Part shown: piece after piece, positions 1 through 64,000 of the stretch | Layout of the letters: each line of letters begins with the position of its first letter | Position numbering within the stretch: position 1 is the stretch's first letter | Assembly: GCA_012839205.1 (NCBI GenBank) | Contig: DUNT01000050.1 | Coordinates: 3,965 to 67,964 of the forward strand | DNA from: Clostridiaceae bacterium | GTDB lineage: Bacteria; Bacillota; Clostridia; DSM-8532 | Direction: 5' to 3' | DNA length: 64,000 bases | Translations under genes and position numbers: made by a program | The notes under the pieces: model-generated | Databases searched by the model: none | Seen by the model: the letters and a program-made list of their open reading frames with translations, nothing else | What the model was told of the DNA's origin: nothing

Positions 1-1025
1 AAACCAAAAAGTTTAATAAGAATATGATTGATATGTTTACCCGGGAGATTAATCATAAAAATTATCCATGGAGACTTGAAGACATTCTTCCGGGGATTCT
101 GCTGGCAGGAGAACAAGCCGGGACACTGACATCTGAAGGAGCTAAACTTCTGGATACATCGGGCAATCTGAAAGCCGGGATTCCTTTCTGCCCGCCTGAA
201 GGAGATGCGGGGACCGGTATGGTGGCTACCAACAGTATTGCCGTCAGAACAGGAAATGTATCAGCAGGAACATCGGTTTTCGCAATGATAGTTCTGGAAA
301 AGGAGTTAACAAAAGCCTACTCTGAAATAGACCTGGTAACAACTCCGGATGGTAACCTGGTTGCTATGGTTCATTCAAACAATTGTACATCTGATTACGA
401 TGCGTGGATTGCTATCTTTGGAGAAGCATTCAAGGAAATGGGTATGGAGATTCCCAAACCGAAACTGTATGATACTCTGTTGGGAATGGCCTTAAAGGGA
501 GACTCCGACTGTGGCGGATTATTATCATACGGGTATATTTCGGGAGAGCATATAACCAATTTCGAGGAGGGCCGGCCATTGTTTGTTCGCTCCTCCAATT
601 CTAATTTTAACCTGGCCAACTTTATGCGGGTTCATTTATTCACAGCATTGGGGGCACTGAGAACAGGCCTGAATATTCTTTTTGAAAAAGAAGATGTAAA
701 AGTAGATGTTATCCGTGGTCATGGAGGCTTTTTCAAAACAAGAGATGTGGGTTTGAAGATTATGTCTGCAGCAACAACGGTACCTGTTTCTGTTTTAGAG
801 ACAGCCGGTGAAGGCGGTGCCTGGGGCATAGCTTTACTTGCTTCATATATGGCCGGAAAGAAAGAGGGAGAAACTCTGGCGGATTTCCTGAATACAATTT
901 TTGAAGGAAAATCAGGTGCTGTTGTTAACCCCGATCCTTCGGATGTAAAGGGATTCGATGAATTCATGAAGAGATACACCCAAGGTCTTAAGATTGAAAA
1001 GGCAGCGGTGGAGAATTTAAAATAA
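1..1025 (+). CDS. FGGY-family carbohydrate kinase (ribulokinase/xylulokinase-like), C-terminal ~340 aa; 5' end outside window
   Basis: The frame is open from nt 3 to the stop at 1025, with no stop upstream of the ATG at 24. Motifs [12 protein letters not shown] and GHGGFFKT...[15 protein letters not shown] resemble the C-terminal half of FGGY pentulose kinases (recalled, not searched). Confidence 0.65.
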
Positions 1026-1154
1026 GCTCTTATCTTTGCAATAACTTAATCTTCAAACATTTATAATTTAATAGTAGATAACACCCTCCTTGTTTCATAA
1101 TTTATCATTGTGGTAGATAAAATGATAATAGCAAAAATCGGGGGGGTGTTTTTT

Positions 1155-3557
1155 ATGGCGGTACCACCACTTGGGGCAAATCAGTTAAGAAGAAAATGTG
1201 ATGCCTCAGCTTTTGATTTTCAGGACACCTCTTATCTGACACCGTCAAGAGAGCTTATTGGGCAGCAAAGAGCGGCAGATGCTACAGAGTTTGGATTGAG
1301 CATCCAGTATGATGGATATAATTTGTATATGGCGGGGGAACCTGGAGTAGGCAAAACCCGATATGCGCTTGAAAGTGCCCAGCGACAGGCAAAATTTATG
1401 CCTGTCCCGGACGATTGGTGCTATGTATATAATTTTGAAGATTCTAACCGACCAAAGGCAATAAACCTTCCGGCTGGCATTGGCAAGGAATTTAAAAGGG
1501 ATATGGAGGATTTCGTAAAGATTATTGAGCAGGAAATCTCCAAAGCTTTTGATGGTGAAGAATATGAAGAAGAACGCTCAAGGATAATAAAAGTATTTCG
1601 TGACAAAAAAGATGAGCTTGTTTTGCAACTAAGCAACGAAGCCGCAGAACGCGGGTTCAGAGTTAAACTTGCCAATTCCGGTGTATATTTTATGCCAATT
1701 ATAGATGGTGAGCCCTTAAGCGAGGAAGACTTTAAAGCTCTGGATGAAGAGACAAAAATTGAGCTTTCAAAATCAACAGAAGCACTTCAAATAGAAACTG
1801 CCGAAACAATCAGAAAAATAAGAGAAGTAGAAATGGATGCTGAAAATGCCATACAGGAATGGGAACATCAGATTGCGCTTTATGCAGTAGGCATACATAT
1901 AGACGACCTTAAGAATAAATACAATGAATACCCTTTTGTAATAAGCTATTTAGACGCTGTCAAAGAGGACATACTCAAGAACATAGAATATCTTGCGGGA
2001 CCCCATTACCCGGACGAGCAGCAAAACGTATTGACACAACTCCTGATGATGAAAAAGGGCGGGGAAGATAACCCCTATTCACGGTACAAGGTAAATCTTC
2101 TTGTTGATAACAGTCGTCTTCGGGGAGCGCCTGTAATAGTCGATTACAACCCTACTTTCTATAATCTGATGGGCCGCTGTGAATACGAGAATGAACTAGG
2201 AACCATGATTACCGATTATACCTTAATAAAACCGGGACTTTTTCACCAGGCCAATGGCGGGTTTTTGATACTCCAGGTTAATGATGTCATTTCTAATCCA
2301 CAGTCATTTGAAGCTATTAAGCGAACCTTAAAGACAAGACAAATAATTATTGAGAACATAAAAGAACAAATGGGTCTTGTGGCAGTGTCAGCTTTAAAAC
2401 CCGAACCCATACCTATTAATGTAAAGATTATCCTTGTGGGAAGCACCGAAATATATCATTTACTTTATAATTATGACAGGGATTTTAAGAAATATTTTAA
2501 AATTAAAGCAGATTTTGATGATCATATGGATTGGAACCATGGAAATGTACAGCGTTTAGCCCAATTTATAGGGGCATTCTGCAGAAAAGAGGGTGTTAAG
2601 CATTTTGACAGAACAGGAGTTGCTGAGGTTGTTAATTACAGCTCATGGATTGTACAGGACCAGAATAAGCTTACCACACGTTTTTCTGAAATAGTAAACA
2701 TTCTGGGCGAAGCAGGAACATGGGCCAATATCGAGGGTAGCCCCATTGTTTCTGGAAGTCATGTAAAGAAGGCTATTACAGAAAAGAAGAAACGTTCCAG
2801 CAAATACTATGAGGAGTTGCTGGAGCTTATTCGTGAAGGGACTCTGCTGATTGATACCGACGGCTATGCAATAGGACAAATTAACGGTCTGGCGGTTGTT
2901 GATTTAGGAGATTATATATTTGGGAAACCCAGCCGTATCACTGCTGCCACTTATATGGGGAAAACCGGAATTCTGGACATAGAGCGGGAGGTTGAGACCG
3001 GCGGAACCACCCACTCCAAAGGAGTATTGATTCTAAGCGGATACATAGGAAAGAAGTATGCTCAGGAGATACCGCTGTCTCTGGCGGCAAGCATATGCTT
3101 TGAACAGCTTTATAGTGGAATAGAAGGAGACAGCGCATCATCTGCCGAACTGTTTGCCATTCTTTCAAGCCTGTCGGATTTACCGGTATACCAGGGTATT
3201 GCTGTGACCGGATCAGTGAATCAGATGGGTGATATTCAGCCTATTGGTGGTGCTACTTTTAAAATAGAAGGGTTTTTTGAAATATGCAAAATTAATGGAC
3301 TTACCGGGAAGCAAGGTGTTATAATACCTTACCAGAATGCAAAGAACCTGGTACTGTCAGACGAGGTAGTGGAAGCAGTAGAAAAAGGACTCTTTAACAT
3401 ATACCCCATCAAAACAGTGGATGAAGGCATGGAGATACTTACCGGGGTCCCTGCCGGCAACAGGCTGCCGGATGGAACATACCCTGCGGGTACGGTAAAT
3501 GACAAGGTATATAAAAAACTGCATTACTTTGCCGAAACTACGGCAAAATACTTGTGA
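1155..3557 (+). CDS. Lon-like ATP-dependent protease (AAA+ with helical insertion plus Lon S16 proteolytic domain)
   Basis: Walker A GEPGVGKT. The C-terminal Lon protease-like domain carries GIEGDSASSAE (Ser nucleophile context) and GGATFKIEG (Lys). The ATG at 1155 follows a G-rich RBS; the track start at 1110 is probably too long. Confidence 0.8.
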   Translation: MAVPPLGANQLRRKCDASAFDFQDTSYLTPSRELIGQQRAADATEFGLSIQYDGYNLYMAGEPGVGKTRYALESAQRQAKFMPVPDDWCYVYNFEDSNRPKAINLPAGIGKEFKRDMEDFVKIIEQEISKAFDGEEYEEERSRIIKVFRDKKDELVLQLSNEAAERGFRVKLANSGVYFMPIIDGEPLSEEDFKALDEETKIELSKSTEALQIETAETIRKIREVEMDAENAIQEWEHQIALYAVGIHIDDLKNKYNEYPFVISYLDAVKEDILKNIEYLAGPHYPDEQQNVLTQLLMMKKGGEDNPYSRYKVNLLVDNSRLRGAPVIVDYNPTFYNLMGRCEYENELGTMITDYTLIKPGLFHQANGGFLILQVNDVISNPQSFEAIKRTLKTRQIIIENIKEQMGLVAVSALKPEPIPINVKIILVGSTEIYHLLYNYDRDFKKYFKIKADFDDHMDWNHGNVQRLAQFIGAFCRKEGVKHFDRTGVAEVVNYSSWIVQDQNKLTTRFSEIVNILGEAGTWANIEGSPIVSGSHVKKAITEKKKRSSKYYEELLELIREGTLLIDTDGYAIGQINGLAVVDLGDYIFGKPSRITAATYMGKTGILDIEREVETGGTTHSKGVLILSGYIGKKYAQEIPLSLAASICFEQLYSGIEGDSASSAELFAILSSLSDLPVYQGIAVTGSVNQMGDIQPIGGATFKIEGFFEICKINGLTGKQGVIIPYQNAKNLVLSDEVVEAVEKGLFNIYPIKTVDEGMEILTGVPAGNRLPDGTYPAGTVNDKVYKKLHYFAETTAKYL

Positions 3558-3565
3558 GGTATTAA

Positions 3566-4504
3566 ATGAGAGAGACACTTGAAGTTTTATCCAAGGTTCT
3601 ACCTGTAATAATCCTTATTATTTTTGGCGGATTTCTTAGAAAGACCCGATTTATTGAACAAAATACTGTAAGTGAATTAAAAAAAATCGCAGTAAATATT
3701 ACTTTACCGGCAACTCTGTTTTTGACCTTTGCAAAGACCAACTTTGAGAGCCGATATATGATGGTTTTTGTACTGGTTTTTTTGGTATGTGTTATTATGC
3801 TTCTGCTGGGGAAAGCAATTAGAAGACTTCTTAAACAGCCTAATAAGTATTATCCTGCAATATTTAGCGGTTTTGAGACCGGGATGATGGGATATTCATT
3901 ATTTGCAGTAGTATATGGCTCTGCAAATATCTATAAGCTTGCCCTAATAGATTTAGGACAAGTGGTATTCGTGTTTTTTGTTCTTGTAAGCTATCTGCAA
4001 AAACTGAATGGTAAATCGGCAAATGCTAAGGAATTAACTATTTCATTTATTAAATCGCCGGTAATTCTATCAATTGCTTTAGGCATTACATTAAGTTTAA
4101 TGGGTGATGTCAGCTCAGTTTCCTCTCCAGTTGTTAATTCTGTATTTGAGACTCTCAGATTACTCTCGGAAATGACGATGCCTATTATATGCATTGCAAT
4201 AGGGTATGAGTTGAAAATTAATCCAAAAGGAATTGGCGGGCCTCTGTTGGCTACCGTTTCAAGGATGGTACTGCTTCTGGGGATGGCATATGCTATAAAT
4301 GAAATTGTTATAGATAGATTACTTAATTTAGACAATATTTTTAAAATAGCCTTATATACAATGTTTTTACTGCCTCCTCCGTTTGTTATACCTATTTATA
4401 TGCATGAAGGGGAAATAGAGAGCAAGCAATTTATATTAAATGCGATTTCAATAAATATAGTACTTTCATTAATAGCTTTTACAATAATGATAACTATAAC
4501 ATGA
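3566..4504 (+). CDS. AEC (auxin efflux carrier) family permease
   Basis: 312-aa polytopic membrane protein with two hydrophobic halves separated by a polar loop. The N-terminus (LPVIILIIFGGFLRK) is typical of AEC transporters. Confidence 0.65.
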   Translation: MRETLEVLSKVLPVIILIIFGGFLRKTRFIEQNTVSELKKIAVNITLPATLFLTFAKTNFESRYMMVFVLVFLVCVIMLLLGKAIRRLLKQPNKYYPAIFSGFETGMMGYSLFAVVYGSANIYKLALIDLGQVVFVFFVLVSYLQKLNGKSANAKELTISFIKSPVILSIALGITLSLMGDVSSVSSPVVNSVFETLRLLSEMTMPIICIAIGYELKINPKGIGGPLLATVSRMVLLLGMAYAINEIVIDRLLNLDNIFKIALYTMFLLPPPFVIPIYMHEGEIESKQFILNAISINIVLSLIAFTIMITIT

Positions 4505-4562
4505 GGTTTATTGTGTCAAGGAGACGGTTCTTTTGACAACCAAAAAAGTTTAAAAAAAGTTC

Positions 4563-4591
4563 TTGCATTCATTTACGGGTTGATATATAAT
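4563..4591 (+). promoter_or_regulatory. Sigma-A type promoter of the S10 cluster (TTGCAT-17 nt-TATAAT)
   Basis: -35 TTGCAT at 4563-4568, exact 17-nt spacer, consensus -10 TATAAT at 4586-4591. About 260 nt upstream of rpsJ. Confidence 0.55.
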
Positions 4592-4853
4592 ATCTCTTGC
4601 TGTGACATGGCATACGATGAAACCACAGATGGCAGGTGAAACAAACTGGGAACTGTGGTGGAGAATGTCCGATTCAAAGAAACCGGGCGACAAGTCATTG
4701 TACATCATACATGCAGATGTTTTGGCGTGTTTGTATCGTAGCCCAGGTGTGTAACCTACGGGCTTTTTATATGGCAATACATGAAACACCCGGCAGTGTG
4801 GTACATTAAAAACTTGTTGCGCCAGCAAAATTATAACTCAAGGAGGATTATGT

Positions 4854-5165
4854 ATGGCGAACAAACAAAAGATCAGAATAAGACTAAAAGCTTTTGATCA
4901 TCAGATTATTGATCAATCAGCAGAAAAAATTGTTGAGACAGCAAAGAGAACAGGTGCCAAAGTTTCCGGGCCGGTTCCACTGCCTACAAGGAAGGAAATC
5001 ATAACAATTTTGAGAGCCCCTCATAAGTATAAGGATTCCCGTGAGCAGTTCGAAATGAAGACTCATAAAAGACTTATTGATATTCTTATGCCCACACCAA
5101 AAACTGTGGATGCACTTATGAGGCTGGATTTGCCAGCCGGCGTGGACATAGAGATTAAGTTATAA
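4854..5165 (+). CDS. rpsJ: 30S ribosomal protein S10 (uS10)
   Basis: 103 aa beginning [16 protein letters not shown]..., preceded by an AAGGAGG RBS. First gene of the canonical S10 gene order. Confidence 0.97.
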
Positions 5166-5223
5166 GAGAAAAGGAATGTTAAGTTCGGATAAGCCGAACC
5201 AATGACAGGAGGTAATGTAAGAT

Positions 5224-5859
5224 ATGAAGAAATGCATGATTGGAAGAAAGATAGGTATGACACAAGTCTTTGCCGAAGATGGAATAATGATTCCTGTAAC
5301 TGTTGTACTTGCAGGGCCCATGTCTGTTATACAGAAAAAAACTGTAGAAATAGACGGCTATAACGCAGTGAAATTCGGTTTTGAAGACATCCCTGACAGA
5401 AAGGCCAATAAACCTATGAAGGGCCAGTTTGAAAAAGCTGGTGTTTCTCCCAAGAGAGTAATGAGAGAATTTAAGTTGGATGATATCTCCGCATACGAAG
5501 TTGGAAAAGTTGTCAAAGTGGAAGACATGTTTGAAGCCGGAGAAAGAGTTGATATTTCTGGTATTTCGAAAGGGAAAGGCTTCCAAGGTACCGTTAAAAG
5601 ATACCGCACCGCTCGCGGTCGTATGACACACGGTTCCGGATATCACAGGGGTATTGGTGCGTTAGCAGGTAGCGCCAGCCCAGGCCGTATTTTAAAAGGC
5701 AGGAAGATGCCTGGTCACATGGGCGCTGAAAAGGTAACTGTTCAGAATCTCACTGTAGTTAAAGTTGACGCCGAGAGAGGCCTGCTCCTTGTAAAAGGTG
5801 CGGTTCCCGGAGCAAAAGGCGGCCTCCTTGTGATTAAAGATTCGGTTAAGGCGAAATAG
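5224..5859 (+). CDS. rplC: 50S ribosomal protein L3 (uL3)
   Basis: 211 aa with [10 protein letters not shown] and [10 protein letters not shown] motifs. Position after rpsJ. Confidence 0.96.
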
Positions 5860-5888
5860 AAGAACTGATTCGGAAGGAGGAGAACAAA

Positions 5889-6512
5889 ATGCCAAAAGTA
5901 GATGTTTACAATATAAGCGGCCAGAAGGTCGGCGATATGGATTTGAATGATAGTATTTTTGGGGTAGAAGTAAACCAAGTTGCCATGCACAGTGCTGTGG
6001 TTAACTATCTTGCTAATGCAAGACAGGGAACACAATCTACCAAAACCAAAGCAGAGGTTCGTGGCGGCGGGAGAAAGCCGTGGAGACAAAAAGGCACAGG
6101 CCGTGCCCGTCAAGGCAGTATCCGTTCCCCACAATGGGTAGGCGGCGGTGTTGCTTTGGGTCCAAAACCCAGAAGCTACAAATACACACTACCTAAAAAA
6201 GTCAGGAGACTTGCCCTTAAAAGTGCTCTTACCAGCAAAGTTATCGAAAACAATATCATCGTATTGGATAATCTTAAACTGGAAGCTATCAAAACCAAAG
6301 AAATGGTTAATATTTTGAATAATCTCAAGGTTGATTCCTCAGCTTTAATAGTACTTCCTGAGGTTGACAAGAATGTAGTATTATCAGCAAGGAATATTGA
6401 GAGAGTAAAGACAACAACAACAAACAGCATTAACACCTACGATATTTTAAAGTTTAACAAGTTTATCGTAACAAAAGATGCTGTATCCAGGATTGAGGAG
6501 GTGTACGCATAA
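5889..6512 (+). CDS. rplD: 50S ribosomal protein L4 (uL4)
   Basis: 207 aa with the [20 protein letters not shown] motif. Canonical order. Confidence 0.96.
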
Positions 6513-6865
6513 TGAAATTTTCAGAGGATATCATTATTCGTCCGTACATTACTGAGAAAACGAATGCTGATATTGCAGAAGGCAAGTACACTTTCATAGT
6601 TGACAAAAAGGCTACCAAAACACAGATAAAGCAGGCTGTTGAAAATCTTTTCGGTGTTAAGGTTTTGTCTGTCAATACCGTTATTTATGAAGGTAAGGAA
6701 AAACGCCAGGGAGTTCATGTCGGTAAGACCGCATCTTTCAAAAAAGCTGTGGTTAAAATCGATACTGATCCTAAACCTGTTTCATATGCAACGAAGGGCG
6801 GAAAAGTCGTTACAACTTCTAAGAAGTATAAGACTTCAATTGAAGAATTCGGAGTAGCCCAATAG
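6512..6865 (+). CDS. rplW: 50S ribosomal protein L23 (uL23)
   Basis: 117 aa beginning [10 protein letters not shown], with [17 protein letters not shown]. The start overlaps the rplD stop. The C-terminus is about 20 aa longer than typical. Confidence 0.93.
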
Positions 6866-6961
6866 CTCAGATTAATTAACTAATAACCGATATATCGGAA
6901 ATATAGGCCTCACAGTCAGCCTGAGAACGATATACCGGCAGATATCAAAGGAGTGGAAGAA

Positions 6962-7795
6962 ATGGCAACAAAAAAGTATAATCCGACATCTCCTGCAAGA
7001 AGATTCATGACTGTATCTACATTTGAGGAGATTACTAAGAAGGCACCGGAGAAGAGCCTTCTGGCTCCGCTGAATAAAAGAAGCGGAAGAAACTCCTACG
7101 GAAGGATCACCGTTCGTCATCGTGGCGGCGGATCAAAACCGAAGTACAGAATTATCGACTTTAAGCGGGATAAGGATGGAATTCCTGCAAAGGTTTCCGC
7201 AATTGAGTATGATCCCAACAGATCAGCTCGTATAGCTCTTCTCGTTTATGCAGACGGCGAAAAGCGATATATTCTGGCACCAAATGGTCTTAAAGTAGGC
7301 GATACTGTTTATTCAGGGGAAAAAGCAGATATTAAGGTTGGTAATGCACTCCCACTGGAATTTATTCCTCTGGGCACCGTTATCCATAATATTGAATTGA
7401 AACCCGGCAAAGGCGGTCAGCTGGTAAGATCGGCCGGAAACGAAGCCCAATTGATGGCTAAAGAGGGTTCATATGCTCAGGTTAGACTTCCATCAAGTGA
7501 AGTCAGAAAAGTAGATATTCGCTGCAAGGCTACAATCGGCCAAGTCAGCAACATTGAGCATGAAAACATTACAATCGGCAAAGCCGGTAGAAAACGCTGG
7601 ATGGGAATAAGACCATCCGTTCGTGGTGTTGTTATGAATCCTAATGACCATCCTCACGGCGGTGGTGAAGGTAAATCTCCTATCGGTATGCCAAGCCCTC
7701 TTACCCCCTGGGGTAAACCCACACTTGGTTACAAGACCCGCAAGAAGAACAAACCAAGCGATAGCCTTATCGTGAAGAAACGTAAGGAAAAGTAA
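6962..7795 (+). CDS. rplB: 50S ribosomal protein L2 (uL2)
   Basis: Begins [14 protein letters not shown] and has the HPHGGGEGK motif. The ATG at 6962 behind a GGAG RBS is preferred to the GTG at 6953. Confidence 0.96.
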
Positions 7796-7817
7796 GATGG
7801 AAGAAGGAGGTTGAACC

Positions 7818-8102
7818 ATGAGTAGATCGCTTAAAAAGGGACCCTATGTTGATAAAAAACTCTTGAAAAGAATTGAAGAAATGAACGAAAAGAACGAGAA
7901 AAAGGTTTTAAAGACTTGGTCTCGTGCCTCCACCATCTTCCCGCAGATGGTTGGGCATACCATTGCTGTTCATGATGGACGTAAGCATGTTCCAGTATTT
8001 ATAACTGAAGATATGGTTGGTCACAAACTGGGTGAGTTTTCTCCCACCCGTTTATACAGAGGACACAGCAAGGGAGAAAAAACTAGCAGACTCAAGAATT
8101 AA
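7818..8102 (+). CDS. rpsS: 30S ribosomal protein S19 (uS19)
   Basis: 94 aa, [12 protein letters not shown]...GHKLGEF. Confidence 0.97.
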
Positions 8103-8131
8103 AAAGCTCTTAACCGGAAGGAGGAATTGAC

Positions 8132-8611
8132 TTGGGCAAGAAAGTAATGTCAAAAGATGAGCTTCTTGAAAAGAAGGAGGAGCTCCTTGAACAATATGGA
8201 AAGACCCGCAGGAAAGCAGACAAACTTCCGATTCTCACGAAAAAAGAGCGCAAGGTTCTGGGAATCGGTAAGGACGAAGGAAGAGCAGTAGTCAGGTATG
8301 CAAGGGTCTCATCCAGAAAAGCTAAACTGGTTATTGATTTAATTCGTAATAAAGACATTGATGAGGCTTATGGTATATTAAAATATATGCCGAGAAATGC
8401 ATCAGAGATTCTTTATAAACTGCTGAAATCAGCAGAAGCAAACGCGGTTAATAACAATCAGCTCAACAGAGACAACCTCTTTGTATCTGAGGTATATGCT
8501 GAAGAGGGACCAACCCTTAAGAGAATTATGCCAAGAGCACAAGGCAGGGCGTTCCGCATAAGAAAGAGAACCAGCCATATAACACTGGTACTCAAGGAAA
8601 GGGCTAAATAG
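8132..8611 (+). CDS. rplV: 50S ribosomal protein L22 (uL22) with a ~45-aa Lys/Glu-rich N-terminal extension
   Basis: The core [23 protein letters not shown]...[13 protein letters not shown] matches uL22. A TTG at 8132 lies 8 nt after GGAGG; an alternative ATG is at 8147. Confidence 0.9.
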
Positions 8612-8622
8612 GAGGTTGGAAA

Positions 8623-9288
8623 ATGGGCCAAAAAGTAAATCCGCATGGACTGAGAATAGGAATTATTAAGGACTGGGATACAAAATGGTATGCCAATGCC
8701 AAGGATTTTAGCAATTTCCTGGTGGAGGATGTAAAGATACGAAAATTTATTAAGAATAAGCTTTACATCGCAGGAATTGCAAGAATTGAAATTGAACGTG
8801 CAGCAAACAAGATTAAGATAAATATTCATACCGGAAAGCCGGGTATTGTTATCGGAAAGCAGGGATCAGGAATAGAAGCTCTCCGTAAAGACCTTGAGAA
8901 AATGACCGGTAAGAGTATACTTCTTAATATCACAGAAATCAAAAATTCTGATTTGGTTGCTCAATTAGTTGCAGAGAATATTGCAGCTCAGCTGGAGAAA
9001 CGTGTTTCTTTCCGTCGTGCTATGAAACAGACTATGTCAAGAACTATGAAGGCTGGTGCCAGGGGTATTAAGACTCAGGTATCAGGCAGACTTGGCGGAG
9101 CAGAAATAGCAAGGACAGAACACTATGCAGAAGGTACGATCCCTCTTCAGACATTACGCGCCGATATTGACTATGGTTTTGCCGAAGCAAACACCACATA
9201 TGGCAAGATAGGTGTTAAAGTCTGGATTTATAAGGGTGAAGTTCTTCCCGCCAAAAAGAAGGAGAATAAGGAAGGGGGAGACAAATAA
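8623..9288 (+). CDS. rpsC: 30S ribosomal protein S3 (uS3)
   Basis: 221 aa, [14 protein letters not shown]..., with a KH-domain pattern. Confidence 0.97.
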
Positions 9289-9725
9289 TGTTAATGCCGA
9301 AGAGAGTTAAATATAGAAGAGTTCACAGAGGTCGTATGACCGGTAAAGCAATGCGTGGTAACGTTGTATCAGATGGTGAATTCGGTTTACAGGCCGTTGA
9401 TCCGGCATGGATTACCAGCAATCAGATCGAGGCAGCCCGTATTGCCATGACTCGTTTTATAAGAAGAGGCGGAAATGTTTGGATAAAGATTTTTCCTGAT
9501 AAACCAGTAACAAAGAAGCCTGCTGAAACTCGTATGGGTTCCGGTAAGGGTTCTCCTGAGTACTGGGTAGCAGTAGTCAAGCCCGGACGTGTTCTCTTCG
9601 AGATTGCGGGAGTATCCGAGGAACAAGCAAGAGAAGCATTGAGGCTTGCGTCCCACAAATTGCCCGTAAAGTGTAGAATAATTGCACGTGGGGAAGAGGT
9701 AGGTGTAGAGAATGAAGGCGTCTGA
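9288..9725 (+). CDS. rplP: 50S ribosomal protein L16 (uL16)
   Basis: 145 aa, [17 protein letters not shown]... The start overlaps the rpsC stop. Confidence 0.97.
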
Positions 9726-9924
9726 ACTGAAAGAACTTAGGGAAAAGACACGCGAGGAGCTTGACCAGGAGCTCAATGAACTGAAAGCCGAGTTGTTTAA
9801 GCTTAGATTCCAGCATGCTACAAGCCAGCTTGAGAATCCAATGAAGCTTAAAGAATGCAAGAAGAATATAGCAAGAGTTAAAACTATAATTCGTGAAATA
9901 GAACTTGGAATTAAGAGAAATTAA
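9712..9924 (+). CDS. rpmC: 50S ribosomal protein L29 (uL29)
   Basis: 70 aa, ELKELREKT...ELFKLRFQ. Overlaps the rplP 3' end. Confidence 0.95.
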
Positions 9925-9964
9925 AAGGCGTGAGCCGATTTACCCGGAAGGAGGTTTGTTCCGC

Positions 9965-10222
9965 GTGGCTGACAGAGGTAATAGAAAAACCAGAGTTGGT
10001 AAGGTTGTAAGCGATAAAATGAATAAAACCATTGTAGTGGCTGTAGAAGATAGTGTTAAGCATCCTTTGGTAAAAAAGATTATTAAAAGGACTTATAAAC
10101 TCAAAGCCCATGATGAGAATAATGAATGCAGAATTGGCGATCGTGTGCTGGTCATGGAAACCAGACCTATTAGCAGGGATAAAAGATGGAGACTGGTCAA
10201 GATCGTTGATAAGGCAAAGTAA
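9965..10222 (+). CDS. rpsQ: 30S ribosomal protein S17 (uS17)
   Basis: The GTG at 9965 is preceded by GGAAGGAGG (9946-9954) and gives [22 protein letters not shown]..., the usual uS17 N-terminus. The track ORF start at 9905 overlaps rpmC and is too long. Confidence 0.93.
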
Positions 10223-10236
10223 GGAGGCGTTGGGAT

Positions 10237-10605
10237 ATGATTCAGGCAGAAAGCCGTATAAAATCTGCTGATAACACTGGCGCCAAGGAGTTATATTGCA
10301 TTAAAGTCCTAGGTGGCAGTAAAAGAAAATATGCAAATATCGGCGATGTAATTGTTTGTTCGGTTAAAAATGCAACACCCGGCGGTGTTGTTAAAAAGGG
10401 CGAAGTTGTCAAAGCCGTAATAGTGCGTAGTGTTAAAGGGTTAAAAAGAGCTGATGGCTCTACTATTCGTTTCGATGAGAACGCAGCAGTTATTCTGAAA
10501 GACGACGGAAACCCGAGAGGAACCCGTATATTTGGTCCGGTAGCAAGAGAATTGAGAGATAAAAACTATATGAAGATAATCTCTTTGGCTCCGGAAGTAC
10601 TGTAA
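10237..10605 (+). CDS. rplN: 50S ribosomal protein L14 (uL14)
   Basis: 122 aa, [18 protein letters not shown]... Confidence 0.97.
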
Positions 10606-10625
10606 GGAAGGAGGCTTGACAAAAA

Positions 10626-10973
10626 ATGGCCAAAGTACACGTCAAAAAAGGTGATATGGTTTACATCTTAAATGGCAAGGATGGCGGAAAGAAAGGAAAA
10701 GTACTTTCAGTTATTCCGTCAGACGGCAAGGTTGTCGTAGAGGGCATTAATATTGTTTCAAAGCATGTTAAGCCAAATCCTAACAAGGGTTTAAATGAAG
10801 GTGGAATTATCCAACAGGAATCACCTATATATGTTGATAAGGTAATGTTAATCTGCAAACACTGCGGAAAGCCCACCAAGGTTGGCAAAAAGGTTATGGA
10901 TAATGGCTCCAAAGCCAGAGTTTGTAAGAAGTGTGATGCAGTAATAGACATTATCGGAGAAGGAAAGGAGTAA
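10626..10973 (+). CDS. rplX: 50S ribosomal protein L24 (uL24), Cys4-containing form
   Basis: 115 aa with a KOW motif ([21 protein letters not shown]). The C-terminal part carries CKHC...CKKC. Confidence 0.95.
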
Positions 10974-10996
10974 ATCCTTAAGGAGGTTGACGAGAC

Positions 10997-11539
10997 ATGC
11001 CAAGATTGCTTGACAAGTATAAAAATGAAGTTGCGCCGGCTCTGCAGAGCAAGTTTAATTATAAAACATCCATGCAGATTCCTAAGCTCGTTAAAGTAGT
11101 AGTCAATATGGGAGTCGGGGAAGTGAAGGAAAATCCCAAAGCCATTGAAACTGCAGCAAACGAGATAGCGGCAATAACTGGACAAAAAGCGGTTGTCACA
11201 AAGGCGAAGAAATCGGTTGCGGCATTTAAGCTCCGTGAAGGTATGAGTATCGGATGTAAGACTACTCTTCGCGGTAACCGTATGTATGAATTTGTTGACA
11301 AATTATTCAATATAGCTCTTCCCAGAGTTAGAGACTTTAGAGGAATTAATCCTAACTCCTTTGACGGCAGAGGTAACTTTACACTGGGTGTAAAGGAACA
11401 GTTGATTTTCCCGGAAATTGAGTATGATAATGTCGACAGGATCCATGGAATGGATATCACATTTGTTACAACTGCCGAGACCGATGAAGAAGCAAAGGAA
11501 TTGCTGTCACTTCTCGGTATGCCGTTCAGAAAGAGCTAA
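10997..11539 (+). CDS. rplE: 50S ribosomal protein L5 (uL5)
   Basis: 180 aa, [12 protein letters not shown]...; canonical order. Confidence 0.97.
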
Positions 11540-11552
11540 AGGAGGTATTGAT

Positions 11553-11738
11553 ATGGCTAAAAAGTCCATGATTATAAAGCAGCAAAGGGAGCCGAAGTTT
11601 TCCACCAGGTATTATAATCGCTGCAAGCTCTGCGGCAGACCTCACGCATATTTGAGGAAGTTCGGCGTGTGCCGTCTTTGCTTCAGAGAATTAGCATATA
11701 AGGGCCAAATACCAGGCGTAAAAAAGGCAAGCTGGTAA
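11553..11738 (+). CDS. rpsN: 30S ribosomal protein S14 type Z (zinc-binding uS14)
   Basis: The ATG at 11553 follows AAGGAGG. 61 aa, [61 protein letters not shown], with CxxC-x12-CxxC. The track ORF 11418-11738 is an upstream over-extension. Confidence 0.96.
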
Positions 11739-11763
11739 CAGGAGCGAAAGGAGGTCTGTAATA

Positions 11764-12162
11764 ATGCATGCAACTGACGTAATTGCAGATATGCTTACAA
11801 GAATAAGGAACGCCGCAAGTGCAAAACATCAGACTGTGGATGTTCCGGCATCAAACTTGAAGAAGCAGATTGCAAAGATTTTGCTTGAAGAGGGTTATAT
11901 CAGAGATTTTATTGTAATAGACGATAAAAAACAGGGAATTATCAGAATAACACTTAAGTATGTGGATAACAAGAAAAACATTATTACCGGAATTAAGAGA
12001 ATCAGTAAGCCCGGATTGAGGGTTTATGCCCAAAAGGACGATATCCCGAAGGTTCTTGGCGGACTGGGTATTGCCATTGTATCAACATCACAGGGTGTTA
12101 TGACTGATAAAACTGCAAGAAAGCTCGGCATTGGCGGAGAAATACTTGCATTCGTATGGTAA
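11764..12162 (+). CDS. rpsH: 30S ribosomal protein S8 (uS8)
   Basis: 132 aa, [13 protein letters not shown]... Confidence 0.97.
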
Positions 12163-12358
12163 TTATTCCATACAAAACCAAATAGCTATAACTGCTGTAT
12201 ATTTAAGTGCTTTGAAGTTTGGCTTTCAAAGCCGGCAGGTTAAAGAAAATAATCTGCTAAACAGCAACTAATAATTATGATAAAAAAAGTTCCTGAAAAA
12301 AGTGTTTGTTCCGCTTAAGGCTAAACACTCACAATATAAGGACTGGAGGTTAAAAACT

Positions 12359-12907
12359 ATGTCGCGTATAGGAAGAATGCCGATAGCAATACCGGCGGGC
12401 GTGGATGTAAAGCTGGAGGGCAATAACATTACAGTTAAAGGCCCTAAAGGAACATTAAGTTCAAGCTTTCACAATAACATGATTATTGAAAAAGAAGGTA
12501 ATACAATAATTGTAAAACGCCCTAATGATGAGAAATTAAACAGATCTCTCCACGGCCTTACCCGGTCGCTTATCAACAACATGGTGACTGGTGTTTCAAA
12601 CGGATTTGAAAAAAGTCTGGAAATCGTTGGTGTAGGTTTTAGAGCACAGAAGCAAGGCAAAAAACTAACACTGAATATTGGTTATTCACATCCGGTTGAA
12701 ATAGAAGAGCCCGATGGCATAACAATCGAAGTACCCACTCCGAATACAATTCATGTAAAGGGTGCCGATAAACAGCTTGTTGGTGAAGTTGCAGCTCAGA
12801 TTCGCAAAAAGCGTCCACCCGAACCGTATAAGGGCAAGGGGATCAAATACTCTGACGAGGTTGTCATCCGTAAGGAAGGCAAAGCCGGCGCTAAGAGCAA
12901 AGGTTAA
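12359..12907 (+). CDS. rplF: 50S ribosomal protein L6 (uL6)
   Basis: The ATG at 12359 follows a GGAGG RBS and gives [17 protein letters not shown]..., the usual uL6 N-terminus. The track start at 12302 is an over-extension. Confidence 0.95.
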
Positions 12908-12927
12908 GAGAAAGGAGTGAGTGTTAG

Positions 12928-13296
12928 ATGATTAAGCGTATTGATAAAAATGAAATTAGACTCCGTAAGCATGCGCGAGTTCGTAAGAAAATAAGAGGTA
13001 CAGCCGAGAGACCGCGCCTTTGTGTCTTTAGGAGTTCGAAACATATATATGCCCAGATTATCGATGATGTTAGCAGCACCACTCTGGTTGCAGCATCCTC
13101 TTTGGATGAGGCTCTCAAAGGGAAGCTTAAGTACTCTGGCAATAAAGAAGCTGCTAGAGAAGTAGGAAAGCTTATTGCAACAAAAGCAGTCGAAAAGGGT
13201 ATTAAGAATGTAGTCTTTGATAGAGGTGGTTATCTTTATCACGGAAGAGTTAAGGAACTTGCAGACGGCGCAAGAGAAGCCGGACTTGAGTTTTGA
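12928..13296 (+). CDS. rplR: 50S ribosomal protein L18 (uL18)
   Basis: 122 aa, [26 protein letters not shown]... Confidence 0.96.
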
Positions 13297-13327
13297 TCAC
13301 ATCCTAAAGTAAAAGGAGGGGAACAAA

Positions 13328-13828
13328 TTGCAGAAAATTGATCCAAGTACTCTAGACCTTAAAGAAAAGGTTGTGAATATTGGTCGTGTCACCAAAGTTG
13401 TTAAGGGTGGCAGAAACTTCAGATTCAGTGCACTTGTTGTTGTTGGAGATGAAAACGGTCATGTGGGAATAGGAAGTGGAAAAGCTACTGAAATTCCTGA
13501 TGCTATCCGTAAAGGAATAGAGAATGCAAAGAAGAATCTGATTTATGTACCAAGGGTTGGGACCACAATTCCTCATGAGGCTATGGGAGTATTCGGTGCA
13601 GGTAAAGTGTTGCTGAAGCCGGGTAAAGAGGGTACCGGTGTTATCGCTGGTGGACCTGTCAGAGCGGTCCTGGAACTTGCCGGAATTAGCGATATATATA
13701 CTAAATCATTAGGCTCAAACAATCCTACCAACATGGTACATGCTACTGTTGAAGGGCTTTCCCAATTAAGGACAGCGGAAATGGTAGCGAGGCTGAGAGG
13801 AAAAACCGTTGAGGAAATTTTAGAATAG
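13328..13828 (+). CDS. rpsE: 30S ribosomal protein S5 (uS5)
   Basis: 166 aa with a TTG start after AAGGAGGGG. Motif [22 protein letters not shown]. Confidence 0.96.
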
Positions 13829-13840
13829 GAGGTAGCTTTC

Positions 13841-14020
13841 ATGGGCAATTTGAGAATTACTCTTAAAAAGAGTACAATAGCATCTAAAGAAGATCAGAAG
13901 GCTACTGTGGTTGCTCTTGGTCTTCGTAAAATAGGACAAAGCGTTGTACAAAAAGACAACGCCCAGATTCGTGGTATGATCAATAAAGTATCACATCTGG
14001 TTGAAGTTGAAGAATTATAA
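13841..14020 (+). CDS. rpmD: 50S ribosomal protein L30 (uL30)
   Basis: Not in the ORF track (59 aa). Hand translation gives [68 protein letters not shown]; expected position between rpsE and rplO. Confidence 0.93.
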
Positions 14021-14034
14021 AGGAGGTGCACCCA

Positions 14035-14475
14035 GTGAATCTGTATGAATTAAAACCTGGAGCACCTAAACATGCTCCAAAGCGCAAAGGCAGAGGACCC
14101 GGATCAGGAGATGGCAAGACTGCCGGCAGAGGCCACAAGGGCCAGAATTCCAGATCAGGCGGCGGCGTAAGACCCGGGTTTGAAGGCGGGCAGATGCCCC
14201 TTTTCAGAAGAATACCAAAGAGAGGATTCAACAACTCTGTATTCAGAAAAGAGTATACCGAAGTTAAACTATCAGATTTTGAGAGTTTTGAAAATGGCAC
14301 AGAGGTTACTGCAGAACTGTTAAAAGAAAAAGGCATCATCAGTAAAGTTAATGACGGCATTGTCGTTCTCGGTACCGGTAACCTTACTAAAAAGCTTACT
14401 GTCAAAGCTGCGAGATTTACAAAAACAGCTTCAGAAAAGATAGAAGCTTTAGGAGGAAAGGCTGAGGTGATTTAG
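14035..14475 (+). CDS. rplO: 50S ribosomal protein L15 (uL15)
   Basis: The GTG at 14035 lies 8 nt after AGGAGG and gives [13 protein letters not shown]..., followed by a Gly/Arg-rich region. The GTG at 14026 is also possible. Confidence 0.94.
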
Positions 14476-14476
14476 G

Positions 14477-15766
14477 ATGGAGAATATCTTCGCCCCTATT
14501 AAAAGTGCTTGGCGCGTTGTTGACATAAGGAAGAAATTAATTGCAACATTTCTGTTACTGTTGGTGTATCGTTTAGGGGTTTACGTACCCATACCCGGTA
14601 TGGACAGAAGTGTCCTTGCCGGTTTGGTTGGCCAGCAAGGTGGCCTTTTTGGTTTCATGAACATAATAGGCGGCGGCGCTTTTGAAAACGCCAGTATATT
14701 CGCAATGTCCATAACACCATATATTAATGCCTCTATTATAATTCAGCTCCTGACAGTCGCAATTCCTGCACTGGAAAGAATGCAGAAAGAAGGCGAAGAA
14801 GGAAGAAAGAAGCTGGCTCAATGGGTAAGATATGGTGCCGTTATTTTAGGTTTTCTGCAGGCAACCTTTATGTATATTGGTTTCGGTAATGCAATAGCGA
14901 GACCCAGTATATTATCCTACCTTACCATCACTTTTTCATTAACTGCAGGCACAGCTTTTATTATGTGGCTGGGTGAACAGATAAATGAGTATGGCATAGG
15001 AAATGGTATTTCACTGATTATTTTTGTTAATATTATATCCAGAGGACCATATGCGTTCAATACTCTCTATAATATAATCAAGATGTATGCAGCAGACGGC
15101 CGTCTTGCGGTAGGTGCACTTATAGTGCTGGCAATTGTATTGGTATTTGTTGCAGTGGTTGTATTCGTAGTTTTTGTAACCCAGGCAGAAAGAAGGATAC
15201 CGGTACAATATGCAAAGCGTGTTGTAGGCCGTAAAATGTATGGCGGGCAAAGCACTCACATTCCTATGAAGGTTAATTTGGCCGGAGTGTTGCCAGTTAT
15301 ATTTGCATCATCCATTCTGGCATTCATCCCTACAATCATAGGTCTTGTAGCGCCGAATACTACAAGCAAGTTTCTTATAAGTTTAAGAGATTTCAGTGGT
15401 AATCCGCTATATATGCTGGTAATGGCATTACTTGTAATATTCTTTACGTTCTTCTATACAATGATGTCATTTAATCCGGTAGAAGTTGCCAATAATATAC
15501 GTAAAAATGGTGGTTTTATCCCTGGCATTCGTCCGGGAAAACCAACAAGTGATTATATCACCAAGGTACTAAATCGTATTACATGGTTCGGAGCCTTCTT
15601 CCTGGCCATAATAACCGTACTTCCAAGTGTTTTAGAGCTAATTACTGGGATACGTATGGGATTTGGCGGAACATCTTTGCTGATTATGGTAGGTGTGGCT
15701 CTGGAAACAGCTAAACAAATTGAATCACAGCTCATGATGAGACATTATAAAGGATTTCTTGAATAA
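14477..15766 (+). CDS. secY: Preprotein translocase subunit SecY
   Basis: 429-aa protein with 10 TM segments. Conserved position after rplO. Confidence 0.96.
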   Translation: MENIFAPIKSAWRVVDIRKKLIATFLLLLVYRLGVYVPIPGMDRSVLAGLVGQQGGLFGFMNIIGGGAFENASIFAMSITPYINASIIIQLLTVAIPALERMQKEGEEGRKKLAQWVRYGAVILGFLQATFMYIGFGNAIARPSILSYLTITFSLTAGTAFIMWLGEQINEYGIGNGISLIIFVNIISRGPYAFNTLYNIIKMYAADGRLAVGALIVLAIVLVFVAVVVFVVFVTQAERRIPVQYAKRVVGRKMYGGQSTHIPMKVNLAGVLPVIFASSILAFIPTIIGLVAPNTTSKFLISLRDFSGNPLYMLVMALLVIFFTFFYTMMSFNPVEVANNIRKNGGFIPGIRPGKPTSDYITKVLNRITWFGAFFLAIITVLPSVLELITGIRMGFGGTSLLIMVGVALETAKQIESQLMMRHYKGFLE

Positions 15767-15784
15767 AGAATGATGGTGGCAGCA

Positions 15785-15813
15785 GCGGATGATTATATTA
15801 CCATCCGCTTTTG
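15785..15813 (+). terminator. Hairpin plus T-tract between secY and adk (partial terminator/attenuator)
   Basis: GCGGATG-10 nt loop-CATCCGC followed by TTTTG. Confidence 0.4.
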
Positions 15814-15892
15814 CACCGAATAGAAGCAAGCAATAAAATAGTTATTAAATGGGTATAAATTACCAGTAACACTGATTATAGAGGAATGTTAT

Positions 15893-16540
15893 ATGCAAAT
15901 TATACTTTTAGGTCCACCGGGAGCAGGCAAAGGAACACAGGCAGCAGTCTTATCAGCAACTCTTAAAATACCCCATATTTCAACAGGGGATATTTTCAGG
16001 GCTCATATAAAAGGTGGAACTAATCTCGGGGTATTGGCAAAAAGATATATTGATTCAGGCAAGCTGGTTCCCGATGATGTAACAACCGATATAGTAGCAA
16101 GCAGACTAAATGAAGAGGATTGTGCCTCCGGATTTATTATGGATGGTTTCCCAAGGACAATACCTCAAGCCCGTATGTTTGATGAGATGCTTGAAAGGCT
16201 GGGTAAAAAGGTTGAAGTTGTAATCAACATTACGGTGGAAGACAGCATTATAGTAAAGAGGCTGTCGGGAAGAAGGATGTGTTCCTGTGGCAGGACATAT
16301 CACATTGATAATAATCCCCCAAAGACTGAAGGTGTTTGTGACGTCTGCAACAGGTCTCTTTATATACGTGACGATGATAAGGAAGAGACTATAAAAGAGA
16401 GGCTTAAGATTTATCACAAACAAACCAGTCCGTTGGTTGATTACTATCAGGGAAAAGGGCTGACTATGAATTTTGACGGATCAAAGCCTATTGAGGTTAC
16501 AACCCGAGAAATACTGGACAGCCTGAAAAAGACAGATTAA
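15893..16540 (+). CDS. adk: Adenylate kinase (zinc-lid form)
   Basis: 215 aa with P-loop GPPGAGKGTQ. The lid carries CSCG...CDVC. Confidence 0.96.
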   Translation: MQIILLGPPGAGKGTQAAVLSATLKIPHISTGDIFRAHIKGGTNLGVLAKRYIDSGKLVPDDVTTDIVASRLNEEDCASGFIMDGFPRTIPQARMFDEMLERLGKKVEVVINITVEDSIIVKRLSGRRMCSCGRTYHIDNNPPKTEGVCDVCNRSLYIRDDDKEETIKERLKIYHKQTSPLVDYYQGKGLTMNFDGSKPIEVTTREILDSLKKTD

Positions 16541-16554
16541 CTTAGAGGAATAAA

Positions 16555-17322
16555 ATGATTGTCATTAAATCCCAACGAGAGTTGGATAAAATGAAACGTG
16601 CAGGTGAAATAGTTGCCTTAGTCCATCAAAGAATGCTGGAATTGATAGAGCCGGGAATAACAACTATTGAGCTTGACAGAGAAGCAGAAAAAATAATTAA
16701 AAGGTCAGGTGCTATACCGTCATTTAAGGGGTTCCCCTCTGCTTACGGCGGGAAGCCTTTCCCGGGTTCAATATGTGCTTCGGTGAATGATGTGGTAATA
16801 CACGGGATTCCTGATAATACAGTTCTACAAGAAGGCGATATTATCAGTATTGATGTAGGAGCAATTTTTGATGGTTACCACGGGGATGCAGCAAGAACAA
16901 TTGCGGTTGGCGAGGTTTCACGGGAAGCCAGTGATTTGATTTTTCACACCCAGGAAGCTTTTAATCGCGGCATGGAGAAAGCTGTCGAAGGTAACAGGAT
17001 AAGGGATATTTCGGTTGCCGTTCAGAAATACGCTGAAGGGAAAGGTTATAAAGTAGTCCGGGATTATGTAGGACATGGCATAGGAACAGAGATGCATGAG
17101 GAGCCTCAGATTCCTAATTATGCAACATATGAAAAGGGTGTAAGACTGTCCAACGGAATGACACTGGCTATTGAACCGATGATTAACATAGGAACCTGGC
17201 GCGTGAAAGTTCTGGATGATAAGTGGACAGTGGTAACCGCTGATGGAAAGCTATCAGCTCATCATGAAAATACAATAGCAGTTACACCGAATGGTCCGGT
17301 AATATTGACCAGATTATATTAA
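16555..17322 (+). CDS. map: Type I methionine aminopeptidase
   Basis: 255 aa with metal-ligand contexts DVGAIFDGYHGD, GHGIG and LAIEPM. Confidence 0.95.
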   Translation: MIVIKSQRELDKMKRAGEIVALVHQRMLELIEPGITTIELDREAEKIIKRSGAIPSFKGFPSAYGGKPFPGSICASVNDVVIHGIPDNTVLQEGDIISIDVGAIFDGYHGDAARTIAVGEVSREASDLIFHTQEAFNRGMEKAVEGNRIRDISVAVQKYAEGKGYKVVRDYVGHGIGTEMHEEPQIPNYATYEKGVRLSNGMTLAIEPMINIGTWRVKVLDDKWTVVTADGKLSAHHENTIAVTPNGPVILTRLY

Positions 17323-17346
17323 TATTAAGAAATTAAGTCAATAATC

Positions 17347-17375
17347 TTGAAATAGACTTGAAATTGTTATACAAT
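17347..17375 (+). promoter_or_regulatory. Internal sigma-A type promoter (TTGAAA-17 nt-TACAAT) upstream of the KOW gene, infA and rpmJ
   Basis: -35 at 17347-17352, 17-nt spacer, -10 at 17370-17375, within the 160-nt map/KOW spacer. Confidence 0.45.
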
Positions 17376-17482
17376 ATATAATTGGCGCAGTTGTGGCTGT
17401 TTTGCAAATGGCTTAAAAGCGCGAGTTAAAGCGTTTTTCGTCTATTATGACTTTATTATAATTCAGGATAGGGGAAGAATAC

Positions 17483-17746
17483 TTGGATACTATAATAGGC
17501 CGTTATGCCTGGTCAAAAACGGGTAGGGACAAAGACAAACTTTTTATTATTATTGGTATATATGATGACCAGCATGTATTAATTGCAGATGGTGAGTATA
17601 GACGGGTAGAAAACCCTAAGAAAAAGAAACTCAAGCATCTTAATATAACTAACAGGGTTGCTGAGGAAATAAGAACAATAGTTACTATGAAGAAAAAGTT
17701 ACTTAATACTGATCTTCAGAAAGCTATAGATGATTATAATGAGTAG
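17483..17746 (+). CDS. KOW-domain RNA-binding protein (L14e-like small protein commonly found between map and infA in clostridia)
   Basis: 87 aa with a TTG start. The segment [20 protein letters not shown] is a KOW-like motif. Confidence 0.6.
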
Positions 17747-17772
17747 CACAGAGTAAGCGAGGGGGTATTGGA

Positions 17773-17991
17773 TTGTCAAAGGAAGACGTAATTGAACTGG
17801 AAGGTTCGGTATTGGAAGCCCTTCCAAATGCGAATTTCAAGGTTCAGCTTGAGAATGGTCATGTAATTCTCGCACATATATCGGGTAAACTTAGAATGAA
17901 TTACATCCGTATTCTTCCGGGTGATAGGGTAACAGTTGAAATGTCAACATATGACCTTTCTCGCGGACGTATTACGTGGAGAGGCAAGTAA
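17773..17991 (+). CDS. infA: Translation initiation factor IF-1
   Basis: 72 aa, [28 protein letters not shown]...GRITWR. Confidence 0.97.
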
Positions 17992-18023
17992 TTTGGAAGC
18001 CATAGATGACAGGAGGGTCAATC

Positions 18024-18137
18024 ATGAAGGTAAAGCCATCAGTTAAGAAGATTTGCGAAAAGTGCAAAATTATCCGCAGAAAAAGACGGGTTATGGTTAT
18101 ATGTGCAAACCCGAAACATAAACAAAGACAAGGGTAG
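18024..18137 (+). CDS. rpmJ: 50S ribosomal protein L36 (bL36), zinc form
   Basis: Not in the ORF track (37 aa). Hand translation gives [47 protein letters not shown]. Confidence 0.95.
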
Positions 18138-18347
18138 TAACATGGCAGCCGGCAGCTTAATGCTCCTGCCGGTTGCATATTTGTTGCATAGTATTGAGCA
18201 TACAGATTCTCTGAAAAGCGGCTGATCTGACAAAGGAATTTGTCATGATATAAGTAGGAGAATTTTTAATATATAACAAGAATCAATAAATAAGAATTAA
18301 GAAAAAACTATTCAGGTTAGACAAATACCAATCGGAGGTGTAGTAAT

Positions 18348-18716
18348 TTGGCTCGTATCGCAGGTGTTGACTTGCCAAGAGAAAAAAGAGTAGAAATCGG
18401 CCTTACGTATATCTTCGGGATAGGAAGAACCCGTTCCAATGAAATTTTGGGAAAAACGGGGATCAGCCCGGATACACGTGTACGTGATCTTACAGATGAT
18501 GAGATCGCGAAGCTCCGAGATACTATTGAAAAGGAATATACAGTGGAGGGCGACCTTAGAAGAGAGGTTGCACTTAATATAAAGCGTCTTACAGAAATAA
18601 GATGCTATCGTGGAATCAGGCATAGAATGGGATTACCTGTTCGCGGTCAGAGAACAAAGACCAATGCGAGAACTCGTAAAGGCCCAAGAAAGACTATTGC
18701 CAACAAGAAGAAATAA
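18348..18716 (+). CDS. rpsM: 30S ribosomal protein S13 (uS13)
   Basis: 122 aa with a TTG start after GGAGGTG. Begins [25 protein letters not shown]. Confidence 0.96.
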
Positions 18717-18735
18717 TCGGGAGGTCGATATATAA

Positions 18736-19134
18736 ATGGCAGCAGCTAAAGTTGTTAGAAGATCAAGAAAAAGAAAAGAGAAGAAAAACATAGAGCGTGG
18801 CGCAGCCCACATTCGTTCTTCTTTTAACAATACAATTGTGACCTTAACCGACGTCCAGGGTAATGCTCTTTCATGGGCAAGTGCTGGAGGACTTGGATTT
18901 AGAGGCTCCAAAAAGAGCACACCTTTTGCTGCTCAGCAGGCTGCTGAAACAGCTGCAAAGGCTGCTATGGAGCACGGTCTGAAAACGGTTTCGGTTTATG
19001 TAAAAGGCCCAGGATCCGGTCGTGAGGCGGCAATCCGTGCACTTCAGGCGGCTGGACTAGAGGTTAGTTCTATTAAGGATGTAACCCCTATTCCTCATAA
19101 CGGTTGCAGACCGCCTAAGAGAAGAAGAGTTTAA
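18736..19134 (+). CDS. rpsK: 30S ribosomal protein S11 (uS11)
   Basis: 132 aa, [18 protein letters not shown]...[12 protein letters not shown]. Confidence 0.97.
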
Positions 19135-19151
19135 TGGAGGTGTAAGGATAG

Positions 19152-19778
19152 ATGGCTAGATATACAGATGCATCGTGTAAACTCTGCCGAAGAGAAGGAC
19201 AAAAACTCTTCTTAAAGGGTGAAAGATGCTATACAAATAAATGCGCAATAGGCAGAAGACCTTATGCGCCGGGCCAGCATGGCGCTCAGAGAAAGAAGCT
19301 GTCGGAATATGGAATTCAGCTTCGTGAAAAACAGAAGGCCAAGAGATTTTATGGCCTATTGGAGAGCCAGTTCAGAAAATATTTTGAGATTGCAAACCGC
19401 AAAAAGGGAGTTACAGGTGAAAACCTGTTGCAATTACTTGAAACCAGACTAGATAACGTTGTATACAGATTAGGGTTTGGAACAACCAGAGCCGAAGCTC
19501 GTCAACTTGTTACTCACGGACATTTTAATGTGAACGGAAAGAAAGTTAATATTCCGTCTTATATTGTTAAAGTGGGTGACACCATTGAAGTGAGTGAAAA
19601 GAGTAAGAAATCAGTGCGCTTTAAGGAAATCCTCGACATAACAGGCGCTAAGGTGGTTCCAAAATGGCTTGAAGTTGATCAGGAGAATCTCAATGGTAAG
19701 GTAGTTGCTTTACCGGAAAGAGAAGATATTGATCTTAATGTTCAGGAGCATCTCATTGTTGAGTTGTACTCCAAGTAA
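19152..19778 (+). CDS. rpsD: 30S ribosomal protein S4 (uS4), N-terminal Cys4 form
   Basis: 208 aa, [31 protein letters not shown]... Confidence 0.96.
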
Positions 19779-19826
19779 TAAAAAGCCATTACCCTTTTAT
19801 AAAAATAACCCAAGGAGGGTTGACAG

Positions 19827-20774
19827 ATGATCGAAATAGAAAAGCCTAGGATTGAGTGTATAGAATGCGCTGAAAACAGCAAATATGGAAAGTTTGTCAT
19901 AGAGCCACTTGAAAGAGGATATGGTACAACTTTGGGGAATTCTTTGAGAAGGATTCTGATTTCTTCATTACCGGGTGCAGCTGTTACCTCTATAAAGATA
20001 GACGGTGTACTGCATGAATTTACTACCATACCCGGTGTAATTGAGGATATGACCGAAATTATTCTCAATATTAAAGAGCTTCGTTTGAAACTTTTCAGTG
20101 ACCAACCCAAAACCCTGTATATTGACTTTGAGGGTGAAGGTGAAATTACAGCTGCTGATATTAAAGCCGATTCAGATGTTGAGATATTGAATCCCGAATT
20201 GCATATAGCCACACTAAGCGGTGCCGGCAGATTCTTTATGGAAATCAATGTCAATCATGGACGCGGCTATGCACCAGCTGATAAGAACAAGCTTTCTAAT
20301 CAACCAATAGGCGTAATACCTGTAGATTCTATATATACACCTGTTACTAAGGTTAATTATACTGTAGAAGATACACGTGTCGGCCAGGTGACTGATTATG
20401 ACAAGCTGAGTATTGAAGTATGGACAGATGGTTCCATCGCACCCGATGAAGCAATTAGTCTAGGTGCAAAAATCTTGAGCGATCATCTCAAACTATTTAT
20501 TGACTTAACAGATAGAGCTAAGAATGCAGAGATTCTTGTGGAAAAGGGAGAACCCGAAAAAGACAAGATTCTTGAGATGACAATTGAAGAGCTTGACCTG
20601 TCAGTTCGTTCTTACAACTGCTTGAAGAGAGCCGGTATAAATACTGTTGATGATCTTATAAGCAAAACCGAGGAAGAAATGATGAAGGTCAGGAATCTTG
20701 GGCGTAAATCACTTGAAGAAGTAGTATCAAAACTTGATGCTTTAAATTTGAAACTTGCAAGTAATGATGATTAA
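19827..20774 (+). CDS. rpoA: DNA-directed RNA polymerase alpha subunit
   Basis: 315 aa, [17 protein letters not shown]-like motif. The C-terminal-domain segment [19 protein letters not shown] is present. Confidence 0.97.
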
Positions 20775-20801
20775 TAATAATACGTAAGGGGAGGAAACGA
20801 A

Positions 20802-21329
20802 ATGCCTGCTCATAGAAAGTTAGGAAGACCTACAGATCAACGTAAGGCAATTTTAAAAAATCTGGTAACCTCTCTGATCCAGCATGGTCGTATAGAGACA
20901 ACCGAAACCAGAGCAAAGGAAGTTAAAAACATAGTTGAGAAGCTAATTACACTTGCTGTTAGAGAATGTGATAATTTTACAGCTCCTAAAAATGTAACAG
21001 TCAGTGCTCCGGTAGTAGACAGCAAAGGGCGTAAAATACTTAAAACCGTAACCTCAAAGAACGGTAATAAGTATGAAGTAGTTGAGAGAGAAACTAAGAC
21101 TGAACTAAAAACAGTTGACGGTCCCTCAAGATTGGCTGCAAGACGTCTCATCATGAACTGGGTCTACAGAGTTAAAGATGAAAATGGTAATACCATAAGC
21201 CTGACAAACAAATTGTTTGATGAGATTGCTCCTAAGTATAAGGATAGAAAAGGCGGTTACACCCGTATCTACAAAATGGGGGCAAGACGTGGCGACGGTG
21301 CCGAAGTTGTAGTGCTTGAATTAGTCTAA
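20802..21329 (+). CDS. rplQ: 50S ribosomal protein L17 (bL17) with a ~50-aa internal insertion
   Basis: N-terminus [18 protein letters not shown] and C-terminus [24 protein letters not shown] match bL17. At 175 aa it is longer than the ~120 aa typical length. Confidence 0.93.
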
Positions 21330-21356
21330 TTCAAAAAAGTAACTGATTATGATAAT

Positions 21357-21393
21357 GGAGAGCGGAGTGTACCGTTCTCCATTATTCGCTTTT
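21357..21393 (+). terminator. Rho-independent terminator of the alpha operon
   Basis: GGAGAGCGG-AGTGTA-CCGTTCTCC (one G-U pair) followed by ATTATTCGCTTTT. Confidence 0.65.
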
Positions 21394-21564
21394 AGAGGGT
21401 AGAAGCGAAAGTATCGATGGTGCCGCTCTTAAGGGAAGATAGAAAAAGTAAAAATTATAAGCCCCTTCACTCGGTTATGTATTTTATAAGGCAATTGCCA
21501 AAGAGCAGTAGATTTACTTAAAAGCACAGCTGGCACTGCTGACTTTTGTTATACGGTGGATTAT

Positions 21565-23337
21565 ATGAATGATATGATAAAAACTGATAATATTTATTAT
21601 GAATATATGACACAAAATGAAGATGGCATTGCTGTACAGGCTGTCAAAGGCGTTTCTATGTCTATTAAGCAAGGTCAATTTGTTGTTGTGCTGGGACGAA
21701 ACGGTTCGGGAAAGTCAACTTTGGCAAGACTCTTAAATGGTCTTCTGATTCCCGGGAAAGGCACCGTTATTATTGACGGTATTGATACCCATAATGATGA
21801 ACTTATTTGGGAAGTAAGAAGAACCTTAGGTTTAGTTTTTCAGAATCCGGATAATCAGATTGTGGCTACAACAGTTGAAGAGGATGTGGCCTTCGGCCCC
21901 GAAAATTTGGGGATTTCTCCTGACGGGATAAGAAAAAGAGTGGATGATTCACTAAAAATGGTTGATATGGAGAAATACAGTGAATACTCACCCCACATGC
22001 TTTCAGGTGGCCAGAAACAGAGAATTGCAATAGCAGGTATACTCGCAATGGAACCAAAATGCATTGTTCTTGATGAAGCTACATCAATGCTGGATCCCCG
22101 TGGCCGTAAAGAGGTTATGGTTGTCTTAAAGAAACTGAACCGGGAAAAAGGCATTACTATTGTGCATATTACGCACCATATGGAAGAGGCTGTGGAAGCT
22201 GACCTTGTTATGGTTATGGAAGACGGCAGACTTGTATTAGCTGGAACTCCAAGGCAGATTTTCGAGAATGTTGAAGAACTAAGAAAAGCGGGACTTGATG
22301 TGCCTCAAATAACCGCTTTAGCTTATGATTTAAGAAAAAGCGGAGTAAGAATGGATGTACTTCCTTTGAATAAAGATGAAATGGTTAATACCATAAGACG
22401 TCTTATAAAAAGAAAAAACAGCAAAAGATTAATCTCATCTTCCAACCAAACTGAAAAAGAATATAATCCGGATAGCCCAATAATAAAAGTCCGGGATTTA
22501 AGCCATATTTATATGCAAGGTTCTGCTTTCCAACAAAAGGCATTGAATGGTATTAACCTGACAGTAAACAAAGGTGAGATTCTTGGTATTATAGGGCAGA
22601 CCGGTTCGGGAAAATCTACACTGGTCCAGCATTTTAACGGTATTTTAAAGGCTACTTCCGGAACTGTTGAGGTGGACGGCCTTAAGGCAGATGGAAAGGA
22701 TCTTAAAGAGCTTCGGCAGAAAGTAGGGCTAATTTTTCAATATCCTGAGCATCAGTTATTTGAAGAAACTGTATATAAGGATATTGTTTTTGGCCTGACA
22801 AGATTGGGTATAGATGCCCGGGAGATGAAAAAAAGAGTATTTCATGTAATTGATCTTTTAGGGATATCACCGGAGCTCCTTGATAAGTCACCTTTTGAGC
22901 TCTCCGGCGGGCAAAAGAGAAGAGTGGCAATTGCCGGTGTTCTGGTAATGAAACCTAAGGTACTGATACTTGATGAACCCACCGCTGGTTTGGATCCTCA
23001 AGGCAGTTTAGAAGTCTTTAAAATACTCTCCAGGCTTAATCAACAGGAAGGAACCACCATAATAATAATATCTCATAATATGGAGGAAATTGCAGCTTTT
23101 TGCCACCGTGTAGCTGTAATGAACAAAGGCAGACTGGTTTTCTGCGATACTGCTTCAAATGTTTTTTCGAGATATGAAGAATTAAGAAGTTATAATCTTG
23201 ATATTCCTAAAATAACTGATCTATTCAGGGAACTTCATGATTTAGGTTATAATCTTCCTAAGACTGTGTTGACAGTAGAGGAGGCCAGGGACTCAATTTT
23301 AGGTGTGATTGATGCTGAGACGGGGGGGATGGAATAA
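21565..23337 (+). CDS. ecfA: Fused ECF-transporter ATPase EcfA1-EcfA2 (two ABC ATPase domains in one polypeptide)
   Basis: Two Walker A motifs (GRNGSGKST, GQTGSGKST) and two signature motifs (LSGGQKQR, LSGGQKRR), joined by a basic/Ser-rich linker KRKNSKRLISSSNQTEKEY. Followed by ecfT. Start alternatives are 21556, 21565 and 21574. Confidence 0.9.
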   Translation: MNDMIKTDNIYYEYMTQNEDGIAVQAVKGVSMSIKQGQFVVVLGRNGSGKSTLARLLNGLLIPGKGTVIIDGIDTHNDELIWEVRRTLGLVFQNPDNQIVATTVEEDVAFGPENLGISPDGIRKRVDDSLKMVDMEKYSEYSPHMLSGGQKQRIAIAGILAMEPKCIVLDEATSMLDPRGRKEVMVVLKKLNREKGITIVHITHHMEEAVEADLVMVMEDGRLVLAGTPRQIFENVEELRKAGLDVPQITALAYDLRKSGVRMDVLPLNKDEMVNTIRRLIKRKNSKRLISSSNQTEKEYNPDSPIIKVRDLSHIYMQGSAFQQKALNGINLTVNKGEILGIIGQTGSGKSTLVQHFNGILKATSGTVEVDGLKADGKDLKELRQKVGLIFQYPEHQLFEETVYKDIVFGLTRLGIDAREMKKRVFHVIDLLGISPELLDKSPFELSGGQKRRVAIAGVLVMKPKVLILDEPTAGLDPQGSLEVFKILSRLNQQEGTTIIIISHNMEEIAAFCHRVAVMNKGRLVFCDTASNVFSRYEELRSYNLDIPKITDLFRELHDLGYNLPKTVLTVEEARDSILGVIDAETGGME

Positions 23338-24137
23338 TGATAGATAATATTACATTAGGTCAATATATTCCTGGTAATTCAATCCTCCATCGCCTTGATC
23401 CGAGAACAAAAATATTTTGGACCACATTGCTTATGGTGGCAACATTTTTAATAGAATCATGGGCCGAATATTTGATGATGGGATTATTTATTCTTTTACT
23501 TCTGTTAATAAGCGGCGTTCCCATCAGGCAATCAATTAAAGGTGTGAAACCTTTATTATTCATTCTGGCCATAACTGCAGTATTGAACATATTCTTTACA
23601 GGCGGAACACCTGTTTTTGAAATCGGGCCTGTAAAGGTAACTTATGAGGGAATATTTGCAGCAATAAAGCTGTTTTTAAGGTTGCTGATGCTGGTAATAA
23701 CAGCTTCGCTGATGACAATTACAACAACCCCTATGACTATGACAGACGGAATAGAAAAACTATTAAAACCTTTTGAGAGGATAGGAGTTCCGGCTCATGA
23801 AATAGCAATGATGATGTCCATAGCTTTGAGGTTTATCCCTACTTTACTTGATGAAACCAATCGGATAATGAAAGCACAGGCATCACGGGGTGCAAATTTT
23901 GATACCGGCAGCATTTTTTCACGAATAAAGAGCTTTATCCCGGTTCTGGTTCCGCTATTTGTAAGTGCATTTAAGAGAGCCGATGAATTAGCAGAAGCAA
24001 TGGAATCCAGATGTTATCGCGGGGGGAAGGGAAGGACCAGGCTTAAGGAGATTCACTATTCGAAACTGGATTTTTCAGTAAGTTTAGCCGGGATAGCTTT
24101 GTTAGGCATAATATTCAGTGGACGGTTTTTTCTGTGA
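23337..24137 (+). CDS. ecfT: ECF transporter transmembrane component EcfT
   Basis: 266-aa membrane protein. The LHRLDPRTK N-terminal motif and the ARG-type coupling helices (QASRGANF, ESRCYRGG) are typical of EcfT. The start overlaps the ecfA stop. Confidence 0.9.
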   Translation: MIDNITLGQYIPGNSILHRLDPRTKIFWTTLLMVATFLIESWAEYLMMGLFILLLLLISGVPIRQSIKGVKPLLFILAITAVLNIFFTGGTPVFEIGPVKVTYEGIFAAIKLFLRLLMLVITASLMTITTTPMTMTDGIEKLLKPFERIGVPAHEIAMMMSIALRFIPTLLDETNRIMKAQASRGANFDTGSIFSRIKSFIPVLVPLFVSAFKRADELAEAMESRCYRGGKGRTRLKEIHYSKLDFSVSLAGIALLGIIFSGRFFL

Positions 24138-24164
24138 AATTATTTATAATACTATCAATTATTA

Positions 24165-24485
24165 TTGATAATTTTTAATAAAAAAGTTAGGATTATAATT
24201 AAGAGATATTATTATATTTGCGGGGGATTTACATTGAAGACTAACATTAGAGCAGAGGTAATAAGAAATGAAAGCTTTGATCCATACTTTGTTGTGAAGG
24301 TTTCATATAATGACGGTATTAATAAATTTTTTGATGAAGTTGTATCGGTTGAGAGAAAGCCGCCAAAAGTTACTGTTAAATACCCTGAGAGCATAAAAAA
24401 AATAATTGATAAAATAGATGTAAAGAAAATAGAGATTGAGATAATGAAAGCTATTGTTGAAAGTCTGTTAAGCTCTAATCGTTAG
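24165..24485 (+). CDS. Hypothetical small protein (start uncertain)
   Basis: Open frame of 106 aa in an AT-rich context, with no recognisable motif. A later TTG near 24234 is possible. Confidence 0.3.
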   Translation: MIIFNKKVRIIIKRYYYICGGFTLKTNIRAEVIRNESFDPYFVVKVSYNDGINKFFDEVVSVERKPPKVTVKYPESIKKIIDKIDVKKIEIEIMKAIVESLLSSNR

Positions 24486-24496
24486 CTGAAGGAGCC

Positions 24497-25189
24497 TTAT
24501 TCTAAGTATTCTCCTTTTTTTTGAACAAATAGTTTCATATTATTATCCACTGATGCATAAAAGACCTGCTTATAATCATTTATACCAAACTCTTTTAAAG
24601 CATTGTCGACCCATTCCCTTTTCAGATGCAGTCTCTCTAACGTCCTTCCCATAAGTTTCCCATCGATAATGATATCCCGGTCGAAGGATTCCGGCGGAAG
24701 ATCAATATTCAGGTCCTCAGGGGTTATTGCCCGTTTGTTTGACTTTAAAAGCACACTCAACTGGCCATTGGTTTCCAGAATTCCGTATTCAACATCATTT
24801 ACACTCTGAATACTATTGAATCTCAGCTGTTCCAAAAGATCATTAATGGTGTACATCTCCTTACGCATATTCTTTTCAAGTATTTTGCCATCCCTGATAA
24901 GGAGAACCGGTTTTCCACAGACAACCTCTCTTATTCGTACACCTTTAATTGATAAGAAAGAAATAAAAACCTGACATACTACTAATACAGCAATAGGTAT
25001 AACAGCATGATATAGATCTTTGCTTTCATCGGCCAGGGGAATTGCAGCAAGATCAGAAATCATAACCGCAATAGCGAATTCAAAAGGCTGAAGTTCACCT
25101 ATCTGCCGTTTACCCATAATTCGCATTGTAATTACAACTACAATATATATGAAAAAGGTCCTGATTATCAGCTGGGAAATCATGATCAT
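24497..25189 (-). CDS. DUF421 (YetF/YrbG-like) membrane protein
   Basis: 230 aa with N-terminal TM helices. The segment MGKRQIGELQPFEFAIAVMISDLAA is characteristic of DUF421 proteins (recalled). Confidence 0.7.
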   Translation of the reverse strand: MIMISQLIIRTFFIYIVVVITMRIMGKRQIGELQPFEFAIAVMISDLAAIPLADESKDLYHAVIPIAVLVVCQVFISFLSIKGVRIREVVCGKPVLLIRDGKILEKNMRKEMYTINDLLEQLRFNSIQSVNDVEYGILETNGQLSVLLKSNKRAITPEDLNIDLPPESFDRDIIIDGKLMGRTLERLHLKREWVDNALKEFGINDYKQVFYASVDNNMKLFVQKKGEYLE

Positions 25190-25274
25190 TAAGCCCTTCT
25201 GAAAGAATATACAATCCAGCAGATATTTTGAACCTTTTATAAAAATTTAATTCACAAAACCTTATGAACATTGT

Positions 25275-25835
25275 CTAAGACATTGTATGGAGCTTTTTAA
25301 TTAATTCATGCAATGGGGGACATTCTTCGCGAAGGAGCGAATAAAGTCGCAGATTATGGTATTTTCCCTGATTAAATGTTGCCTTTCTCATTGTACCTTC
25401 ATATGAGAAGCCGCACTTTTCGGCAACTCTTGCACTGCCGACATTTCCTTCCATGACGTTTACCTGGATGCGGTTAATGGGACGAATAGAAAACAGATAG
25501 GCGCAGAATATAAGCAATGCTTCGCTCATATAACCTTTACCTTCAAATCTTGAGTCAAACAGCTCATAACCGACCTCATAGCCGGACTGATAATCCAAAC
25601 CTTTGAAATATAGAAGCTCGCCCATGTATTCCTCTTGTGTGGAGAGTATTAACATACGCCCTTCCTCCATACCCCAGAACCCGGTACGATCGTATTCCTT
25701 TATAAATTCTTTAGCCGATGGAATGTTCAGATGCCAAAATGGTCCCTTGGAATTAATGTGGGTTATAAGCTGATAAATATGTTCTATCTCATGTGGGTAT
25801 ACAGTTCTCAGTATCACATTTTTTCCGTATATCAT
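25275..25835 (-). CDS. GNAT family N-acetyltransferase (RimJ/RimL-like)
   Basis: 186 aa. FEGKGYMSEAL...VNVMEGNVGSARVAEKCGFSYEGTMRKA is a GNAT core pattern. Confidence 0.75.
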   Translation of the reverse strand: MIYGKNVILRTVYPHEIEHIYQLITHINSKGPFWHLNIPSAKEFIKEYDRTGFWGMEEGRMLILSTQEEYMGELLYFKGLDYQSGYEVGYELFDSRFEGKGYMSEALLIFCAYLFSIRPINRIQVNVMEGNVGSARVAEKCGFSYEGTMRKATFNQGKYHNLRLYSLLREECPPLHELIKKLHTMS

Positions 25836-25951
25836 AAAGCTCTGCCTTTCGTTTATTATATAATTATAAACAAACTTGACTATGCTCTATTATATCATAT
25901 AATTTAATTAAATTAAGGCTTAGCCTACCATTGTTTTTCAAGGAGGTAATG

Positions 25952-26905
25952 ATGTATTATATCGGGATAGACCTTGGGGGTACCAAAATTAAAGCAGGTA
26001 TAGTAGACGAAGATGGCAGAATCATAAAAAAACATAGCATACCTACTGGCAGAACAAGAAAAAGCGAGGAAATTGTTAATGACATATGCAGGATAATAAA
26101 AATGTTGCTGGAGGATACAAACATTTCTGAAGCTGACATCTGTAGCGTAGGTATCGGAAGTCCCGGTTCATTGGACAGAGAACGGGGCGTTATTATTGCT
26201 AACTTTAATTTAGGTTTCAGATATGTTGATATTCGGGATGCGATTCAGAAAGTTATATCGGTGCCGGTCTATGTCGAGAATGATGCCAACTGTGCGGCTG
26301 TTGCCGAAAGCATTGCTGGGGTTGCAAAAGGTTTGGATTATGCGGTGCTTATTACCATTGGAACTGGCATAGGCGGGGGTATAATCATTAATAATAAACT
26401 TTACATAGGGTCTAACGGTGCTGCTGCTGAATTAGGCCATATTGTTTTATGCATGAACGGTGAAGCCTGCACCTGCGGAAGAAATGGCTGTTGGGAAGCA
26501 TATTCTTCTGCTACTGCCCTCATCAGGCAAACTAAAGCGGCAGCTTTGGAGAATCCATCGTCCAAGATTTTAGAGCTTGTAGATAATGATATGGATAAGA
26601 TAGATGCAAAGACCGTGTTTGATGCAGCAAAATTAGGTGATGAAACGGCAATAAAAGTAGTTGACCGCTATATAGACATACTGGCTGAAGGCCTTGCCAA
26701 CATAGTGAATATATTTCAGCCTGATGTTATTGCAATTGGCGGTGGTGTTTCTAAAGAGGGAGAAAACCTTCTTGCTCCTTTAAGGGAGAAGATGAAAGGA
26801 AGAACATTTTTTGTCGGAGACTTAAAAAATACACAGATTGTTACAGCCAAAATGGGAAATGATGCGGGAATTGTCGGAGCGGCACTTATTTCCAAGAGGA
26901 TGTAA
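25952..26905 (+). CDS. glcK: ROK family glucokinase
   Basis: YIGIDLGGTKI ATP-binding motif. The ROK zinc motif GHIVLCMNGEACTCGRNGCWEAY is present. The ATG at 25952 lies 5 nt after AGGAGG. Confidence 0.85.
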   Translation: MYYIGIDLGGTKIKAGIVDEDGRIIKKHSIPTGRTRKSEEIVNDICRIIKMLLEDTNISEADICSVGIGSPGSLDRERGVIIANFNLGFRYVDIRDAIQKVISVPVYVENDANCAAVAESIAGVAKGLDYAVLITIGTGIGGGIIINNKLYIGSNGAAAELGHIVLCMNGEACTCGRNGCWEAYSSATALIRQTKAAALENPSSKILELVDNDMDKIDAKTVFDAAKLGDETAIKVVDRYIDILAEGLANIVNIFQPDVIAIGGGVSKEGENLLAPLREKMKGRTFFVGDLKNTQIVTAKMGNDAGIVGAALISKRM

Positions 26906-27015
26906 AATATAGACATCACTCACGGCACCATATAAAGTTAAACTGTACAAGGCAGGCGCAAGATTCTTCGCGATATCCATATCACATAAATGAATTTAAG
27001 TAGGGAGGAACCGCT

Positions 27016-27105
27016 GCCGATGTCATGCGTGAAGCGGAGCATGGACTGCGTAGCGGCGCGAATAATTTCCGGATGAAATTCCTGAGCGGCACGCATGACA
27101 TCGGC
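27016..27105. repeat. Perfect 16-bp inverted repeat enclosing a nested hairpin (structured palindromic element)
   Basis: GCCGATGTCATGCGTG (27016-27031) pairs with CACGCATGACATCGGC (27090-27105). An inner hairpin AATTTC-CGGAT-GAAATT sits between them. The element lies in the 294-nt glcK/truA spacer. Confidence 0.8.
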
Positions 27106-27199
27106 TAAAGGTTCCACATGGCGTATTCATAGCAATGACAGTGAAGGTCTTAAATGACAAAAAGTCCCCAGATGACAGCGCTGATTTGAGGTTAACAGA

Positions 27200-27934
27200 A
27201 TGAGAAAAATAAAACTGGTAATTGAATATGACGGCTCGGGTTACCATGGATGGCAGTACCAGAAAAATGCTCTTTCTGTACAGGAGGTTCTGGCGAAAGC
27301 CATAAAAAAGCTCACAAAAGAGGATGTAATGCCGGAGGGGGCAGGAAGGACTGATGCAGGAGTACACGCTTGCGGCCAGGTGGCCAGCTTCATTACCAAC
27401 TCATCTATACCTGCCGAAAAATTCACTCCAGCACTAAATTCATATCTTCCCGACGATGTATCCATAATAAAGTCGGAAGAAGCAGAATACGATTTTCATG
27501 CCCGATTTTCGGCTAAAGGGAAGCATTATAGGTATATAATCATAAACAGACCCCAAAAATCAGCTTTATTGGCCGATAAAGCATGGCATGTCCGGGAAGA
27601 CCTGGATTTTGATGCTATGAAAAAAGCTGCTGATTATTTTATCGGTCATCAATCCTTTAAAGCATTTTGTGCTTCAGGCCATAATGTAAAGACTTTTGAC
27701 AGGACAATATTTCACTCTCAATGGCACAGGGACGGGCAATTTTTAATATATGATACAAAAGGGGACGGTTTTCTTTATAATATGGTCAGAATTATGGTGG
27801 GAACCATGGTTGATATAGGGAAAGGGCGTTTCAGCCCCGAAGTAATTGAGGAAGCCATAAGAGACCAGCAGCGTAATTCAATAGGTGTAACTGCACCGCC
27901 GCAAGGTTTGTATTTAATGGAAGTTTTCTACTGA
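27200..27934 (+). CDS. truA: tRNA pseudouridine(38-40) synthase
   Basis: 244 aa, YDGSGYHGWQYQ...GRTDAGVHACGQV (catalytic Asp context). Confidence 0.93.
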   Translation: MRKIKLVIEYDGSGYHGWQYQKNALSVQEVLAKAIKKLTKEDVMPEGAGRTDAGVHACGQVASFITNSSIPAEKFTPALNSYLPDDVSIIKSEEAEYDFHARFSAKGKHYRYIIINRPQKSALLADKAWHVREDLDFDAMKKAADYFIGHQSFKAFCASGHNVKTFDRTIFHSQWHRDGQFLIYDTKGDGFLYNMVRIMVGTMVDIGKGRFSPEVIEEAIRDQQRNSIGVTAPPQGLYLMEVFY

Positions 27935-27952
27935 TCAAAGGGAGTAATTATT

Positions 27953-28210
27953 ATGCGTACCGTAGGTAAACTTATAAAAGGCACAACAGTATTATCAGAG
28001 CAGGTTTATGAAATTGATGACAATGAAGGCTCCTACCAGGAAAGGCTGGAAAAAAGTCTTGTTGGAGTTTGTAGCCTGTTGCAGATTGAGGTACCGCTTT
28101 GGCTGTCAAAGAATACCCGTGAATATGTAAGATACAGGAGAACTTCCTTTAATGCTGATCAGTTTATTAACCCTGTATTATTCGAAAGATTTGAAATCAA
28201 AGTTGAATAA
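27953..28210 (+). CDS. Hypothetical 85-aa protein
   Basis: Compact ORF 18 nt after truA behind a GGGAG RBS. No recognised motif. Confidence 0.45.
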   Translation: MRTVGKLIKGTTVLSEQVYEIDDNEGSYQERLEKSLVGVCSLLQIEVPLWLSKNTREYVRYRRTSFNADQFINPVLFERFEIKVE

Positions 28211-28264
28211 GAATTTAAACTCAATAGAAAAGAAAAAGTTTTTAGAAAAAACCGATATATCAGG

Positions 28265-28293
28265 TTGACTTTGGTCAACCCATATGTTACAAT
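28265..28293 (+). promoter_or_regulatory. Sigma-A type promoter for rpoBC (TTGACT-17 nt-TACAAT)
   Basis: -35 at 28265-28270, 17-nt spacer, -10 at 28288-28293. Leaves a leader of about 280 nt before rpoB. Confidence 0.55.
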
Positions 28294-28575
28294 TAAAAAC
28301 TGCATTATTATATATACAGGTATTGTATTATACACGTTTTGTTGTGCATCTGTACCATTATTTTTATAATATAATAGCACAATTGTATGAATGATACAAT
28401 ACATGTCAATAATCTTTAAGATGAAAAAAATAGATCGGGAGAATGATATCTTGAAGTTTTTACACGAGTCTATAACTTGCAAAAATTAGCTTTAACCAGA
28501 ATGGATTCGTTTCCCCCCATCTATATTTTTATGTCTTTTACACCAAAATATGCAGTTCATACGAGGTGATTATTA

Positions 28576-31500
28576 ATGGTCCATGAAGTAAAAACGGGCA
28601 GAACAAAAAGGATGAGTTTTGCTCGCATCAAAGAAGTCCTTGACATGCCAAACCTGATTGAGATTCAGAAGAACTCATACCAGTACTTTCTTGAAGAGGG
28701 CTTGAAAGATGTATTAAAAGATGTATCTCCTATCACCGATTACACCGGTAATCTGATTATGGAATTTATCGGCTACACTCTGGAGACCGATAATATTAAG
28801 TATTCGGTTGAAGAATGCAAGGAGAGAGACACAACCTATTCCGCACCTTTAAAAGTTAAGGTTCGCCTTATTAATAAGGAAACCGGTGAGGTTAAGGAAC
28901 AGGAAATATTTATGGGCGATTTCCCGCTGATGACCGAGACAGGAACCTTTGTCATAAACGGAGCAGAGCGTGTTATCGTAAGCCAGCTGGTTCGTTCTCC
29001 CGGCGTATATTACTCCAAGGAGAAGGATAAGCATGGAAACAATCTTTTTTCAAATACTGTTATTCCATACCGGGGAGCCTGGCTTGAATATGAAACAGAC
29101 TCAGCTGAGGTTATTTATGTTAGAATTGACCGGACAAGAAAGCTGCCCATTACTCAGTTCTTACGCGCGTTGGGGTATGGGACTGATGCTGAGCTGATTG
29201 GCCTGTTGGGAGAAGAGCCCAAGCTACTGGCCACCATAACAAAAGATGGAACAAAGAGCAGAGAAGAGGGTCTGTTCGAAGTATACAAACGTTTACGTCC
29301 CGGAGAGCCACCCACCGAAGAAAGCGCTTCTACTTTACTAAACAATTTATTTTTTGATCCCAGACGTTACGATCTTTCTAATGTAGGGCGTTATAAGTTC
29401 AATAAAAAGTTGGCACTGGCAAATCGTATCCGTAATCAGATAGCTGCTGAGGATATTAAGGATATAAACAGTAAAAAGGTTTTGGTTAAGGCCGGTCGGG
29501 AAATAAGTGAGGAAATGGCATGGGAAATCCAAAATTCCGGCATTAATACCGTTCATGTCGATGTGGAAGGCAGATCGGTAAAGGTTACAGGCAATCTTAC
29601 AGTTGATATTAAAGACTATATTCCGTTTGATCCGGCATTGGCTGGAATAAACGAGAAGGTTCGCTATGATGTACTTAAAACAATTCTGGACCAAAACAAA
29701 GATGCCGATGAATCTCAACTTATTGCGATTCTTAAAGAAAACAGTGATGCTCTGATGCCTAAGAATATTACCAAGGAAGACATAGTTGCAACTGTCAATT
29801 ATATTCTTAATCTTGACCACGGAATTGGGCATATAGATGATATTGACCATTTAGGCAACCGTCGCCTGCGCTCTGTTGGAGAGCTTCTGCAAAATCAGTT
29901 CCGCATAGGGCTTGCCCGTATGGAAAGGGTTGTAAGAGAGCGAATGACTATTCAGGATATTGATGCGGTTACCCCGCAGGCTCTTATAAACATTCGCCCT
30001 GTAGCAGCTGCAATAAAAGAGTTTTTTGGGTCCAGCCAATTATCCCAGTTTATGGATCAGACAAATCCCTTGGCCGAGCTGACACATAAGCGTCGTTTAA
30101 GTGCATTGGGTCCCGGAGGACTTTCCCGTGACCGTGCAAGTTTTGAGGTTCGTGACGTTCACCATTCTCACTATGGTCGTATGTGTCCCATAGAGACTCC
30201 TGAAGGTCCTAATATCGGCCTGATTGGTTCTTTAAGCACCTATGCCCGTATTAATGAATATGGTTTTATTGAAGCTCCTTATCGTAAGGTAGTAAACGGG
30301 CAGGTTACCGATATAACTGAATATATGACTGCTGATGTTGAGGATATCTATATGGTGGCAGAGGCAAACGAGCCTCTGGATGATGACGGGTACTTCATAA
30401 GCAAGCGTGTAGGCTGTCGTTACCAGGATCAGATTCTGGAAGTTGATAAAGAAAAGATAGACTATATGGATGTTTCTCCGAAACAATTGGTTTCAGTTGC
30501 TACCGCAATGATTCCTTTCCTTGAAAACGATGACGCCAACCGTGCTCTGATGGGTTCAAACATGCAGCGTCAGGCAGTTCCGCTGATAAAGCCTGAGACT
30601 CCTATTGTCGGTACGGGGATAGAATATCGTGCAGCCAAGGATTCAGGCGTGTGTGTAATAGCGAAAAATGACGGCGTGGTTGAAAAAGTTACAGCCGACG
30701 AAATAGTAGTTAAAACCAGCAATGGTCTGAAAGATTATTATAATTTGTTAAAATATAAGCGTTCCAATCAGGGCACCTGTATTAACCAAAGACCTATCGT
30801 CAGAAAAGGTGAAAAGGTAAAAGCAGGGGATGTCTTAGCTGATGGACCGTCAACTGATAACGGTGAAATCGCTCTTGGCAAGAATGTTCTTGTAGGGTTT
30901 ATGACCTGGGAAGGTTATAACTATGAGGATGCCATCCTGATTTCCGAAGAACTTGTACGTGATGATGTATATACTTCAATTCACATTGAGGAATACGAAT
31001 CAGAAGCCCGTGACACAAAACTGGGTCCGGAAGAAATAACCCGTGATATACCCAATGTAGGCGAGGATTCTTTGAAGGATCTGGATGAACGGGGAATAAT
31101 CAGAATTGGAGCGGAGGTTCGTTCTGGCGATATTCTGGTAGGTAAGGTTACACCTAAAGGTGAAACCGAACTTACTGCCGAAGAAAGACTGCTGCGGGCT
31201 ATATTCGGTGAAAAAGCACGTGAAGTCCGTGATACTTCTTTAAGAGTTCCTCATGGTGAATCAGGTATTGTTGTCGATGTTAAGGTGTTTACCCGAGAAA
31301 ACGGCGATGAGCTGACTCCCGGTGTAAATATGCTTGTACGTGTTTATATTGCTCAAAAGAGAAAAATCTCTGTAGGCGACAAAATGGCCGGACGCCATGG
31401 TAATAAAGGCGTTATTTCAAGAATTCTGCCCATAGAGGATATGCCTTTCCTGCCTGATGGCACCCCTTTACAGATAGTATTGAATCCGTTGGGTGTTCCT

Positions 31501-32310
31501 TCCCGTATGAATATCGGACAGGTGCTGGAAGTGCATTTAGGTTATGCTGCCAAGGTTCTTGGCTGGAAGATTGCATCTCCTGTATTCGATGGGGCAAGAG
31601 AAGAGGACATTTTTGAAACCCTGGAGAAGGCTGGACTTCCGAAAGACGGTAAAACTGTTCTGTATGATGGCCGAACCGGGGAACCTTTCGATAATCGTGT
31701 AACAGTAGGTTATATGTATTACCTGAAATTGGCTCACCTGGTTGATGATAAGATTCATGCCCGTTCAACAGGACCTTATTCATTGGTAACTCAGCAGCCA
31801 TTGGGAGGAAAAGCCCAATTTGGCGGCCAGCGTTTCGGTGAGATGGAGGTTTGGGCTCTGGCAGCCTATGGAGCAGCTTATTCTCTCCAGGAAGTTCTTA
31901 CTGTTAAATCCGATGACGTGGTAGGACGTGTTAAAACCTATGAAGCAATTGTCAAGGGTGAAAATGTACCCGAACCCGGTATTCCGGAATCATTCAAAGT
32001 TCTTATGAAGGAGCTTCAGAGTCTTGCCCTGGATGTTAAGGTATTTAGCGATATGCGTGAGGAAATTGAGATAAAAGAATCGGTTTATGATGATATGGAA
32101 GAGCTTGATGTCAATATTGAAGGGCGTGAAGATGAGACCATGTCCTACATTGACCTGGAGGACGAGGAAGGTCAAAATATTATAGACGACGAGTTTGAGA
32201 TAGATTCACTGGACATCGGCGATATCCCGGAAGGTGCAGAACTGGACGAGGACAGTGTAGGACAGATTCTCGGCATAGAAGATGAAGATAATGCTGATGA
32301 TGAAATATAG
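28576..32310 (+). CDS. rpoB: DNA-directed RNA polymerase beta subunit
   Basis: 1244 aa with conserved blocks such as [22 protein letters not shown] and MNIGQVLE. Highly acidic C-terminal tail. Confidence 0.98.
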
Positions 32311-32324
32311 GAGGTGGACAGGCG

Positions 32325-35300
32325 ATGTTTGAGTTAAACAATTTTGATGCTATAAAAATAGGTCTTGCCTCCCCGGAAAAAATCCGTGAATGGTCAAGAG
32401 GAGAGGTTAAGAAGCCTGAAACCATTAACTACAGGACTTTAAAACCCGAGCGTGACGGCTTATTCTGTGAAAGGATTTTTGGTCCCACAAGGGATTGGGA
32501 GTGTCATTGTGGTAAGTATAAGCGAGTCAGATATAAAGGGATAATCTGTGACAGGTGCGGTGTAGAAGTAACCCGTTCAAAAGTGCGCCGTGAACGGATG
32601 GGGCATATTGAACTGGCTGCTCCTGTTTCTCATATATGGTATTTTAAAGGGATACCCAGCCGTATGGGCCTTTTGTTGGACATGTCTCCCAGAGCTCTTG
32701 AAAAGGTACTATATTTTGCTTCGTATGTTGTTATTGACCCCGGAAGCACTCCTCTTTCTCAAAAACAGGTATTAAACGAGAAAGAATACCGGGAAAGTAT
32801 TGAGAAGTTTGGAAGTAATTTCAGAGCCGGTATGGGTGCTGAGGCAATTAAAGAGCTTCTAGCAACAATGGATCTTGATACAAATGCGAATGAGCTCAGG
32901 GAAGAAATAGAGACCTCAAACGGACAAAAGAAAATCCGGGCTATTAAACGCCTTGAAGTCGTAGAAGCATTCCGACTATCGGGGAATAAACCCGAATGGA
33001 TGATTCTGGATGTAGTTCCTGTTATCCCTCCTGAGCTGCGTCCCATGGTTCAGCTGGACGGCGGACGTTTTGCCACATCTGACTTGAATGACCTTTACAG
33101 AAGAGTTATAAATCGAAACAACCGTCTCAAAAGATTGTTGGATTTAGGCGCCCCGGAGATAATTGTCAGAAATGAAAAGCGTATGCTGCAGGAAGCTGTA
33201 GATGCACTTATTGATAATGGTCGTCGTGGTCGCCCTGTAACTGGCCCGGGTAACCGCCCGTTAAAATCCCTTTCGGATATGTTAAAGGGAAAACAAGGCC
33301 GTTTCCGTCAAAACCTTTTAGGAAAGCGTGTTGACTACTCAGGTCGATCGGTTATCGTGGTGGGTCCCGAACTGAAAATTTATCAGTGCGGCCTTCCAAA
33401 GGAAATGGCATTGGAGCTTTTCAAGCCCTTCGTTATGAAGAAACTTGTAGAAGGCGGCCTTGCTCATAATATAAAGAGCGCAAAGCGTATGGTTGAACGT
33501 GTAAAGCCGGAAGTATGGGACGTTTTGGAAGAGGTTATAAAAGGGCATCCTGTACTTTTAAACCGTGCTCCTACACTGCACAGACTTGGTATCCAGGCAT
33601 TTGAACCTGTATTGGTAGAGGGCCGTGCAATTAAACTCCATCCTCTGGTTTGTACTGCCTACAATGCAGACTTTGACGGAGACCAAATGGCTGTTCACGT
33701 TCCTTTATCAGCCGAAGCCCAAGCAGAGGCCCGAATTTTGATGCTATCGGCCAACAACCTGTTAAAGCCACAGGATGGTAAACCTGTTACTGTTCCTACT
33801 CAGGACATGGTATTGGGCAGCTACTATCTTACTATAGAAAAGAAGGCTGAATATGATGCGGATGGAAATGTTACCAATGGAGTTATAGGTGAGGGTAATT
33901 CTTTCTGCAGCCCGGAAGAAGCCATAATGGCTTATCAGACTAATTTACTCAGTCTGCATGCCCGGATTAAGGTTAAAGTTAAAAGAGAAGTTGACGGTGT
34001 TATGAAAAGTAAGATTGTTGAAACCACCGTTGGAAAAATTATATTTAACGAGGCTGTACCTCAGAACCTGGGATATGTTGACAGAACTAATCCAGAAACT
34101 ATGTTTGATTTCGAAGTTGACTTCTTAGTTGGCAAGAAGGAATTGGGTAAGATTATTGAGCGTTGCATTAATGTCAACGGTTCCAACAAGACAGCTGAGG
34201 TTCTTGACAAAATCAAGACCTTAGGATTTAAGTACTCGACAAAGGGTGCTGTAACCATTGGCGTTACCGATATGACTATACCTGAAGTTAAACAGAGGTA
34301 TTTGGACGAGACTGATAAAAAAGTTGATGAAATCGAGAGACATTATAAAAATGGTCTGTATAACAGGGATGAACGGAAGAGAGCTATTATTTCAGCCTGG
34401 AACAAAACCACAGAGGATATTAAAAATGCTCTGATTGCCTCATTGGACCGTTTCAATCCTGTGTACATGATGTCTCAGTCGGGTGCCCGTGGTAATATCA
34501 ACCAGATCAGACAATTAGGAGGCATGCGGGGACTTATGGCAGATACTTCCGGAGAGACTCTTGAGATTCCAATAAGATCAAACTTCCGTGAAGGTCTCAA
34601 CGTTTTGGAATACTTTATATCAACCCACGGGGCCAGAAAAGGTCTGGCAGATACAGCTCTTCGTACCGCTGACTCGGGATACCTTACACGTCGTCTGGTT
34701 GACGTAGCCCAGGAGGTTATTATCCGTGAAGAGGACTGTGGTACCGATGAAGGTATAGATATTTCACCTATTGTAATTAGCGGGAAAACAATAGAAAGAT
34801 TAGCTGAACGGCTGACTGGCCGGTATTCTTCCAAGGAAATCACCGATCCAAATACCGGAGAGGTTATTGTTGAAGAAAATCAGCTTATAACTGAAGAGCT
34901 TGCAGAAAAAATTGAGAAAGCCGGTTATAAGAAAGTAAGTATCCGTTCGGTATTAACCTGCTGTTCCAGAGTAGGTGTTTGCGCTAAATGCTATGGCATT
35001 AATCTGGCCAATGGCGAGAAATGCAACGCGGGTGAAGCGGTTGGCTTTATCGCTGCTCAGTCGATAGGCGAGCCGGGAACCCAGCTTACCATGCGTACCT
35101 TCCATACAGGAGGTGTTGCCGGTGAGGACATTACACAGGGTCTGCCCCGTGTTGAGGAACTATTTGAAGCCCGTAAGCCTAAAGGATTGGCAATAGTATC
35201 CGAAATAGCAGGTACCGTTCATATTAAGGAATCCAAGAAGAAGAGGGAGATAGAGGTTGTTAATAATGAGACTGGCGAAGTCAAAACATACCTTATCCCA

Positions 35301-35867
35301 TATGGGTCCTCAATTAAGGTTATGGACGGGGAAGAAATTGAAGCTGGTGACGAGCTTACAGAAGGTTCAGTCAACCCTCACGACATCTTGAAGATTAAAG
35401 GTGTCCAGGCTGTGCAGAGATATCTTCTGCAGGAGGTTCAGAAGGTTTACAGACTTCAGGGTGTTGATATAAACGATAAGCATATTGAGGTTATTGTCCG
35501 TCAAATGCTTCGAAAGGTAAAGATTGATGATTCCGGAGATACCGACATGTTGCCGGGCAGTCTTGTTGATATGTTTGAATTTGAAGACAAGAACAAATCT
35601 GCTGAAGAACAGGGTTTAAGACCTGCAACAGGAAAGCGTGCACTATTGGGTATTACCAAGGCATCCCTTGCCACTGAGTCATTCTTATCGGCTGCATCAT
35701 TCCAGGAGACCACCAGGGTTCTGACAGAGGCGGCTATAAAAGGCAAGATTGACCCGTTAATTGGTCTTAAGGAGAATATCATTATTGGTAAACTTATTCC
35801 TGCGGGTACAGGTCTTTCAAAATACCGGGATATTGATGTGGACATCAACGAAGTTGAAGTAAGTTAA
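32325..35867 (+). CDS. rpoC: DNA-directed RNA polymerase beta' subunit
   Basis: 1180 aa with a Zn finger [23 protein letters not shown] and the catalytic [12 protein letters not shown] motif. Confidence 0.98.
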
Positions 35868-36011
35868 AAAATATATGAGGGCTGTTTGCCCGGTTGTTAT
35901 TCTTATTCCTGTGCGGGAGCGGGTATCCTTAAGCGGCGTACTTTATCCTGCTCTACAGGCGCAGTATAATTAACCGGACACGCAGTCCTTTTTCTTTATA
36001 ATAAATTAATT

Positions 36012-36119
36012 TTCCCTCTTGAGGCAAATGCAGGAGGGGCAAAAGTTATTGCAACAGGCAGGTGCGACTATCCCAACCAGATTAATAATGTGCTGGCATT
36101 AAATATCAGGAAGGCATAA
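36012..36119 (+). pseudogene. Remnant of the 3' end of a malic enzyme (malate dehydrogenase, decarboxylating) gene
   Basis: Hand translation gives [35 protein letters not shown]. This contains the conserved malic-enzyme block ATGRSD(Y/F)PNQ(I/V)NNVLA (recalled). There is no upstream coding continuation, and a terminator hairpin follows directly. Confidence 0.5.
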
Positions 36120-36137
36120 AGCCTTCCTTCTTTGTTT
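36108..36137 (+). terminator. Rho-independent terminator (AGGAAGGC-ATAAA-GCCTTCCT plus TCTTTGTTT)
   Basis: Perfect 8-bp GC-rich stem plus a T-tract. It sits between the malic-enzyme remnant and the convergent minus-strand ORF. Confidence 0.7.
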
Positions 36138-36513
36138 ATGCCGTGTATTCCTTCCGGCGAACAAACCTGGAACATGCTTTTTTCATACTGCCATCGCATT
36201 TCCTTACTGAAAACATTTCGCAAACACCATATGTATTTATGTGTTCATGTGGGTGGAATATAAAGAATTCACAATCACTGCAACGGTAAAAATCGAGTTT
36301 TCTGAAATCATCCATTACAAAATATTGATGTGATAAGCAGCAGTAGTCCTGGGATACTATACCCTTTTCACGGCAAAGGATATCATTGGTAATACCTATG
36401 TGTTTACCCTTGATACAGTTTTTGCAGGATTTCTTTTCGGGGTTTTTAGCCATAGAAGGCTTGACCTTTTCCTTTAAATCCAGGGGTACCGTTTTCATTT
36501 GCAGAATTACCAT
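36136..36513 (-). CDS. Hypothetical Cys/His-rich small protein
   Basis: 125 aa with 12 Cys, including CKNC, CC and CSDC pairs, and a HPHEH segment. No family recognised. Confidence 0.5.
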   Translation of the reverse strand: MVILQMKTVPLDLKEKVKPSMAKNPEKKSCKNCIKGKHIGITNDILCREKGIVSQDYCCLSHQYFVMDDFRKLDFYRCSDCEFFIFHPHEHINTYGVCEMFSVRKCDGSMKKACSRFVRRKEYTA

Positions 36514-36628
36514 CCTTATACAAATTCTTCCTTAAAATTATAACATATTACCCAGCTATAGCCTTAAAATTACAGGGACTGTATTGTTTTTGCCAATTTT
36601 AATGTATAATTATTAAAAAGCTGATGAG

Positions 36629-37123
36629 GTGGAAGAAATGCCAAAAATATATCGCATCAGATATATCCCTCCTGAAACTATTGATTTGTCTTCAGATAAA
36701 TTATTGTATCGTGATAATAAATACCTCATTACAAAATGGATTCCTATTAAACCCAGAAATGATATAAAAAGCGGTATATCATGTGTTTTTTTAGAGAAGG
36801 GCTGGAAGATAAGTGCGTTTTTTGGGCAGGACAATGAAATTATTTACTGGTATTGCGATATTGTTGATATCAATTTCGATAAAAAAGCTGATATTTATTA
36901 TTTATATGATTTGCTTACCGATATCAAAATAATGCCGGACGGCCGGGTTGAAATAATCGATTTGGATGAGCTGGCAATAGCTTTTGAGAATAATCTTATT
37001 ACCAGGGAACAATTAATAATGTCGCTTAAGCAAAGCAGCAGTCTTTTAGATCTAATCTATACTCACAATTTTCCGGAGTGTATCAGGAAAATAATAAATA
37101 GACTTACGGGTATTGGGTTGTAA
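36629..37123 (+). CDS. DUF402 family protein (nucleoside di/triphosphatase-like)
   Basis: 164 aa. The pattern YWYCDIVDI...LYDLLTDIKIMPDGRVEIIDLDEL resembles the DUF402/FomD-like fold signature (recalled). Confidence 0.6.
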   Translation: MEEMPKIYRIRYIPPETIDLSSDKLLYRDNKYLITKWIPIKPRNDIKSGISCVFLEKGWKISAFFGQDNEIIYWYCDIVDINFDKKADIYYLYDLLTDIKIMPDGRVEIIDLDELAIAFENNLITREQLIMSLKQSSSLLDLIYTHNFPECIRKIINRLTGIGL

Positions 37124-37212
37124 AACATATCGTATATTAGTTTCAGAAAAACATTCTGTCAGCTGGGATTTGTCTGCAGGAAAGATTGTACTGCCAAAGA
37201 AGCAAATATATC

Positions 37213-37830
37213 TTACTCCAATTCCGGGATATCTAAAATATAATAGCCGGTTGCGTCAATTACCATTGTATCTATGTATTTAACTAAACGCGGGGTTCGT
37301 CCGAACTTGAGGTGCATATGACCGTGGAGGAAATAACGGGGTTTATACTTATCTATCAGCGACACGAAGGACTTGAACCCGGTATGACAGATATCATCCC
37401 CGTCATTGATTCCATAGGCCGGAGCATGGGTAACCAGGATATCAAAGCCTTTTTTTGAATAAAGCTGGTATTTTAGTTTCCTTATTCTTTTAGCCATTTG
37501 TCTTTCAGTATACTGGAACGGCGGAGCTGAATACTTACTATGATAGCCATATTTCATGCTGCCACCTAACCCGAGTATACGAAGACCTTTAAACAAAACC
37601 AGTTTATCTTCGATGCTGTCGCACCCTCCGGGAGGATTGTCAATGTATTCTGTATCATGATTGCCATGTACATAGAATACAGGTGCATGAATCATGCTAG
37701 CAATATAAGAAAGATAGTTGCTTCTCAGGTCTCCACAAGAAATCACAAGATCAATATTCTCAAAATGCTCAGCATCAAAGTGCTCCCAGATGTATTCACT
37801 TTCAGTATCTGACATAATTAATATACGCAT
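37213..37830 (-). CDS. Metallophosphoesterase (calcineurin-like)
   Basis: MRILIMSDTE, SCGDL, VHGNHD and GHMH metal-binding motifs occur in the canonical order. The Met at 37830 is preferred to 37854. Confidence 0.8.
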   Translation of the reverse strand: MRILIMSDTESEYIWEHFDAEHFENIDLVISCGDLRSNYLSYIASMIHAPVFYVHGNHDTEYIDNPPGGCDSIEDKLVLFKGLRILGLGGSMKYGYHSKYSAPPFQYTERQMAKRIRKLKYQLYSKKGFDILVTHAPAYGINDGDDICHTGFKSFVSLIDKYKPRYFLHGHMHLKFGRTPRLVKYIDTMVIDATGYYILDIPELE

Positions 37831-37997
37831 CTGATAACCCCGTTTTAACAACACTGCCCCTTTATGTAGATAGTGGTATTATAATCCATTAGGCAAATAA
37901 TCTCAAGGGAAAAACTTAAAACAATTGATATAAAATGATACAATAGTTATAAAGCAAAAGATTAATTATGCTTATTAGCAATGCCAGGAGCTGGAAT

Positions 37998-38327
37998 ATG
38001 GACAAGGAATCTTTTATGAAAGCCGTTTCATATAATGAAAAAGGCCTGATACCTGTGATTACTCAAGATCAGCATACAAAAGAAGTATTAATGCTGGCCT
38101 GGATGAACGAGGAAGCTTTAAGGCTTACTCTTGAAAAGAGAAGAATGGTATATTACAGCAGAAGCCGAAGGAAACTCTGGTTGAAGGGTGAAACATCAGG
38201 CCATTTTCAAAACTTGGTTTCAATTTCTGTTGACTGTGATGGTGATACTCTTTTAGCCAGAGTAATTCAGGAAGGGGCTGCATGCCACACAGGAAACAGG
38301 ACCTGCTTTTTCAGGAGTCTTGAGTAA
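37998..38327 (+). CDS. hisI: Phosphoribosyl-AMP cyclohydrolase
   Basis: GLIPVITQD...LWLKGETSGHFQ...VDCDGDTLL...ACHTG motifs. The ATG at 37998 lies 7 nt after AGGAG. Confidence 0.88.
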   Translation: MDKESFMKAVSYNEKGLIPVITQDQHTKEVLMLAWMNEEALRLTLEKRRMVYYSRSRRKLWLKGETSGHFQNLVSISVDCDGDTLLARVIQEGAACHTGNRTCFFRSLE

Positions 38328-38397
38328 TAAGAATTGGATTTGATAAGTATTTGCAGTAATGCAGGTTCAGATTAAAATAACAGGAAGGGATTTTGTT

Positions 38398-38685
38398 ATG
38401 AGCGAAAAATTCAATATTTTAGATGAGATTTTTTACATTGTTACTGACAGAAAGGCTAATCCCAGAGATGGGTCCTATACAAATTATCTTTTTGATAAGG
38501 GTATAGATAAAATTTGCAAAAAAATCGGAGAAGAAGCTTCAGAAGTAATAATTGCAGCTAAAAACAATTCCCCGGAGGAAATCCGATATGAGGCAGCCGA
38601 TCTTTTGTATCACCTTACAGTTCTGCTGGTAAACCAAGGCCTTACCTGGGATGAGATTATGGAGGAGCTTAAGAAGAGAAGATAA
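38398..38685 (+). CDS. hisE: Phosphoribosyl-ATP pyrophosphatase
   Basis: SYTNYLFDKGIDKICKKIGEEASEVIIAAKN...EAADLLYHL (MazG-like HisE signature). Confidence 0.88.
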   Translation: MSEKFNILDEIFYIVTDRKANPRDGSYTNYLFDKGIDKICKKIGEEASEVIIAAKNNSPEEIRYEAADLLYHLTVLLVNQGLTWDEIMEELKKRR

Positions 38686-38703
38686 AAAAAGTTTATTAAT
38701 TAA

Positions 38704-38737
38704 TCAGCCGGAAGACTTTATTCTTCCGGCTGATTTG
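38704..38737 (+). terminator. Rho-independent terminator after hisE
   Basis: Perfect 12-bp stem TCAGCCGGAAGA-CTTTAT-TCTTCCGGCTGA followed by TTTG. Confidence 0.7.
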
Positions 38738-38790
38738 CATATTTAGGATACAATGAAATAAAAATACTAAAATATCATATAATTATACTA

Positions 38791-38819
38791 TTGTAATAAA
38801 TTCAACAAAATGTTACAAT
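38791..38819 (+). promoter_or_regulatory. Candidate promoter of the kinase/Tad-like operon (TTGTAA-17 nt-TACAAT)
   Basis: -35 at 38791-38796, 17-nt spacer, -10 at 38814-38819, in an AT-rich 250-nt spacer. The leader is about 170 nt. Confidence 0.45.
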
Positions 38820-38989
38820 ACTTTACAGCTACCATTAAAAAGTGAAATTTTGTAAGGATAATTAAGATTTCCCTCATCTTTTGATGGCGGGTAAGGATTA
38901 TTATTGCCAGCAGGATATATCTCCCATTCCGAGTTAACCACCTCACCCGACAGAAATCTTTAATCTTGGTAACTGTTGAGGTTGTCATA

Positions 38990-40414
38990 ATGATAAAAGG
39001 AGATACTATTGCTGAGAAATATAGGATTGTCGAATGTTTGGGCGAGGGAGGCACTTCAGCTGTATATCTTGCAGAAAATATAGCATTAAATAATCTCTGG
39101 GCAATTAAAGTTCTATCTAAAAGCAGCCGCTGGATTTCTTTTGATGTGGATGAAATAGGAATACTAAAAAATCTTAGCCATCCTATGTTACCAAGAATAG
39201 CTGATTTAACAGAGGATTCGGATAATTATTACATAGTTATGGACTACTTTTCGGGCTCAAATTTACTGAAAATAATAGAGTGCCAGGGAAGAATCTCTGA
39301 AAGAACGCTACTTAAATGGACAAAGGATATATTGAATGTACTAAGATATCTTCACAGCAGAACACCCCCTGTAATATACAGGGATTTAAAGCCTGCAAAT
39401 CTGATTGTGGATGACTCAGACCAATTAAGGCTTGTTGATTTTGGTACTGCCAGATACTACTCTGATGAAATATCAGAAGATACGGTCTACATCGGTACTC
39501 AAGGCTATGCGGCACCGGAACAGTATGGAATCGGGCAGACTGATCAGAGAACGGATCTTTACAGCCTGGGCATGACAATTATTCATCTTGCTACAGGAAT
39601 TCATCCTGTAAAGCTAGGTTCGGACAGTATAAGAGATTCACTTAGAAAAGCAGGTATCACACAAAATTTCATACGTTTTGTTTTAAAACTTACACAAACC
39701 GATCCATTAAAAAGGTTTCAGACCTGTGAAAAAGCCATTGAAGAACTGGACAGAATAATGAACCCCGAAAGACAATTTTTAAAGAATTACATTGCGAAAA
39801 AAGCCAAGAAAAACTTCAGGGGAGTAATAGCAATTGCTTCGGTGCTGCCGGCAAGCGGGGTAACAAGTCTGTGCCTTGCCATTGGGAAACACTTGTCAGA
39901 TAACAAAGTCAATTCTGTATTGGTTGAACTTAATTCCAGCGGGGATTTTAACAGAATGAGACAGTACCTGGATGAGCTGGGAGAAGTAAAATATCAAAGT
40001 GATAACCGGTTTGAAACTAATAATCTTATATTCTATCCCAATGCATCAGACTTCGGGGAGGTATCCAGAAAAGGCATCGATGCTGTAATCCTTGATGTTG
40101 GACAACTGAATGCTGAAAGAAAAATCAGCCAATTCAATCATGCTGATATCAGAATCGTTGTGTGTCCGTGTATGCCATGGAAATATGATCTTTTTTCAGA
40201 ATGTAACAAGAATATTGAGTCCTCGACAAAAAATGAATGGATATATGCGGCAAGTGTTACCCAAAGCTATGAAGGACAAAAATTAAAAAAACTTCTGGGC
40301 AGCAATAAACTGGTATTGTATTCCGCTGTTAAAAACCCTTTTTATCTGAGTATAGAAGAGCATAAGCGTATAGGGACTGCGCTTAATAAAATATGTGCAT
40401 TAGCAGGTAAATAG
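38990..40414 (+). CDS. Hanks-type Ser/Thr protein kinase fused to a C-terminal MinD/ParA(TadZ)-like domain lacking a P-loop
   Basis: Kinase motifs occur in order: LGEGGTSAVY, WAIKVL, YRDLKPANL, DFGTAR, GYAAPEQ. The C-terminal ~190 aa (FRGVIAIASVLPASGVTSLCLAIG...IDAVILDVG) has the beta-helix-beta layout of MinD/ParA, but ASGVTS replaces GKGGxGKT. The ATG at 38990 lies 9 nt after GAGG. Confidence 0.8.
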   Translation: MIKGDTIAEKYRIVECLGEGGTSAVYLAENIALNNLWAIKVLSKSSRWISFDVDEIGILKNLSHPMLPRIADLTEDSDNYYIVMDYFSGSNLLKIIECQGRISERTLLKWTKDILNVLRYLHSRTPPVIYRDLKPANLIVDDSDQLRLVDFGTARYYSDEISEDTVYIGTQGYAAPEQYGIGQTDQRTDLYSLGMTIIHLATGIHPVKLGSDSIRDSLRKAGITQNFIRFVLKLTQTDPLKRFQTCEKAIEELDRIMNPERQFLKNYIAKKAKKNFRGVIAIASVLPASGVTSLCLAIGKHLSDNKVNSVLVELNSSGDFNRMRQYLDELGEVKYQSDNRFETNNLIFYPNASDFGEVSRKGIDAVILDVGQLNAERKISQFNHADIRIVVCPCMPWKYDLFSECNKNIESSTKNEWIYAASVTQSYEGQKLKKLLGSNKLVLYSAVKNPFYLSIEEHKRIGTALNKICALAGK

Positions 40415-40435
40415 TAAGTGTGAGGAGGTAAAAAG

Positions 40436-41368
40436 GTGATTCTAAGGCCACAACGTTATAGGATCCTACTGGGTTTTCTGGCGGGTCTTTCGCTTTCTGT
40501 AATTATTATAGGGGCAAGCTATCTTTACTATAGGAATAATACATACCAGCTGGCTGAACAAGAGAAGCTTGAAATCAGACGAATGGCAGTGGAAGAATAC
40601 ATACAAAACAATCCTACAAGTCTGGTATATACAGTTACAACAGATAAAAAGTCAGGAGAGGTTTTACTGGATAAAGATATTGCTCCTGCCGAAATAAATG
40701 CAGGCCTTATACCGGCCGATGCTGTTACTGATCCTTCTTTAGCTGTTGGTAAGGTAATAAGATGCAGTATTATGTCTAATACGATAATAACCGAATCTCT
40801 TATGTATGAAAAGCAGGATTATCCACATGATATGAGACTTATGGAATACTCGGTTTTGAACCTTCCACAAAAGCTTCAAAAATTTGAATTCATCGATATC
40901 AGAATCATGTTTCCAAATGGCCTGGATTATATTGTTCTTTCCAAAAAGCAGGTTACTGATTTAGAAAGATTGGAAGAAAACCAAAAAAACACAATATGGT
41001 TCCATGCCGGTGAGGAGGAAATACTCAGGATGGCCAGTGCTATTGTTGACGCAAGTATCGTAGAGGGTACTGTCCTGTATGCGGTACCGTATATAGCGCC
41101 GGAAATTCAGGATGAGGCAGTCAGAACATACCCGGTAAACCCCGGGGTGCAAAAACTGATTTTGGAAGACCCCAACATTATCAACAAAGCCGTGACAGAG
41201 CTGGAATCCCGCAATCGTGAATTGTTTGAGAAAAGAATTAACGAAGACTACCAGTATGCCGGGAGGAATAAAGTATTTGCTGAGAACAATAATGCAATTT
41301 CACCTGATGATTTTGAGAGTAAAGATATTGATTTGGTAACAGAGGCGAGTGTAGAAGATAATCTTTAG
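40436..41368 (+). CDS. CpaB/RcpC-like SAF-domain pilus assembly protein
   Basis: 310 aa with a GTG start after GGAGG and one N-terminal TM helix. A SAF-like segment follows (VYTVTTDKKSGEVLLDKDIAPAEINAGLIPADAVTDPSLAVGKVIRCSIMSNTIITESL), as in Flp-pilus CpaB proteins. Confidence 0.6.
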   Translation: MILRPQRYRILLGFLAGLSLSVIIIGASYLYYRNNTYQLAEQEKLEIRRMAVEEYIQNNPTSLVYTVTTDKKSGEVLLDKDIAPAEINAGLIPADAVTDPSLAVGKVIRCSIMSNTIITESLMYEKQDYPHDMRLMEYSVLNLPQKLQKFEFIDIRIMFPNGLDYIVLSKKQVTDLERLEENQKNTIWFHAGEEEILRMASAIVDASIVEGTVLYAVPYIAPEIQDEAVRTYPVNPGVQKLILEDPNIINKAVTELESRNRELFEKRINEDYQYAGRNKVFAENNNAISPDDFESKDIDLVTEASVEDNL

Positions 41369-41378
41369 GAGGTATTAA

Positions 41379-42026
41379 ATGAATGTAGTATTTCTGGGAG
41401 AGAGTACAGAGGCAAAACGGTTTTTAATATTATGCCTTGCTAAAATCGCATCATGCTATGCAAATATTACTGTATTATCCAAGAAACCATACTCATATGG
41501 TGAAATCACCGATGAATATGAGTATTGCGGGATTGATTTTGTACTGCTTAAAGATGGGGAAAACCCTCTGTCAAAGATTTCAGAGTCTGCCGGTAATTTT
41601 GTGGACGCAGAAGAATATATAGATGTCCCGGAGGATTTTAAGGTAATAGCAGTAAGTGAAACAACCAGAGATAAACTTGAAAGTTGCATAGAATTAGCCG
41701 GGGAGTATACCCGGTGTCATCCATCCTTAAATCTCTATATTGTCTACCTGAATATAATGGAGTACTGTAGAATTGGAAAACGATTCTTAAGCAGTTTCTG
41801 GGAGCATAGCTTACCTAGTACTATTGAGATTGCTGGTACTGATGAAATATACTTTGAAGAAAAAAACCATATTGTTATGATAGAAAGTCAGTATTTGAAC
41901 AGATTATCCATCAGAAGTTTGTCATTACCCATCAAAACAGTATTCAGGAATATAATCCTGTATATTTTTTCTTTAGACACCAAAGAAGTAAAAGCAGTGT
42001 TTAAAAGAGCTGAAAGGATGAAATAG
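41379..42026 (+). CDS. Hypothetical protein, possible P-loop-less MinD/TadZ-like module
   Basis: 215 aa behind an AGGAGG RBS. It starts with beta-strand/helix/beta-strand (VVFLGESTEAKRFLILCLAKIASCYANITVLS) but has no Walker A. Confidence 0.4.
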   Translation: MNVVFLGESTEAKRFLILCLAKIASCYANITVLSKKPYSYGEITDEYEYCGIDFVLLKDGENPLSKISESAGNFVDAEEYIDVPEDFKVIAVSETTRDKLESCIELAGEYTRCHPSLNLYIVYLNIMEYCRIGKRFLSSFWEHSLPSTIEIAGTDEIYFEEKNHIVMIESQYLNRLSIRSLSLPIKTVFRNIILYIFSLDTKEVKAVFKRAERMK

Positions 42027-42027
42027 G

Positions 42028-42837
42028 ATGCAGGTTGCGTTCTGGTCAAATATGCACGGGCAAGGTGCCACAAGCGCTGCAACTGCAGCGGTTGCTTCTG
42101 TCATTGCGCAAAAAACAGCATTAAGAACCCTGATTGCTCATAACCAAATTGAAAAAAGTGCCATAGAAGGCTACTTGTTTAAAGAACCAAAGCAGCATAA
42201 CAGTATCAGAAACTTAAACAATCAGGGTATTGACGCACTTTTAAGACTGGTTAAAAACGGAAGACTCAAAACGGAGATGATTGCAGACTACACATATTCT
42301 ATCCTGAGAAATCATCGGATGGACTTGCTTTTGGGGACTGAGAAAAAACAAAAAATGACACAGGAAGATCAGGAGCTTTTTTTAAGTATACTCAGCTTTG
42401 CAAAAGAATTTTATGATCTCATAATACTGGACGTCCACAGCGGTCTAAAAGAGAATAATAGTTTGAGCCTCCTTAAAAGTTCGGACATAATAGTGTTTTG
42501 TATTAATCAGAACAGTTGTTTGCTGGATGATTTAGCCGGTATTTTTCATGAGCATGAGTTCCTGAAACAAAAGCAAGCAGCATTCGTTTTAGCGCGATAC
42601 GAAAAACATAGTGGCATAACAGGCGCAAGTATTGCGAGAAGGTATGGAATAAAGAAAAAATCTGTTTTTAAAATACCTAATTGTGCCCATTTAATGGATG
42701 CCTTGAACTCCGGAAGAGTATATGAATATGTTGCCTTTAATCACAATACAAAAAGAGGCGAAGAAAAAGAGGTGCTCGGCTCTTTAAACCGGCTCTGTGA
42801 GTATATTATTGAGGGGTGCGATAAAAATTGCCGCTGA
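42028..42837 (+). CDS. TadZ/CpaE-like MinD/ParA-fold protein with degenerate Walker A
   Basis: 269 aa. VAFWSNMHGQGATSAATAAVASVIA occupies the deviant-Walker-A position, and YDLIILDVHSG occupies the Walker-B position. It sits immediately upstream of the CpaF-like ATPase, as in Tad loci. Confidence 0.6.
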   Translation: MQVAFWSNMHGQGATSAATAAVASVIAQKTALRTLIAHNQIEKSAIEGYLFKEPKQHNSIRNLNNQGIDALLRLVKNGRLKTEMIADYTYSILRNHRMDLLLGTEKKQKMTQEDQELFLSILSFAKEFYDLIILDVHSGLKENNSLSLLKSSDIIVFCINQNSCLLDDLAGIFHEHEFLKQKQAAFVLARYEKHSGITGASIARRYGIKKKSVFKIPNCAHLMDALNSGRVYEYVAFNHNTKRGEEKEVLGSLNRLCEYIIEGCDKNCR

Positions 42838-44702
42838 TGATGAACCTGATAATAATTATATTAATATTGTTTGGTCTGGGTATATCCCTGTACTTTTTCT
42901 TTGTTTCAAGAAAGTATTACAGAGAGACAGTGGAAAGAGAAGATCCCCAGAAGTACACAATTCCTGGTCTTATAGAATATGTTAAGGATTGTATTAATGA
43001 GATAACAAGAACAAATCTATTCGAGCTTGGTCTCAGTGAAGTGGAGTTTAAAAAGCAAACCAACCAAAGAGCCGAACTGAAGAAAGCTCTCAAAGTATGC
43101 ATGCATGGCTCCATAGTGGATAAGCAGTTTGTCAAGGCTTTTATCTATGATATTCTGCATGCTTATATTCCAAATGAGAAAACCAATTCAATTATCCCTT
43201 TTAATAACCCATACCTTCTTTCAACAAAGGATAAGTTTGCAATTCTGATTTACATGACAAAAAAGGAACATGGAGCCAATGCCCTTTCGTATCTGATTGA
43301 TACCTTTCAACTGGACAGGCTTAAGAAAAACGAAAATGGAGAGTATTCCTATTATATATCCAAACAAGAAATCAATGATATCTATAACAGAATGGACTTA
43401 ATTCTTACAGGGGAAGACAAACTTGAGATCATCACCCAAACTGTATATGAACAGTACAAAGGGTTAGGTGTCATAGATGAAATCAGGGATATGAATATTG
43501 ACGGGGTTTCTGCCGGGGTTTCAGGGGTACCCGAAGACTTCATCGAATTCTCAGATTTTAGGGAGCATATCAATGGAGTTAACCGCCACGAAAAAAACTA
43601 TGAAAGTATTTGGCTTTTTTATAAAGGAAAATCCATAAAACTTGATTTTATAGGTTTCGAAAGCGAAAGTGAGCTAAAAAGAGTTTGTCAGATAATATAC
43701 CGCTACAATCGGGGAGGTCAGCTTTCGGAGGCTACCGGCTACAGAGTCAACGAGATGAAGGACGGAAGCCGTATTTTGGTTGTTAGGCCACCGTTTTCTG
43801 AATCATGGGCATTCTTTGTCCGCAAATTTTATATTAAAAACGTAACGCTGGAAACGCTTATACAAGATGAAAACGCTTATTTGCCTATTAATCTGATCAA
43901 ATACATCGTAAAGGGCGGTATGATTACTGCTGTAACAGGGCAGCAAGGAAGCGGGAAAACCACAATGCTTATGGCTATGATTGAACATATTTATGCCACA
44001 TTAACTCTTCGTATTCAGGAAATGGCCTTTGAACTTAATCTCAGAAAACTATATCCCAGAAGAAATATTCTGTCCTTCAGAGAAACCGAAACAATTTCAG
44101 GACAAATGGGTCTTGATATTCAGAAAAAGACAGATGGCAGCGTAAACATACTTGGTGAAGTGGCCACCGACCCGGTGGCGGCATGGATGATACAAATGTC
44201 TCAGGTGGCTTCGTTATTTACCCTCTTTACCCATCATGCCAAAACCACGCGGGATCTGGTTTATTCGCTTAGAAACTCATTATTAAAATGCGAGATGTTT
44301 AATAATGAGAAAATAGCTGAACAGCAGGTAGTATCGGTTTTAGATTTTGACATACATCTTGCAAGAGACTATGAAGGTAATAGATATATTGAACGCATCA
44401 CTGAGATAGTAGAGCTTCCGGACATACCTCTGCCTGGTGATTTTGTCTATAAAATTAATCTCAGCGAAAAAACAGCTTCTTTCATGGAAACCACTGCTGA
44501 GTATTATAACAAGATGACTGACAAGAAAATCTTTGAGTGTCGTAATATTATTGAGTTCAGAAATGGACAATATGTTGCGGTTAATCCTGTTACAGAAGAA
44601 AGAGCAGAGCAAATGAAACGGGCAATGACAAGGAAAGATGCTCAGCAATTCGATGATTATATGTATAAGTATTTTAGCCTGCAAAGTGAGGTGAGAGTAT
44701 GA
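42828..44702 (+). CDS. CpaF/TadA-like (T2SS-E/VirB11 superfamily) secretion ATPase with N-terminal TM anchor
   Basis: 624 aa. The N-terminus LIIIILILFGLGISLYFFFV is hydrophobic. YKGLGVIDEIRDMNIDGVSAG aligns with the CpaF GLGPLEPLL...DImVNG block. Walker A is GQQGSGKTT, the Walker-B region is ILGEV, and the His-box-like segment is FTLFTHHAKT. Confidence 0.8.
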   Translation: MPLMMNLIIIILILFGLGISLYFFFVSRKYYRETVEREDPQKYTIPGLIEYVKDCINEITRTNLFELGLSEVEFKKQTNQRAELKKALKVCMHGSIVDKQFVKAFIYDILHAYIPNEKTNSIIPFNNPYLLSTKDKFAILIYMTKKEHGANALSYLIDTFQLDRLKKNENGEYSYYISKQEINDIYNRMDLILTGEDKLEIITQTVYEQYKGLGVIDEIRDMNIDGVSAGVSGVPEDFIEFSDFREHINGVNRHEKNYESIWLFYKGKSIKLDFIGFESESELKRVCQIIYRYNRGGQLSEATGYRVNEMKDGSRILVVRPPFSESWAFFVRKFYIKNVTLETLIQDENAYLPINLIKYIVKGGMITAVTGQQGSGKTTMLMAMIEHIYATLTLRIQEMAFELNLRKLYPRRNILSFRETETISGQMGLDIQKKTDGSVNILGEVATDPVAAWMIQMSQVASLFTLFTHHAKTTRDLVYSLRNSLLKCEMFNNEKIAEQQVVSVLDFDIHLARDYEGNRYIERITEIVELPDIPLPGDFVYKINLSEKTASFMETTAEYYNKMTDKKIFECRNIIEFRNGQYVAVNPVTEERAEQMKRAMTRKDAQQFDDYMYKYFSLQSEVRV

Positions 44703-46732
44703 ATACATATGTCATAATCGGAGTGTCTTGCCTCTGTCTTGCGTTTATATTGATAATAGTAAACCTGGTTTATACAAAGAAAAGAAATAATTTGGGGGAA
44801 AACTTAAGACAGGCAGGAAAAAGGTATTTAACATTCTATATTTCACTGTATCGCAGATTCAGCAGGATTCCCATATTGAAAAAGCTCTTGCTGAATATCA
44901 GAAAAAGACTTGAAATATATACTGTTTCTGATGAAAGCAATATCAGAAAGACAACGGTTATTCTTCTTCTGCTTTCGGCTGCAGCGTATATATCCATTGT
45001 AATTGTTTTCTGGATTCTTACCCGGGACTTGCTGATTTTAATTCTGTTTGCAATACTTTTGTCTTTTATCGGAGACACAATAATAGAACTGTTTATAAGT
45101 AATCTCCAGGACAAGCTGCTCCGGCAGCAGATTAAATATCTGGAGCTTTTGAGACATAAATACTATGAGCAAAAATCTGTCGAAGATGCCAATCTGGAGG
45201 CATGTAACCTGCTGAACAGGGAAGGAACTTTTGAAGTTTATACTCAGGCAGAGCGGATAAATGACATTCTTTTTTCCAAAGATGTGGAAGAGGAGCTGGA
45301 GAAATATTACGAAACAGCCCCCAATAAATATTTTAAGATGCTGGCAGGTATAATCTTCATTACCAAGGAATATGGAGACACCTTTGTAAAGGATAGTTCT
45401 GTTTTTATCAGGTGCATAACATATCTTGGCAGCGAAATCAAAGCTGAATTGTATAAACGGGAAAAACTGAAATACGCTTTAAAGAGCCTGACCACCATAT
45501 CTCTTCTTCCCCTGTTCTTCTTAAAACCCTTAAGAAATTGGGCATCAGGAAGTTTCGCACCCCTGGAATCCTTTTATTCCAGCAGAATGGGCATTATCCT
45601 GGGCATGGCAACAATATTGACCTCAATCGTTTGCTATATGGTTTTAAGAAGGCTGCAGCGTTTTGATAATCATATAAGTACCGGATTTGTAAAAAAATCG
45701 TTTGAAGAACGGTTATATAAAAAATTTCTGCATTCTGCAGTGGACAGGCTGGTACCAAGACAGTATTCAAAGCAGTCACAATATTTGACAGAACTTATTA
45801 AAAACGCTATGGCACCTGTTAATATATATACACTGTATGTACGAAGACTTTTTATTGGTTTCATAGGGTTTGTTTTTGGTATTTTCATGTTTTTGGGGTT
45901 AAATGCATACACCAGATATTCGATTCTTTATTTGCCTCAAATGCCGGAAGGTTATCTGGGAGGGCAACTTTCAGCCCAAGAATACGAAAGGCTTAAAAGC
46001 ATCACAGATTTTGACAGGAAAATCATTCTGAGCTTAGGCAAAAACCTGAATGAGGATTTGGTACTGGAGAAATTGGATGAAAACCAACAATTGAATAGAC
46101 AGGAAGTAACAGCTGCTCATGAAAGAATCAATAAAAAAATTCATATGCTTTCCAATAATATATTCTGGTGGTGGCAGCTTATTATATGCTTCTTGTTTTT
46201 TATTGCAGGATATTGGGTTCCAATCATCAGTCTTGTTATTATGGCAAAGGCAAGAAGAATAGATATGGAAGATGAAGTATCTCAGTTTCAGACAATTATC
46301 CTTATGTTAATGCATATGAACAGGATTCACGTTCAGGAAATTCTGGAGTGGATGGAAGCCTTTTCAGTCCATTTTAAAGAACCCTTACAAAAATGTATCT
46401 TGAATTTCAGCTCGGGGCCGTATGAGGCACTGGAAGAGCTTAAAGCGGAAGTTGGGTTTTCTCCTTTTCTGGCTATAATAGACAATCTTCAGCTGGCCGC
46501 TGCAGACCTGGAGGTGGCAAAGGCCTTTGAAGAGCTGGAAAACGAGATGAGTTTTAATCGTGAAAGTCGTAAAGACACAAATGAAAGAATAGTGGAGAGA
46601 AAGAAAAACCTGGGTAATATTATAGGCTTTTTGCCAGCATATATGCTGATTATCCTATACCTTATAATCCCAATGATAGTATCGGGGATGAATAGTATTT
46701 CAGCATTTTATAAACAAATAATGCAAATATAA
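44699..46732 (+). CDS. Polytopic membrane protein, fused TadB/TadC-like (GspF/T2SS-F type) platform
   Basis: 677 aa with several TM clusters separated by two long helical cytoplasmic regions. The C-terminal third (FQTIILMLMH...EALEELKAEVGFSPFLAIIDNLQLA...NLGNIIGFLPAYMLIILYLIIPMI) follows the T2SS-F repeat pattern. ATGA overlap with the ATPase gene. Confidence 0.6.
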   Translation: MNTYVIIGVSCLCLAFILIIVNLVYTKKRNNLGENLRQAGKRYLTFYISLYRRFSRIPILKKLLLNIRKRLEIYTVSDESNIRKTTVILLLLSAAAYISIVIVFWILTRDLLILILFAILLSFIGDTIIELFISNLQDKLLRQQIKYLELLRHKYYEQKSVEDANLEACNLLNREGTFEVYTQAERINDILFSKDVEEELEKYYETAPNKYFKMLAGIIFITKEYGDTFVKDSSVFIRCITYLGSEIKAELYKREKLKYALKSLTTISLLPLFFLKPLRNWASGSFAPLESFYSSRMGIILGMATILTSIVCYMVLRRLQRFDNHISTGFVKKSFEERLYKKFLHSAVDRLVPRQYSKQSQYLTELIKNAMAPVNIYTLYVRRLFIGFIGFVFGIFMFLGLNAYTRYSILYLPQMPEGYLGGQLSAQEYERLKSITDFDRKIILSLGKNLNEDLVLEKLDENQQLNRQEVTAAHERINKKIHMLSNNIFWWWQLIICFLFFIAGYWVPIISLVIMAKARRIDMEDEVSQFQTIILMLMHMNRIHVQEILEWMEAFSVHFKEPLQKCILNFSSGPYEALEELKAEVGFSPFLAIIDNLQLAAADLEVAKAFEELENEMSFNRESRKDTNERIVERKKNLGNIIGFLPAYMLIILYLIIPMIVSGMNSISAFYKQIMQI

Positions 46733-46756
46733 ACCATGAATGCAGGAGGTAAAGCT

Positions 46757-47335
46757 ATGGAAGGCAATTTGTCTAAAGCACTTTGGCTGGGAGTCTCAAT
46801 TCTCCTTTTTATTGCAGTTGTAACTGTAGGGCTGAGTATTTTCGGAGGAATGAAAGAAGTGAGCAATCTGGCCAATGATCGTATTGGGTCCATATCCCAA
46901 AGCATGGCAGAGGAAGAATTCAGAATATATGACGGAAAGGAAGTAAGAGGGGATGATGTCCTTTCAGCACTGGGAACTTTTGGCGGCAGAAGCGGTGAAG
47001 TAATCGTCTTTGTGGCAACCTTGGGCTCCAATGGCGGAAATCCCGTAAATTTAAATCTTTCTACAGGCACCGGGTTAAACAGTTCCAGCTATAACCAATA
47101 CATTTCAAAAACAACAGGTACACTGAGGACAGACAATAAATGTGTAATACTGTCAGTAAACAGCGGCGAACTTCTGTCAAGCGTCAGTAAGACTGTTATG
47201 GATGCGGAAAGAAGGGACTGTGAGAATCCCAATCTTACATCCAAATATATCAATCCCTCCGGAAAATTTATGTCCCATTTAGTTTACGATACAAACTTAA
47301 AAATTCGTGGTGTAATCTTTGCACAAAAGGACTAA
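46757..47335 (+). CDS. Putative pilin-like protein (short polar N-terminus plus one hydrophobic helix)
   Basis: The ATG at 46757 lies 7 nt after AGGAGG. The N-terminus is MEGNLSKALWLGVSILLFIAVVTVGLSIFGG, followed by a ~160-aa Ser/Gly/Asn-rich soluble part. Confidence 0.5.
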   Translation: MEGNLSKALWLGVSILLFIAVVTVGLSIFGGMKEVSNLANDRIGSISQSMAEEEFRIYDGKEVRGDDVLSALGTFGGRSGEVIVFVATLGSNGGNPVNLNLSTGTGLNSSSYNQYISKTTGTLRTDNKCVILSVNSGELLSSVSKTVMDAERRDCENPNLTSKYINPSGKFMSHLVYDTNLKIRGVIFAQKD

Positions 47336-47337
47336 TT

Positions 47338-47760
47338 ATGAGTGGTAATATTGAAAAAATATTATATCTGGGTTTAGCAGTTGTTTTACTTGGGATGGCT
47401 TTTACATTTTTCTTTTCCGGCTATAACAACTACCGGGATTATATTACAAAAAGCAATATAATTATTAATGATGACAGGATGGTAGCTATTACAGAGGGGA
47501 AGGATAAGTCTGTAATAAACGGGACAGAGGTTATACATCAGGTGCTTGAATTCCAAAAACTTGAGCAAAATAATCAACTGCTTGATTTTTATTCGGATTT
47601 AACTGAATCTCCGTATCAAAGCCAAGCTGAAATATGGGTTTCCGGAATATATGCAATTGATATTAAAACATCAGATGTAGACGCTGCTTCCCTCTATGGT
47701 ATTGTATTTGAAAAAGACAATTCGGGACAAATAATAAAAGTCCAGTATAGCTTAAAGTAG
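47338..47760 (+). CDS. Putative pilin-like protein, N-terminal paralogue of the preceding gene
   Basis: 140 aa. The N-terminus MSGNIEKILYLGLAVVLLGMAFTFFF shares the pattern M-x-G-N-[LI]-x-K-x-L-[WY]-L-G with the previous ORF. Confidence 0.5.
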   Translation: MSGNIEKILYLGLAVVLLGMAFTFFFSGYNNYRDYITKSNIIINDDRMVAITEGKDKSVINGTEVIHQVLEFQKLEQNNQLLDFYSDLTESPYQSQAEIWVSGIYAIDIKTSDVDAASLYGIVFEKDNSGQIIKVQYSLK

Positions 47761-47773
47761 AAAAGGAGAGGAC

Positions 47774-48328
47774 ATGGACAGAGCTTTTTGGAAGGTACTG
47801 GCGTTTTTATTATGTGCTGTTTTAATGTTTTTGCTTCCTTTAATGACCATTTTGGACAGGCAGGATGATATTGCCTACAATATAGTTCTGACAGAGTGTA
47901 ACAGATTTGTCGATGCCTGCAGGGATACAGGGTATATAACACCGGGCATGTATTCTGAGTTTACGAATCGCATCAGATCAACGGGGAACACTTACAGTAT
48001 AAAACTGTCACATATAAAAAGGTCGGTAAGTCCGGTCTATAAACAGATTAACGGAGTTTTGGACTTCACGGGTGAATATGAAATAACCCATATAAACTAT
48101 GGCGAACATGACATATTGGGAGTCTTGTATCCAAATAATCCGGTGCAGTCAGAACATGATAAATCAAGACGCTATGATATGAGTATGGGCGACCTTCTTT
48201 TTGTCGAAGTTCAGAACAATGGCAAGACAATGGCAACAGCAATTCGTGACATGATGATGTTCAGGAATACTGATTATCCTGCTATATTTGTTCGTTCTGG
48301 AGGGATGATAAGAAATGAGGCTTACTAG
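47774..48328 (+). CDS. Hypothetical protein with N-terminal TM/signal-anchor helix (minor-pilin/TadE-like candidate)
   Basis: 184 aa behind an AGGAGAGG RBS. N-terminus MDRAFWKVLAFLLCAVLMFLLPLMTIL. Confidence 0.4.
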   Translation: MDRAFWKVLAFLLCAVLMFLLPLMTILDRQDDIAYNIVLTECNRFVDACRDTGYITPGMYSEFTNRIRSTGNTYSIKLSHIKRSVSPVYKQINGVLDFTGEYEITHINYGEHDILGVLYPNNPVQSEHDKSRRYDMSMGDLLFVEVQNNGKTMATAIRDMMMFRNTDYPAIFVRSGGMIRNEAY

Positions 48329-49316
48329 TTTAGCAATTACCTTCCTGATTATCGTTTCTCCCTTTATTTATATAAGTGCACAGGAAACTGAAGTTGCCAT
48401 ACAAGACCAAAGACTGAGGTATTATTACGACAATATAATAGATAACGCTGTTGCAGATGCTGCATTTATTCTTTCAAACAAGGGTACAGATTTTACATAT
48501 ACAGGTAATGTAAACATATCAGATGCCAGAAAACTTGCCGCTGAGGCCTTCTTTGATTCTGTATACTATTCATTCAATGCTAAGGGCAATCAATCTTTAA
48601 TGGCTCGGGTGGATGCCTGCATACCGGTTCTTGTTTTTTTGGAAAGTGAAGGCTTTTCTCTATACGTTCTTGATGAATATAAAAACATAAATGGACAAAA
48701 TGAGATCAAACATCTGTGGTTTCCTGTGCAACACTATATCGGAGAAGTTATATCCGACAGATTTGTTATTCGCTATACTCTTGAAAACAAAGTTTATGTA
48801 TTTGATATAATAGAACAGACTTTGATGGAAGGCGATTACAGCGAATTTAGAGATATAATTCCTTTCTTTAAAGAGAAGCAGGATTTTGAAAATCTACGAA
48901 TAACAGCTATAAAGAACTCTGTTGTAGAAAAGATTATGGCATATATGAATTATTATAATCAGTGGGCATTGGGGAAAAGTCTCTCTGTTAAGTTGGAATT
49001 CCCATCCATAGAAGATGCAGACTGGAAAAGAGCTCTTACAGATGAGGGTATAATGGTCTTTACTCAGGGATTTCCTGTCCTTTCAGGCAAAAACTATAAG
49101 CACTATGCTCTGGGGGCAGCAAGGGTTATAAGAAAAGCGCCCTTAACAGGTTATACTTACCAGGGGGTATTATATTATTGCCGAACAGATTGTGCCCACT
49201 TACAAAATACTGTTATTTCGGATATAGGCTTCAACCAGGATAGCATGACTTACTTTTCTAATGCATATGAGGCGGCTGCCAGCGGGTATTTTCCCTGTCC
49301 CTTCTGCCGCCCGTAA
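48315..49316 (+). CDS. Hypothetical protein with N-terminal TM helix and C-terminal Cys4 (Ada-like zinc-binding) motif
   Basis: 333 aa. N-terminus LTSLAITFLIIVSPFIYI. The C-terminus is YYCRTDCAHL...x29...GYFPCPFCRP. A 14-nt overlap with the preceding gene. Confidence 0.45.
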   Translation: MRLTSLAITFLIIVSPFIYISAQETEVAIQDQRLRYYYDNIIDNAVADAAFILSNKGTDFTYTGNVNISDARKLAAEAFFDSVYYSFNAKGNQSLMARVDACIPVLVFLESEGFSLYVLDEYKNINGQNEIKHLWFPVQHYIGEVISDRFVIRYTLENKVYVFDIIEQTLMEGDYSEFRDIIPFFKEKQDFENLRITAIKNSVVEKIMAYMNYYNQWALGKSLSVKLEFPSIEDADWKRALTDEGIMVFTQGFPVLSGKNYKHYALGAARVIRKAPLTGYTYQGVLYYCRTDCAHLQNTVISDIGFNQDSMTYFSNAYEAAASGYFPCPFCRP

Positions 49317-49362
49317 TAAGCAAAAGCATACTTGTATGTTGGCAGGAGTTAATCCATATTCT

Positions 49363-49520
49363 AAGAATAATGCGAGCAAAGATGTCATTCTGAAGGTCGC
49401 GAAGCGAAATGAAGAATCTTATGCGTTGACGTTTAAGATCCTTCGCTGACGCTCAGGATGACAATAACGTGATGTGAGAGATGGGATGTGAGAAGTGAGA
49501 TGTTTGCTCGTATTATTCTT
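49363..49520. repeat. 158-bp MITE/REP-like element with 18-bp terminal inverted repeats and nested internal inverted repeats
   Basis: AAGAATAATGCGAGCAAA (49363-49380) pairs with TTTGCTCGTATTATTCTT (49503-49520) at 17/18 positions. Inner arms are TGTCATTCTGA / TCAGGATGACA. There are short GATGTGAGA-like direct repeats. No coding capacity. Confidence 0.65.
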
Positions 49521-49667
49521 AATATGAGCTTTGCGAATATCAAGAAAGTTGCCGCCGCGGCAGCAAGGCAATTTTCTTAAAATACGAGTAACTAAAATAA
49601 TATTATTAATTTTATTTTGAGAAAATGGGTAATAAATAGGTAAACATAAATAAAGGAGGTTAGAGTT

Positions 49668-50555
49668 GTGATATACGACGTAATAATTATCGGAAAAGGG
49701 CCTGCGGGATTATCTTGTGCTATTTATACCACCAGAGCTAATTTAAAGACCCTGGTTATCGGAAAAGATGACAGCATGCTGTTAAAGGCTGATAAAATAG
49801 AGAATTACTATGGATTTGCAGAGCCGATTAGTGGTAAAGAGCTACTGGAAAAGGGGACGGCTCAGGCCCTCAGACTTGGAACTGAAATCATTGAGGATGA
49901 AGTTGTCAGCATTGAAAAAACAGACAGATTTAAATTAACCGGAGTAAATGGCGAGTATGAAGCAATGACTGTACTGATTGCAACGGGAGCTCCGGTTGTA
50001 AGAGTACCTGTAAAAAATCTCAGCAAGTTTGAAGGAAACGGCGTTAGCTATTGTACCACATGTGATGGTTTTTTCTATCGCAATAAAAAGGTTGGAGTTC
50101 TAGGCTACACTGATTATGCTGTTCATGAAGCAATTGATCTGGCTGCTTTTACTCAGGATATTACCCTTTATACAAATAATATGCCATTAAGTGTTTCAGA
50201 AAATCTGAAAGAGAGCCTTAGTAAATTTAGGATAAATACGACAAAAATCAAGGAGCTTCAGGGACAGGAACGAATAGAAGAGATAGTATTTGAAGACGGC
50301 AGTAAGGATAGTATAGAAGGTCTTTTTATAGCCTATGGAAGCGCTTCATCCACCAGCTTTGCACTTAAGATGGGAATTGCCACTGAAGGAAAGAGTATTA
50401 TTGTAAATGACAAAATGGAGACTAATATCCCTGGCTTATTTGCCGCAGGAGACTGTACAGGTGTGTTCAAACAGGTTGCAGTTGCTGTGGGGCAGGGAGC
50501 TCTTGCGTCAAGACAAATAACCGATTATGTCAGAAATATGAGAAAAGACGGATGA
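49668..50555 (+). CDS. trxB: Thioredoxin-disulfide reductase-like FAD/NAD(P) oxidoreductase
   Basis: 295 aa with a GTG start 8 nt after GGAGG. FAD motif IIIGKGPAG, redox CTTCDG and GVLGYTDYA NAD(P) motifs. C-terminal FAAGDC. Confidence 0.8.
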   Translation: MIYDVIIIGKGPAGLSCAIYTTRANLKTLVIGKDDSMLLKADKIENYYGFAEPISGKELLEKGTAQALRLGTEIIEDEVVSIEKTDRFKLTGVNGEYEAMTVLIATGAPVVRVPVKNLSKFEGNGVSYCTTCDGFFYRNKKVGVLGYTDYAVHEAIDLAAFTQDITLYTNNMPLSVSENLKESLSKFRINTTKIKELQGQERIEEIVFEDGSKDSIEGLFIAYGSASSTSFALKMGIATEGKSIIVNDKMETNIPGLFAAGDCTGVFKQVAVAVGQGALASRQITDYVRNMRKDG

Positions 50556-50571
50556 AAATCCGTCTTTCCTT
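50547..50571 (+). terminator. Terminator overlapping the trxB stop
   Basis: GACGGAT-GAAA-ATCCGTC followed by TTTCCTT. Confidence 0.55.
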
Positions 50572-50856
50572 AGTAATAAAGGAGGAATCTATATAAAATT
50601 TAAAAAAATGTACCCGCTCCATAAGGAGCGAAAAAAAAGGGGATAATAAAGGGGTATATCTAACTACGTTAATTGCTGCATTTAATGTTTCTTATAGACT
50701 TCGTTATTTGCTATGACATTTTCATAACTATTTCTGTTTACATATATATTATAATTAATTACAATTCCTTTTATAAGCGTAAAAACAACAAAAAAAACAT
50801 TAATTATTTTTATCTGTTTAGTGCAACTTGTCATGGTCAAACTGCAATAAAAACAA

Positions 50857-51093
50857 TTATAATTCAATGAATTTCTTGTAATCTAATTTATTCTTTTCAC
50901 AGTAATCCATTAAACTGAAAATAATCTTCTTACCGCCGCCTATGCCGGTATTTAAGAATCTGTAAAGATGTGCCGGGTCTATCCCCAATTCCCTGCTGAA
51001 TTTGTTGTAGTTGCCCTTGTAACGGATATCCATGAGTTCCTTGATTTTCTCTCTGTTTAACCTGCTTTTCATGTCCATATCTCCGTTTCGCAT
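50857..51093 (-). CDS. Small helix-turn-helix DNA-binding protein
   Basis: 78 aa. GNYNKFSRELGIDPAHLYRFLN is a typical HTH segment. Several alternative Met starts. Confidence 0.55.
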   Translation of the reverse strand: MRNGDMDMKSRLNREKIKELMDIRYKGNYNKFSRELGIDPAHLYRFLNTGIGGGKKIIFSLMDYCEKNKLDYKKFIEL

Positions 51094-51253
51094 ATGTTGG
51101 AAAAGAAAGCATTATACTAAATTATGTATAATATTACATCAATAGCTTTGTTTTGTAAAGTGAAACGTAAAAAACAATATTAGAGGATTGAGAGAATAAA
51201 AGGGTGTTTCTGTTCATAAATATAAAAATGGATTCAGACATGAGGTGTGGATT

Positions 51254-51943
51254 ATGAAAAAATTTAGAGTTATAGCTGTTATAATGATTTTGGCTCTTGT
51301 GATGTGTTCTTGTGGCTCGGCTAAGACTAATGGCGATGAGATGGAAGAAGATCTTACACCGACAAGCAGCCTGACCATTGATGAAGAAGAAGCAGCTGTA
51401 CTCAACGAAAAGGTGCCGGTGGTTCTATATTTTGGCGATGAACAGCAAACCAAACTGATTAAGGAAATACGTTATGTTGACATTAAGGAAGCAAAAAAGG
51501 GTGCCGAAACCCTTGCTTCAGTTTTGGTTAAGGAGCTGATAAAGGGCCCAAAAGCAGAAGGCCTTACTCCTCTTATTCCGGAAGGCACTACTTTACGAGG
51601 TCCGGTTACAATTGATGAAAGGATTGCCACAGTTGACTTTACAAAAGAATTTATAGATAACCATCCAGGAGGCAAAGTTCTTGCCGAGCTTACTGTCTAT
51701 TCAATTGTTAATTCTCTTACTGAAATGAAAGAAATTGAGAGGGTTAAAATTACTATAAACGGTAAGACAACAAAGAATTTCAAGGACAATGTAACATTAA
51801 GCAGCGAATTTCCAAGAAACGATGCCATTGTAAATAAAGAGGTGGGGCTTGTACTGCCTGAAGACAGCGGCCTTACGCCGGTAGGCAGTATTGATGAAGA
51901 TGTGATTCTTGATATACCAGAAGATGAAGAACCGCTTGAATAA
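51254..51943 (+). CDS. GerMN-domain lipoprotein
   Basis: MKKFRVIAVIMILALVMCSCG is a signal peptide with lipobox-like Cys residues. VVLYFGDEQ...VKELIKGP...ATVDFTKEF matches the GerMN pattern (recalled). Confidence 0.65.
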   Translation: MKKFRVIAVIMILALVMCSCGSAKTNGDEMEEDLTPTSSLTIDEEEAAVLNEKVPVVLYFGDEQQTKLIKEIRYVDIKEAKKGAETLASVLVKELIKGPKAEGLTPLIPEGTTLRGPVTIDERIATVDFTKEFIDNHPGGKVLAELTVYSIVNSLTEMKEIERVKITINGKTTKNFKDNVTLSSEFPRNDAIVNKEVGLVLPEDSGLTPVGSIDEDVILDIPEDEEPLE

Positions 51944-52002
51944 TATAATCGTGTAAAGTATAATTTATTGAAAGAAGTAGGTTGTAAAACAGAACCATAT
52001 TA

Positions 52003-52033
52003 GGGGAGCATAGATGCTCCCCTTGTAATTGTT
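52003..52033 (+). terminator. Terminator after the GerMN gene
   Basis: GGGGAGCA-TAGA-TGCTCCCC followed by TTGTAATTGTT. Confidence 0.55.
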
Positions 52034-52048
52034 GGTGGAGGTTGTCGG

Positions 52049-53173
52049 GTGAGTAAAATAAAAGTAACCGTTCTGTTTGGAGGTCAATCCTCTGAACATG
52101 AGGTTTCCAGAATATCTGCCCAGTGTGTGCTTGAGAACATTGACAGAAATCGGTTTGAAGTTCAGACAATAGGCATAACAAAAAATGGTGAATGGCTCAG
52201 GTATGAAGGTGATATCAGTTTAATAGGGTCAGGAAAGTGGGAGGAAGAAGCACGAAGTCAGCTCCGGAAAGTAAAGGATGCAGGTATATTAAGCAAAGAT
52301 ATTGAAAATGTTCCAACCTGCAGGGCACTGGTGAGCTTTAGTGACAAAGACAATCCCAAAGGAACCGTTGATGTTGTTTTTCCGATTCTTCACGGTCCCA
52401 ATGGTGAGGATGGTTCAGTGCAGGGGCTGCTGCAGCTGGCCGATGTTCCATATGTAGGCTGTAATATACTGGCATCTGCAGCTGGTATGGATAAGGCATT
52501 TTCCAAATTGGTTTTCGCCGATGCCGGGATTCCCCAGGCCGATTATTTGGTAGTAATGAGATCAGAAATAGATGAAAAAAATGATGATATTTTAAATGAA
52601 GTTGCAGAAAAGCTAGGCTGGCCATGTTTTGTAAAGCCTGCCAACGCTGGTTCATCGGTAGGTGTCAGTAAAGTAAAAAGACCTGATGATCTGATGTCTG
52701 CTCTTCAATATGCTGCTAAATATGATTCCAAAATACTGATTGAAGAGTTTATTAATGGAAGAGAAGTGGAATGTGCGGTTTTAGGCAATGACAATCCTAT
52801 AGCATCTACGGTTGGAGAAATCCTTCCCAGCAATGAATTTTATGACTATAATGCAAAGTATATAGATGGTAAATCAGATACAATAATACCTGCCGATATC
52901 GATAAAAAGATAAAGGAACAGGTAAGGGAATATGCAGTAAGGGCTTTTAAAGCATTGGGCTGCTCAGGGCTTTCACGGGTGGATTTTTTTGTGGAAGAAT
53001 CGGGCAGAGTTGTATTAAATGAAATTAATACTATGCCGGGCTTTACTGATATAAGTATGTACTCAAAGCTCTGGGAGGCCAGCGGCATCCCTTATACCCA
53101 GTTGATAACCAGACTCATTGAATTAGCATTTGAAAGCTACCATCAAAGAACTCGCTCATATGAAAGGAAGTAA
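52049..53173 (+). CDS. ddl: D-alanine--D-alanine ligase
   Basis: 374 aa. FGGQSSEHEVS, HGPNGEDGSVQGLL, KPANAGSSVG and EINTMPGFT are classic Ddl motifs. Confidence 0.95.
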   Translation: MSKIKVTVLFGGQSSEHEVSRISAQCVLENIDRNRFEVQTIGITKNGEWLRYEGDISLIGSGKWEEEARSQLRKVKDAGILSKDIENVPTCRALVSFSDKDNPKGTVDVVFPILHGPNGEDGSVQGLLQLADVPYVGCNILASAAGMDKAFSKLVFADAGIPQADYLVVMRSEIDEKNDDILNEVAEKLGWPCFVKPANAGSSVGVSKVKRPDDLMSALQYAAKYDSKILIEEFINGREVECAVLGNDNPIASTVGEILPSNEFYDYNAKYIDGKSDTIIPADIDKKIKEQVREYAVRAFKALGCSGLSRVDFFVEESGRVVLNEINTMPGFTDISMYSKLWEASGIPYTQLITRLIELAFESYHQRTRSYERK

Positions 53174-53175
53174 AA

Positions 53176-53604
53176 GTGGAAAAACAAGTTTTAATTACAG
53201 TTAACAGTGTTATGGACGATTCCTCCGGAGAATCCGATGAAATGAGTTTTATCACAGAGGGAATTCTCTACAGGGAAGATGATAATTTCGTTATAAGCTA
53301 TGAAGAAAGTGAAATTACCGGGCTGGATGGCACCACCACAACACTGAGGGTTAACAAGAACTCAGTAACACTATCAAGGCACGGCAGTGTTGATACTACA
53401 ATGTTTTTTGAAGAAGGGAAAACACATCTTTCTGACTATGATACTAAATATGGAACTGTCATGTTAGGTATTACAGCAAAAAAATTAGATGTTAATCTCA
53501 GTGAATCCGGCGGTGACATTAAAGTAGATTATATACTTGAATATAATCGTTCCTATGGCGGGAAAAACAGCCTTCATGTAAGTGTTAGTGAACGAAAAAA
53601 TTAA
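53176..53604 (+). CDS. DUF1934 domain protein (YwiB-like beta-barrel)
   Basis: 142 aa. The position directly upstream of argS is typical for DUF1934 in Firmicutes. Confidence 0.6.
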   Translation: MEKQVLITVNSVMDDSSGESDEMSFITEGILYREDDNFVISYEESEITGLDGTTTTLRVNKNSVTLSRHGSVDTTMFFEEGKTHLSDYDTKYGTVMLGITAKKLDVNLSESGGDIKVDYILEYNRSYGGKNSLHVSVSERKN

Positions 53605-53621
53605 TTACACAAGAAAATGGA

Positions 53622-55331
53622 ATGGGGTTTAGGAGAATGAACAATATTTTTGACCAAATACGGGAGCAGCTTTTTAAGGTAGTGAAAGGGGCATTTTTTG
53701 CGTGCGAAAAGAAAGGGAGCCTTCCCGGGATCCAAATTGACGATATATTAATTGAAGTACCGCGGGAACGAGACTTCGGTGATTTCTCAACAAATATTGC
53801 CATGCAGGTATCCAAACAGGCCAAGATGCCTCCAAGAAAAACAGCAGAGCTTCTGGTCTCCGAGTTTGATTTTTCCGGAACATATATAGAAAGAGCAGAG
53901 GTTGCAGGGCCGGGATTCTTAAATTTCTATCTGAAAAAAGATTGGCTCTATGAGTCATTGCACATTATACAGGAAAAACAAGATAAATACGGAGAAGTTG
54001 ATTTAGGAAAGGGAATAAAGGTAAACGTTGAATTTGTCAGCGCCAATCCCACAGGGCCGCTTCATATGGGCAATGCCAGAGGCGGCGCTCTGGGAGATTG
54101 TCTGGCCAGTGTGCTTTCAAAAGCAGGATATGATGTTACAAAGGAATTCTATATAAATGATGCCGGTAATCAGATTGAAAAGTTTGGTATATCATTGGAG
54201 GCCCGTTATCTCCAAATTGTTCTGGGAGAAGATAAAGTAGAGTTCCCTGAAGACGGATATCATGGTGAGGATATTATTGAGCATGCCAAAGCCTATTATG
54301 AAAAAAACGGAGATATTCTCCTGGAAAAATCCCCCGAGGAAAGACGCAAGATATTGGTGGATTATGCCCTTCCCATAAATATAAAGAAAATTCGTGAGAC
54401 TCTTGAAGCCTATGGAATTACTTATGATGTGTGGTTTTCGGAAAAAACACTACATGAAAGTGGTGCAGTCAAAAAGACCATTGATTTTCTCACCGAGAAG
54501 GGTTATACGGTTGAAAAGGATGATGCCATCTGGTTAAACGGAGAAAAGCTCGGTCTGGAAAAAGATGAGGTTTTGGTAAGGAATAATGGTATCGCCACAT
54601 ACATGGCGGCGGATATAGCCTATCATTACAATAAATTTATTACCCGTGGCTTTGACTGGGCTATAGATTTGTGGGGAGCAGACCATCATGGACATGTTGC
54701 CAGAATGAAGGCGGCAATGGAACCCTTCGGTGTGAAAAAGGACAGGCTGGAAGTTGTCCTGTTCCAACTGGTAAGACTCTACCGTAACGGTGAGCTGGCA
54801 CGTATGTCAAAAAGGACGGGAAAAGCTATTTCACTGGAGGACTTACTGGAAGAAGTCGGCAGGGACGCCGCTCGTTTCTTCTTTAATCTTAAAACCTCCG
54901 GAAGCCATTTGGATTTTGATTTGGATTTGGCTGTTAAGCAGTCGAATGATAACCCTGTATTCTATGTTCAGTACGCTCATGCCCGTATTTGCAGCCTTCT
55001 AAGAAAACTTAAAGAAGAAGGAGTAGAACCAAAGCCCGTTGAAGCTGTAAATCTTACCTTATTGAAGGAAAATGAAGAGATTGAGCTTATAAGGAAACTC
55101 TCAGAATATCCTGAAGAGATTGGGCTGGCGGCTAAAACGCTTGAACCAAGCCGCTTAACACGTTATGTTATGGATGTTGCAGCGCATTTTCACAGCTTTT
55201 ATAATGCTTGCCGGGTCAAAGGTGAGGATGAGGACTTGATGATGGCAAGGATAATTCTTGTGGATTGTACCAGAATTGTGATAAAAAATATTCTAGAACT
55301 GATAAAAATAGATGCTCCAGAAAAAATGTAG
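53622..55331 (+). CDS. argS: Arginine--tRNA ligase
   Basis: HIGH-type motif [21 protein letters not shown] is the KMSK motif. The alternative ATG at 53637 gives [11 protein letters not shown]... Confidence 0.95.
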
Positions 55332-55374
55332 CAGACATTTAATGGACAAAGGTGTACTATTGGAGGGGAATACT

Positions 55375-55866
55375 ATGAGCTTATTAAAAGAGTGGCAAGA
55401 GAGACTGGAAAACCAGCATACCAATGAGAATCAAGAGTTTCTTGAAAACTATTTGGAAAAAGAAAAGGAAGCCTATAAAAAAATACTCTCATCGGGAACC
55501 ACAAGTCTCACAGGCAGGGTTGATGAACTGGCAAAAGAATATGATATGGACAATGTTACATTCATGGGGTTCTTAGATGGCATAAATACCAGTCTTGACA
55601 GCAGCCTGGACCTGGAGACTCTTACAGAAGAAAGTGAAATAGATAAAAGTATCATACTTTATAAGCTGTACTACAATATGCTTGGTGCAAAGGCTCACTG
55701 GCTTTATGGGCTTGAGGAATGGGACGAATTATTAACAGACGAGGAACGTGCATCCATAAGGAAACAGTTTAACGAGGATCATCGTGCGGTTAGTACAAAG
55801 GTTGGAAGGAATGATCCGTGCCCCTGCGGGAGCGGTAAAAAATACAAAAAGTGTTGTGGCGCCTGA
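55375..55866 (+). CDS. SEC-C motif domain protein
   Basis: C-terminal [19 protein letters not shown]. The ATG at 55375 lies 6 nt after GGAGGGG; the track ORF start at 55312 overlaps argS. Confidence 0.75.
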
Positions 55867-55916
55867 TATTGATAGCCCGGTATTTATAGACATTAGCTGC
55901 CACTATAGGAGGTCGC

Positions 55917-56627
55917 ATGCTAAAAGTTAAGGATTTATCAAAGAAGTACGAAAAGGTTTTAGCAGTCAACAAAGTCTCATTTGAAATCGACAGCGGTGAG
56001 ATAGGCGTGTTAATAGGACCTAACGGTGCCGGCAAAAGCACAACCATTAAATCAATAGCAGGTCTATTGCGGTTTGAAGGAGAAATCACTATAGATGGTA
56101 AGCCTAATAAAAGCATTGAAGCTAAGAGAATATTTGGATACGTGCCAGAGTCACCGTCATTGTATGATTCTCTTAGTGTATGGGACCATTTGGAGTTTGT
56201 GGCGAGAGCTTATAAATTACAGGACTGGACTGACACTGCTGAGGAGCTTCTGGCCCGCTTTGACATGGATGATAAAAAGAAAAAGATTGGAAAAGACCTG
56301 TCAAAAGGCATGCAACAGAAGGTTAGTATATGTTGTGCCCTTTTAATTAAACCTCGTATGGTAATGTTTGACGAACCCATGATTGGCCTTGACCCAAAGG
56401 CTATAAAAGAACTAAAGGAAATGCTTCTGGAGCTTAAAGCCTCAGGCTGCGCCATTCTTATAAGTACTCATATTCTTGACTCAATTGCAGATATATGGGA
56501 CAAGGCTCTGATAATGAATAAGGGTGAAATTGTATTTAACAACACAAGGGACGTCATGGCATTAAGCGGTGAATCCTTAGAACATATCTTTTTCTCCAAA
56601 ACTGAGGAGGAGGTAGCAGCCCAATGA
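55917..56627 (+). CDS. ABC transporter ATP-binding protein
   Basis: Walker A GPNGAGKST, signature LSKGMQQK and Walker B VMFDEP. Confidence 0.9.
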   Translation: MLKVKDLSKKYEKVLAVNKVSFEIDSGEIGVLIGPNGAGKSTTIKSIAGLLRFEGEITIDGKPNKSIEAKRIFGYVPESPSLYDSLSVWDHLEFVARAYKLQDWTDTAEELLARFDMDDKKKKIGKDLSKGMQQKVSICCALLIKPRMVMFDEPMIGLDPKAIKELKEMLLELKASGCAILISTHILDSIADIWDKALIMNKGEIVFNNTRDVMALSGESLEHIFFSKTEEEVAAQ

Positions 56628-58192
56628 GTCCTATGCTGTTTATTATGAGGAAAACCCTTAAAAACCTCATAAAAGGGGTTTTTAAGAAACCCATTCTATT
56701 TATTGGTTATCTTTTTATTGCTCTTTTTGTTGTAACCATGCTTATCGCTTCCTTTGCAATGCCCTCAGGTTTAATAAGGAGTGGCTCGAGTGATTTATAT
56801 ATAGGAATAATAACCATTGTTTTTTTATTTATGTATTACACAACATTGAAATTAGGCGTTGATAAAGGCAGTACTTATTTCAGGGCAGCAGATGTGAACC
56901 TGGCCTTTACTGCTCCGATAAAGCCGAACCATATTTTGCTTTATGGCTTTATTAAGCAGCTGGGCGGAACGGTCCTTTTTCTGTTTTTTGCCCTGTGTCA
57001 GATTCCAAACTTAAAGAACAACTTTGAAATGGAGCCTTACGGTACATGGATGATACTGCTGGCAACCATTATGTATACCCTGTCATACCCTTTGATTAGT
57101 ATGGTTTTATACTCATGGGCCACAAAGAAAGACGGGAGAAAAAAGCTGCTGAAAAGGTCTTTTGATGTTTTGGCATTAGCAATAGCTGTTCTGGTCTTAT
57201 TAAGTCTTGCCAGAACCCGCAATATTACCGAAACTCTGGGGGATGTCTTTAATAATCAAATAGCAAAATACTTTCCTGTTATCGGATGGACAAGCTCCAT
57301 CGCCATTGCATCTGTGAAAGGTTTCACCACTGAATTCTGGGTAGGATTAATCGGCATGTTATCGCTTATTCTGGGAGCTGCTGTTACACTTTATAATATG
57401 AATCTTGATTATTATGAGGATGTTTTGGAAAGTACAGAGTATTTTGAAGCAGCCAGGAAAGCAAAAAAAGAAGGAAGAAATATGACATTCGGGGTCAAAG
57501 TTAAGGACAGAGTGAAGCAAAAGCTGTCCGGAACCGGAGCCAGCACAATTTTCTACAAACAATTGCTGGAACTTCGAAAAACTGCTTATGTACTTTTTTT
57601 TGACAGATCATCGGTAACAGTTATAATAGCTGCTATTATGTTTAGACTGGTTATACCCGATAATGCCCAGGTACCTTCATTATTAATGATTCTTTTCTTC
57701 GCCCTTTATATGTTGCTGCTCTTACAGGTACAGTGCAGAATAGGCATGGAGTTGGAAAAACACTATATTTTTCTTATCCCGGCCTCCTCCTATGAAAAGC
57801 TGTTTTTTGCCACCCTGGGTGAGCATATCAAGAATCTATTTGACGGTATTGTTTTGTTTGTACTATCAGGAATACTCTTTAAAGCACCGCTGGTAATTGT
57901 CATAAGCTGCATTATCACGTATACTTTATTTGGTGCTGTTTATACATACAGTGACGTTCTAACCCGAAGACTGTTTGGACGAATTCATAGCAAAGCGATT
58001 TTGTTTTTTGTAAAAGTGTTAATAAACTTATTAATAATTGTGCCCGGCGGTATCGCAGCAGGGATAGTTATATTTATTACTCAAAGCGAGTTTTTTATGA
58101 TATGCGCTTTAGCCGGCTGGAGCTTTGTCTTGGTGGTAACACTCTTTATGTTTACAGCGGGTATTTTAAATAATCTGGAAACTGTTAGTTAA
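56624..58192 (+). CDS. Putative ABC exporter permease-like membrane protein
   Basis: 522 aa with about 12 hydrophobic segments. ATGA overlap with the ATPase gene. Confidence 0.6.
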   Translation: MSPMLFIMRKTLKNLIKGVFKKPILFIGYLFIALFVVTMLIASFAMPSGLIRSGSSDLYIGIITIVFLFMYYTTLKLGVDKGSTYFRAADVNLAFTAPIKPNHILLYGFIKQLGGTVLFLFFALCQIPNLKNNFEMEPYGTWMILLATIMYTLSYPLISMVLYSWATKKDGRKKLLKRSFDVLALAIAVLVLLSLARTRNITETLGDVFNNQIAKYFPVIGWTSSIAIASVKGFTTEFWVGLIGMLSLILGAAVTLYNMNLDYYEDVLESTEYFEAARKAKKEGRNMTFGVKVKDRVKQKLSGTGASTIFYKQLLELRKTAYVLFFDRSSVTVIIAAIMFRLVIPDNAQVPSLLMILFFALYMLLLLQVQCRIGMELEKHYIFLIPASSYEKLFFATLGEHIKNLFDGIVLFVLSGILFKAPLVIVISCIITYTLFGAVYTYSDVLTRRLFGRIHSKAILFFVKVLINLLIIVPGGIAAGIVIFITQSEFFMICALAGWSFVLVVTLFMFTAGILNNLETVS

Positions 58193-58224
58193 GGGACACT
58201 GCGATAAAGGAAAGAAGGTGTGAT

Positions 58225-58668
58225 GTGGAAGTTCGGTTTGCGAAGTATAATGACTTTGAGGGGATAATGGATTTATATGAATTTCTGAATCCAGGGGATA
58301 CTTTGGCCCCCCTCAACCATCTAAAAAATATTTGGGATGAGATAATGAATGATTCCCAAAGATATAGGTATGTGGTGGTTGAGGATAAGGATAAGCTATT
58401 GGCAACAAGTTGTATTACTATTATTCCAAATCTGACCAGAAAAGGCCGGCCATATGCTTTAATTGAGAACGTAATCACTCACCCCGATTATAGAAGAAAA
58501 GGCTTTGGAAGAGCGATGATTCAACTGCTGCTTGATTTTGCACGGGATAATGATTGTTATAAGGTAATGCTCTTAAGTGCAGCTAACCGTACGGCTGCTC
58601 ACGAATTCTATAAAAGTATGGGTTTCAACGGAGACATTAAGAAAGGATTTACATATTACCTGGTATGA
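58225..58668 (+). CDS. GNAT family N-acetyltransferase
   Basis: 147 aa with a GTG start. The acetyl-CoA motif HPDYRRKGFGRAM is present. Confidence 0.8.
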   Translation: MEVRFAKYNDFEGIMDLYEFLNPGDTLAPLNHLKNIWDEIMNDSQRYRYVVVEDKDKLLATSCITIIPNLTRKGRPYALIENVITHPDYRRKGFGRAMIQLLLDFARDNDCYKVMLLSAANRTAAHEFYKSMGFNGDIKKGFTYYLV

Positions 58669-58752
58669 TAAAGCTGTGAATATATAAATGACATTGAATT
58701 CATACAGATTTTTCGAAGAATTCTTTAATTTAATATAAGATTCTTAATAGTA

Positions 58753-58788
58753 TAAAAGACAGATCACAGAAGTGTGGTCTGTCTTTTT
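58753..58788. terminator. Bidirectional terminator (A-tract, 12-bp stem, T-tract)
   Basis: AAAAGACAGATCACA-GAAG-TGTGGTCTGTCTTTTT. It serves the + strand GNAT gene and the convergent minus-strand tRNA. Confidence 0.75.
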
Positions 58789-58864
58789 GGTACGCCCGAC
58801 ACGATTCGAACGTGCGACACCAAGTTTAGGAAACTTGTGCTCTATCCAACTGAGCTACGGGCGC
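58788..58864 (-). tRNA. tRNA-Arg (anticodon CCU)
   Basis: The reverse complement is GCGCCCGTAGCTCAGTTGGATAGAGCACAAGTTTCCTAAACTTGGTGTCGCACGTTCGAATCGTGTCGGGCGTACCA. It folds as a cloverleaf: 7-bp acceptor stem, GCTC/GAGC D stem, CAAGT/ACTTG anticodon stem with loop TTCCTAA, GCACG/CGTGT T stem with TTCGAAT, and an encoded CCA. Confidence 0.93.
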
Positions 58865-58961
58865 ATACAGCTGTACAGTGCATAAAAGCTTAAGATTTGT
58901 GCAATTGATATTATACGCCAATGAGATAAAACATGTCAAGAAGACTATTTATTTTACCTTA

Positions 58962-58989
58962 TTGCTTTATCTCGTTAACGTGATATAAT
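58962..58989 (+). promoter_or_regulatory. Candidate promoter of the amino-acid ABC operon (TTGCTT-16 nt-TATAAT)
   Basis: -35 at 58962-58967 and -10 at 58984-58989, about 40 nt upstream of the start codon. Confidence 0.45.
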
Positions 58990-59029
58990 ATTATTGTTTT
59001 CATATAGAGTTAAAATGGAGGATAAGAGA

Positions 59030-59824
59030 ATGAAAAAAGTATTGTCAATATTCCTGGTATTAACCATGGTTTTTGTATTAGCTGCCTGCGGGGCACAAAA
59101 AACTAATACAAATGCTGAAGACAGTGATCTAGCATATGTTAAGGCAAATGGTAAACTTATTATCGGATACACCGATTATGCTCCCATGAATTATACAGAT
59201 GAAAATGGTACATTTACAGGTTTTGACACAGAACTGGCCATGTTGGTTTGTGAAGAACTCGGTCTTGAGCCTGAGTTTGTTGAGATTAACTGGGATACAA
59301 AAGAAGTAGAGCTAAATGCAAAGTCTATTGACTGCATCTGGAACGGTCTGACCATCGATGATGAGCGTAAGGCTACCATGGAAATAACAAAACCTTATGT
59401 GAAGAATGCCCAGGTGGTTCTGGTGAAGGAAGGTACGGTCTATGAAAGCACAGCATCCTTAATTGGCAAGGCAGTTGCTGCCGAACAGGGATCCGCCGGA
59501 GAAAATGTTATTCTGGCCGATGATAATCTGAAGCAGGCAACCTTAGTTCCTAAGACATTACAGACAGAATGCTTAATGGAAGTAAAAGCCGGAACTTCAG
59601 ACGCTGCAGTCCTGGACTTGACACTTGCCAACACCATGACTGGTAAAGGTACAAACTATGAGGATATTATTATTGTTGACCACCTGGCAGAAGAGGACTA
59701 TGGGGTTGCATTCCGTAAAGGCTCCGATATTTGTGCAGAAGTAAATAAAATTTTTGATAAACTGGTTGCTGATGGCACCATGGGTAAATTAGCTGAAAAA
59801 TATGGACTGGATTTAGCAGACTAA
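59030..59824 (+). CDS. Amino-acid ABC transporter substrate-binding lipoprotein
   Basis: MKKVLSIFLVLTMVFVLAACG contains a lipobox. A type 3 SBP pattern follows (LIIGYTDYAPMNY..., IDCIWNGLTI). The ATG at 59030 lies 8 nt after GGAGG. Confidence 0.85.
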   Translation: MKKVLSIFLVLTMVFVLAACGAQKTNTNAEDSDLAYVKANGKLIIGYTDYAPMNYTDENGTFTGFDTELAMLVCEELGLEPEFVEINWDTKEVELNAKSIDCIWNGLTIDDERKATMEITKPYVKNAQVVLVKEGTVYESTASLIGKAVAAEQGSAGENVILADDNLKQATLVPKTLQTECLMEVKAGTSDAAVLDLTLANTMTGKGTNYEDIIIVDHLAEEDYGVAFRKGSDICAEVNKIFDKLVADGTMGKLAEKYGLDLAD

Positions 59825-59852
59825 ATTTAATGCACACAGCTAATTAAAGGAG

Positions 59853-59884
59853 AGGCAGAGTGCAAAATCTCTGCCTTATTGTAT
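59853..59884 (+). promoter_or_regulatory. Intra-operon hairpin after the SBP gene (possible attenuator or stabiliser)
   Basis: AGGCAGAG-8 nt loop-CTCTGCCT followed by TATTGTAT (weak T-tract). Confidence 0.4.
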
Positions 59885-59903
59885 ACATTTGAGGTAACTA
59901 CAT

Positions 59904-60566
59904 ATGAATCAGATTCCAGTAATTATTAGCCGCTTATCGGAAAGTTTTTTAATAAATTGCAGGCTCTTTGTATTAACACTTGTATTTTCCCTACCCCTTG
60001 GGCTGTTGATTGCATTTGGGTCCATGTGCCGATTTAAGCCACTTCGTTGGCTGGTACGGACCTTTGTTTGGATTATCCGGGGAACACCGCTGATGCTGCA
60101 GCTTATCATTATATTTTACGGGCCCGGTCTTCTGGGGATGTCTATGACATGGCCCAATGGTGATGCGGGACGTTTTACAGCAGCAACAGTAGCCTTTGTA
60201 ATCAATTATGCCTGTTATCTTTCTGAGATTTATCGCGGCGGTATTGAAAGCATACCGAAAGGACAATATGAAGCAGGTCAGGTCCTGGGAATGACAAAGG
60301 GACAGATTTTCTTTAAAGTAACACTGCTTCAGGTGGTGAAACGGATCCTTCCACCTGTTGGTAATGAGGTAATTACCCTGGTGAAGGATACATCCCTAGC
60401 CCGTATCATTGCTAATAAGGAAATTATTATGATGGCCGGAGAATACAGCAGTAAAGGGCTTATTTGGCCACTGTTTGCAACAGGTGTTTATTTCCTCATC
60501 TTCATAGGGGTGTTAACAGTACTGTTTGACTATCTTGAAAAAAAATTGAGTTATTTTCATGCATAA
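59904..60566 (+). CDS. Amino-acid ABC transporter permease (His/Glu/Gln/Arg/opine family)
   Basis: 220 aa. WIIRGTPLMLQL and an EAA-like loop EAGQVLGMTKGQIFFKVTLLQ are present. Confidence 0.88.
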   Translation: MNQIPVIISRLSESFLINCRLFVLTLVFSLPLGLLIAFGSMCRFKPLRWLVRTFVWIIRGTPLMLQLIIIFYGPGLLGMSMTWPNGDAGRFTAATVAFVINYACYLSEIYRGGIESIPKGQYEAGQVLGMTKGQIFFKVTLLQVVKRILPPVGNEVITLVKDTSLARIIANKEIIMMAGEYSSKGLIWPLFATGVYFLIFIGVLTVLFDYLEKKLSYFHA

Positions 60567-60581
60567 AGGAGGGAAGTGTTT

Positions 60582-61370
60582 ATGTCAGTTTTAGAAGTTA
60601 AAGATTTAGGAAAACGTTTTGATACCCTTCAGGTATTGCATGGGATTAGTTTTTCATTGGAAAAAGGAGAGGCAATAGCAATTATTGGGTCTTCCGGAAG
60701 CGGAAAGACCACTCTGCTCCGATGTCTTAATTTTCTGGAGAAACCCGACAAAGGAACTATCATCGTAAACAATAATGTTATTTTTGATGCAATGGATGCT
60801 GCCACACAGAAAGAGAGCGAGGTACGAAAAAAACGCCTGCATTTTGGCTTGGTTTTTCAAAACTTTAACCTGTTTCCTCAGTATACAGTTCTAAAGAATG
60901 TTACTCTGGCAGCAGAAATGCTGGCAAAGGAGCGGCCAGACTATAAACAGAATAAAAAAGCTATTTTAGAGGGAATTCAGGAAAACGGGAAAAGACTTCT
61001 GTCTCAGGTTGGTCTTTCGGATAAACTTGATTATTACCCTCATCAGATATCGGGTGGACAACAGCAGCGGGTAGCCATTGCCCGTGCTCTGGCTTTGGAA
61101 CCCGACATTTTGTGTTTTGATGAGCCCACCTCGGCTTTAGACCCTGAGCTTACGGGGGAAGTGTTGAAGGTTATCCGAAATTTGGCAGAGCGTAATACAA
61201 CTATGATTATAGTTACACATGAAATGAATTTTGCCCGGGATGTAGCTGACAGAATTATTTTTATGGACGAAGGTGTAATTGTTGAGCAGGGCAAACCACA
61301 AGAAGTATTTGATAATCCAAAAGAAGAGCGAACAAAGCAGTTTTTAGCCAGATATACTGAAGGCAAATGA
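60582..61370 (+). CDS. Amino-acid ABC transporter ATP-binding protein
   Basis: Walker [10 protein letters not shown], signature [15 protein letters not shown] and Walker [12 protein letters not shown]. Confidence 0.92.
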
Positions 61371-61439
61371 AATCGGTGTTAACCGTCTTTTTGTACATGC
61401 TTTTGTGACACGTTTGCACCTCGAAGAATAGCATATATT

Positions 61440-61724
61440 ATGAATATACAACTGCAGGTAAAAATTGTGGATTGTATCGCACTTTATGATTCTGGGAATT
61501 ATGCTTATAGAGTATGCAGGGTGTTTGAACAAAAAGGTATCGTTTTTCAGGTAATCTCAACTCCCTGCAAGGTGACAAAGACCGGCTGCGGCTACTGCCT
61601 CCTGTTTCCTGATAAGTATTTGGACCAGGTGATTAATGTCAGTGCGGCAAATGGTTTTCAGGTAAAAGAGGTTTATAGAATAGAATATAATCAGGGCAGA
61701 AAAAAATACATAAGAATTATTTAG
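61440..61724 (+). CDS. DUF3343-like small protein (putative S/Se carrier-like)
   Basis: 94 aa. VISTPCKVTKTGCGYCLLF resembles the DUF3343 P-x-x-x-x-x-CG core (recalled). Confidence 0.45.
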   Translation: MNIQLQVKIVDCIALYDSGNYAYRVCRVFEQKGIVFQVISTPCKVTKTGCGYCLLFPDKYLDQVINVSAANGFQVKEVYRIEYNQGRKKYIRII

Positions 61725-61735
61725 GAGATGAAGGC

Positions 61736-62521
61736 TTGATAAATTCTAAGGATGTACTTGATACCATTAAAGAACTGTCTGTTACTGCGGGGAAAGAAAT
61801 ACTGAAACTTTATAGAAAAGACATTCCGATTGAATACAAAGAAGATAAATCTCCTGTAACCAAGGCTGATAAAATTGCCAATGATATTATTATCAGCGGG
61901 CTTAACAGAGCATTTCCCGATATTGGGATTTTGGCAGAGGAATCGTCTGACGACCTTTCAAGGCTGGAGAGGAGGTATTGTTTTTTAGTTGACCCTCTTG
62001 ACGGTACCAAGGAGTTTATCAAAGGAAATGATGAGTTTACTGTTAACATTGCCCTTACAGAATGGGGAAAGCCAATTGGAGGAGTAATATATGTTCCTGT
62101 TTATAAAGAGCTTTACTATGGATGGGCAGGTGAGGGAGCATTTTCTTTGATAAACGGCGTGAAAAAGCGTCTCCATGTATCCAAAAGAATAGGCGATATC
62201 AGATTGGCAAAGAGCCGTTCCCATCATTCTAATTTACTGGACAAGCTTATTGCTGAAAACCACATAAGCCACATTATTGTAGCCGGCAGTTCATATAAGG
62301 GCTGCCTTCTGGCCAGAGGCGATGTTGAGGCATACTACCGGTTCGGACGCACCATGGAATGGGATACAGCTGCTATGGAAATAATAGTTACCGAAGCAGG
62401 AGGGATTTTTTCGGGAATGGATGGAAATCCGTTATTGTATAACAAGAAAAACCCTGAAAATCCTCAGGGCTTTTATTTGCTTAACAGCGAAGAAAACAAG
62501 CTCACTGTTCCTACGGAATAA
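61736..62521 (+). CDS. cysQ: 3'(2'),5'-bisphosphate nucleotidase / inositol monophosphatase family protein
   Basis: ILAEES, FLVDPLDGTKEF and WDTAAMEII motifs. Confidence 0.8.
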   Translation: MINSKDVLDTIKELSVTAGKEILKLYRKDIPIEYKEDKSPVTKADKIANDIIISGLNRAFPDIGILAEESSDDLSRLERRYCFLVDPLDGTKEFIKGNDEFTVNIALTEWGKPIGGVIYVPVYKELYYGWAGEGAFSLINGVKKRLHVSKRIGDIRLAKSRSHHSNLLDKLIAENHISHIIVAGSSYKGCLLARGDVEAYYRFGRTMEWDTAAMEIIVTEAGGIFSGMDGNPLLYNKKNPENPQGFYLLNSEENKLTVPTE

Positions 62522-63404
62522 GCACTTTTATATGTTTAGGAAGCAATTCAACAGATATACAGGTTTCAAGGCTTATTTCACCGTCAATATTAACGGGGAA
62601 AGGATTTTTACTTTCTATTCTTGCTTTTGTCCCTCTTGATATATTAACTTCTTTCATGCTTTCGTGCTTTCCTTTTTGAAACAGAGGGAAAAATCTAAGA
62701 ATTCTCCAGCGCGGAAGTGAATCAACCAAATAAAAATCTAGTATTCCATCATCCATTTTAGCACTGGGAGCCGCCAGCATACCTCCGCCGTAGTAAGTGC
62801 CATTGGCAAAGATAGTTAATAGAAACTCTTTTTCAAATGGCTTGTTATTATCAAGTGTAATTTTAAGCTTATACTTTTTGCACTTAATCAAAGTAACCAA
62901 AACGGCTAAAATATAGGACATGGAACCCGTTATAAAAGGGAACCTCTTAAAATAACGGCTGTTTAGTACCACCTCTGCATCAAATCCTACAGACGCTATG
63001 TTGAAAAAATATTTTTCGTTTAGCCTGCCTAAATCTATGGTTGTTGAAGTGGCGAAAGGGAGCACTCTGATTAATTTTAAAGGATCAATTACGGGATACA
63101 GATAACGTGCGACGTCATTGCCTGACCCGCATGGTATAATACCGAGCTCAACATTGGAGAAACCTTCAATACCGTTAATAACCTCGTTAAGAGTACCGTC
63201 TCCGCCAACTGAATAAATCCGGACATCCTCGCCAGTAGAAGCTATCTTTTTAGCAATTTCTGTTGCGTGTCCCGGTGCTTCTGTTATGTAAATTTTAAAT
63301 GAATGAATAAAATTTTTAAATCGGGACTTTATGCTCCCTATCATTTGCAGGCTGCGGCCTTTACCGGCAGCAGGATTAATTATAAAAGCATGATGCAAAA
63401 TCAA
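62511..63404 (-). CDS. Diacylglycerol/lipid kinase (YegS/BmrU family)
   Basis: 297 aa. IINPAAGKG, VGGDGTLNEV and PCGSGND motifs. Its 3' end overlaps the convergent cysQ by 11 nt. Confidence 0.85.
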   Translation of the reverse strand: MILHHAFIINPAAGKGRSLQMIGSIKSRFKNFIHSFKIYITEAPGHATEIAKKIASTGEDVRIYSVGGDGTLNEVINGIEGFSNVELGIIPCGSGNDVARYLYPVIDPLKLIRVLPFATSTTIDLGRLNEKYFFNIASVGFDAEVVLNSRYFKRFPFITGSMSYILAVLVTLIKCKKYKLKITLDNNKPFEKEFLLTIFANGTYYGGGMLAAPSAKMDDGILDFYLVDSLPRWRILRFFPLFQKGKHESMKEVNISRGTKARIESKNPFPVNIDGEISLETCISVELLPKHIKVLIP

Positions 63405-63696
63405 TCACCTTAGTTGTTTTTTATTTATTTTATCACATATTTCAACACATATCTTGGATTTTCTACAAATATTATTTATACTAAAGACTTTTTAATAACT
63501 ATTGATTTGGGTTTTGACTAATGATAATTAACAAAAAATGACGGCGGAACAGTATATTTTCAGTCATCATATGTTATTGTTTTCGGGTTTGATATTATGC
63601 TATATTTAACGTGCCGGTATTTTCACAAAGCCGGACAAAATATAAAAGAAGTATTTCGAATCATATCCCCATGAGGGAATGAGAACGGAGGAAAAA

Positions 63697-64000
63697 ATGA
63701 AAAAAGTATTCAAAAATCCCAGAAACCTTGCATTTCTTGGACTAATGCTTGGTATCACCATAATTCTGGACATGACACCCTTGGGAATGATTCCACTGGG
63801 AGCAATCAGTGCTACAATTATTCACATCCCGACAATAATTACAGGTATTGTATTAGGACCTGCAGCCGGGTTAATAATGGGAACGGCACTGGGGTTTGTA
63901 GGGTGGATACATGCTCTTACACGGCCCGCAACCATTCTGGACCCATTCTTTATGAACCCCCTTATTTCAGTTCTTCCCAGAATATTTATAGGCGTTATCG
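63697..64000 (+). CDS. ECF transporter S-component-like membrane protein, N-terminal 101 aa (3' end outside window)
   Basis: Hand translation from the ATG at 63697 (RBS GGAGG) gives MKKVFKNPRNLAFLGLMLGITIILDMTPLGMIPLGAISATIIHIPTIITGIVLGPAAGLIMG... The IHIPTIITGI and LPRIFIG patterns are typical of ECF S components (recalled). Confidence 0.55.
   Translation, partial: MKKVFKNPRNLAFLGLMLGITIILDMTPLGMIPLGAISATIIHIPTIITGIVLGPAAGLIMGTALGFVGWIHALTRPATILDPFFMNPLISVLPRIFIGVI

Follow-up and report, generated by a model that had tools for sequence, protein, structure and literature searches.

A ten-gene operon headed by a Ser/Thr kinase, probably a divergent Tad-type filament machinery of Bacillota

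The sequence-only reading of a 64-kb stretch of DNA from a Clostridiaceae bacterium (the whole stretch is called the window below) had singled out ten genes as a candidate for an undescribed Tad/CpaF-related type IV filament-type system headed by a Hanks kinase. Which machine do these genes encode, and does the kinase belong to it? The relation to Tad systems was supported by the CpaF-type ATPase g5, the TadB/TadC-like platform g6, and the SAF-domain protein g2. We consider it probable that the operon encodes a divergent branch, specific to Bacillota, of the type IVc (Tad) filament machinery.

Operon layout and boundaries

Ten ORFs (g1 to g10) were verified on the forward strand, tightly packed and in one direction (Table 1). 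With the best-supported starts, the successive junctions from g1 to g10 were +21, +10, +1, -1 (or -10), -4, +24, +2, +13, and -14 nt, in agreement with the ORF set, overlaps, and gaps read previously. The most likely start of g1 was the ATG at 38990, with GAGG 8 nt upstream and orthologues starting at the equivalent position, and that of g5 was ambiguous between TTG 42828 and ATG 42837. For g7, the start given earlier (46736) was corrected to 46757, which is preceded by AGGAGG; all 82 homologues found were about 192 aa or shorter. The ORF layout, the Shine-Dalgarno sites, and the overlaps fit a single operon, and g1-g10 form one operon. The "atypical composition" ascribed to it applied to the set of components but not to the nucleotides, since the GC content was 0.379 against 0.403 elsewhere in the window, with GC3 inside the range of the other genes.

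Table 1 Features of the operon and its flanks, with positions in the window.
Feature	Position	Strand	Description	Basis
Hairpin	38705..38736	+	CAGCCGGAAGA...TCTTCCGGCTG, after hisE	Read directly from sequence
Promoter candidate	38791..38819	+	Sigma-70-like, TTGTAA-17-TACAAT, TG extension	Pattern match
g1	38990..40414	+	Hanks-type Ser/Thr kinase with C-terminal degenerate ParA/MinD-like domain	Pkinase, hhalign, orthologues
g2	40436..41368	+	Bitopic CpaB/RcpC-like protein, SAF domain	Pfam SAF; one N-terminal TM helix
g3	41379..42026	+	Small TadZ-like protein, remote ParA/MinD type	Family-level matches
g4	42028..42837	+	CpaE/TadZ-like protein, ParA/MinD type	Family-level AAA_31/CbiA
g5	42828..44702	+	CpaF/TadA-type secretion ATPase	PDB CpaF relatives, invariant motifs
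g6	44699..46732	+	Polytopic platform, two TadB/TadC-like halves in one polypeptide, 677 aa	hhalign of deep profiles
g7	46757..47335	+	Candidate major pilin-like subunit, N-terminus MEGNLSKALWLGVSILLFIAVV	AF2 model, N-terminal signature
g8	47338..47760	+	Second pilin-like subunit, N-terminus MSGNIEKILYLGLAVVLL	N-terminus homologous to g7
g9	47774..48328	+	Conserved bitopic protein (LLMFLLPLM...RQDD)	Homologues in 72/80 loci
g10	48315..49316	+	Conserved bitopic protein, 333 aa	Homologues in 46/80 loci
Palindromic element	49362..49521	.	26-nt inverted repeats at its ends	Downstream of g10

The upstream terminator hairpin and the promoter candidate named by the sequence-only reading were both located. 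The hairpin was absent from the terminator-scan list because its tail is insufficiently T-rich; it is likely to terminate the upstream unit and to mark the 5' limit of the operon. The stretch 38768-38831, which contains the promoter candidate, was 86-88% identical in three related MAGs (L002, L004, and L005). Downstream of g10, the "MITE-like repeat" proved to be a palindrome with terminal inverted repeats that occurs in a single copy within the window. L001 and L003 have its core at the corresponding position, and the element is possibly a terminator or a small mobile element.

Components of the machine

The sole significant relatives of g5 in the PDB were CpaF structures (E 6e-12 by sequence, 9e-13 by profile). 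The Walker A motif GQQGSGKTT, the Glu of LGEVA, and the HH of FTHHAKT were invariant. A TM anchor at residues 8-26, followed by a cytoplasmic domain of about 230 aa peculiar to the family, bore out the claim that the ATPase is membrane anchored. The match to Pfam T2SSE was under the cutoff, as was, by far, the best NCBIfam match (TIGR03819, the 'conjugal transfer-associated' TadA family, 1.4e-8). The g5 protein belongs to the CpaF clade of ATPases, with its catalytic motifs intact and an N-terminal helix of its own as a membrane tether.

The platform was harder to place. No match to g6 was obtained in Pfam (T2SSF included) or PDB sequences, in a PDB profile search, or with a canonical T2SSF HMM, and Foldseek against the PDB gave no support for a T2SSF relation. 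When its deep family profile was aligned by hhalign with 13 canonical TadB/TadC proteins, residues 43-249 (E 1.5e-5) and 491-658 (E 8.5e-5) matched in colinear order, at a probability of 60-80% and as the only positive homology test for g6. Each half has a TM layout similar to that of TadB/C, the AF2 model was all-helical (pLDDT 79), and at 50% identity the family comprised about 1,058 representatives. The earlier TadB/TadC-like assignment therefore held in profile-profile comparison but not in the Pfam and PDB sequence tests, and both halves of g6 appear, at the profile-profile level only, to be remote homologues of TadB/TadC platform proteins.

As had been proposed, the operon contains a CpaB-like SAF protein: the SAF domain of g2 (PF08666) scored 29.7 bits against a cutoff of 21, whereas its score for TIGR03177 cpaB was under the cutoff. 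Its TM helix spans residues 10-28, and homologues were found in 75/80 loci.

In g3 the Walker A motif is lost (GESTEAKRF), and the window protein had no Pfam match. Within its family, AAA_31 was matched by 3/15 members and CbiA by 1/15, MinD in the PDB was reached at E 0.017, and the family HMM gave matches in 76/80 loci. The g4 family, present in all 80 loci, matched AAA_31 in 6/15 members (best E 1.8e-5) and CbiA in 3/15; the Walker A motif of g4 is degenerate in the window (HGQGATS), and the gut clade retains GKT. Judged from these matches, g3 and g4 are remote ParA/MinD-like proteins of the TadZ/CpaE type without a functional-looking P-loop. All three MinD/ParA-like modules of the operon (the C-terminal domain of g1, g3, and g4) indeed lack the P-loop lysine.

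The AF2 model of g7 (pLDDT 82) combined an N-terminal helix (residues 3-56) with a globular alpha/beta head; for this model, Foldseek found nothing significant in the PDB, solved pilins included. The N-terminal 41 residues of g8 were homologous to g7 (hhalign probability 94%, E 1.2e-7), and the remainder of g8 was poorly conserved. Both proteins start with a non-canonical pilin-like M-x-N-A-x-K-A-L followed by a hydrophobic helix, a signature that was found in 189 genes of 74 related loci. The layout of g7 and g8 is the 'lollipop' known from type IV pilins, with a family-specific N-terminus; the small proteins carry no canonical processing motif, as stated before, but they do carry this conserved signature.

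Homologues of g9 occurred in the gut clade as well, with near-invariant P22, D31, F45, G53, G71, G139, and D140, and g9 had no Pfam match; it may be a minor pilin or an assembly factor. In g10, P230, W237, Q251, and G252 were invariant; a C-terminal Cys4 motif occurs in the clostridial clade, and a match to Ada_Zn_binding was weak (E 0.0014).

No relation of g7-g10 to a small TadE reference set was detected, and no family member matched a Pfam pilin domain. In accordance with the sequence-only reading, neither a Flp pilin nor a prepilin peptidase was found near the operon, nor a Gly(-1)/Glu(+5) class III signal. A TadE domain was missing as well, and a regex search of the window and of the 10 kb around each of the 80 loci revealed no A24 peptidase. 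In Bifidobacterium breve the prepilin peptidase lies outside the tad locus, so that an in-locus peptidase is not required (PMC6916266).

Relatives and proposed function

The order g2-g10 was kept in Acetivibrionales, Thermoclostridium, Paenibacillaceae (plasmids included), and gut Clostridia. Since about 70 of 80 independent loci, in two classes of Bacillota, preserve it, chance is no explanation, and the system, rather than being peculiar to this genome, belongs to a large and widespread Bacillota family.

Nor is the core undescribed: a putative pilus cluster with this nine-gene core but without a kinase has been reported in silico for TANB77, an uncultured gut order (Kim et al., Nat Commun 2024, PMC11680825). 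It consists of a CpaB-like protein with one TMH (358 aa), two COG1192 ParA-like proteins (231 and 280 aa), a TadA/CpaF with one TMH (640 aa), a fused TadC+TadB platform (693 aa, 8 TMH), and several 'pilin-like' proteins with one TMH (PMC11680825). Architecture and protein sizes are thus like those of g2-g10. The likeness rests on the published layout and on gut Clostridia loci (L035-L077) that have exactly this layout and are homologous to window g2, g4, g5, g6, g9, and g10, not on the HRGM sequences of that study. Its AF2/Foldseek naming of the parts (CpaB, TadZ, CpaE, TadA, and TadC+TadB fusion) was independent and counts for a Tad branch (PMC11680825). The window operon differs in having the kinase, two pilin-like genes (g7 and g8) instead of 5-7, a degenerate P-loop in g4 where the TANB77 homologue has GKT, and a last protein of 333 aa instead of 621 aa; g10 is probably the counterpart of the N-terminal part of TANB77 'pilin 938'. 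The cluster was stated to be exclusive to TANB77 among gut species (PMC11680825); homologues of it, however, are carried by Paenibacillaceae, Tumebacillus, Thermoclostridium, and Acetivibrionales. The evidence for TANB77 was in silico plus the immunology of one recombinant protein, without electron microscopy or a demonstrated filament (PMC11680825); this computational description in gut bacteria is the sole one of the family, and the literature contains no experimental demonstration of its filament.

Canonical Tad systems (type IVc; Aggregatibacter tad, Caulobacter cpa, and, as a monoderm version, that of Bifidobacterium breve) likewise combine a single CpaF/TadA-clade ATPase with two TadB/TadC-type platform modules, a ParA-like TadZ/CpaE, and a SAF-domain CpaB/RcpC. 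Unlike in those systems, the platform modules of the window operon are fused and too diverged for Pfam to recognise, the ATPase carries a TM anchor of its own together with a novel N-domain, a Flp pilin (G/XXXXEY) and a TadE/TadF domain are missing, and a kinase is built in. The TadZ-like proteins also differ, lacking the P-loop lysine and, at 215 (g3) and 269 aa (g4), leaving no room for an N-terminal receiver-like domain.

On the Tad-branch reading, a hexameric g5 would drive the g6 platform and g7 would be extracted from the membrane; g8, perhaps together with g9 and g10, would supply minor or tip subunits. The subunits would polymerise into a thin filament across the wall of the monoderm cell, for which no secretin would be required; g2 may be an extracytoplasmic guide, and g3 and g4 may scaffold or position the motor. 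Subunit processing, if any, would depend on a peptidase encoded elsewhere, or the short N-terminus (M-x before the invariant Asn) may stay uncleaved. Adhesion or surface colonisation is the most likely function and the weakest link of the proposal.

The same parts could instead build a short pseudopilus for T2SS-like protein export through the wall or for DNA uptake. In 21-23 loci of Paenibacillaceae, the cluster was directly followed by large signal-peptide proteins (copper-amine-oxidase N-domain; 1,100-1,270-aa DUF5704), which are possible cargo, and conservation was higher in g9 and g10 than in the pilin-like g7 and g8, which would suit a machine better than a variable fibre. Tad-dependent transformation is documented in a monoderm, Micrococcus luteus, whose Flp/Tad system acts in this process (PMC6916266). 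However, such cargo is missing from the window operon, the next gene of which is thioredoxin-reductase-like after a 350-nt gap, and no comEA/comEC-like genes were seen beside the clusters. The 3-5 paralogous pilin-like genes of the gut-clade loci are also a better fit to an exposed, diversifying fibre, and we regard a pseudopilus as unlikely.

The kinase and its link to the machine

The kinase domain of g1 (474 aa) spans approximately residues 10-260 (Pkinase E 1e-45). Its catalytic motifs (VAIK Lys, YRD, DFG, and APE) were kept in all but two of 16 kinase-domain orthologues, and g1 is by these motifs predicted to be catalytically intact. The C-terminal domain matched the g4 family (hhalign probability 83%, E 8.5e-6) and the Soj/ParA structure 1wcv (E 0.0019). 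This fusion was the first gene in 22/80 loci, in Clostridia and Bacilli alike.

An independent signalling or anti-phage kinase (PD-T4-6/Stk-like), placed upstream by accident, would be in keeping with the other 58/80 loci, which lack the kinase and include the whole gut clade, and with strong matches to generic defence-kinase models (mad6 5e-51, PD-T4-6 4e-46) and to a phage kinase family. These defence-model matches, however, span only the generic kinase domain (residues 6-273), whereas the C-terminal domain is homologous to an operon member. In Clostridia as well as in Paenibacillaceae, where g4 identity is only about 26-35%, the same fusion immediately precedes the CpaB-like gene, and the scan found no terminator in the 21-nt g1-g2 gap. 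Three loci keep the C-terminal domain without a kinase, which points to a machine adaptor. An accidental neighbour is accordingly quite improbable, and the Hanks kinase noted at the operon head is real and integrated in the operon.

We infer phospho-regulation of the machine: the ParA-like domain would dock the kinase on the scaffold, with g3 or g4 as its probable partner, and phosphorylation of some part of the machine might turn assembly on or off, both target and effect being conjectural. The Kil system of Myxococcus xanthus is a Tad-like apparatus with FHA-domain proteins, one FHA being fused to the ATPase KilF (PMC8460266). Like the window operon, Kil is Tad-derived, has many lineage-specific unknown components, and bears signs of built-in Ser/Thr-phospho signalling. 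It differs in its diderm host, its secretin and canonical Flp-type pilin, and its use of phospho-peptide readers (FHA) instead of a kinase fusion, and there is no sequence relationship past the Tad core. Akin to the window operon in another way, eukaryotic-type Ser/Thr (Hanks) kinases, ArnC and ArnD, control the archaellum/pilus, a type IV filament machine, in Sulfolobus; their targets are the transcription regulators ArnA/ArnB, and they are not known to carry a machine-scaffold domain. We know of no homology between them and g1 except the kinase fold.

That the CpaF-like ATPase was recruited to some non-filament membrane complex (a plasmid-linked transfer/partition-associated apparatus or a transporter), with the single-TM proteins as accessory subunits, would suit the plasmid location beside parA/parB and the near-identical copies across genera in Paenibacillaceae, the sub-cutoff TIGR03819 match, and the small proteins' lack of matches to known pilin families, but it is very improbable, given that in the window and its relatives the locus is chromosomal, of ordinary composition, and placed in conserved order between hisIE and housekeeping genes, that a Cohnella plasmid carrying the cluster was non-mobilizable by MOB typing with no relaxase or VirB4/VirD4 gene nearby, and that a CpaF-like ATPase, a double TadB/C-like platform, SAF/CpaB, ParA-like proteins, and helix-plus-head subunits make up a Tad parts list.

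Organization of the operon and its surroundings

Ten ORFs, here designated g1 to g10 in order, were located on one strand, and with the best-supported starts their successive junctions were +21, +10, +1, -1, -4, +24, +2, +13, and -14 nt. The tight same-strand packing described in the sequence-only reading was therefore present. Shine-Dalgarno-like sequences were found 5' of g1, g2, g3, g6, g7, g9, and g10. The start of g7 was placed at 46757 and not at 46736, because the homologues found (82/82) were about 192 aa or shorter and carried MEGN or MDGN at the N-terminus. A terminator-like hairpin and a TTGTAA-17-TACAAT promoter, both claimed upstream of the operon, were located as listed in the table.

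Features of the operon and its surroundings, and alignment of the two halves of g6
Feature	Position	Remarks
hisI, hisE (PRA-CH, PRA-PH)		5' of the operon
Calcineurin-like metallophosphoesterase gene	37213-37854	minus strand; about 1.1 kb upstream of the kinase gene, opposite orientation
Strong hairpin	38705-38736	after hisI/hisE
Promoter-like site TTGTAA-17-TACAAT	38791-38819	surrounding stretch 86-88% conserved in three related MAGs
Ten ORFs (g1-g10)	38966-49316	all on one strand
Start of g1	38990	ATG
Spacer 3' of the operon		350 nt; holds the palindromic element and is followed by a thioredoxin-reductase-like gene
Palindromic element	49362-49521	160 nt
g6 N half	residues 43-249	TadB/TadC columns 66-273; hhalign probability 79.6%, E 1.5e-5
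g6 C half	residues 491-658	TadB/TadC columns 139-312; hhalign probability 60%, E 8.5e-5

The repeat downstream of the operon had been described as MITE-like. An inverted-repeat element does lie there, but it occurs as one copy within the window. Its edges are 26-nt inverted repeats, 88% complementary, and an imperfect palindrome lies inside (GTCATTCTGAAGG...CCTTCGCTGACGCTCAGGATGAC). The core of the element was also found at the equivalent intergenic site of two related loci, namely L001 (84% identity, reverse orientation) and L003 (30 nt, 100%). The element may serve as the terminator of the operon, or it may be a small piece of mobile or invertible DNA. A compositional island was rejected on the ordinary GC content of the operon (0.379 vs. 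0.403 in the remainder of the window) and the likewise ordinary GC3; hence, the locus is unusual only in its list of parts.

The putative motor and platform, and the SAF and ParA-like proteins

In comparison with the PDB, CpaF was the sole significant relative of g5 (residues 265-544; E 6e-12 with the sequence and 9e-13 with the profile), and PilT scored 0.037. The Walker A motif, the catalytic Glu, and the His box were invariant family-wide. These results agree with the CpaF/TadA-like ATPase of the sequence-only reading, and the membrane anchor claimed for it corresponds to a TM helix at residues 8-26, which together with a conserved, family-specific domain makes up residues 1-264. The score against Pfam T2SSE (PF00437) was 16.6 bits (cutoff 24.9), and every score against the NCBIfam models was far under its cutoff. 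An archaeal affinity was rejected, as no archaeal FlaI or GspE structure was matched. Judged by its sequence, g5 is best placed in the CpaF/TadA clade of assembly ATPases.

The critical assignment for a Tad reading of the operon is g6, which had been described as a 677-aa TadB/TadC-like platform. No Pfam match, including T2SSF (PF00482), was obtained for 18 of 18 diverse family members, the family profile found nothing in the PDB, and an HMM built from canonical TadB/TadC recovered no g6-family ORF even at E<=10. The AF2 model of g6 was all-helical (pLDDT 79); a Foldseek search with this model and that of g7 gave nothing below E 0.1 in the PDB, where full-length platform proteins are few. Comparison with only five canonical TadB/TadC sequences by hhalign was not significant. 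An internal duplication within g6 was rejected on a comparison of its N half with its C half, which gave no significant similarity. Subsequently, 137 usable family representatives from an exhaustive HMM search were compared with 13 canonical TadB/TadC sequences from annotated plasmid Tad loci. Both halves of g6 were colinear with the TadB/TadC profile in these deep alignments, whereas shallow ones gave no significance. In hydropathy, too, each half mirrored TadB/C: a single TM helix is followed by a pair of them, then by about 120 aa of helical domain, and finally by more TM helices. Based on the deep-profile alignment and the hydropathy layout, we accept g6 as two putative TadB/TadC-like modules in one chain, as a remote homology. 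The platform claim thus stood in the profile-profile comparison but not in the searches with Pfam, the PDB profile, the TadB/C HMM, and Foldseek; g6 cannot be recognised as a PF00482 protein. The family comprised 1,058 representatives at 50% identity (E<=1e-3), and most of those listed were full-length (about 600-700 aa).

The CpaB-like SAF protein of the earlier reading was recovered in g2, which matched SAF (PF08666) with 29.7 bits against a cutoff of 21 and has a single TM helix at the N-terminus. The match to TIGR03177 pilus_cpaB reached only 16 bits (cutoff 71), and that to FlgA was also weak. In domain content and layout, g2 fits a CpaB/RcpC protein with a SAF domain.

Searched singly, the g3 and g4 proteins of the window gave no significant match. 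At the family level, AAA_31 matched 6 of 15 members for g4 (best 1.8e-5) and 3 of 15 for g3, and CbiA matched 3 of 15 and 1 of 15, respectively. The family profiles made weak contact with ParA and MinD structures, MinD in the PDB scoring 0.017 for g3. The lengths of the two proteins (215 and 269 aa) leave no room for a receiver-like N-domain such as precedes the ParA/MinD-type domain of TadZ/CpaE. With respect to the deviant Walker A motif KGGxGK[ST], neither lysine is present in the C-domain of g1 (PASGVTS), g3 (GESTEAKRF), or g4 (HGQGATS) of the window, all of which are degenerate there, so that the three MinD-like modules lack a P-loop as had been noticed. Only the g4 homologues of the gut clade (L035-L077) retain a GKT P-loop, such as REQTGKTLS, and the lysine is lost in the window clade and the Paenibacillaceae (HGQGATS, GQAGTTS). 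Judging from these motifs, g4 may act as an ATPase in one clade and be a pseudo-enzyme in the others.

The small membrane proteins and the kinase

The products of g7, g8, g9, and g10 each carry one N-terminal hydrophobic helix, in accordance with the four small proteins first noticed. No Pfam match, including TadE, was obtained for them or for ten diverse family members, and hhalign against a small set of six canonical TadE/TadG sequences was not significant. The AF2 model of g7 (pLDDT 82) places a small alpha/beta head on an N-terminal helix of 54 residues, an overall shape like that of a type IV pilin. The first 41 residues are common to g7 and g8 (hhalign probability 94%). This shared N-terminus was found in 189 genes of 74 loci, at one to five genes per locus, as M-[E/G/S/D]-N(97%)-A(80%)-x-K(67%)-A(95%)-L(95%)-x-[M/I/L]-A-[G/A]-[G/A/S]-[V/I]-L, in which the invariant Asn stands two or three positions after the Met.

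The sequence-only reading had noted the absence of a Flp-sized pilin, a prepilin peptidase, and a G/xxxxE motif from the locus, and we likewise found none of them. There was no ORF of the Flp type (about 50-80 aa, G/XXXXEY), the pilin-like proteins being 140-192 aa with M-x-N-A-x-K-A-L; the Gly(-1)/Glu(+5) motif was absent from their N-termini. By regex search, no multi-TM GxGD-type ORF of an A24 prepilin peptidase (TadV/CpaA) was found in the 64-kb window, and none within 10 kb of the ATPase gene in 80 related loci. Two readings of the shared N-terminus were considered. It may lack a cleavable leader, because the Asn stands two or three residues after the initiator Met and a dedicated peptidase was not found. 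Alternatively, K-A|L is possibly an archaeal-style class III cleavage site, with a basic residue at -2 and a small one at -1; the strong conservation before this site would be odd for a leader peptide.

The g9 and g10 proteins form separate families that are better conserved and contain many invariant residues, and for this reason they fit core or minor components, as judged by sequence, better than a variable fibre subunit. The C-terminus of g10 has a four-Cys motif, YYCRTDC...YFPCPFCRP, with a weak Ada_Zn_binding match (E 0.0014). All four Cys are kept in the sampled clostridial relatives and only two in the Paenibacillaceae; on the extracytoplasmic side, the motif may form either a zinc knuckle or a disulfide pair.

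The first gene, g1, scored 156.7 bits against PF00069 (cutoff 31.7). It contains the motifs GEGGTSAVY, WAIKV, YRDLKPAN, DFG, and AAPE, which its orthologues conserve, and the catalytic motifs are retained in all but two of 16 kinase-domain orthologues. Domain and motifs clearly indicate a Hanks-type Ser/Thr kinase, so that the kinase-headed operon of the earlier reading was confirmed, but the phospho-regulation proposed with it would be a further step, in which the machine is presumed to be regulated by phosphorylation. A search for a defence or phage origin of g1 with PADLOC and PHROGs yielded generic kinase matches only, and this origin was rejected.

The C-domain of g1 (residues 285-482) aligned with the g4 family (hhalign probability 79-83%, E ~1e-5) and with Soj/ParA (E 0.0019). 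The fusion of kinase and ParA-like C-domain stands first in 22 of the 80 loci, its carriers being the window clade, nine Paenibacillaceae genomes, and one Bacillota MAG; in the latter ten, g4 is about 26-35% identical to that of the window. Three loci retain a g1-type C-domain with another N-terminus or none. The distribution of the fusion, the loci with the C-domain alone, and the homology to g4 argue that the C-domain would be a docking adaptor to the machine, with the kinase as its payload. The calcineurin-like metallophosphoesterase gene upstream of the operon has syntenic counterparts in seven related loci (62-77% identity); to regard its product as the phosphatase partner of the g1 kinase is pure speculation.

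Distribution, relation to known systems, and proposed assembly

A peptide-signature pattern scan confirmed a relative of the ATPase in at least 547 GTDB species-genome stretches. Synteny in related genomes was evident: the order g2-g3-g4-g5-g6-pilin-like-g9-g10 was kept in the 80 fetched loci, which included close relatives (Acetivibrionales, 'Ruminiclostridium', and Clostridiaceae MAGs), about 30 Paenibacillus, Cohnella, and Saccharibacillus genomes, Thermoclostridium caenicola, Tumebacillus, Effusibacillus, and many gut Clostridia MAGs. The homologies, motifs, and architecture of the operon, and its conservation, were established in these comparisons. Some copies are plasmid-borne, e.g. in Cohnella herbarum, Paenibacillus sp. 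Cedars, and Clostridium argentinense. In the RefSeq annotation of the Cohnella plasmid, the SAF protein and 'TadA' are named and the other seven are hypothetical. Proteins flanking the cluster on this plasmid (NZ_CP051681, locus L081) were 92-100% identical in L020, L021, L025, L026, L027, and L029, a set consisting of Paenibacillus sp. 1P07SE, P. mellifer, P. provencensis, Cohnella sp. REN36, and two MAGs. Furthermore, parA/parB lie upstream of the cluster on the plasmid, and a ParA-like ORF lies upstream in L016 too. In the Cohnella/Paenibacillus set, the whole cluster looks to have recently spread horizontally on a plasmid-like element.

A full-text literature search returned one description of this architecture, by Kim et al. 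in 2024 (PMC11680825), and reviews on monoderm T4P and Tad systems did not mention it. Kim et al. reported a cluster of 10-14 genes in 95% of the species of TANB77, an uncultured gut order. Using AF2 and Foldseek, they annotated CpaB, TadZ, CpaE, a TadA with one TMH, a TadC+TadB fusion with eight TMH, and seven pilin-like proteins with one TMH; the annotation was in silico, with no microscopy or genetics of the machine presented (PMC11680825). The window matches the TANB77-type order, with a CpaB-like protein, two ParA-like proteins, a TM-anchored TadA, a fused TadC/TadB (about 690 aa), and 1-TMH pilin-like proteins, the sizes of g2 to g10 being 310, 215, 269, 624, 677, 192, 140, 184, and 333 aa. 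It is also homologous to gut Clostridia loci of identical layout, which served as stand-ins for the HRGM proteins of that paper. By these sequence comparisons, the operon is taken to be the same kind of system as the TANB77 cluster, in a different order of Clostridia and with a kinase added. The earlier claim of an undescribed system was accordingly given up for the core architecture, to which the kinase is an addition. According to Kim et al., no gut species other than those of TANB77 carry the cluster, and its proteins other than the ATPase have no or few homologues outside TANB77 (PMC11680825). Our profile searches found the g2, g3, g4, g6, g9, and g10 families in Paenibacillaceae, Tumebacillus, Thermoclostridium, and Acetivibrionales, so the published exclusivity holds only for a search of gut genomes at that sensitivity.

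Compared with canonical Tad, the operon shares a CpaF-clade ATPase, a SAF/CpaB protein, and a remotely TadB/C-like platform, but a Flp pilin, a TadE domain, a local TadV, and a match to the T2SSF model were not found, and the two platform proteins TadB and TadC are replaced by one protein holding both modules. Based on this mixture, we hold the system outside the canonical Tad family, as a Tad/T4F variant. Other candidates were dismissed: a spoIIIA-like sporulation channel as improbable on gene number and sizes; the type IV pili of Paenibacillus thiaminolyticus (PMC9765702) as an unrelated canonical PilB/PilT/PilC T4aP on a mobile element; the Bulleidia locus (PMC12786226) as canonical tad; and a paper on T7SS variants mentioning TadZ (PMC11217815) as not related.

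In the assembly that we propose, a membrane-tethered CpaF-type hexamer (g5) would turn the single-chain double platform (g6), which would lift g7-type subunits from the membrane into a filament crossing the Gram-positive wall. The g2 protein would form an extracytoplasmic collar, g3 and g4 a nucleotide-independent scaffold, and g1 a kinase switch docked on it. The filament itself, as well as the processing of its subunits and the target of the kinase, is inferred; adhesion would be the favoured function, and secretion or DNA uptake is possible. A bolder reading, which we consider rather unlikely, is that the system represents a distinct, unnamed T4F class confined to Bacillota, whose subunits have no class III leader to be cleaved and whose CpaF motor anchors itself and works on a double platform made of one chain, and that in some lineages a Hanks kinase plugged into the ParA-like scaffold gates assembly post-translationally. 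If this were true, the system would be without precedent among T4F systems in two respects, in that it would do without a prepilin peptidase and would have an eSTK switch built into it. The cataloguing of type IV filaments is considered well advanced, yet standard models miss the present branch, whose carriers include cellulolytic clades of anaerobic digesters, soil Paenibacillaceae, and the gut order TANB77. A link to immunotherapy response has been reported for one 'pilin' of the cluster in TANB77, and since the cultivable Thermoclostridium caenicola, Tumebacillus, and many Paenibacillus share the system, they bring the TANB77 'pilus' within reach of experiment. The system could address motor-platform coupling without PilMNO, the universality of leader cleavage and Glu5, and Ser/Thr phosphorylation as a switch of filament machines.

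Several neighbouring genes and related loci were also observed. In 21-23 Paenibacillaceae loci (including L013, L016, and L081), a pair of large signal-peptide proteins lies directly 3' of the g10 homologue, namely a copper-amine-oxidase N-domain protein of about 370 aa and a DUF5704 protein of 1,100-1,270 aa, the latter sometimes preceded by a DUF916 protein. The pair, which is absent from the window, may be cargo or a machine-linked adhesin. In the Bacillota MAG locus L033 (1-5765), two genes lie immediately upstream of a kinase-headed cluster. One is an incomplete ORF of the canonical T2SSF type (L033:9-329), which matched the TadB/C HMM at E 2.8e-5, and the product of the other (L033:3461-4237) has the canonical TadE-like N-terminus LEFALLIPTLM; therefore, the divergent system can have a canonical Tad locus as its direct neighbour. 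Finally, plasmid pRSJ2_3 of Clostridium botulinum (L086, 5425-8850) encodes a shorter, 468-aa ATPase of the T2SS/T4P/T4SS family with about 27% identity to g5. After it come two 'hypothetical' proteins (298 and 359 aa) and several very small ORFs, and the region may represent another unannotated Tad-like variant on botulinum-group plasmids.

Follow-up and report, generated by a model that had tools for sequence, protein, structure and literature searches.

The gene g1, which lies in the 64,000-nt stretch of Clostridiaceae DNA analysed here (the window), encodes a Hanks-type Ser/Thr kinase domain joined to a domain of predicted MinD/ParA fold, and heads an operon of ten genes. Judged from sequence and fold comparisons, g1 is best read as a TadZ-like organiser that carries an apparently active kinase in exchange for its receiver module. 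We consider it fairly probable (about 0.6) that its product, a kinase combined with an organiser of the TadZ kind, controls a Tad-like machine by phosphorylation. The features are summarised in Table 1.

Table 1. Features of g1, its upstream region and its operon; positions refer to the window.
Feature	Position	Strand	Basis
Perfect 14-bp inverted repeat, AATCAGCCGGAAGA / TCTTCCGGCTGATT, 6-nt loop	38702..38735	+	read from sequence
Promoter-like site TTGTAA-17-TACAAT, extended -10 TG	38791..38819	+	consensus match only
GAGG, putative ribosome-binding site	38978..38981	+	8 nt 5' of ATG 38990; read from sequence
g1, 474-aa kinase/TadZ-like fusion	38990..40414	+	Pfam, homologue alignment, AF2, Foldseek
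Hanks-type Ser/Thr kinase domain, Pfam residues 11-244	39020..39721	+	Pfam Pkinase, E = 9e-46
Linker, Lys-rich, poorly conserved, residues 256-277	39755..39820	+	homologue alignment
Predicted MinD/ParA-fold (TadZ-like) domain, residues 278-474	39821..40411	+	AF2, Foldseek, profile matches to SIMIBI NTPases
Variant Walker A SVLPASGVTS, residues 284-293	39839..39868	+	survey of 302 members of the family
Walker B-like strand DAVILDVG, residues 364-371 (coordinates cover 365-371)	40082..40102	+	alignment, census
Family-specific [D/E/P]-W-K motif	40175..40183	+	W397 in 293/302
g2, CpaB/RcpC-like, N-terminal TM helix and SAF domain	40436..41368	+	Pfam SAF, E = 1e-6; weak TIGR03177 pilus_cpaB
g3, conserved 215-aa protein, no known family	41379..42026	+	no Pfam match
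g4, ParA-like, in tadZ position	42028..42837	+	profile vs PDB: ParA 3ea0, E = 0.0017
g5, CpaF/TadA-type secretion ATPase	42828..44702	+	profile vs PDB: only CpaF, E = 4e-12; TIGR03819, E = 1.4e-8
g6, 677-aa polytopic membrane protein	44699..46732	+	at least 6 hydrophobic segments
g7-g10, proteins of 199, 140, 184 and 333 aa	46736..49316	+	one N-terminal hydrophobic helix each

Gene structure and upstream signals

The reading frame of g1 opens at either TTG 38966 or ATG 38990 and ends with the stop codon at 40412-40414. ATG 38990 is the likely start, since it is preceded by the GAGG motif and homologues begin at the equivalent Met. The promoter-like site is located within the AT-rich spacer of 300 bp upstream of g1. 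The inverted repeat follows immediately 3' of the hisE stop codon and is a probable terminator setting the g1 operon apart from the his genes; its T-run is weak and a consensus terminator scan did not call it. A Rfam search upstream of the operon revealed no RNA element.

The g1 product is a soluble, cytoplasmic two-domain protein. A transmembrane (TM) helix was considered at its sole hydrophobic peak (residues 278-298) and rejected, as this region corresponds to strand 1 and helix 1 of the MinD-like fold and is modelled with pLDDT >90. Pfam and NCBIfam scans of g1 returned no PASTA domain and nothing besides the kinase domain, in agreement with the earlier note, which had described the protein as free of TM helices, PASTA or other sensor domains. 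The linker between both domains contains no Ser or Thr in the window protein, and its modelled portion (residues 262-272) has a pLDDT of <50.

The kinase domain carries a complete, invariant catalytic set

The kinase domain extends over approximately residues 4-255 and is recognised by PF00069 far above the threshold (156.8 bits, cut-off 31.7). The nearest solved structures are the kinase domains of S. aureus and M. tuberculosis PknB. The score for the Stk1/PknB PASTA equivalog NF033483 is 156.5 bits and falls below the cut-off of 450. All motifs quoted in the earlier note were found at the implied places, namely LGEGGTSAVY (17-26), WAIKVL (37-42), YRDLKPANL (130-138), DFGTAR (150-155) and GYAAPEQ (172-178) in the kinase part and ASGVTS (288-293) in the C-terminal part.

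The catalytic set is complete. It consists of the Gly-rich loop (17-26), the VAIK Lys K40, the alpha-C Glu E55, D132/K134/N137, the DFG Asp D150, the APE Glu E177 and the Arg of alpha-H/I, R242. The HRD motif reads YRD, and the activation loop contains T165 and T170. Throughout 36 homologues with 29-80% identity, G18, G20, G21, V25, K40, E55, Y130, D132, K134, N137, D150, G152, T165, T170, P176, E177 and R242 are invariant. The kinase is apparently active, of the RD type and under selection.

The C-terminal domain is predicted to adopt a MinD/ParA fold with a variant P-loop

Residues 262-474 were modelled using AlphaFold2 (pLDDT 91.6, pTM 0.88) and the model was compared to the PDB using Foldseek. 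The top 50 matches (probability 1.0, E from 2e-6, TM 0.5-0.66) are nearly all MinD, FlhG, ParA, Soj, BcsQ, HypB or BchL, with one SRP54 and one MeaB among them. Based on this model we assign residues ~278-474 to the MinD/ParA fold with high confidence, and the P-loop-NTPase fold that had been proposed for this region passed the structural check set for it. The sequence profile of the domain matches mostly SIMIBI NTPases, yet weakly, whereby GiGvT is aligned on GSGKT (as in SRP54).

The nucleotide-binding motifs were surveyed in 302 family members. At the position of the Walker lysine (V291 in g1) all but one of them have V, T, A, C, S or L (301/302), and K occurs once. G290 and T292 are each kept in 296/302. 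The deviant Walker A KGGxGK[ST] is not matched by g1: the P-loop lysine is replaced and the 302 members show no conserved signature lysine (position 286). The Walker A' (switch I) acid E313 is E in 276/302 and D in 19/302. D369 of the Walker B-like strand is present in 301/302; D369 and G371 are invariant in the homologue alignment and near-invariant among the 302. The domain had initially been called P-loop-less, with its Walker A replaced by ASGVTS. Loss of the lysine is correct, but a P-loop does exist as a variant in which Gly and Thr are kept, and the solved TadZ structure 3fkq (GGVGTST) likewise has no lysine.

Clustered at 50% identity, the family comprises ~2,742 representative homologues; neither Pfam nor NCBIfam offers a model for it. 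A NJ tree suggests one main kinase-fusion clade of 88 members and another of 18. In public annotation the kinase-fused members are named after the kinase only and the remaining ones are termed 'hypothetical protein'.

A receiver-like domain replaces the kinase in plasmid cassettes

The TadZ Walker A-like consensus is K/RGGXGXS/T (bioRxiv 10.64898/2026.07.08.737194). Compared to this, the 302 members retain the G-x-[ST] half, whereas K/R and GG are not conserved. A profile of the C-domain searched against PDB sequences did not match 3fkq, and neither the C-domain nor the receiver-type family (see below) gave a signal in hhalign against a single canonical TadZ sequence (L001). The profile of the receiver-type family did not match TadZ in PDB sequences either, so the link needed a structure model. 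In Foldseek comparisons the C-domain is structurally at least as close to MinD or FlhG as to TadZ.

The relation becomes apparent from plasmid copies of the cassette. Here the g1 homologue consists of a receiver-like domain and the same C-terminal domain, i.e. the architecture of TadZ. The model of one receiver-type homologue, P0288 of P. agilis, shows a CheY-like (beta-alpha)5 domain and a MinD-like domain, and 3fkq is the only PDB match in Foldseek that is aligned across both. Six plasmid cassettes (L084, L089, L090, L091, L093, L095) have a receiver-type g1 at the same position. As these copies have a receiver-like domain where g1 has the kinase, g1 seemingly represents a TadZ-like protein with a swapped N-terminal module. 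The label TadZ-like, which the earlier note had applied to the C-terminal domain, is thus supported by the plasmid proteins and the alignment of P0288 over both 3fkq domains; it does not single out g1, since the paralogue g4 occupies the tadZ position. Conjugative type IV secretion system (T4SS) clusters without a Tad cassette also have receiver-type relatives at their ends, hence the C-domain is not exclusively a module of Tad machines.

With Gly and Thr of the P-loop kept and the lysine replaced, the C-domain may bind ATP. It could even be a working nucleotide switch that binds ATP and dimerises despite the lost lysine; the protein would then be controlled by its nucleotide state and not by phosphorylation alone, whereby the kinase would modulate or read the switch. 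The near-invariance of G290, T292, E313 and D369 among the 302 members would be difficult to account for if the pocket were empty, and the same lysine-less loop is present in 3fkq. Moreover, the TadZ of E. rectale, studied by Xu et al. in 2012, reportedly has ATP-Mg bound, shows low ATPase activity and is a dimer. However, the signature K/R of the TadZ consensus is missing in g1 as well (position 286). We regard such a switch as a tentative option and rather unlikely.

The operon encodes a putative, highly divergent Tad-like machine

The ten genes are tightly spaced on the same strand and include a CpaF/TadA homologue, consistent with the initial description of g1 as first gene of a pilus-type operon. 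The TM helix of g2 covers residues 7-32. The product of g3 possibly represents another degenerate ParA-like fold, with hhalign giving a probability of only 70% against the C-domain. The P-loop of g4 (WSNMHGQGATS) is also devoid of the lysine, and its orthologue on plasmids is annotated 'ParA'. Comparison of g4 to the C-domain using hhalign resulted in 90% probability (E = 1.7e-6). In BLASTP searches with the C-domain neither g3 nor g4 gave a significant match, the kinship to g4 being visible only by profile-profile comparison. Since g4 immediately precedes the ATPase gene and also encodes a ParA-like protein lacking the lysine, we assume that the fused C-domain is a TadZ-like paralogue and not the sole one.

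The ATPase g5 has an intact Walker A (GQQGSGKT), an N-terminal TM helix (residues 1-29) and a ~260-aa N-terminal extension. Searches of g6 against Pfam and PDB sequences yielded no similarity; from its position we infer a platform of the TadB/TadC type. The proteins g7-g10 putatively resemble pilins or pseudopilins; a prepilin cleavage motif was not recognised in any of them. Neither an FHA-domain protein nor a PP2C phosphatase was detected in the cassette with Pfam and NCBIfam. Overall the cassette appears to be a highly divergent Tad (type IVc pilus)-like system.

The gene order is identical in 8 other kinase-type loci, ranging from Clostridia to Paenibacillus. Hosts of the cassette are cellulolytic Clostridia, Paenibacillaceae and many plasmids of Bacillales and Clostridium, several of which have adjoining conjugation genes. 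The one candidate for a plasmid-borne kinase-type cassette, on pHD02 of Paenibacillus sp. IHB B 3084, was rejected, because pHD02 contains housekeeping genes and looks chromosomal.

Proposed mechanism and alternatives

In the proposed mechanism the MinD-like domain would act as a docking and organiser module, as in TadZ/CpaE. It would bind to the membrane machine via the CpaF-like ATPase g5, the platform g6 and/or the paralogue g4, and it probably dimerises. Docking would place the kinase at the machine and allow trans-autophosphorylation on the activation loop (T165/T170). The kinase would then phosphorylate machine components and thereby gate assembly or activity. Evolution of g1 could be envisaged as replacement of the exchangeable N-terminal module of a TadZ-like protein, receiver-like in the plasmid cassettes, by a kinase.

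We searched g2-g10 and the C-domain for Ser/Thr residues conserved only in kinase-type cassettes and found no convincing substrate site. Residues restricted to kinase-type cassettes are S77 in g6, S84/S137 in g9 and T4/S231 in g10, which come from small samples and could be phylogenetic. The same may hold for the only kinase-type-specific Ser/Thr of the C-domain, which is at position 309 inside a beta-strand.

That g2-g10 and the C-domain yielded no cassette-specific phospho-acceptor sites would also fit a sensor of the assembly state, in which docking or dimerisation of the MinD-like domain on the assembled or engaged machine activates the kinase and the targets lie elsewhere, e.g. in transcription, the cell envelope or sporulation, and not in the machine. 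RD kinases like PknB and PrkC are switched on by induced dimerisation, and g1 belongs to the RD type and has invariant Thr residues in its activation loop. Moreover, in one locus (L006) the chromosomal surroundings are the same and g1 is intact while g2-g10 are missing; as the gene is retained there as an orphan, the kinase may have targets outside the cassette. Against such a sensor, g1 is co-operonic with the machine genes in 8/9 related loci, its receiver-type counterparts lack a catalytic output and nothing points to a distal target. We consider it unlikely.

In a more far-reaching variant, the nucleotide switch of MinD-type organisers would have given way to phosphorylation or would now be driven by it. 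The lysine-less domain would dimerise on the platform and pair two RD kinases, and their trans-autophosphorylation would lock or release the machine and signal 'filament assembled or engaged' elsewhere in the cell. This is speculative and we give it a small chance. If true, g1 would be a kinase that senses the surface or the state of assembly by itself, without extracellular sensor, and as a general principle TadZ-like proteins would carry at their N-terminus a plug-in regulatory input (a receiver, a kinase or no module) common to Tad-like pili and Gram-positive conjugation systems.

The machine itself could be a device for DNA transfer, mating or secretion that is derived from conjugative elements and regulated by the kinase, and no adhesive pilus at all. 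The best NCBIfam match of g5 is 'TadA family conjugal transfer-associated ATPase', and the cassette is found on 34 plasmids. It lies directly 3' of Gram-positive T4SS conjugation genes in L084 and shares a plasmid region with conjugative-transfer genes in L085 and L094, while T4SS clusters are closed by a receiver-type g1 homologue in L083, L087 and L088. In contrast, kinase-type cassettes including the one in the window have housekeeping genes around them and lack T4SS genes in their flanks, and g7-g10, small and with a hydrophobic helix at the N-terminus, suit a filament. A transfer device is quite improbable. Finally, secretion systems do use pseudokinases as scaffolds, e.g. EssB of the type VIIb system (PMC11217815), but a non-catalytic role of the g1 kinase is very hard to reconcile with catalytic residues invariant across the family, where in a few close relatives the R of YRD is changed to G with D132, K134 and N137 retained.

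Implications

A literature search on kinase-TadZ/ParA fusions and on the ten-gene cassette retrieved nothing relevant, in line with the earlier note, whose author knew of no such fusion. Phosphorylation-based control of such a machine looks undescribed. To our knowledge, the switching on and positioning of Tad/type IV pili in Gram-positive bacteria is poorly understood, and we know of TadZ/CpaE only as a passive polar organiser. Tad machines would gain a direct, testable phospho-regulatory input from a TadZ-like protein with an active Ser/Thr kinase. The exchange of receiver and kinase at one operon position represents a natural experiment on the role of the N-terminal module. Annotation pipelines miss both the large MinD-like domain family and the very divergent Tad-like cassette of ten genes. 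Experiments are feasible, since cultured carriers exist (Paenibacillus hubeiensis ES5-4 and Paenibacillus sp. J45TS6).

Comparison with known systems

With TadZ/CpaE, g1 shares the predicted MinD/ParA fold, a Walker A variant without the canonical lysine, a place in a tad-type operon together with a CpaF/TadA ATPase (g5) and, by means of the receiver-type homologues at the same cassette position, the full two-domain architecture. It differs by having a complete Hanks kinase where TadZ/CpaE has an atypical receiver at the N-terminus. Moreover, the K/R signature of the TadZ motif is missing, profile and hhalign comparisons of the C-domain detect no similarity on the sequence level, and g1 heads the operon, separated from the ATPase gene by three genes, of which g4 has the tadZ position.

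The TadZA protein of Bdellovibrio bacteriovorus is a TadZ-TadA fusion without receiver domain, where targeting is provided by the separate receiver-domain protein RomR (bioRxiv 10.64898/2026.07.08.737194). It likewise illustrates a modular MinD-like part of TadZ that has lost the receiver and is fused to an enzyme of the system; the fusion partner is the pilus ATPase there and a signalling kinase in g1.

VirC1 of the Agrobacterium Ti plasmid is a MinD-like spatial organiser attached to a conjugative T4SS (PMC11407121). The receiver-type relatives found where Gram-positive T4SS clusters end form a parallel to this. As a canonical ATPase, VirC1 has an intact Walker A, and it is not known to be fused to a kinase or a receiver.

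The kinase domains of PknB, PrkC and Stk1 are closest to g1 in sequence and structure, and have the G-x-G-G-x-S loop and RD type in common with it. In contrast to them, g1 has no TM helix or PASTA domain, stays far under the family cut-off and reads YRD for HRD.

PpkA/Fha1 of type VI and TscD/TsdD of type VIIc/d secretion systems are Hanks-type Ser/Thr kinases encoded in the cluster which are thought to control assembly by threonine phosphorylation (PMC11217815). As for g1, a Ser/Thr kinase is hence part of a secretion or filament gene cluster. PpkA and TscD/TsdD are membrane-anchored with extracytoplasmic sensor regions and are accompanied by FHA readers and PPM phosphatases, whereas g1 is soluble, has no sensor and no FHA or phosphatase partner in its cassette, and is covalently joined to a MinD-like domain.

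A kinase tethered to a TadZ-type domain

The gene g1 (38990-40414, plus strand) heads a Tad-like operon and encodes an apparently active kinase tethered to a TadZ-type MinD-like domain. In some other copies of this ten-gene cassette (g1-g10) the slot of the kinase is held by a receiver-like domain. The g1 reading frame ends at 40412-40414 and could start at either TTG 38966 or ATG 38990. The ATG is the probable start, since GAGG lies 8 nt upstream and all homologues begin at the equivalent methionine.

All sequence motifs listed in the earlier note were found on reading the sequence. Residues 11-244 match Pfam Pkinase (E = 9e-46), and the nearest solved structures are the PknB kinase domains of S. 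aureus and M. tuberculosis. Pfam and NCBIfam revealed no PASTA or other known domain beyond Pkinase. Together with hydrophobicity and the structural model this agrees with the earlier view that a transmembrane helix, PASTA or other sensor is lacking. A hydrophobic stretch (residues 278-298) was considered as a membrane span and rejected, as it is modelled as a strand and helix of the C-terminal fold.

More than 100 database clusters share the architecture over the full length (~100% query coverage, 30-80% identity), mainly from MAGs of Clostridia (Acetivibrionales, Clostridiaceae). Across 36 aligned, diverse family members, the glycine-rich loop (G18, G20, G21, V25), K40, E55, Y130, D132, K134, N137, D150, G152, T165 and T170 of the activation segment, P176, E177 and R242 are invariant. 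R131 is kept in at least 90% of these members; g1 is therefore an RD kinase, a class that is switched on by phosphorylation of the activation loop. A trait of the family is 'YRD' in place of 'HRD'. Judged from its residues, g1 very probably has kinase activity.

A subgroup of kinase fusions in the family alignment (P0067, P0070, P0077 and P0080; 585-700 aa) carries an additional, poorly conserved N-terminal extension of 100-230 aa before the kinase. A Ser/Thr kinase on Bacillus thuringiensis plasmids of ~349.6 kb (hits H24-H33) shows 36.6% identity to g1 residues 4-291, the match covering the kinase domain only.

The C-terminal domain retains a P-loop without lysine

The C-terminal domain (C-domain, residues ~278-474) has no match in Pfam or NCBIfam. 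A profile of 26 C-terminal regions gave weak matches to PDB sequences, mostly SIMIBI NTPases (SRP54, E = 2e-3; PF-32, Soj, ParA, Wzc, MinD), whereby G-i-G-v-T of the family falls on their G-S-G-K-T. An AlphaFold2 model was built from the 26-region alignment (pLDDT 91.6, pTM 0.88). Its top 50 Foldseek matches in the PDB are nearly all FlhG, MinD, ParA/Soj, PF-32, BcsQ, HypB and BchL, with one SRP54 and one MeaB (probability 1.0, E from 2e-6, TM 0.5-0.66). The MinD/ParA-like, P-loop-NTPase fold proposed earlier thus holds.

The domain had also been called P-loop-less. Among 302 family members, the P-loop residues G290 and T292 are each present in 296, while position 291, that of the Walker lysine, is V (114), T (93), A (47), C (21), S (16), L (7) or K (1). 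The Walker A' acid at 313 is E in 276 and D in 19, the Walker B Asp at 369 is found in 301, the following G371 in 296 and the family-specific W397 in 293. Hence the lysine is indeed gone but the P-loop itself is present, and the metal- and phosphate-contacting residues are kept. Given the conservation of T292, E313 and D369, nucleotide binding may possibly be retained.

The corresponding loop of E. rectale TadZ (3fkq) is SPCGGVGTST, with Thr aligned to the Walker lysine, and the TadZ Walker-A-like consensus is K/RGGXGXS/T (bioRxiv 10.64898/2026.07.08.737194, 2026 preprint). Loss of the canonical lysine is therefore common to both. However, the K/R signature residue of TadZ is not conserved among the 302 C-domains.

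Searching 1.84 billion representatives with the C-domain profile yielded 2,742 matches at E <= 1e-3 (1,743 at E <= 1e-10), a large family with several architectures. Among the best 150 of the 2,742 matches, 48 have a ~110-aa receiver-like N-terminal domain and a linker, 42 an unrecognised N-terminal region, 34 are kinase fusions (20 newly classified, 14 from the full-length g1 search) and 24 stand alone. The receiver-type protein P0288 (Paenibacillus agilis), whose gene heads the same cassette, was modelled with an N-terminal CheY-like (beta-alpha)5 domain, which a disordered linker joins to a MinD-like domain (pLDDT 83). Only 3fkq aligned over both domains in a Foldseek search of the PDB (471 columns, E = 2.5e-5), so that the predicted layout of P0288 resembles that of TadZ. 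Based on the lysine-less P-loop, the several architectures, and the layout and cassette position of P0288, the label 'TadZ-like' is justified.

Organisation of the operon

Nine genes follow g1 in the same direction, overlapping or at most 21 nt apart, among them a CpaF/TadA-type ATPase, which confirms g1 as the first gene of a pilus-type operon. Upstream lie an AT-rich spacer of 300 bp and a site resembling a promoter.

Features of the window and of homologous loci (L, coordinates of the respective record)
Feature	Position	Strand	Description
Hairpin	38702-38735		perfect, 14 bp; after hisE, before g1
g1 LGEGGTSAVY	residues 17-26		
g1 WAIKVL	residues 37-42		
g1 YRDLKPANL	residues 130-138		
g1 DFGTAR	residues 150-155		
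g1 GYAAPEQ	residues 172-178		
g1 ASGVTS	residues 288-293		
g2	40436-41368	+	CpaB-like; transmembrane helix, SAF domain
g3	41379-42026	+	215 aa, no assigned family
g4	42028-42837	+	269 aa, ParA-like
g5	42828-44702	+	624 aa, CpaF/TadA-type ATPase
g6	44699-46732	+	677 aa, at least 6 hydrophobic segments
g7-g10	46736-49316	+	each with one N-terminal hydrophobic helix
g7	46736-47335	+	putative major pilin
g10	48315-49316	+	Cys-rich C-terminus
Two large ORFs	28576-35867		1,244 and 1,180 aa; ~3 kb upstream of cassette
tRNA gene	58791-58864	-	
L006	9983-11401		orphan kinase fusion, 472 aa
L085	7587-11215		truncated g1 homologue and neighbours
L086	93331-94392		kinase-type cassette
L085	21015-25860		surface-protein and DUF5704 region
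L089	16414-19752		surface-protein and DUF5704 region
L090	15310-19773		surface-protein and DUF5704 region
L091	15575-19721		surface-protein and DUF5704 region
L094	15597-19743		surface-protein and DUF5704 region

The g4 profile matches 3ea0 in the PDB (E = 0.0017) and the C-domain by hhalign (90% probability, E = 1.7e-6), and its P-loop, HGQGATS, is likewise without the Walker lysine. It is the second ParA-like protein of the operon and occupies the classical tadZ position. g3 may be a third, still more degenerate relative; if so, the CpaF-like g5 would be the only canonical NTPase of the cassette. PDB matches of g5 are to CpaF only (E = 4e-12), and its Walker motif GQQGSGKT is intact. No other protein of the cassette is as well conserved: the versions from Clostridia and Paenibacillus share ~50% identity. 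At its N-terminus g5 carries a transmembrane helix (residues 1-29) and an extension of ~260 aa. Such a membrane anchor is not known to be usual among TadA/CpaF proteins.

For g6, Pfam and PDB sequence searches detected no family. g7 and its orthologues share a short polar leader and a conserved [S/N]-x-[S/K]-K-A-L before a hydrophobic helix of ~22 residues; no Flp-type G/XXXXEY or other prepilin cleavage motif was recognised in them, nor was a gene for a prepilin peptidase noticed among those of the cassette. In g10 the segment CRTDCAH...CPFCRP weakly matches an Ada zinc-binding domain (E = 0.0014), a surprising feature in a protein whose N-terminus is a membrane helix.

Chromosomal kinase-type loci

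The cassette is flanked by housekeeping genes, namely DUF402, metallophosphoesterase, hisI and hisE on one side and a thioredoxin-reductase-like gene, Germane lipoprotein, ddl and argS on the other. These flanks, a tRNA gene and two very large ORFs, whose sizes would suit rpoB/rpoC, indicate a core chromosomal region. The same ten genes in the same order occur in the kinase-type loci L001, L003 (uncultured Ruminiclostridium, nearest relative, 74% identity), L004, L005, L008, L009 (Thermoclostridium), L028 (Paenibacillus hubeiensis) and L035 (Paenibacillus sp. J45TS6).

A kinase-type cassette also lies on a plasmid-typed record (L086, Paenibacillus sp. IHB B 3084 'plasmid' pHD02). Its kinase gene is absent from the gene table and possibly a pseudogene. 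The neighbours (rnz, fpg, nfo, ABC ATPase, methyltransferase) equal the chromosomal context of L028, and the record may be chromosomal DNA.

Receiver-type copies and mobile elements

Kinase-type g1 is found in nine chromosomal cassette copies and receiver-type g1 in six plasmid/contig copies (L084, L089, L090, L091, L093, L095). The long g5-type ATPase occurs on 34 plasmids, whose hosts include Paenibacillus, Clostridium, Lysinibacillus and Butyrivibrio. A rough NJ tree places most kinase-type C-domains in two clades, of 88 and 18, a grouping that points to a small number of fusions.

Gram-positive conjugative T4SS clusters (L083, L084, L087, L088), which encode MobL relaxase, VirD4, TrbL, a TraC-like protein, VirB4 and a cell-wall hydrolase, moreover have a receiver-type homologue, at 10001 in each record, as their last gene at the 3' end. 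Since no Tad-like cassette follows it in L087 and L088, the C-domain family seemingly serves conjugation systems too. T4SS genes were found neither in the flanks of kinase-type loci nor in the 64-kb window.

Plasmid cassettes are followed by further genes, first one for an S-layer-homology, stalk-domain or copper-amine-oxidase-N-terminal-domain protein, next one for a DUF5704 protein of >1,000 aa; they possibly encode a surface protein linked to the filament. These genes are absent from the chromosomal copy in the window. On the Thermobacillus composti plasmid pTHECO01 (L085) the g1 homologue lacks strand 1 and the P-loop and adjoins a DDE transposase and AAA ATPase pair, suggesting that an IS has inserted into the gene that heads this cassette.

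Possible mode of action

The MinD-like domain of g1 would dock on the machine and/or dimerise, and the kinase would autophosphorylate and then phosphorylate machine components, gating assembly or positioning. Pfam and NCBIfam show neither an FHA-domain protein nor a PP2C phosphatase in the cassette, the g1 linker contains no Ser/Thr, and a search for Ser/Thr sites specific to kinase-type cassettes as substrates gave none that convinced. Alternatively, the g1 protein might signal outward from the machine. In favour of this, the MAG Clostridiales bacterium CTOTU40347 (L006) has an intact g1 (48% identity, all motifs) in the same hisI...trxB-Germane-ddl-argS neighbourhood without g2-g10. Their place is taken by a gene on the reverse strand, whose 307-aa product has a Cys motif resembling that of radical-SAM proteins.

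Comparison with known systems

Databases label g1 homologues only as 'serine/threonine protein kinase', and searches of the literature turned up no description of a kinase-TadZ/ParA fusion or of the cassette. Among known systems, those that come nearest to g1 are TadZ/CpaE, the Bdellovibrio TadZ-TadA fusion, from which the modularity of TadZ is evident (bioRxiv 10.64898/2026.07.08.737194), the Hanks kinases encoded in type VI and type VII secretion clusters (PMC11217815) and VirC1 (PMC11407121). None of them joins a soluble, active kinase to a TadZ-like domain, as g1 apparently does.

Follow-up and report, generated by a model that had tools for sequence, protein, structure and literature searches.

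Two adjacent genes on the plus strand of a clostridial contig encode proteins, here called A and B, that begin in nearly the same way, and their common N-terminus raises the question of whether it is a new prepilin-type signal and, if it is not, what the two proteins do. The original prediction called them pilin-like, with possible cleavage after Gly3 or, alternatively, with the shared segment serving as an uncleaved assembly tag. Both open reading frames lie where they had been placed in the window (the whole stretch of DNA analysed, 64,000 nucleotides) and have the N-termini ascribed to them, and the pattern M-x-G-N-[LI]-x-K-x-L-[WY]-L-G followed by a hydrophobic helix is present in both.

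46757..47335, plus strand: protein A, 192 aa, candidate for the major filament subunit; encoded directly behind the platform gene, with a strong ribosome-binding site
46757..46846, plus strand: shared N-terminal signature in A (residues 1-30), MEGNLSK followed by ALWLGVSILLFIAVVTVGLSIFG; the most conserved part of A
47338..47760, plus strand: protein B, 140 aa, candidate minor subunit; a divergent, fast-evolving paralogue of A (hhalign against A, E = 1.5e-11)

The ATG of A at 46757 is found 8 nt downstream of AGGAGG. Among 50 distinct upstream contexts of A orthologues, 42 contain a Shine-Dalgarno-like site and only 12 contain any in-frame upstream start codon. Because sites resembling ribosome-binding sites are common and upstream in-frame starts are few, M1 is the true N-terminus and a longer leader made from an upstream start was rejected; therefore only seven residues stand ahead of the hydrophobic tract.

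Across 79 A orthologues M1, N4, K7, A8, L9, W10 and G12 are invariant, and within residues 1-30 the invariant set also includes V13, F18, A20, V22, G25 and F29. The frequency of the majority residue in A is 0.89 over the N-terminal 30 residues versus 0.69 elsewhere, the head being variable. The 14 B orthologues all keep M1, N4, L9 and Y10 and have K or R at position 7. The hydrophobic tract is 21-22 residues long (L9-F29, i.e., 21 residues, in A) and bears no acidic residue in A, B or any orthologue, and hence no Glu at +5. Using the strict motif M..N[LIVM].[KR].L[WYF][LIMS][GD], we found matches in 74 of 1746 ORFs (>=80 aa; 58 related loci, about 1 Mb), all 74 of them in the A or B position, and within the window only A and B match. 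A search with a 42-aa N-terminal profile returned only seven incomplete fragments of A and B and no new carrier families, whereas the full-length profile did reveal a wider family. Orthologues keep the motif, as do hundreds of related clusters. It was also right that the signature is distinct from those of T4P, Flp and TadE. It is conserved and has neither Glu5 nor the G/xxxxEY of Flp pilins (the slash marks the cut), and A and B show no similarity to TadE/F/G.

The remainder of the two proteins had been regarded as unrelated, which proved incorrect. Profile-profile alignment of A and B covers the full length (Prob 97.4, E = 1.5e-11), the A superfamily profile matches B at E = 2.8e-9, and A and B stripped of their first 35 residues still align weakly in the same register (E = 1.1e-3). 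The same kind of comparison between A and the neighbouring membrane-anchored protein C is null (E = 0.27), and thus the match between A and B is not a generic effect of transmembrane (TM) helices. These comparisons indicate that A and B are distant paralogues, B being a divergent member of the A family, and therefore that they are not unrelated beyond the N-terminus. Recent gene conversion between the two genes was rejected because the DNA of the first 12 codons is identical at only 20 of 36 positions. A orthologues form 82 clusters of 56-99% identity, and the wider A family comprises at least 930 representative clusters at 50% identity, with no Pfam or NCBIfam model; B is represented by only 13 clusters in a word-based search. 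Some loci bear a row of about 4-6 A-like paralogues, and some A-family members are long, up to 385 aa, and resemble modular pilins.

One could argue that the likeness is trivial, reflecting generic signal-anchor or Sec composition, or a Sec signal that signal peptidase I removes so that soluble proteins are released, given that both N-termini are mostly hydrophobic and that the specific residues are only N4, K7, L9, W/Y10 and G12. This explanation is scarcely credible, since each of the two families on its own keeps these positions invariant, the motif is limited to the A and B positions among the 1746 ORFs, and A is similar to B and not to C in the profile comparisons. Moreover, a tract of 21-22 residues exceeds what a Sec h-region would have, it is not followed by a conserved AxA site, and the predicted helix of A runs unbroken to residue 56. 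Signal peptidase I cleavage was rejected.

A conserved operon of ten genes contains A and B in seventh and eighth place; its order is kinase-TadZ-like fusion, CpaB-like SAF protein, two ParA/TadZ-like proteins, CpaF-like ATPase, 677-aa platform, and then A to D, four small proteins with an N-terminal anchor. The remaining eight genes are as follows.

38966..40414, plus strand: Ser/Thr kinase with a C-terminal ParA/TadZ-like domain, operon gene 1 (Pkinase, E = 1e-45)
40436..41368, plus strand: CpaB/RcpC-like protein, N-terminal TM helix and SAF domain (Pfam SAF, E = 9.8e-7, above the cutoff)
41379..42026, plus strand: 215-aa protein, possibly degenerate ParA-like (weak match to the TadZ profile, E = 1.1e-3), conserved in the operon
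42028..42837, plus strand: TadZ/CpaE-like ParA-family protein, 269 aa (hhalign against the TadZ/CpaE profile, Prob 97.3, E = 2.7e-11)
42837..44702, plus strand: divergent CpaF/TadA-type traffic ATPase, 621 aa, N-terminal TM helix (match to CpaF in the PDB)
44699..46732, plus strand: platform protein, 677 aa, 7-8 TM helices, two T2SSF (TadB/TadC-like) domains in one chain
47774..48328, plus strand: protein C, 184 aa, anchored at the N-terminus by a TM helix that contains an invariant Pro, then an ERQDD motif; conserved operon member
48315..49316, plus strand: protein D, 333 aa, with a TM helix at the N-terminus and the motif EAAxxGYxP(C)PxC at the C-terminus; last operon gene, conserved across loci

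The operon contains the core set of a type IV filament machine, namely a CpaF-superfamily traffic ATPase and a polytopic T2SSF platform, and the Tad accessory set, namely a TadZ/CpaE ParA-like protein and a CpaB/RcpC SAF protein near the ATPase. The ATPase matches CpaF in the PDB (8rkd, 9e24; E = 6e-12, residues 263-541) and TIGR03819 (E = 1.4e-8), and carries the Walker A GQQGSGKTT, GE and HHA motifs; it scores under the Pfam T2SSE cutoff, and on plasmids its orthologues carry the name "Flp pilus assembly complex ATPase component TadA". The platform has no significant match in Pfam, NCBIfam or PDB sequence searches. Its halves resemble each other weakly (E = 0.11), and the question was settled by hhalign comparison with the TadB/TadC profile, which matches both the N half (residues 56-322; Prob 96.6, E = 7e-10) and the C half (Prob 94.3, E = 1e-7). 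The kinase fusion, whose start is placed at 38990 rather than 38966 by gene callers, is the first operon gene in almost all loci; its C-terminal part is an ORF of its own in distant loci and matches the TadZ profile (Prob 94.9, E = 4.5e-8). The SAF protein also shows a weak match to TIGR03177 pilus_cpaB and holds the same place in classical Tad loci of single-membrane bacteria. The 215-aa protein has no Pfam match, and the orthologue of the 269-aa protein on the plasmid pTHECO01 is annotated "chromosome partitioning protein ParA". Proteins A to D have nothing significant in Pfam or NCBIfam: C has no Pfam match, and D shows a weak match to Ada_Zn_binding (E = 0.0014).

The gene order matches that of an actinobacterial Tad locus (SAF-ParA-CpaF-TadB-TadC-Flp-TadE-TadE/G-TadG), and A to D occupy the places that Flp, TadE, TadF and TadG take after the platform in the secretin-less Tad systems of single-membrane bacteria. 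Tad systems have two platform genes, tadB and tadC (PMC6668835), whereas a single 677-aa gene is found in all loci here; the ATPase here, at about 620 aa, has a TM helix at its N-terminus; tadV is absent from the locus; and a Ser/Thr kinase heads the operon. Flp is 50-70 aa long, unlike the subunits here, which are 140-190 aa and longer; no small Flp-like ORF was found in the operon, and A and B lack the EY of the Flp signature. Comparison of A, B and C with the TadE/F/G profile by hhalign gave no similarity (E = 0.07-0.27; C, 0.23), and there are no Pfam TadE matches. In the classical Tad locus all pilins have one common leader, whereas C and D here lack the motif of A and B.

An unsplit platform with two T2SSF domains, as found here, is usual in archaeal type IV pili (Aap, Ups, Epd-like), and TadZ has archaeal relatives (PMC6668835). 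In archaeal class III signals Glu5 is often absent and a residue other than Gly is allowed at -1 (PMC4471445); a cut of A between A8 and L9 would need the same. The hosts here, however, are bacteria; among solved ATPases bacterial CpaF comes closest, with no FlaI or GspE2 match at E < 1; no peptidase of the PibD, FlaK or EppA type was seen; and the tail ahead of the TM helix in A and B is acidic or neutral with a single Lys, unlike in archaeal pili.

The ComG system of Firmicutes follows the same logic in a single-membrane host, with an ATPase, a platform, and major and several minor subunits that have N-terminal hydrophobic helices. ComG pilins differ from A and B in having a canonical class III signal (Gly-1, Phe+1, Glu5) and the dedicated peptidase ComC, and the ComG ATPase and platform are of the PilB/PilC lineage, whereas the operon here is of the CpaF/Tad lineage. 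A literature search found no description of the operon or of the A/B family, and the Paenibacillus T4P paper describes a canonical PilB/PilC/PilD system.

On the original reading, A and B would be prepilins with a new class III-type signal, cut after Gly3 by an A24 or GxGD-type peptidase. Gly3 does occur in both window proteins and in 69 of the 79 A orthologues (S in the other 10), and a hydrophobic tract follows downstream. However, distant operons have Q, N or S at position 3 of A (e.g., MDQNIQK and MDNNISK), and in B the position holds G, S, A, D, K, T, Q or N; it thus varies among G, S, Q, N, D, A, K and T across the two. Class III leaders are hydrophilic, 6-26 aa long and end in a conserved Gly at -1, the last residue being "absolutely critical" for processing (PMC4471445), and a 3-aa leader lies outside this range. 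Such a cut would leave N4-L5-S6-K7 at the start of the mature protein, with Lys at +4. A gene for a cognate A24 peptidase was sought in the operons (about 60 loci), among the window ORFs checked and in the pTHECO01 annotation, and none was found. Judging from the sequences, a cut after Gly3 is very unlikely and the shared N-terminus does not represent a classical prepilin signal; the view that A and B are Gly3-cut prepilins is accordingly highly improbable.

If A is processed at all, K7-A8/L9 would be a better candidate site than Gly3. The site has a basic residue at -2 and a small one at -1, position 8 is A in 79 of 79 A orthologues and in every A copy of the 51 genome loci described below, and the mostly hydrophobic stretch behind it numbers exactly 21 residues, which is the canonical tract length in class III signals (PMC4471445). 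A, and not necessarily B, would then bear an archaeal-style signal, MEGNLSKA, cut by a housekeeping prepilin peptidase encoded elsewhere. Such a reading accords with the tolerance of non-Gly residues at -1 and the frequent absence of Glu5 in archaeal pilins (PMC4471445), with the archaeal arrangement of the platform, and with MSH loci, which likewise have no peptidase of their own (PMC6668835). The site is not general across the family, however. In B, position 8 is I, A, M, V or L, and among 67 superfamily representatives only 44 carry A or G behind the K (the others have V, M, S, L, I, Y, W or P), about one third having a bulky residue at -1. Bacterial PilD-type enzymes require Gly (PMC4471445), and the peptidase search in operons, window and pTHECO01 annotation was negative. 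Processing at A8/L9 is thus unlikely, though less so than a cut after Gly3, and it is possible that the N-terminus of A and B is an uncleaved assembly tag.

The AF2 model of A (pLDDT 82.8) has the outline of a lollipop, with a continuous helix over residues 2-56 and then an alpha/beta head; the model of B is of low confidence (pLDDT 55.6), with a helix over residues 2-46. A tract of about 21 mostly hydrophobic residues at the start of a long alpha1 is thus predicted in A and, at low confidence, in B. Using the model of A as a Foldseek query, no solved pilin or pseudopilin was matched (best E = 0.76 in the PDB and 0.07 in the viral library); a profile search of the PDB with the A family gave no pilin match, and no pilin family in Pfam or NCBIfam matches A or B. 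The charges on both sides of the TM helix in A and B give no clear assignment of topology. The description of A and B as pilin-like is upheld by genomic context and overall architecture; the Gly-1 and Glu5 of a class III leader are lacking, and the search with the model of A brought no pilin fold match.

In a different role, A and B would be non-polymerising bitopic parts of the machine, either an alignment or stator pair like PilN/PilO or a ring or conduit through the wall, whose conserved tail and TM helix would dock to the platform, the ATPase or the ParA-like proteins. PilN and PilO (GspL/GspM-type) are built alike: they too are adjacent bitopic paralogues, and each has a short, conserved N-terminal tail in the cytoplasm, a single TM helix, a long helix and then a small alpha/beta domain. 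The lack of a pilin fold match for A, the lack of a peptidase gene, Gly-1 and Glu5, and the N-terminal TM helix of the ATPase, which suggests contacts within the membrane, are all in keeping with a scaffold. However, A and B have no fold or sequence match to PilN, PilO, GspL or GspM (no Pfam match, and no PDB fold match for A), the operon lacks an actin-like PilM, and known Tad systems have no such proteins, the place of A and B being that of Flp and the pseudopilins. The multi-paralogue arrays and long modular forms of the A family are typical of pilin repertoires rather than of stoichiometric scaffolds, and the head is hypervariable while the helix is nearly invariant. A scaffold role remains a minority reading, but one to be taken more seriously than a cut at A8/L9.

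Taken together, A and B are probably filament subunits of a divergent Tad-type pilus motor. The A family shows traits typical of pilins (930 clusters, paralogue arrays, long members, and an N-terminal segment of 30 residues that is the most conserved part, with a variable head), and the account that we favour, with some reserve, is that A and B are the major subunit and a minor subunit of a filament or pseudopilus. A divergent, Tad-like type IV filament machine of Firmicutes, not characterised before, would build it. The N-terminus would then consist of two parts, a 7-residue cytoplasmic tail, M-[DE/S]-x-N-[IL]-x-[KR], and a hydrophobic helix of 21-22 residues, which would initially anchor the subunit in the membrane with the N-terminus in and the C-terminus out. 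The platform and ATPase would extract the subunit, after which the helix would become the packed core of the polymer, and this would explain why the helix, with its invariant small residues G12 and G25, is most conserved. We propose that the N-x-x-K tail is the determinant read by the machine. The subunits could be unprocessed ("leaderless" pilins) or, for A only, trimmed at K7-A8/L9, and Gly3 cleavage is not expected. A further and more tentative possibility, which we hold at well under even chances, is that they represent a new and widespread class of type IV filament subunit with a native 7-residue tail, M-[DE]-x-N-x-x-K, without Gly leader or Glu5, unprocessed or cut in the K-A/L manner, and assembled by a deep-branching Tad relative with an archaeal-style unsplit platform.

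The operon is widely distributed. A genome scan found it in 51 genome loci of Thermoclostridium, Anaerotalea, Petrocella, Vallitaleaceae, Lachnospiraceae and Peptostreptococcales, and it is also found in Tumebacillus. In every long-contig context examined the A/B family accompanies the Tad-like machine, and the family spans Clostridia, on chromosomes, and Bacilli, including large Bacillales plasmids. A near-full-length ATPase orthologue is present in 33 plasmid records, mainly of Bacillales and Clostridium, and the complete operon was confirmed on one plasmid, pTHECO01 of Thermobacillus composti. A prophage origin of the window locus was rejected, because the locus is syntenic beside hisI/hisE and trxB-like genes across the family. 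Large plasmids with the operon also bear conjugation, S-layer-homology (SLH), FN3 and c-di-GMP genes, and the SLH, FN3 and c-di-GMP neighbours suggest a role in surface adhesion or cell-cell contact.

Genome surveys detect type IV filaments by the signatures of pilins and their peptidases. The subunit candidates described here escape every pilin model, in Pfam, in NCBIfam and in PDB sequence and fold searches, and lack the residues held critical for processing (Gly-1) and assembly (Glu5). The single-chain platform bears on the proposed archaeal origin of Tad. If A and B polymerise, the accepted rules of pilin recognition would widen, present surveys would under-count type IV filaments in Firmicutes, and the operon would offer a tractable system in which to test whether extraction and polymerisation truly require Glu5 and leader cleavage. 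Should A and B indeed represent the new subunit class outlined above, theirs would be the first type IV filament lineage in bacteria with subunits independent of a Gly-specific prepilin peptidase.

A and B, the proteins of ORFs with a common N-terminal pattern, are encoded by the seventh and eighth genes of a compact operon of 10 genes (38966-49316) that lies wholly on the forward strand and is bordered by hisI/hisE-like genes and a gene resembling thioredoxin reductase. In operon order, the products are as follows; each of the four small proteins A to D has a short tail and a single N-terminal transmembrane (TM) helix.

38966-40414, forward strand: first gene, Ser/Thr kinase (Pkinase, E = 1e-45) with a C-terminal TadZ/ParA-like domain
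Forward strand: CpaB/RcpC-like SAF protein, TM-anchored (SAF, E = 9.8e-7)
Forward strand: 215-aa protein, weakly ParA-like
Forward strand: 269-aa protein, TadZ/CpaE-like (Prob 97.3, E = 2.7e-11)
Forward strand: 621-aa ATPase, matching CpaF over residues 263-541 (E = 6e-12)
Forward strand: 677-aa platform protein with 7-8 TM helices
46757-47335, forward strand: A, 192 aa, N-terminus MEGNLSKALWLGVSILLFIAVV...
47338-47760, forward strand: B, 140 aa, N-terminus MSGNIEKILYLGLAVVLLGMAF...
47774-48328, forward strand: C, 184 aa
48315-49316, forward strand: D, 333 aa

The ATPase shows Walker A, GE and His-box motifs, and CpaF is its sole convincing solved relative. It also bears an N-terminal TM helix (MMNLIIIILILFGLGISLYFFFV, 42837-42930), which is kept in most orthologues and is unusual among type IV filament traffic ATPases. 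The platform protein has no match in Pfam or in a PDB sequence search; its N-terminal (Prob 96.6, E = 7e-10) and C-terminal (Prob 94.3, E = 1e-7) halves each match a TadB/TadC (T2SSF) profile made from annotated plasmid Tad loci. The kinase's C-terminal domain forms its own ORF at distant loci, one that matches TadZ (E = 4.5e-8). In one related locus (L055, 1415-2239) an apparent PP2C-type phosphatase gene, recognized from sequence alone, lies just upstream, and its presence together with the kinase suggests that the machine is phospho-regulated.

The two ORFs and their N-terminal motif (M-x-G-N-[LI]-x-K-x-L-[WY]-L-G before a hydrophobic stretch) are as first described, and the motif reaches far past the window. 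Because Shine-Dalgarno-like sites are common among the 50 distinct upstream contexts of A orthologues (42, as with the AGGAGG 8 nt upstream of the ATG here) and in-frame upstream start codons are few (12), M1 is the true N-terminus of A, leaving just seven residues ahead of the hydrophobic tract. Homologue clusters number 82 for A (56-99% identity) and 13 for B (61-100%). M1, N4, K7, A8, L9, W10 and G12 are all invariant in A (n = 79), as is the small residue G25, and M1, N4, L9 and Y10 in B (n = 14), with K or R at position 7. Of the 1746 ORFs (≥ 80 aa) in 58 related loci, 74 match the strict motif, each of them at the gene position of A or B; within the window only A and B match. The N-terminal 30 residues are the best-conserved part in every family (majority-residue frequency in A, 0.89 versus 0.69 elsewhere). 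In their first 12 codons A and B are identical at only 20 of 36 nucleotides, so selection on the protein, and not recent gene conversion, keeps the likeness.

The rest of A and B had been thought unrelated, which is incorrect: their profiles align over the full length (Prob 97.4, E = 1.5e-11; A superfamily versus B, E = 2.8e-9), and the register is unchanged, though the match is weak, without the first 35 residues (E = 1.1e-3). B is thus, by profile comparison, a divergent member of the A family, whereas A versus C gives a null result (E = 0.27). In more distant operons neither N4 nor the aromatic residue is kept in B, and some of these B proteins also lack the basic residue 7 (MDQSLVKALEMAV, MEKLLNLLEVAI). 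Searching the full database with an HMM of the A alignment gave 930 representative clusters at E ≤ 1e-3 and 96 at E ≤ 1e-10, mostly of 135-250 aa with a few up to 385 aa. Their N-termini follow one plan (MDQNIQKALWLGV..., MENATKAIIIAAS..., MSNAQKALVMAAG..., MEKEISSGAMLGIV...), the heads have YD[GN], G65, YINP and DxN in common, and none of 90 members carries a Pfam family. Wherever a long contig existed, the same machine type lay upstream, and in two loci (L061 and L062) about 4-6 A-like paralogues stand in an array, with C-like and D-like genes after them. In this clade A has an insertion of ~35 residues (NGGNPVNLNLSTGTGLNSSSYNQ..., residues about 92-128, 47030-47140), a loop that is variable and probably surface-exposed; A of other clades (157-162 aa) lacks it.

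The complete operon was found again in 51 loci of GTDB species genomes, including Thermoclostridium caenicola DSM 19027, Anaerotalea alkaliphila, Petrocella sp. FN5, Clostridiales bacterium COT073 and MAGs of Vallitaleaceae, Lachnospiraceae, Peptostreptococcales and Acetivibrionales; the Tumebacillus flagellatus version is without the kinase and has two A copies. Moreover, 33 plasmid records bear a near-full-length ATPase orthologue (39-55% identity), in Thermobacillus, Cohnella, Paenibacillus, Alkalihalophilus pseudofirmus OF4, Cytobacillus, Sporosarcina, Lysinibacillus and Clostridium botulinum, named by NCBI "Flp pilus assembly complex ATPase component TadA" or "ATPase, T2SS/T4P/T4SS family". 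The one plasmid inspected in full, pTHECO01 of Thermobacillus composti, has A to D and the platform all annotated as "hypothetical protein" (A copy, N-terminus MSTNASKALYFGASLLL). We found no paper describing the operon or the A/B family.

The operon order agrees with that of the single-membrane Tad locus of Pimelobacter (SAF-ParA-CpaF-TadB-TadC-Flp-TadE-TadE/G-TadG), which places A to D in pilin/pseudopilin positions. With its ATPase, platform domains and TadZ and CpaB equivalents, the machine would, by analogy, work like a Tad pilus. Moreover, AlphaFold2 models A (pLDDT 82.8) as an unbroken helix (residues 2-56) followed by an alpha/beta head, a predicted pilin outline. We consider it probable that A and B are filament subunits; context and architecture support the "pilin-like" label of the original prediction, whose cleavage proposal is not supported. 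The main rival, which we regard as rather unlikely, would make A and B bitopic scaffold or alignment proteins of the machine, like PilN/PilO. Against the subunit reading stand the absence of pilin-like structures in a Foldseek search with the A model (best E = 0.76 against PDB and 0.07 against a viral library), a profile search of PDB sequences with the A family that returned no pilin, and the lack of similarity of A, B and C to a TadE/F/G profile (E = 0.07-0.27). Furthermore, C and D lack the A/B motif, whereas pilins of classical Tad loci share one leader (RDERG|SV in Pimelobacter, KKGG|LS in C. botulinum). The C-terminus of D (49170-49316), in a domain that is presumably extracytoplasmic, carries CxxxC...EAAxxGYxPCPxC[RK]P with a weak Ada_Zn_binding match (E = 0.0014); the Acetivibrionales-like clade and a few other loci retain all four Cys of this motif, the remaining loci just the EAAxxGY core.

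A class III signal has a hydrophilic leader of 6-26 aa ending in a critical Gly, then 21 mostly hydrophobic residues with Glu5, and a dedicated peptidase (PMC4471445). The A/B N-terminus is not a canonical signal of this kind. Position 3 varies: A orthologues have G or S, A of distant operons has Q, N or S, and B has G, S, A, D, K, T, Q or N. A cut there would also leave a leader of three residues only, making the proposed cleavage after Gly3 very unlikely. No Glu occurs anywhere in the hydrophobic tract of A or B. Glu5 is not universal even in Gly-terminated Firmicutes Tad pilins: five small proteins of a classical clostridial Tad-like locus (C. botulinum pOsaka2020-1, L065 10174-12363) share KKGG|LS(Q/V)LLSVVLLL without it. 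No A24-like polytopic ORF was found in any operon examined, no A24-like peptidase among the candidate ORFs of the window, and none is annotated in the incomplete gene table of the 149-kb pTHECO01; this absence is not decisive, because MSH loci likewise have no peptidase of their own (PMC6668835). A more plausible candidate site in A is K7-A8|L9, with a basic residue at -2, an invariant A8 and exactly 21 residues from L9 to F29, and archaeal signals accept non-Gly residues at -1, often without Glu5 (PMC4471445). But K is followed by A or G in just 44 of 67 superfamily representatives (the others have V, M, S, L, I, Y, W or P) and the position holds I, A, M, V or L in B, so that a natively short, unprocessed N-terminus is at least as likely as this archaeal-like cut.

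The pTHECO01 operon (L063, L070 and L071) adjoins Tcp/VirD4-type conjugation and replication-relaxation genes and is followed by genes for SLH-domain, DUF5704, GGDEF, HD and 2391-aa FN3 proteins; SLH and DUF5704 genes occur in the Tumebacillus locus too, with WXG100/EssC genes nearby. From these neighbors, a link of the machine to adhesion or mating-pair contact is possible. Distant versions are preceded by peptidoglycan hydrolases (M23, NlpC/P60; L061 1-1201 and L062 1001-2029) and have HNH and thymidylate kinase genes among their neighbors, and these copies may lie on mobile elements.

The operon differs from Tad systems in the absence of Flp G|xxxxEY, a TadE-like domain and tadV, and in its platform, a single 677-aa chain rather than separate TadB and TadC. 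It has been argued that a two-domain archaeal platform gene split to give tadB and tadC (Denise et al. 2019; PMC6668835), and the single chain either represents the older pre-fission state or results from a secondary fusion. The description that fits the locus best is that of a Tad-like but divergent type IV filament machine of Firmicutes, whose subunit candidates are non-canonical and unannotated.
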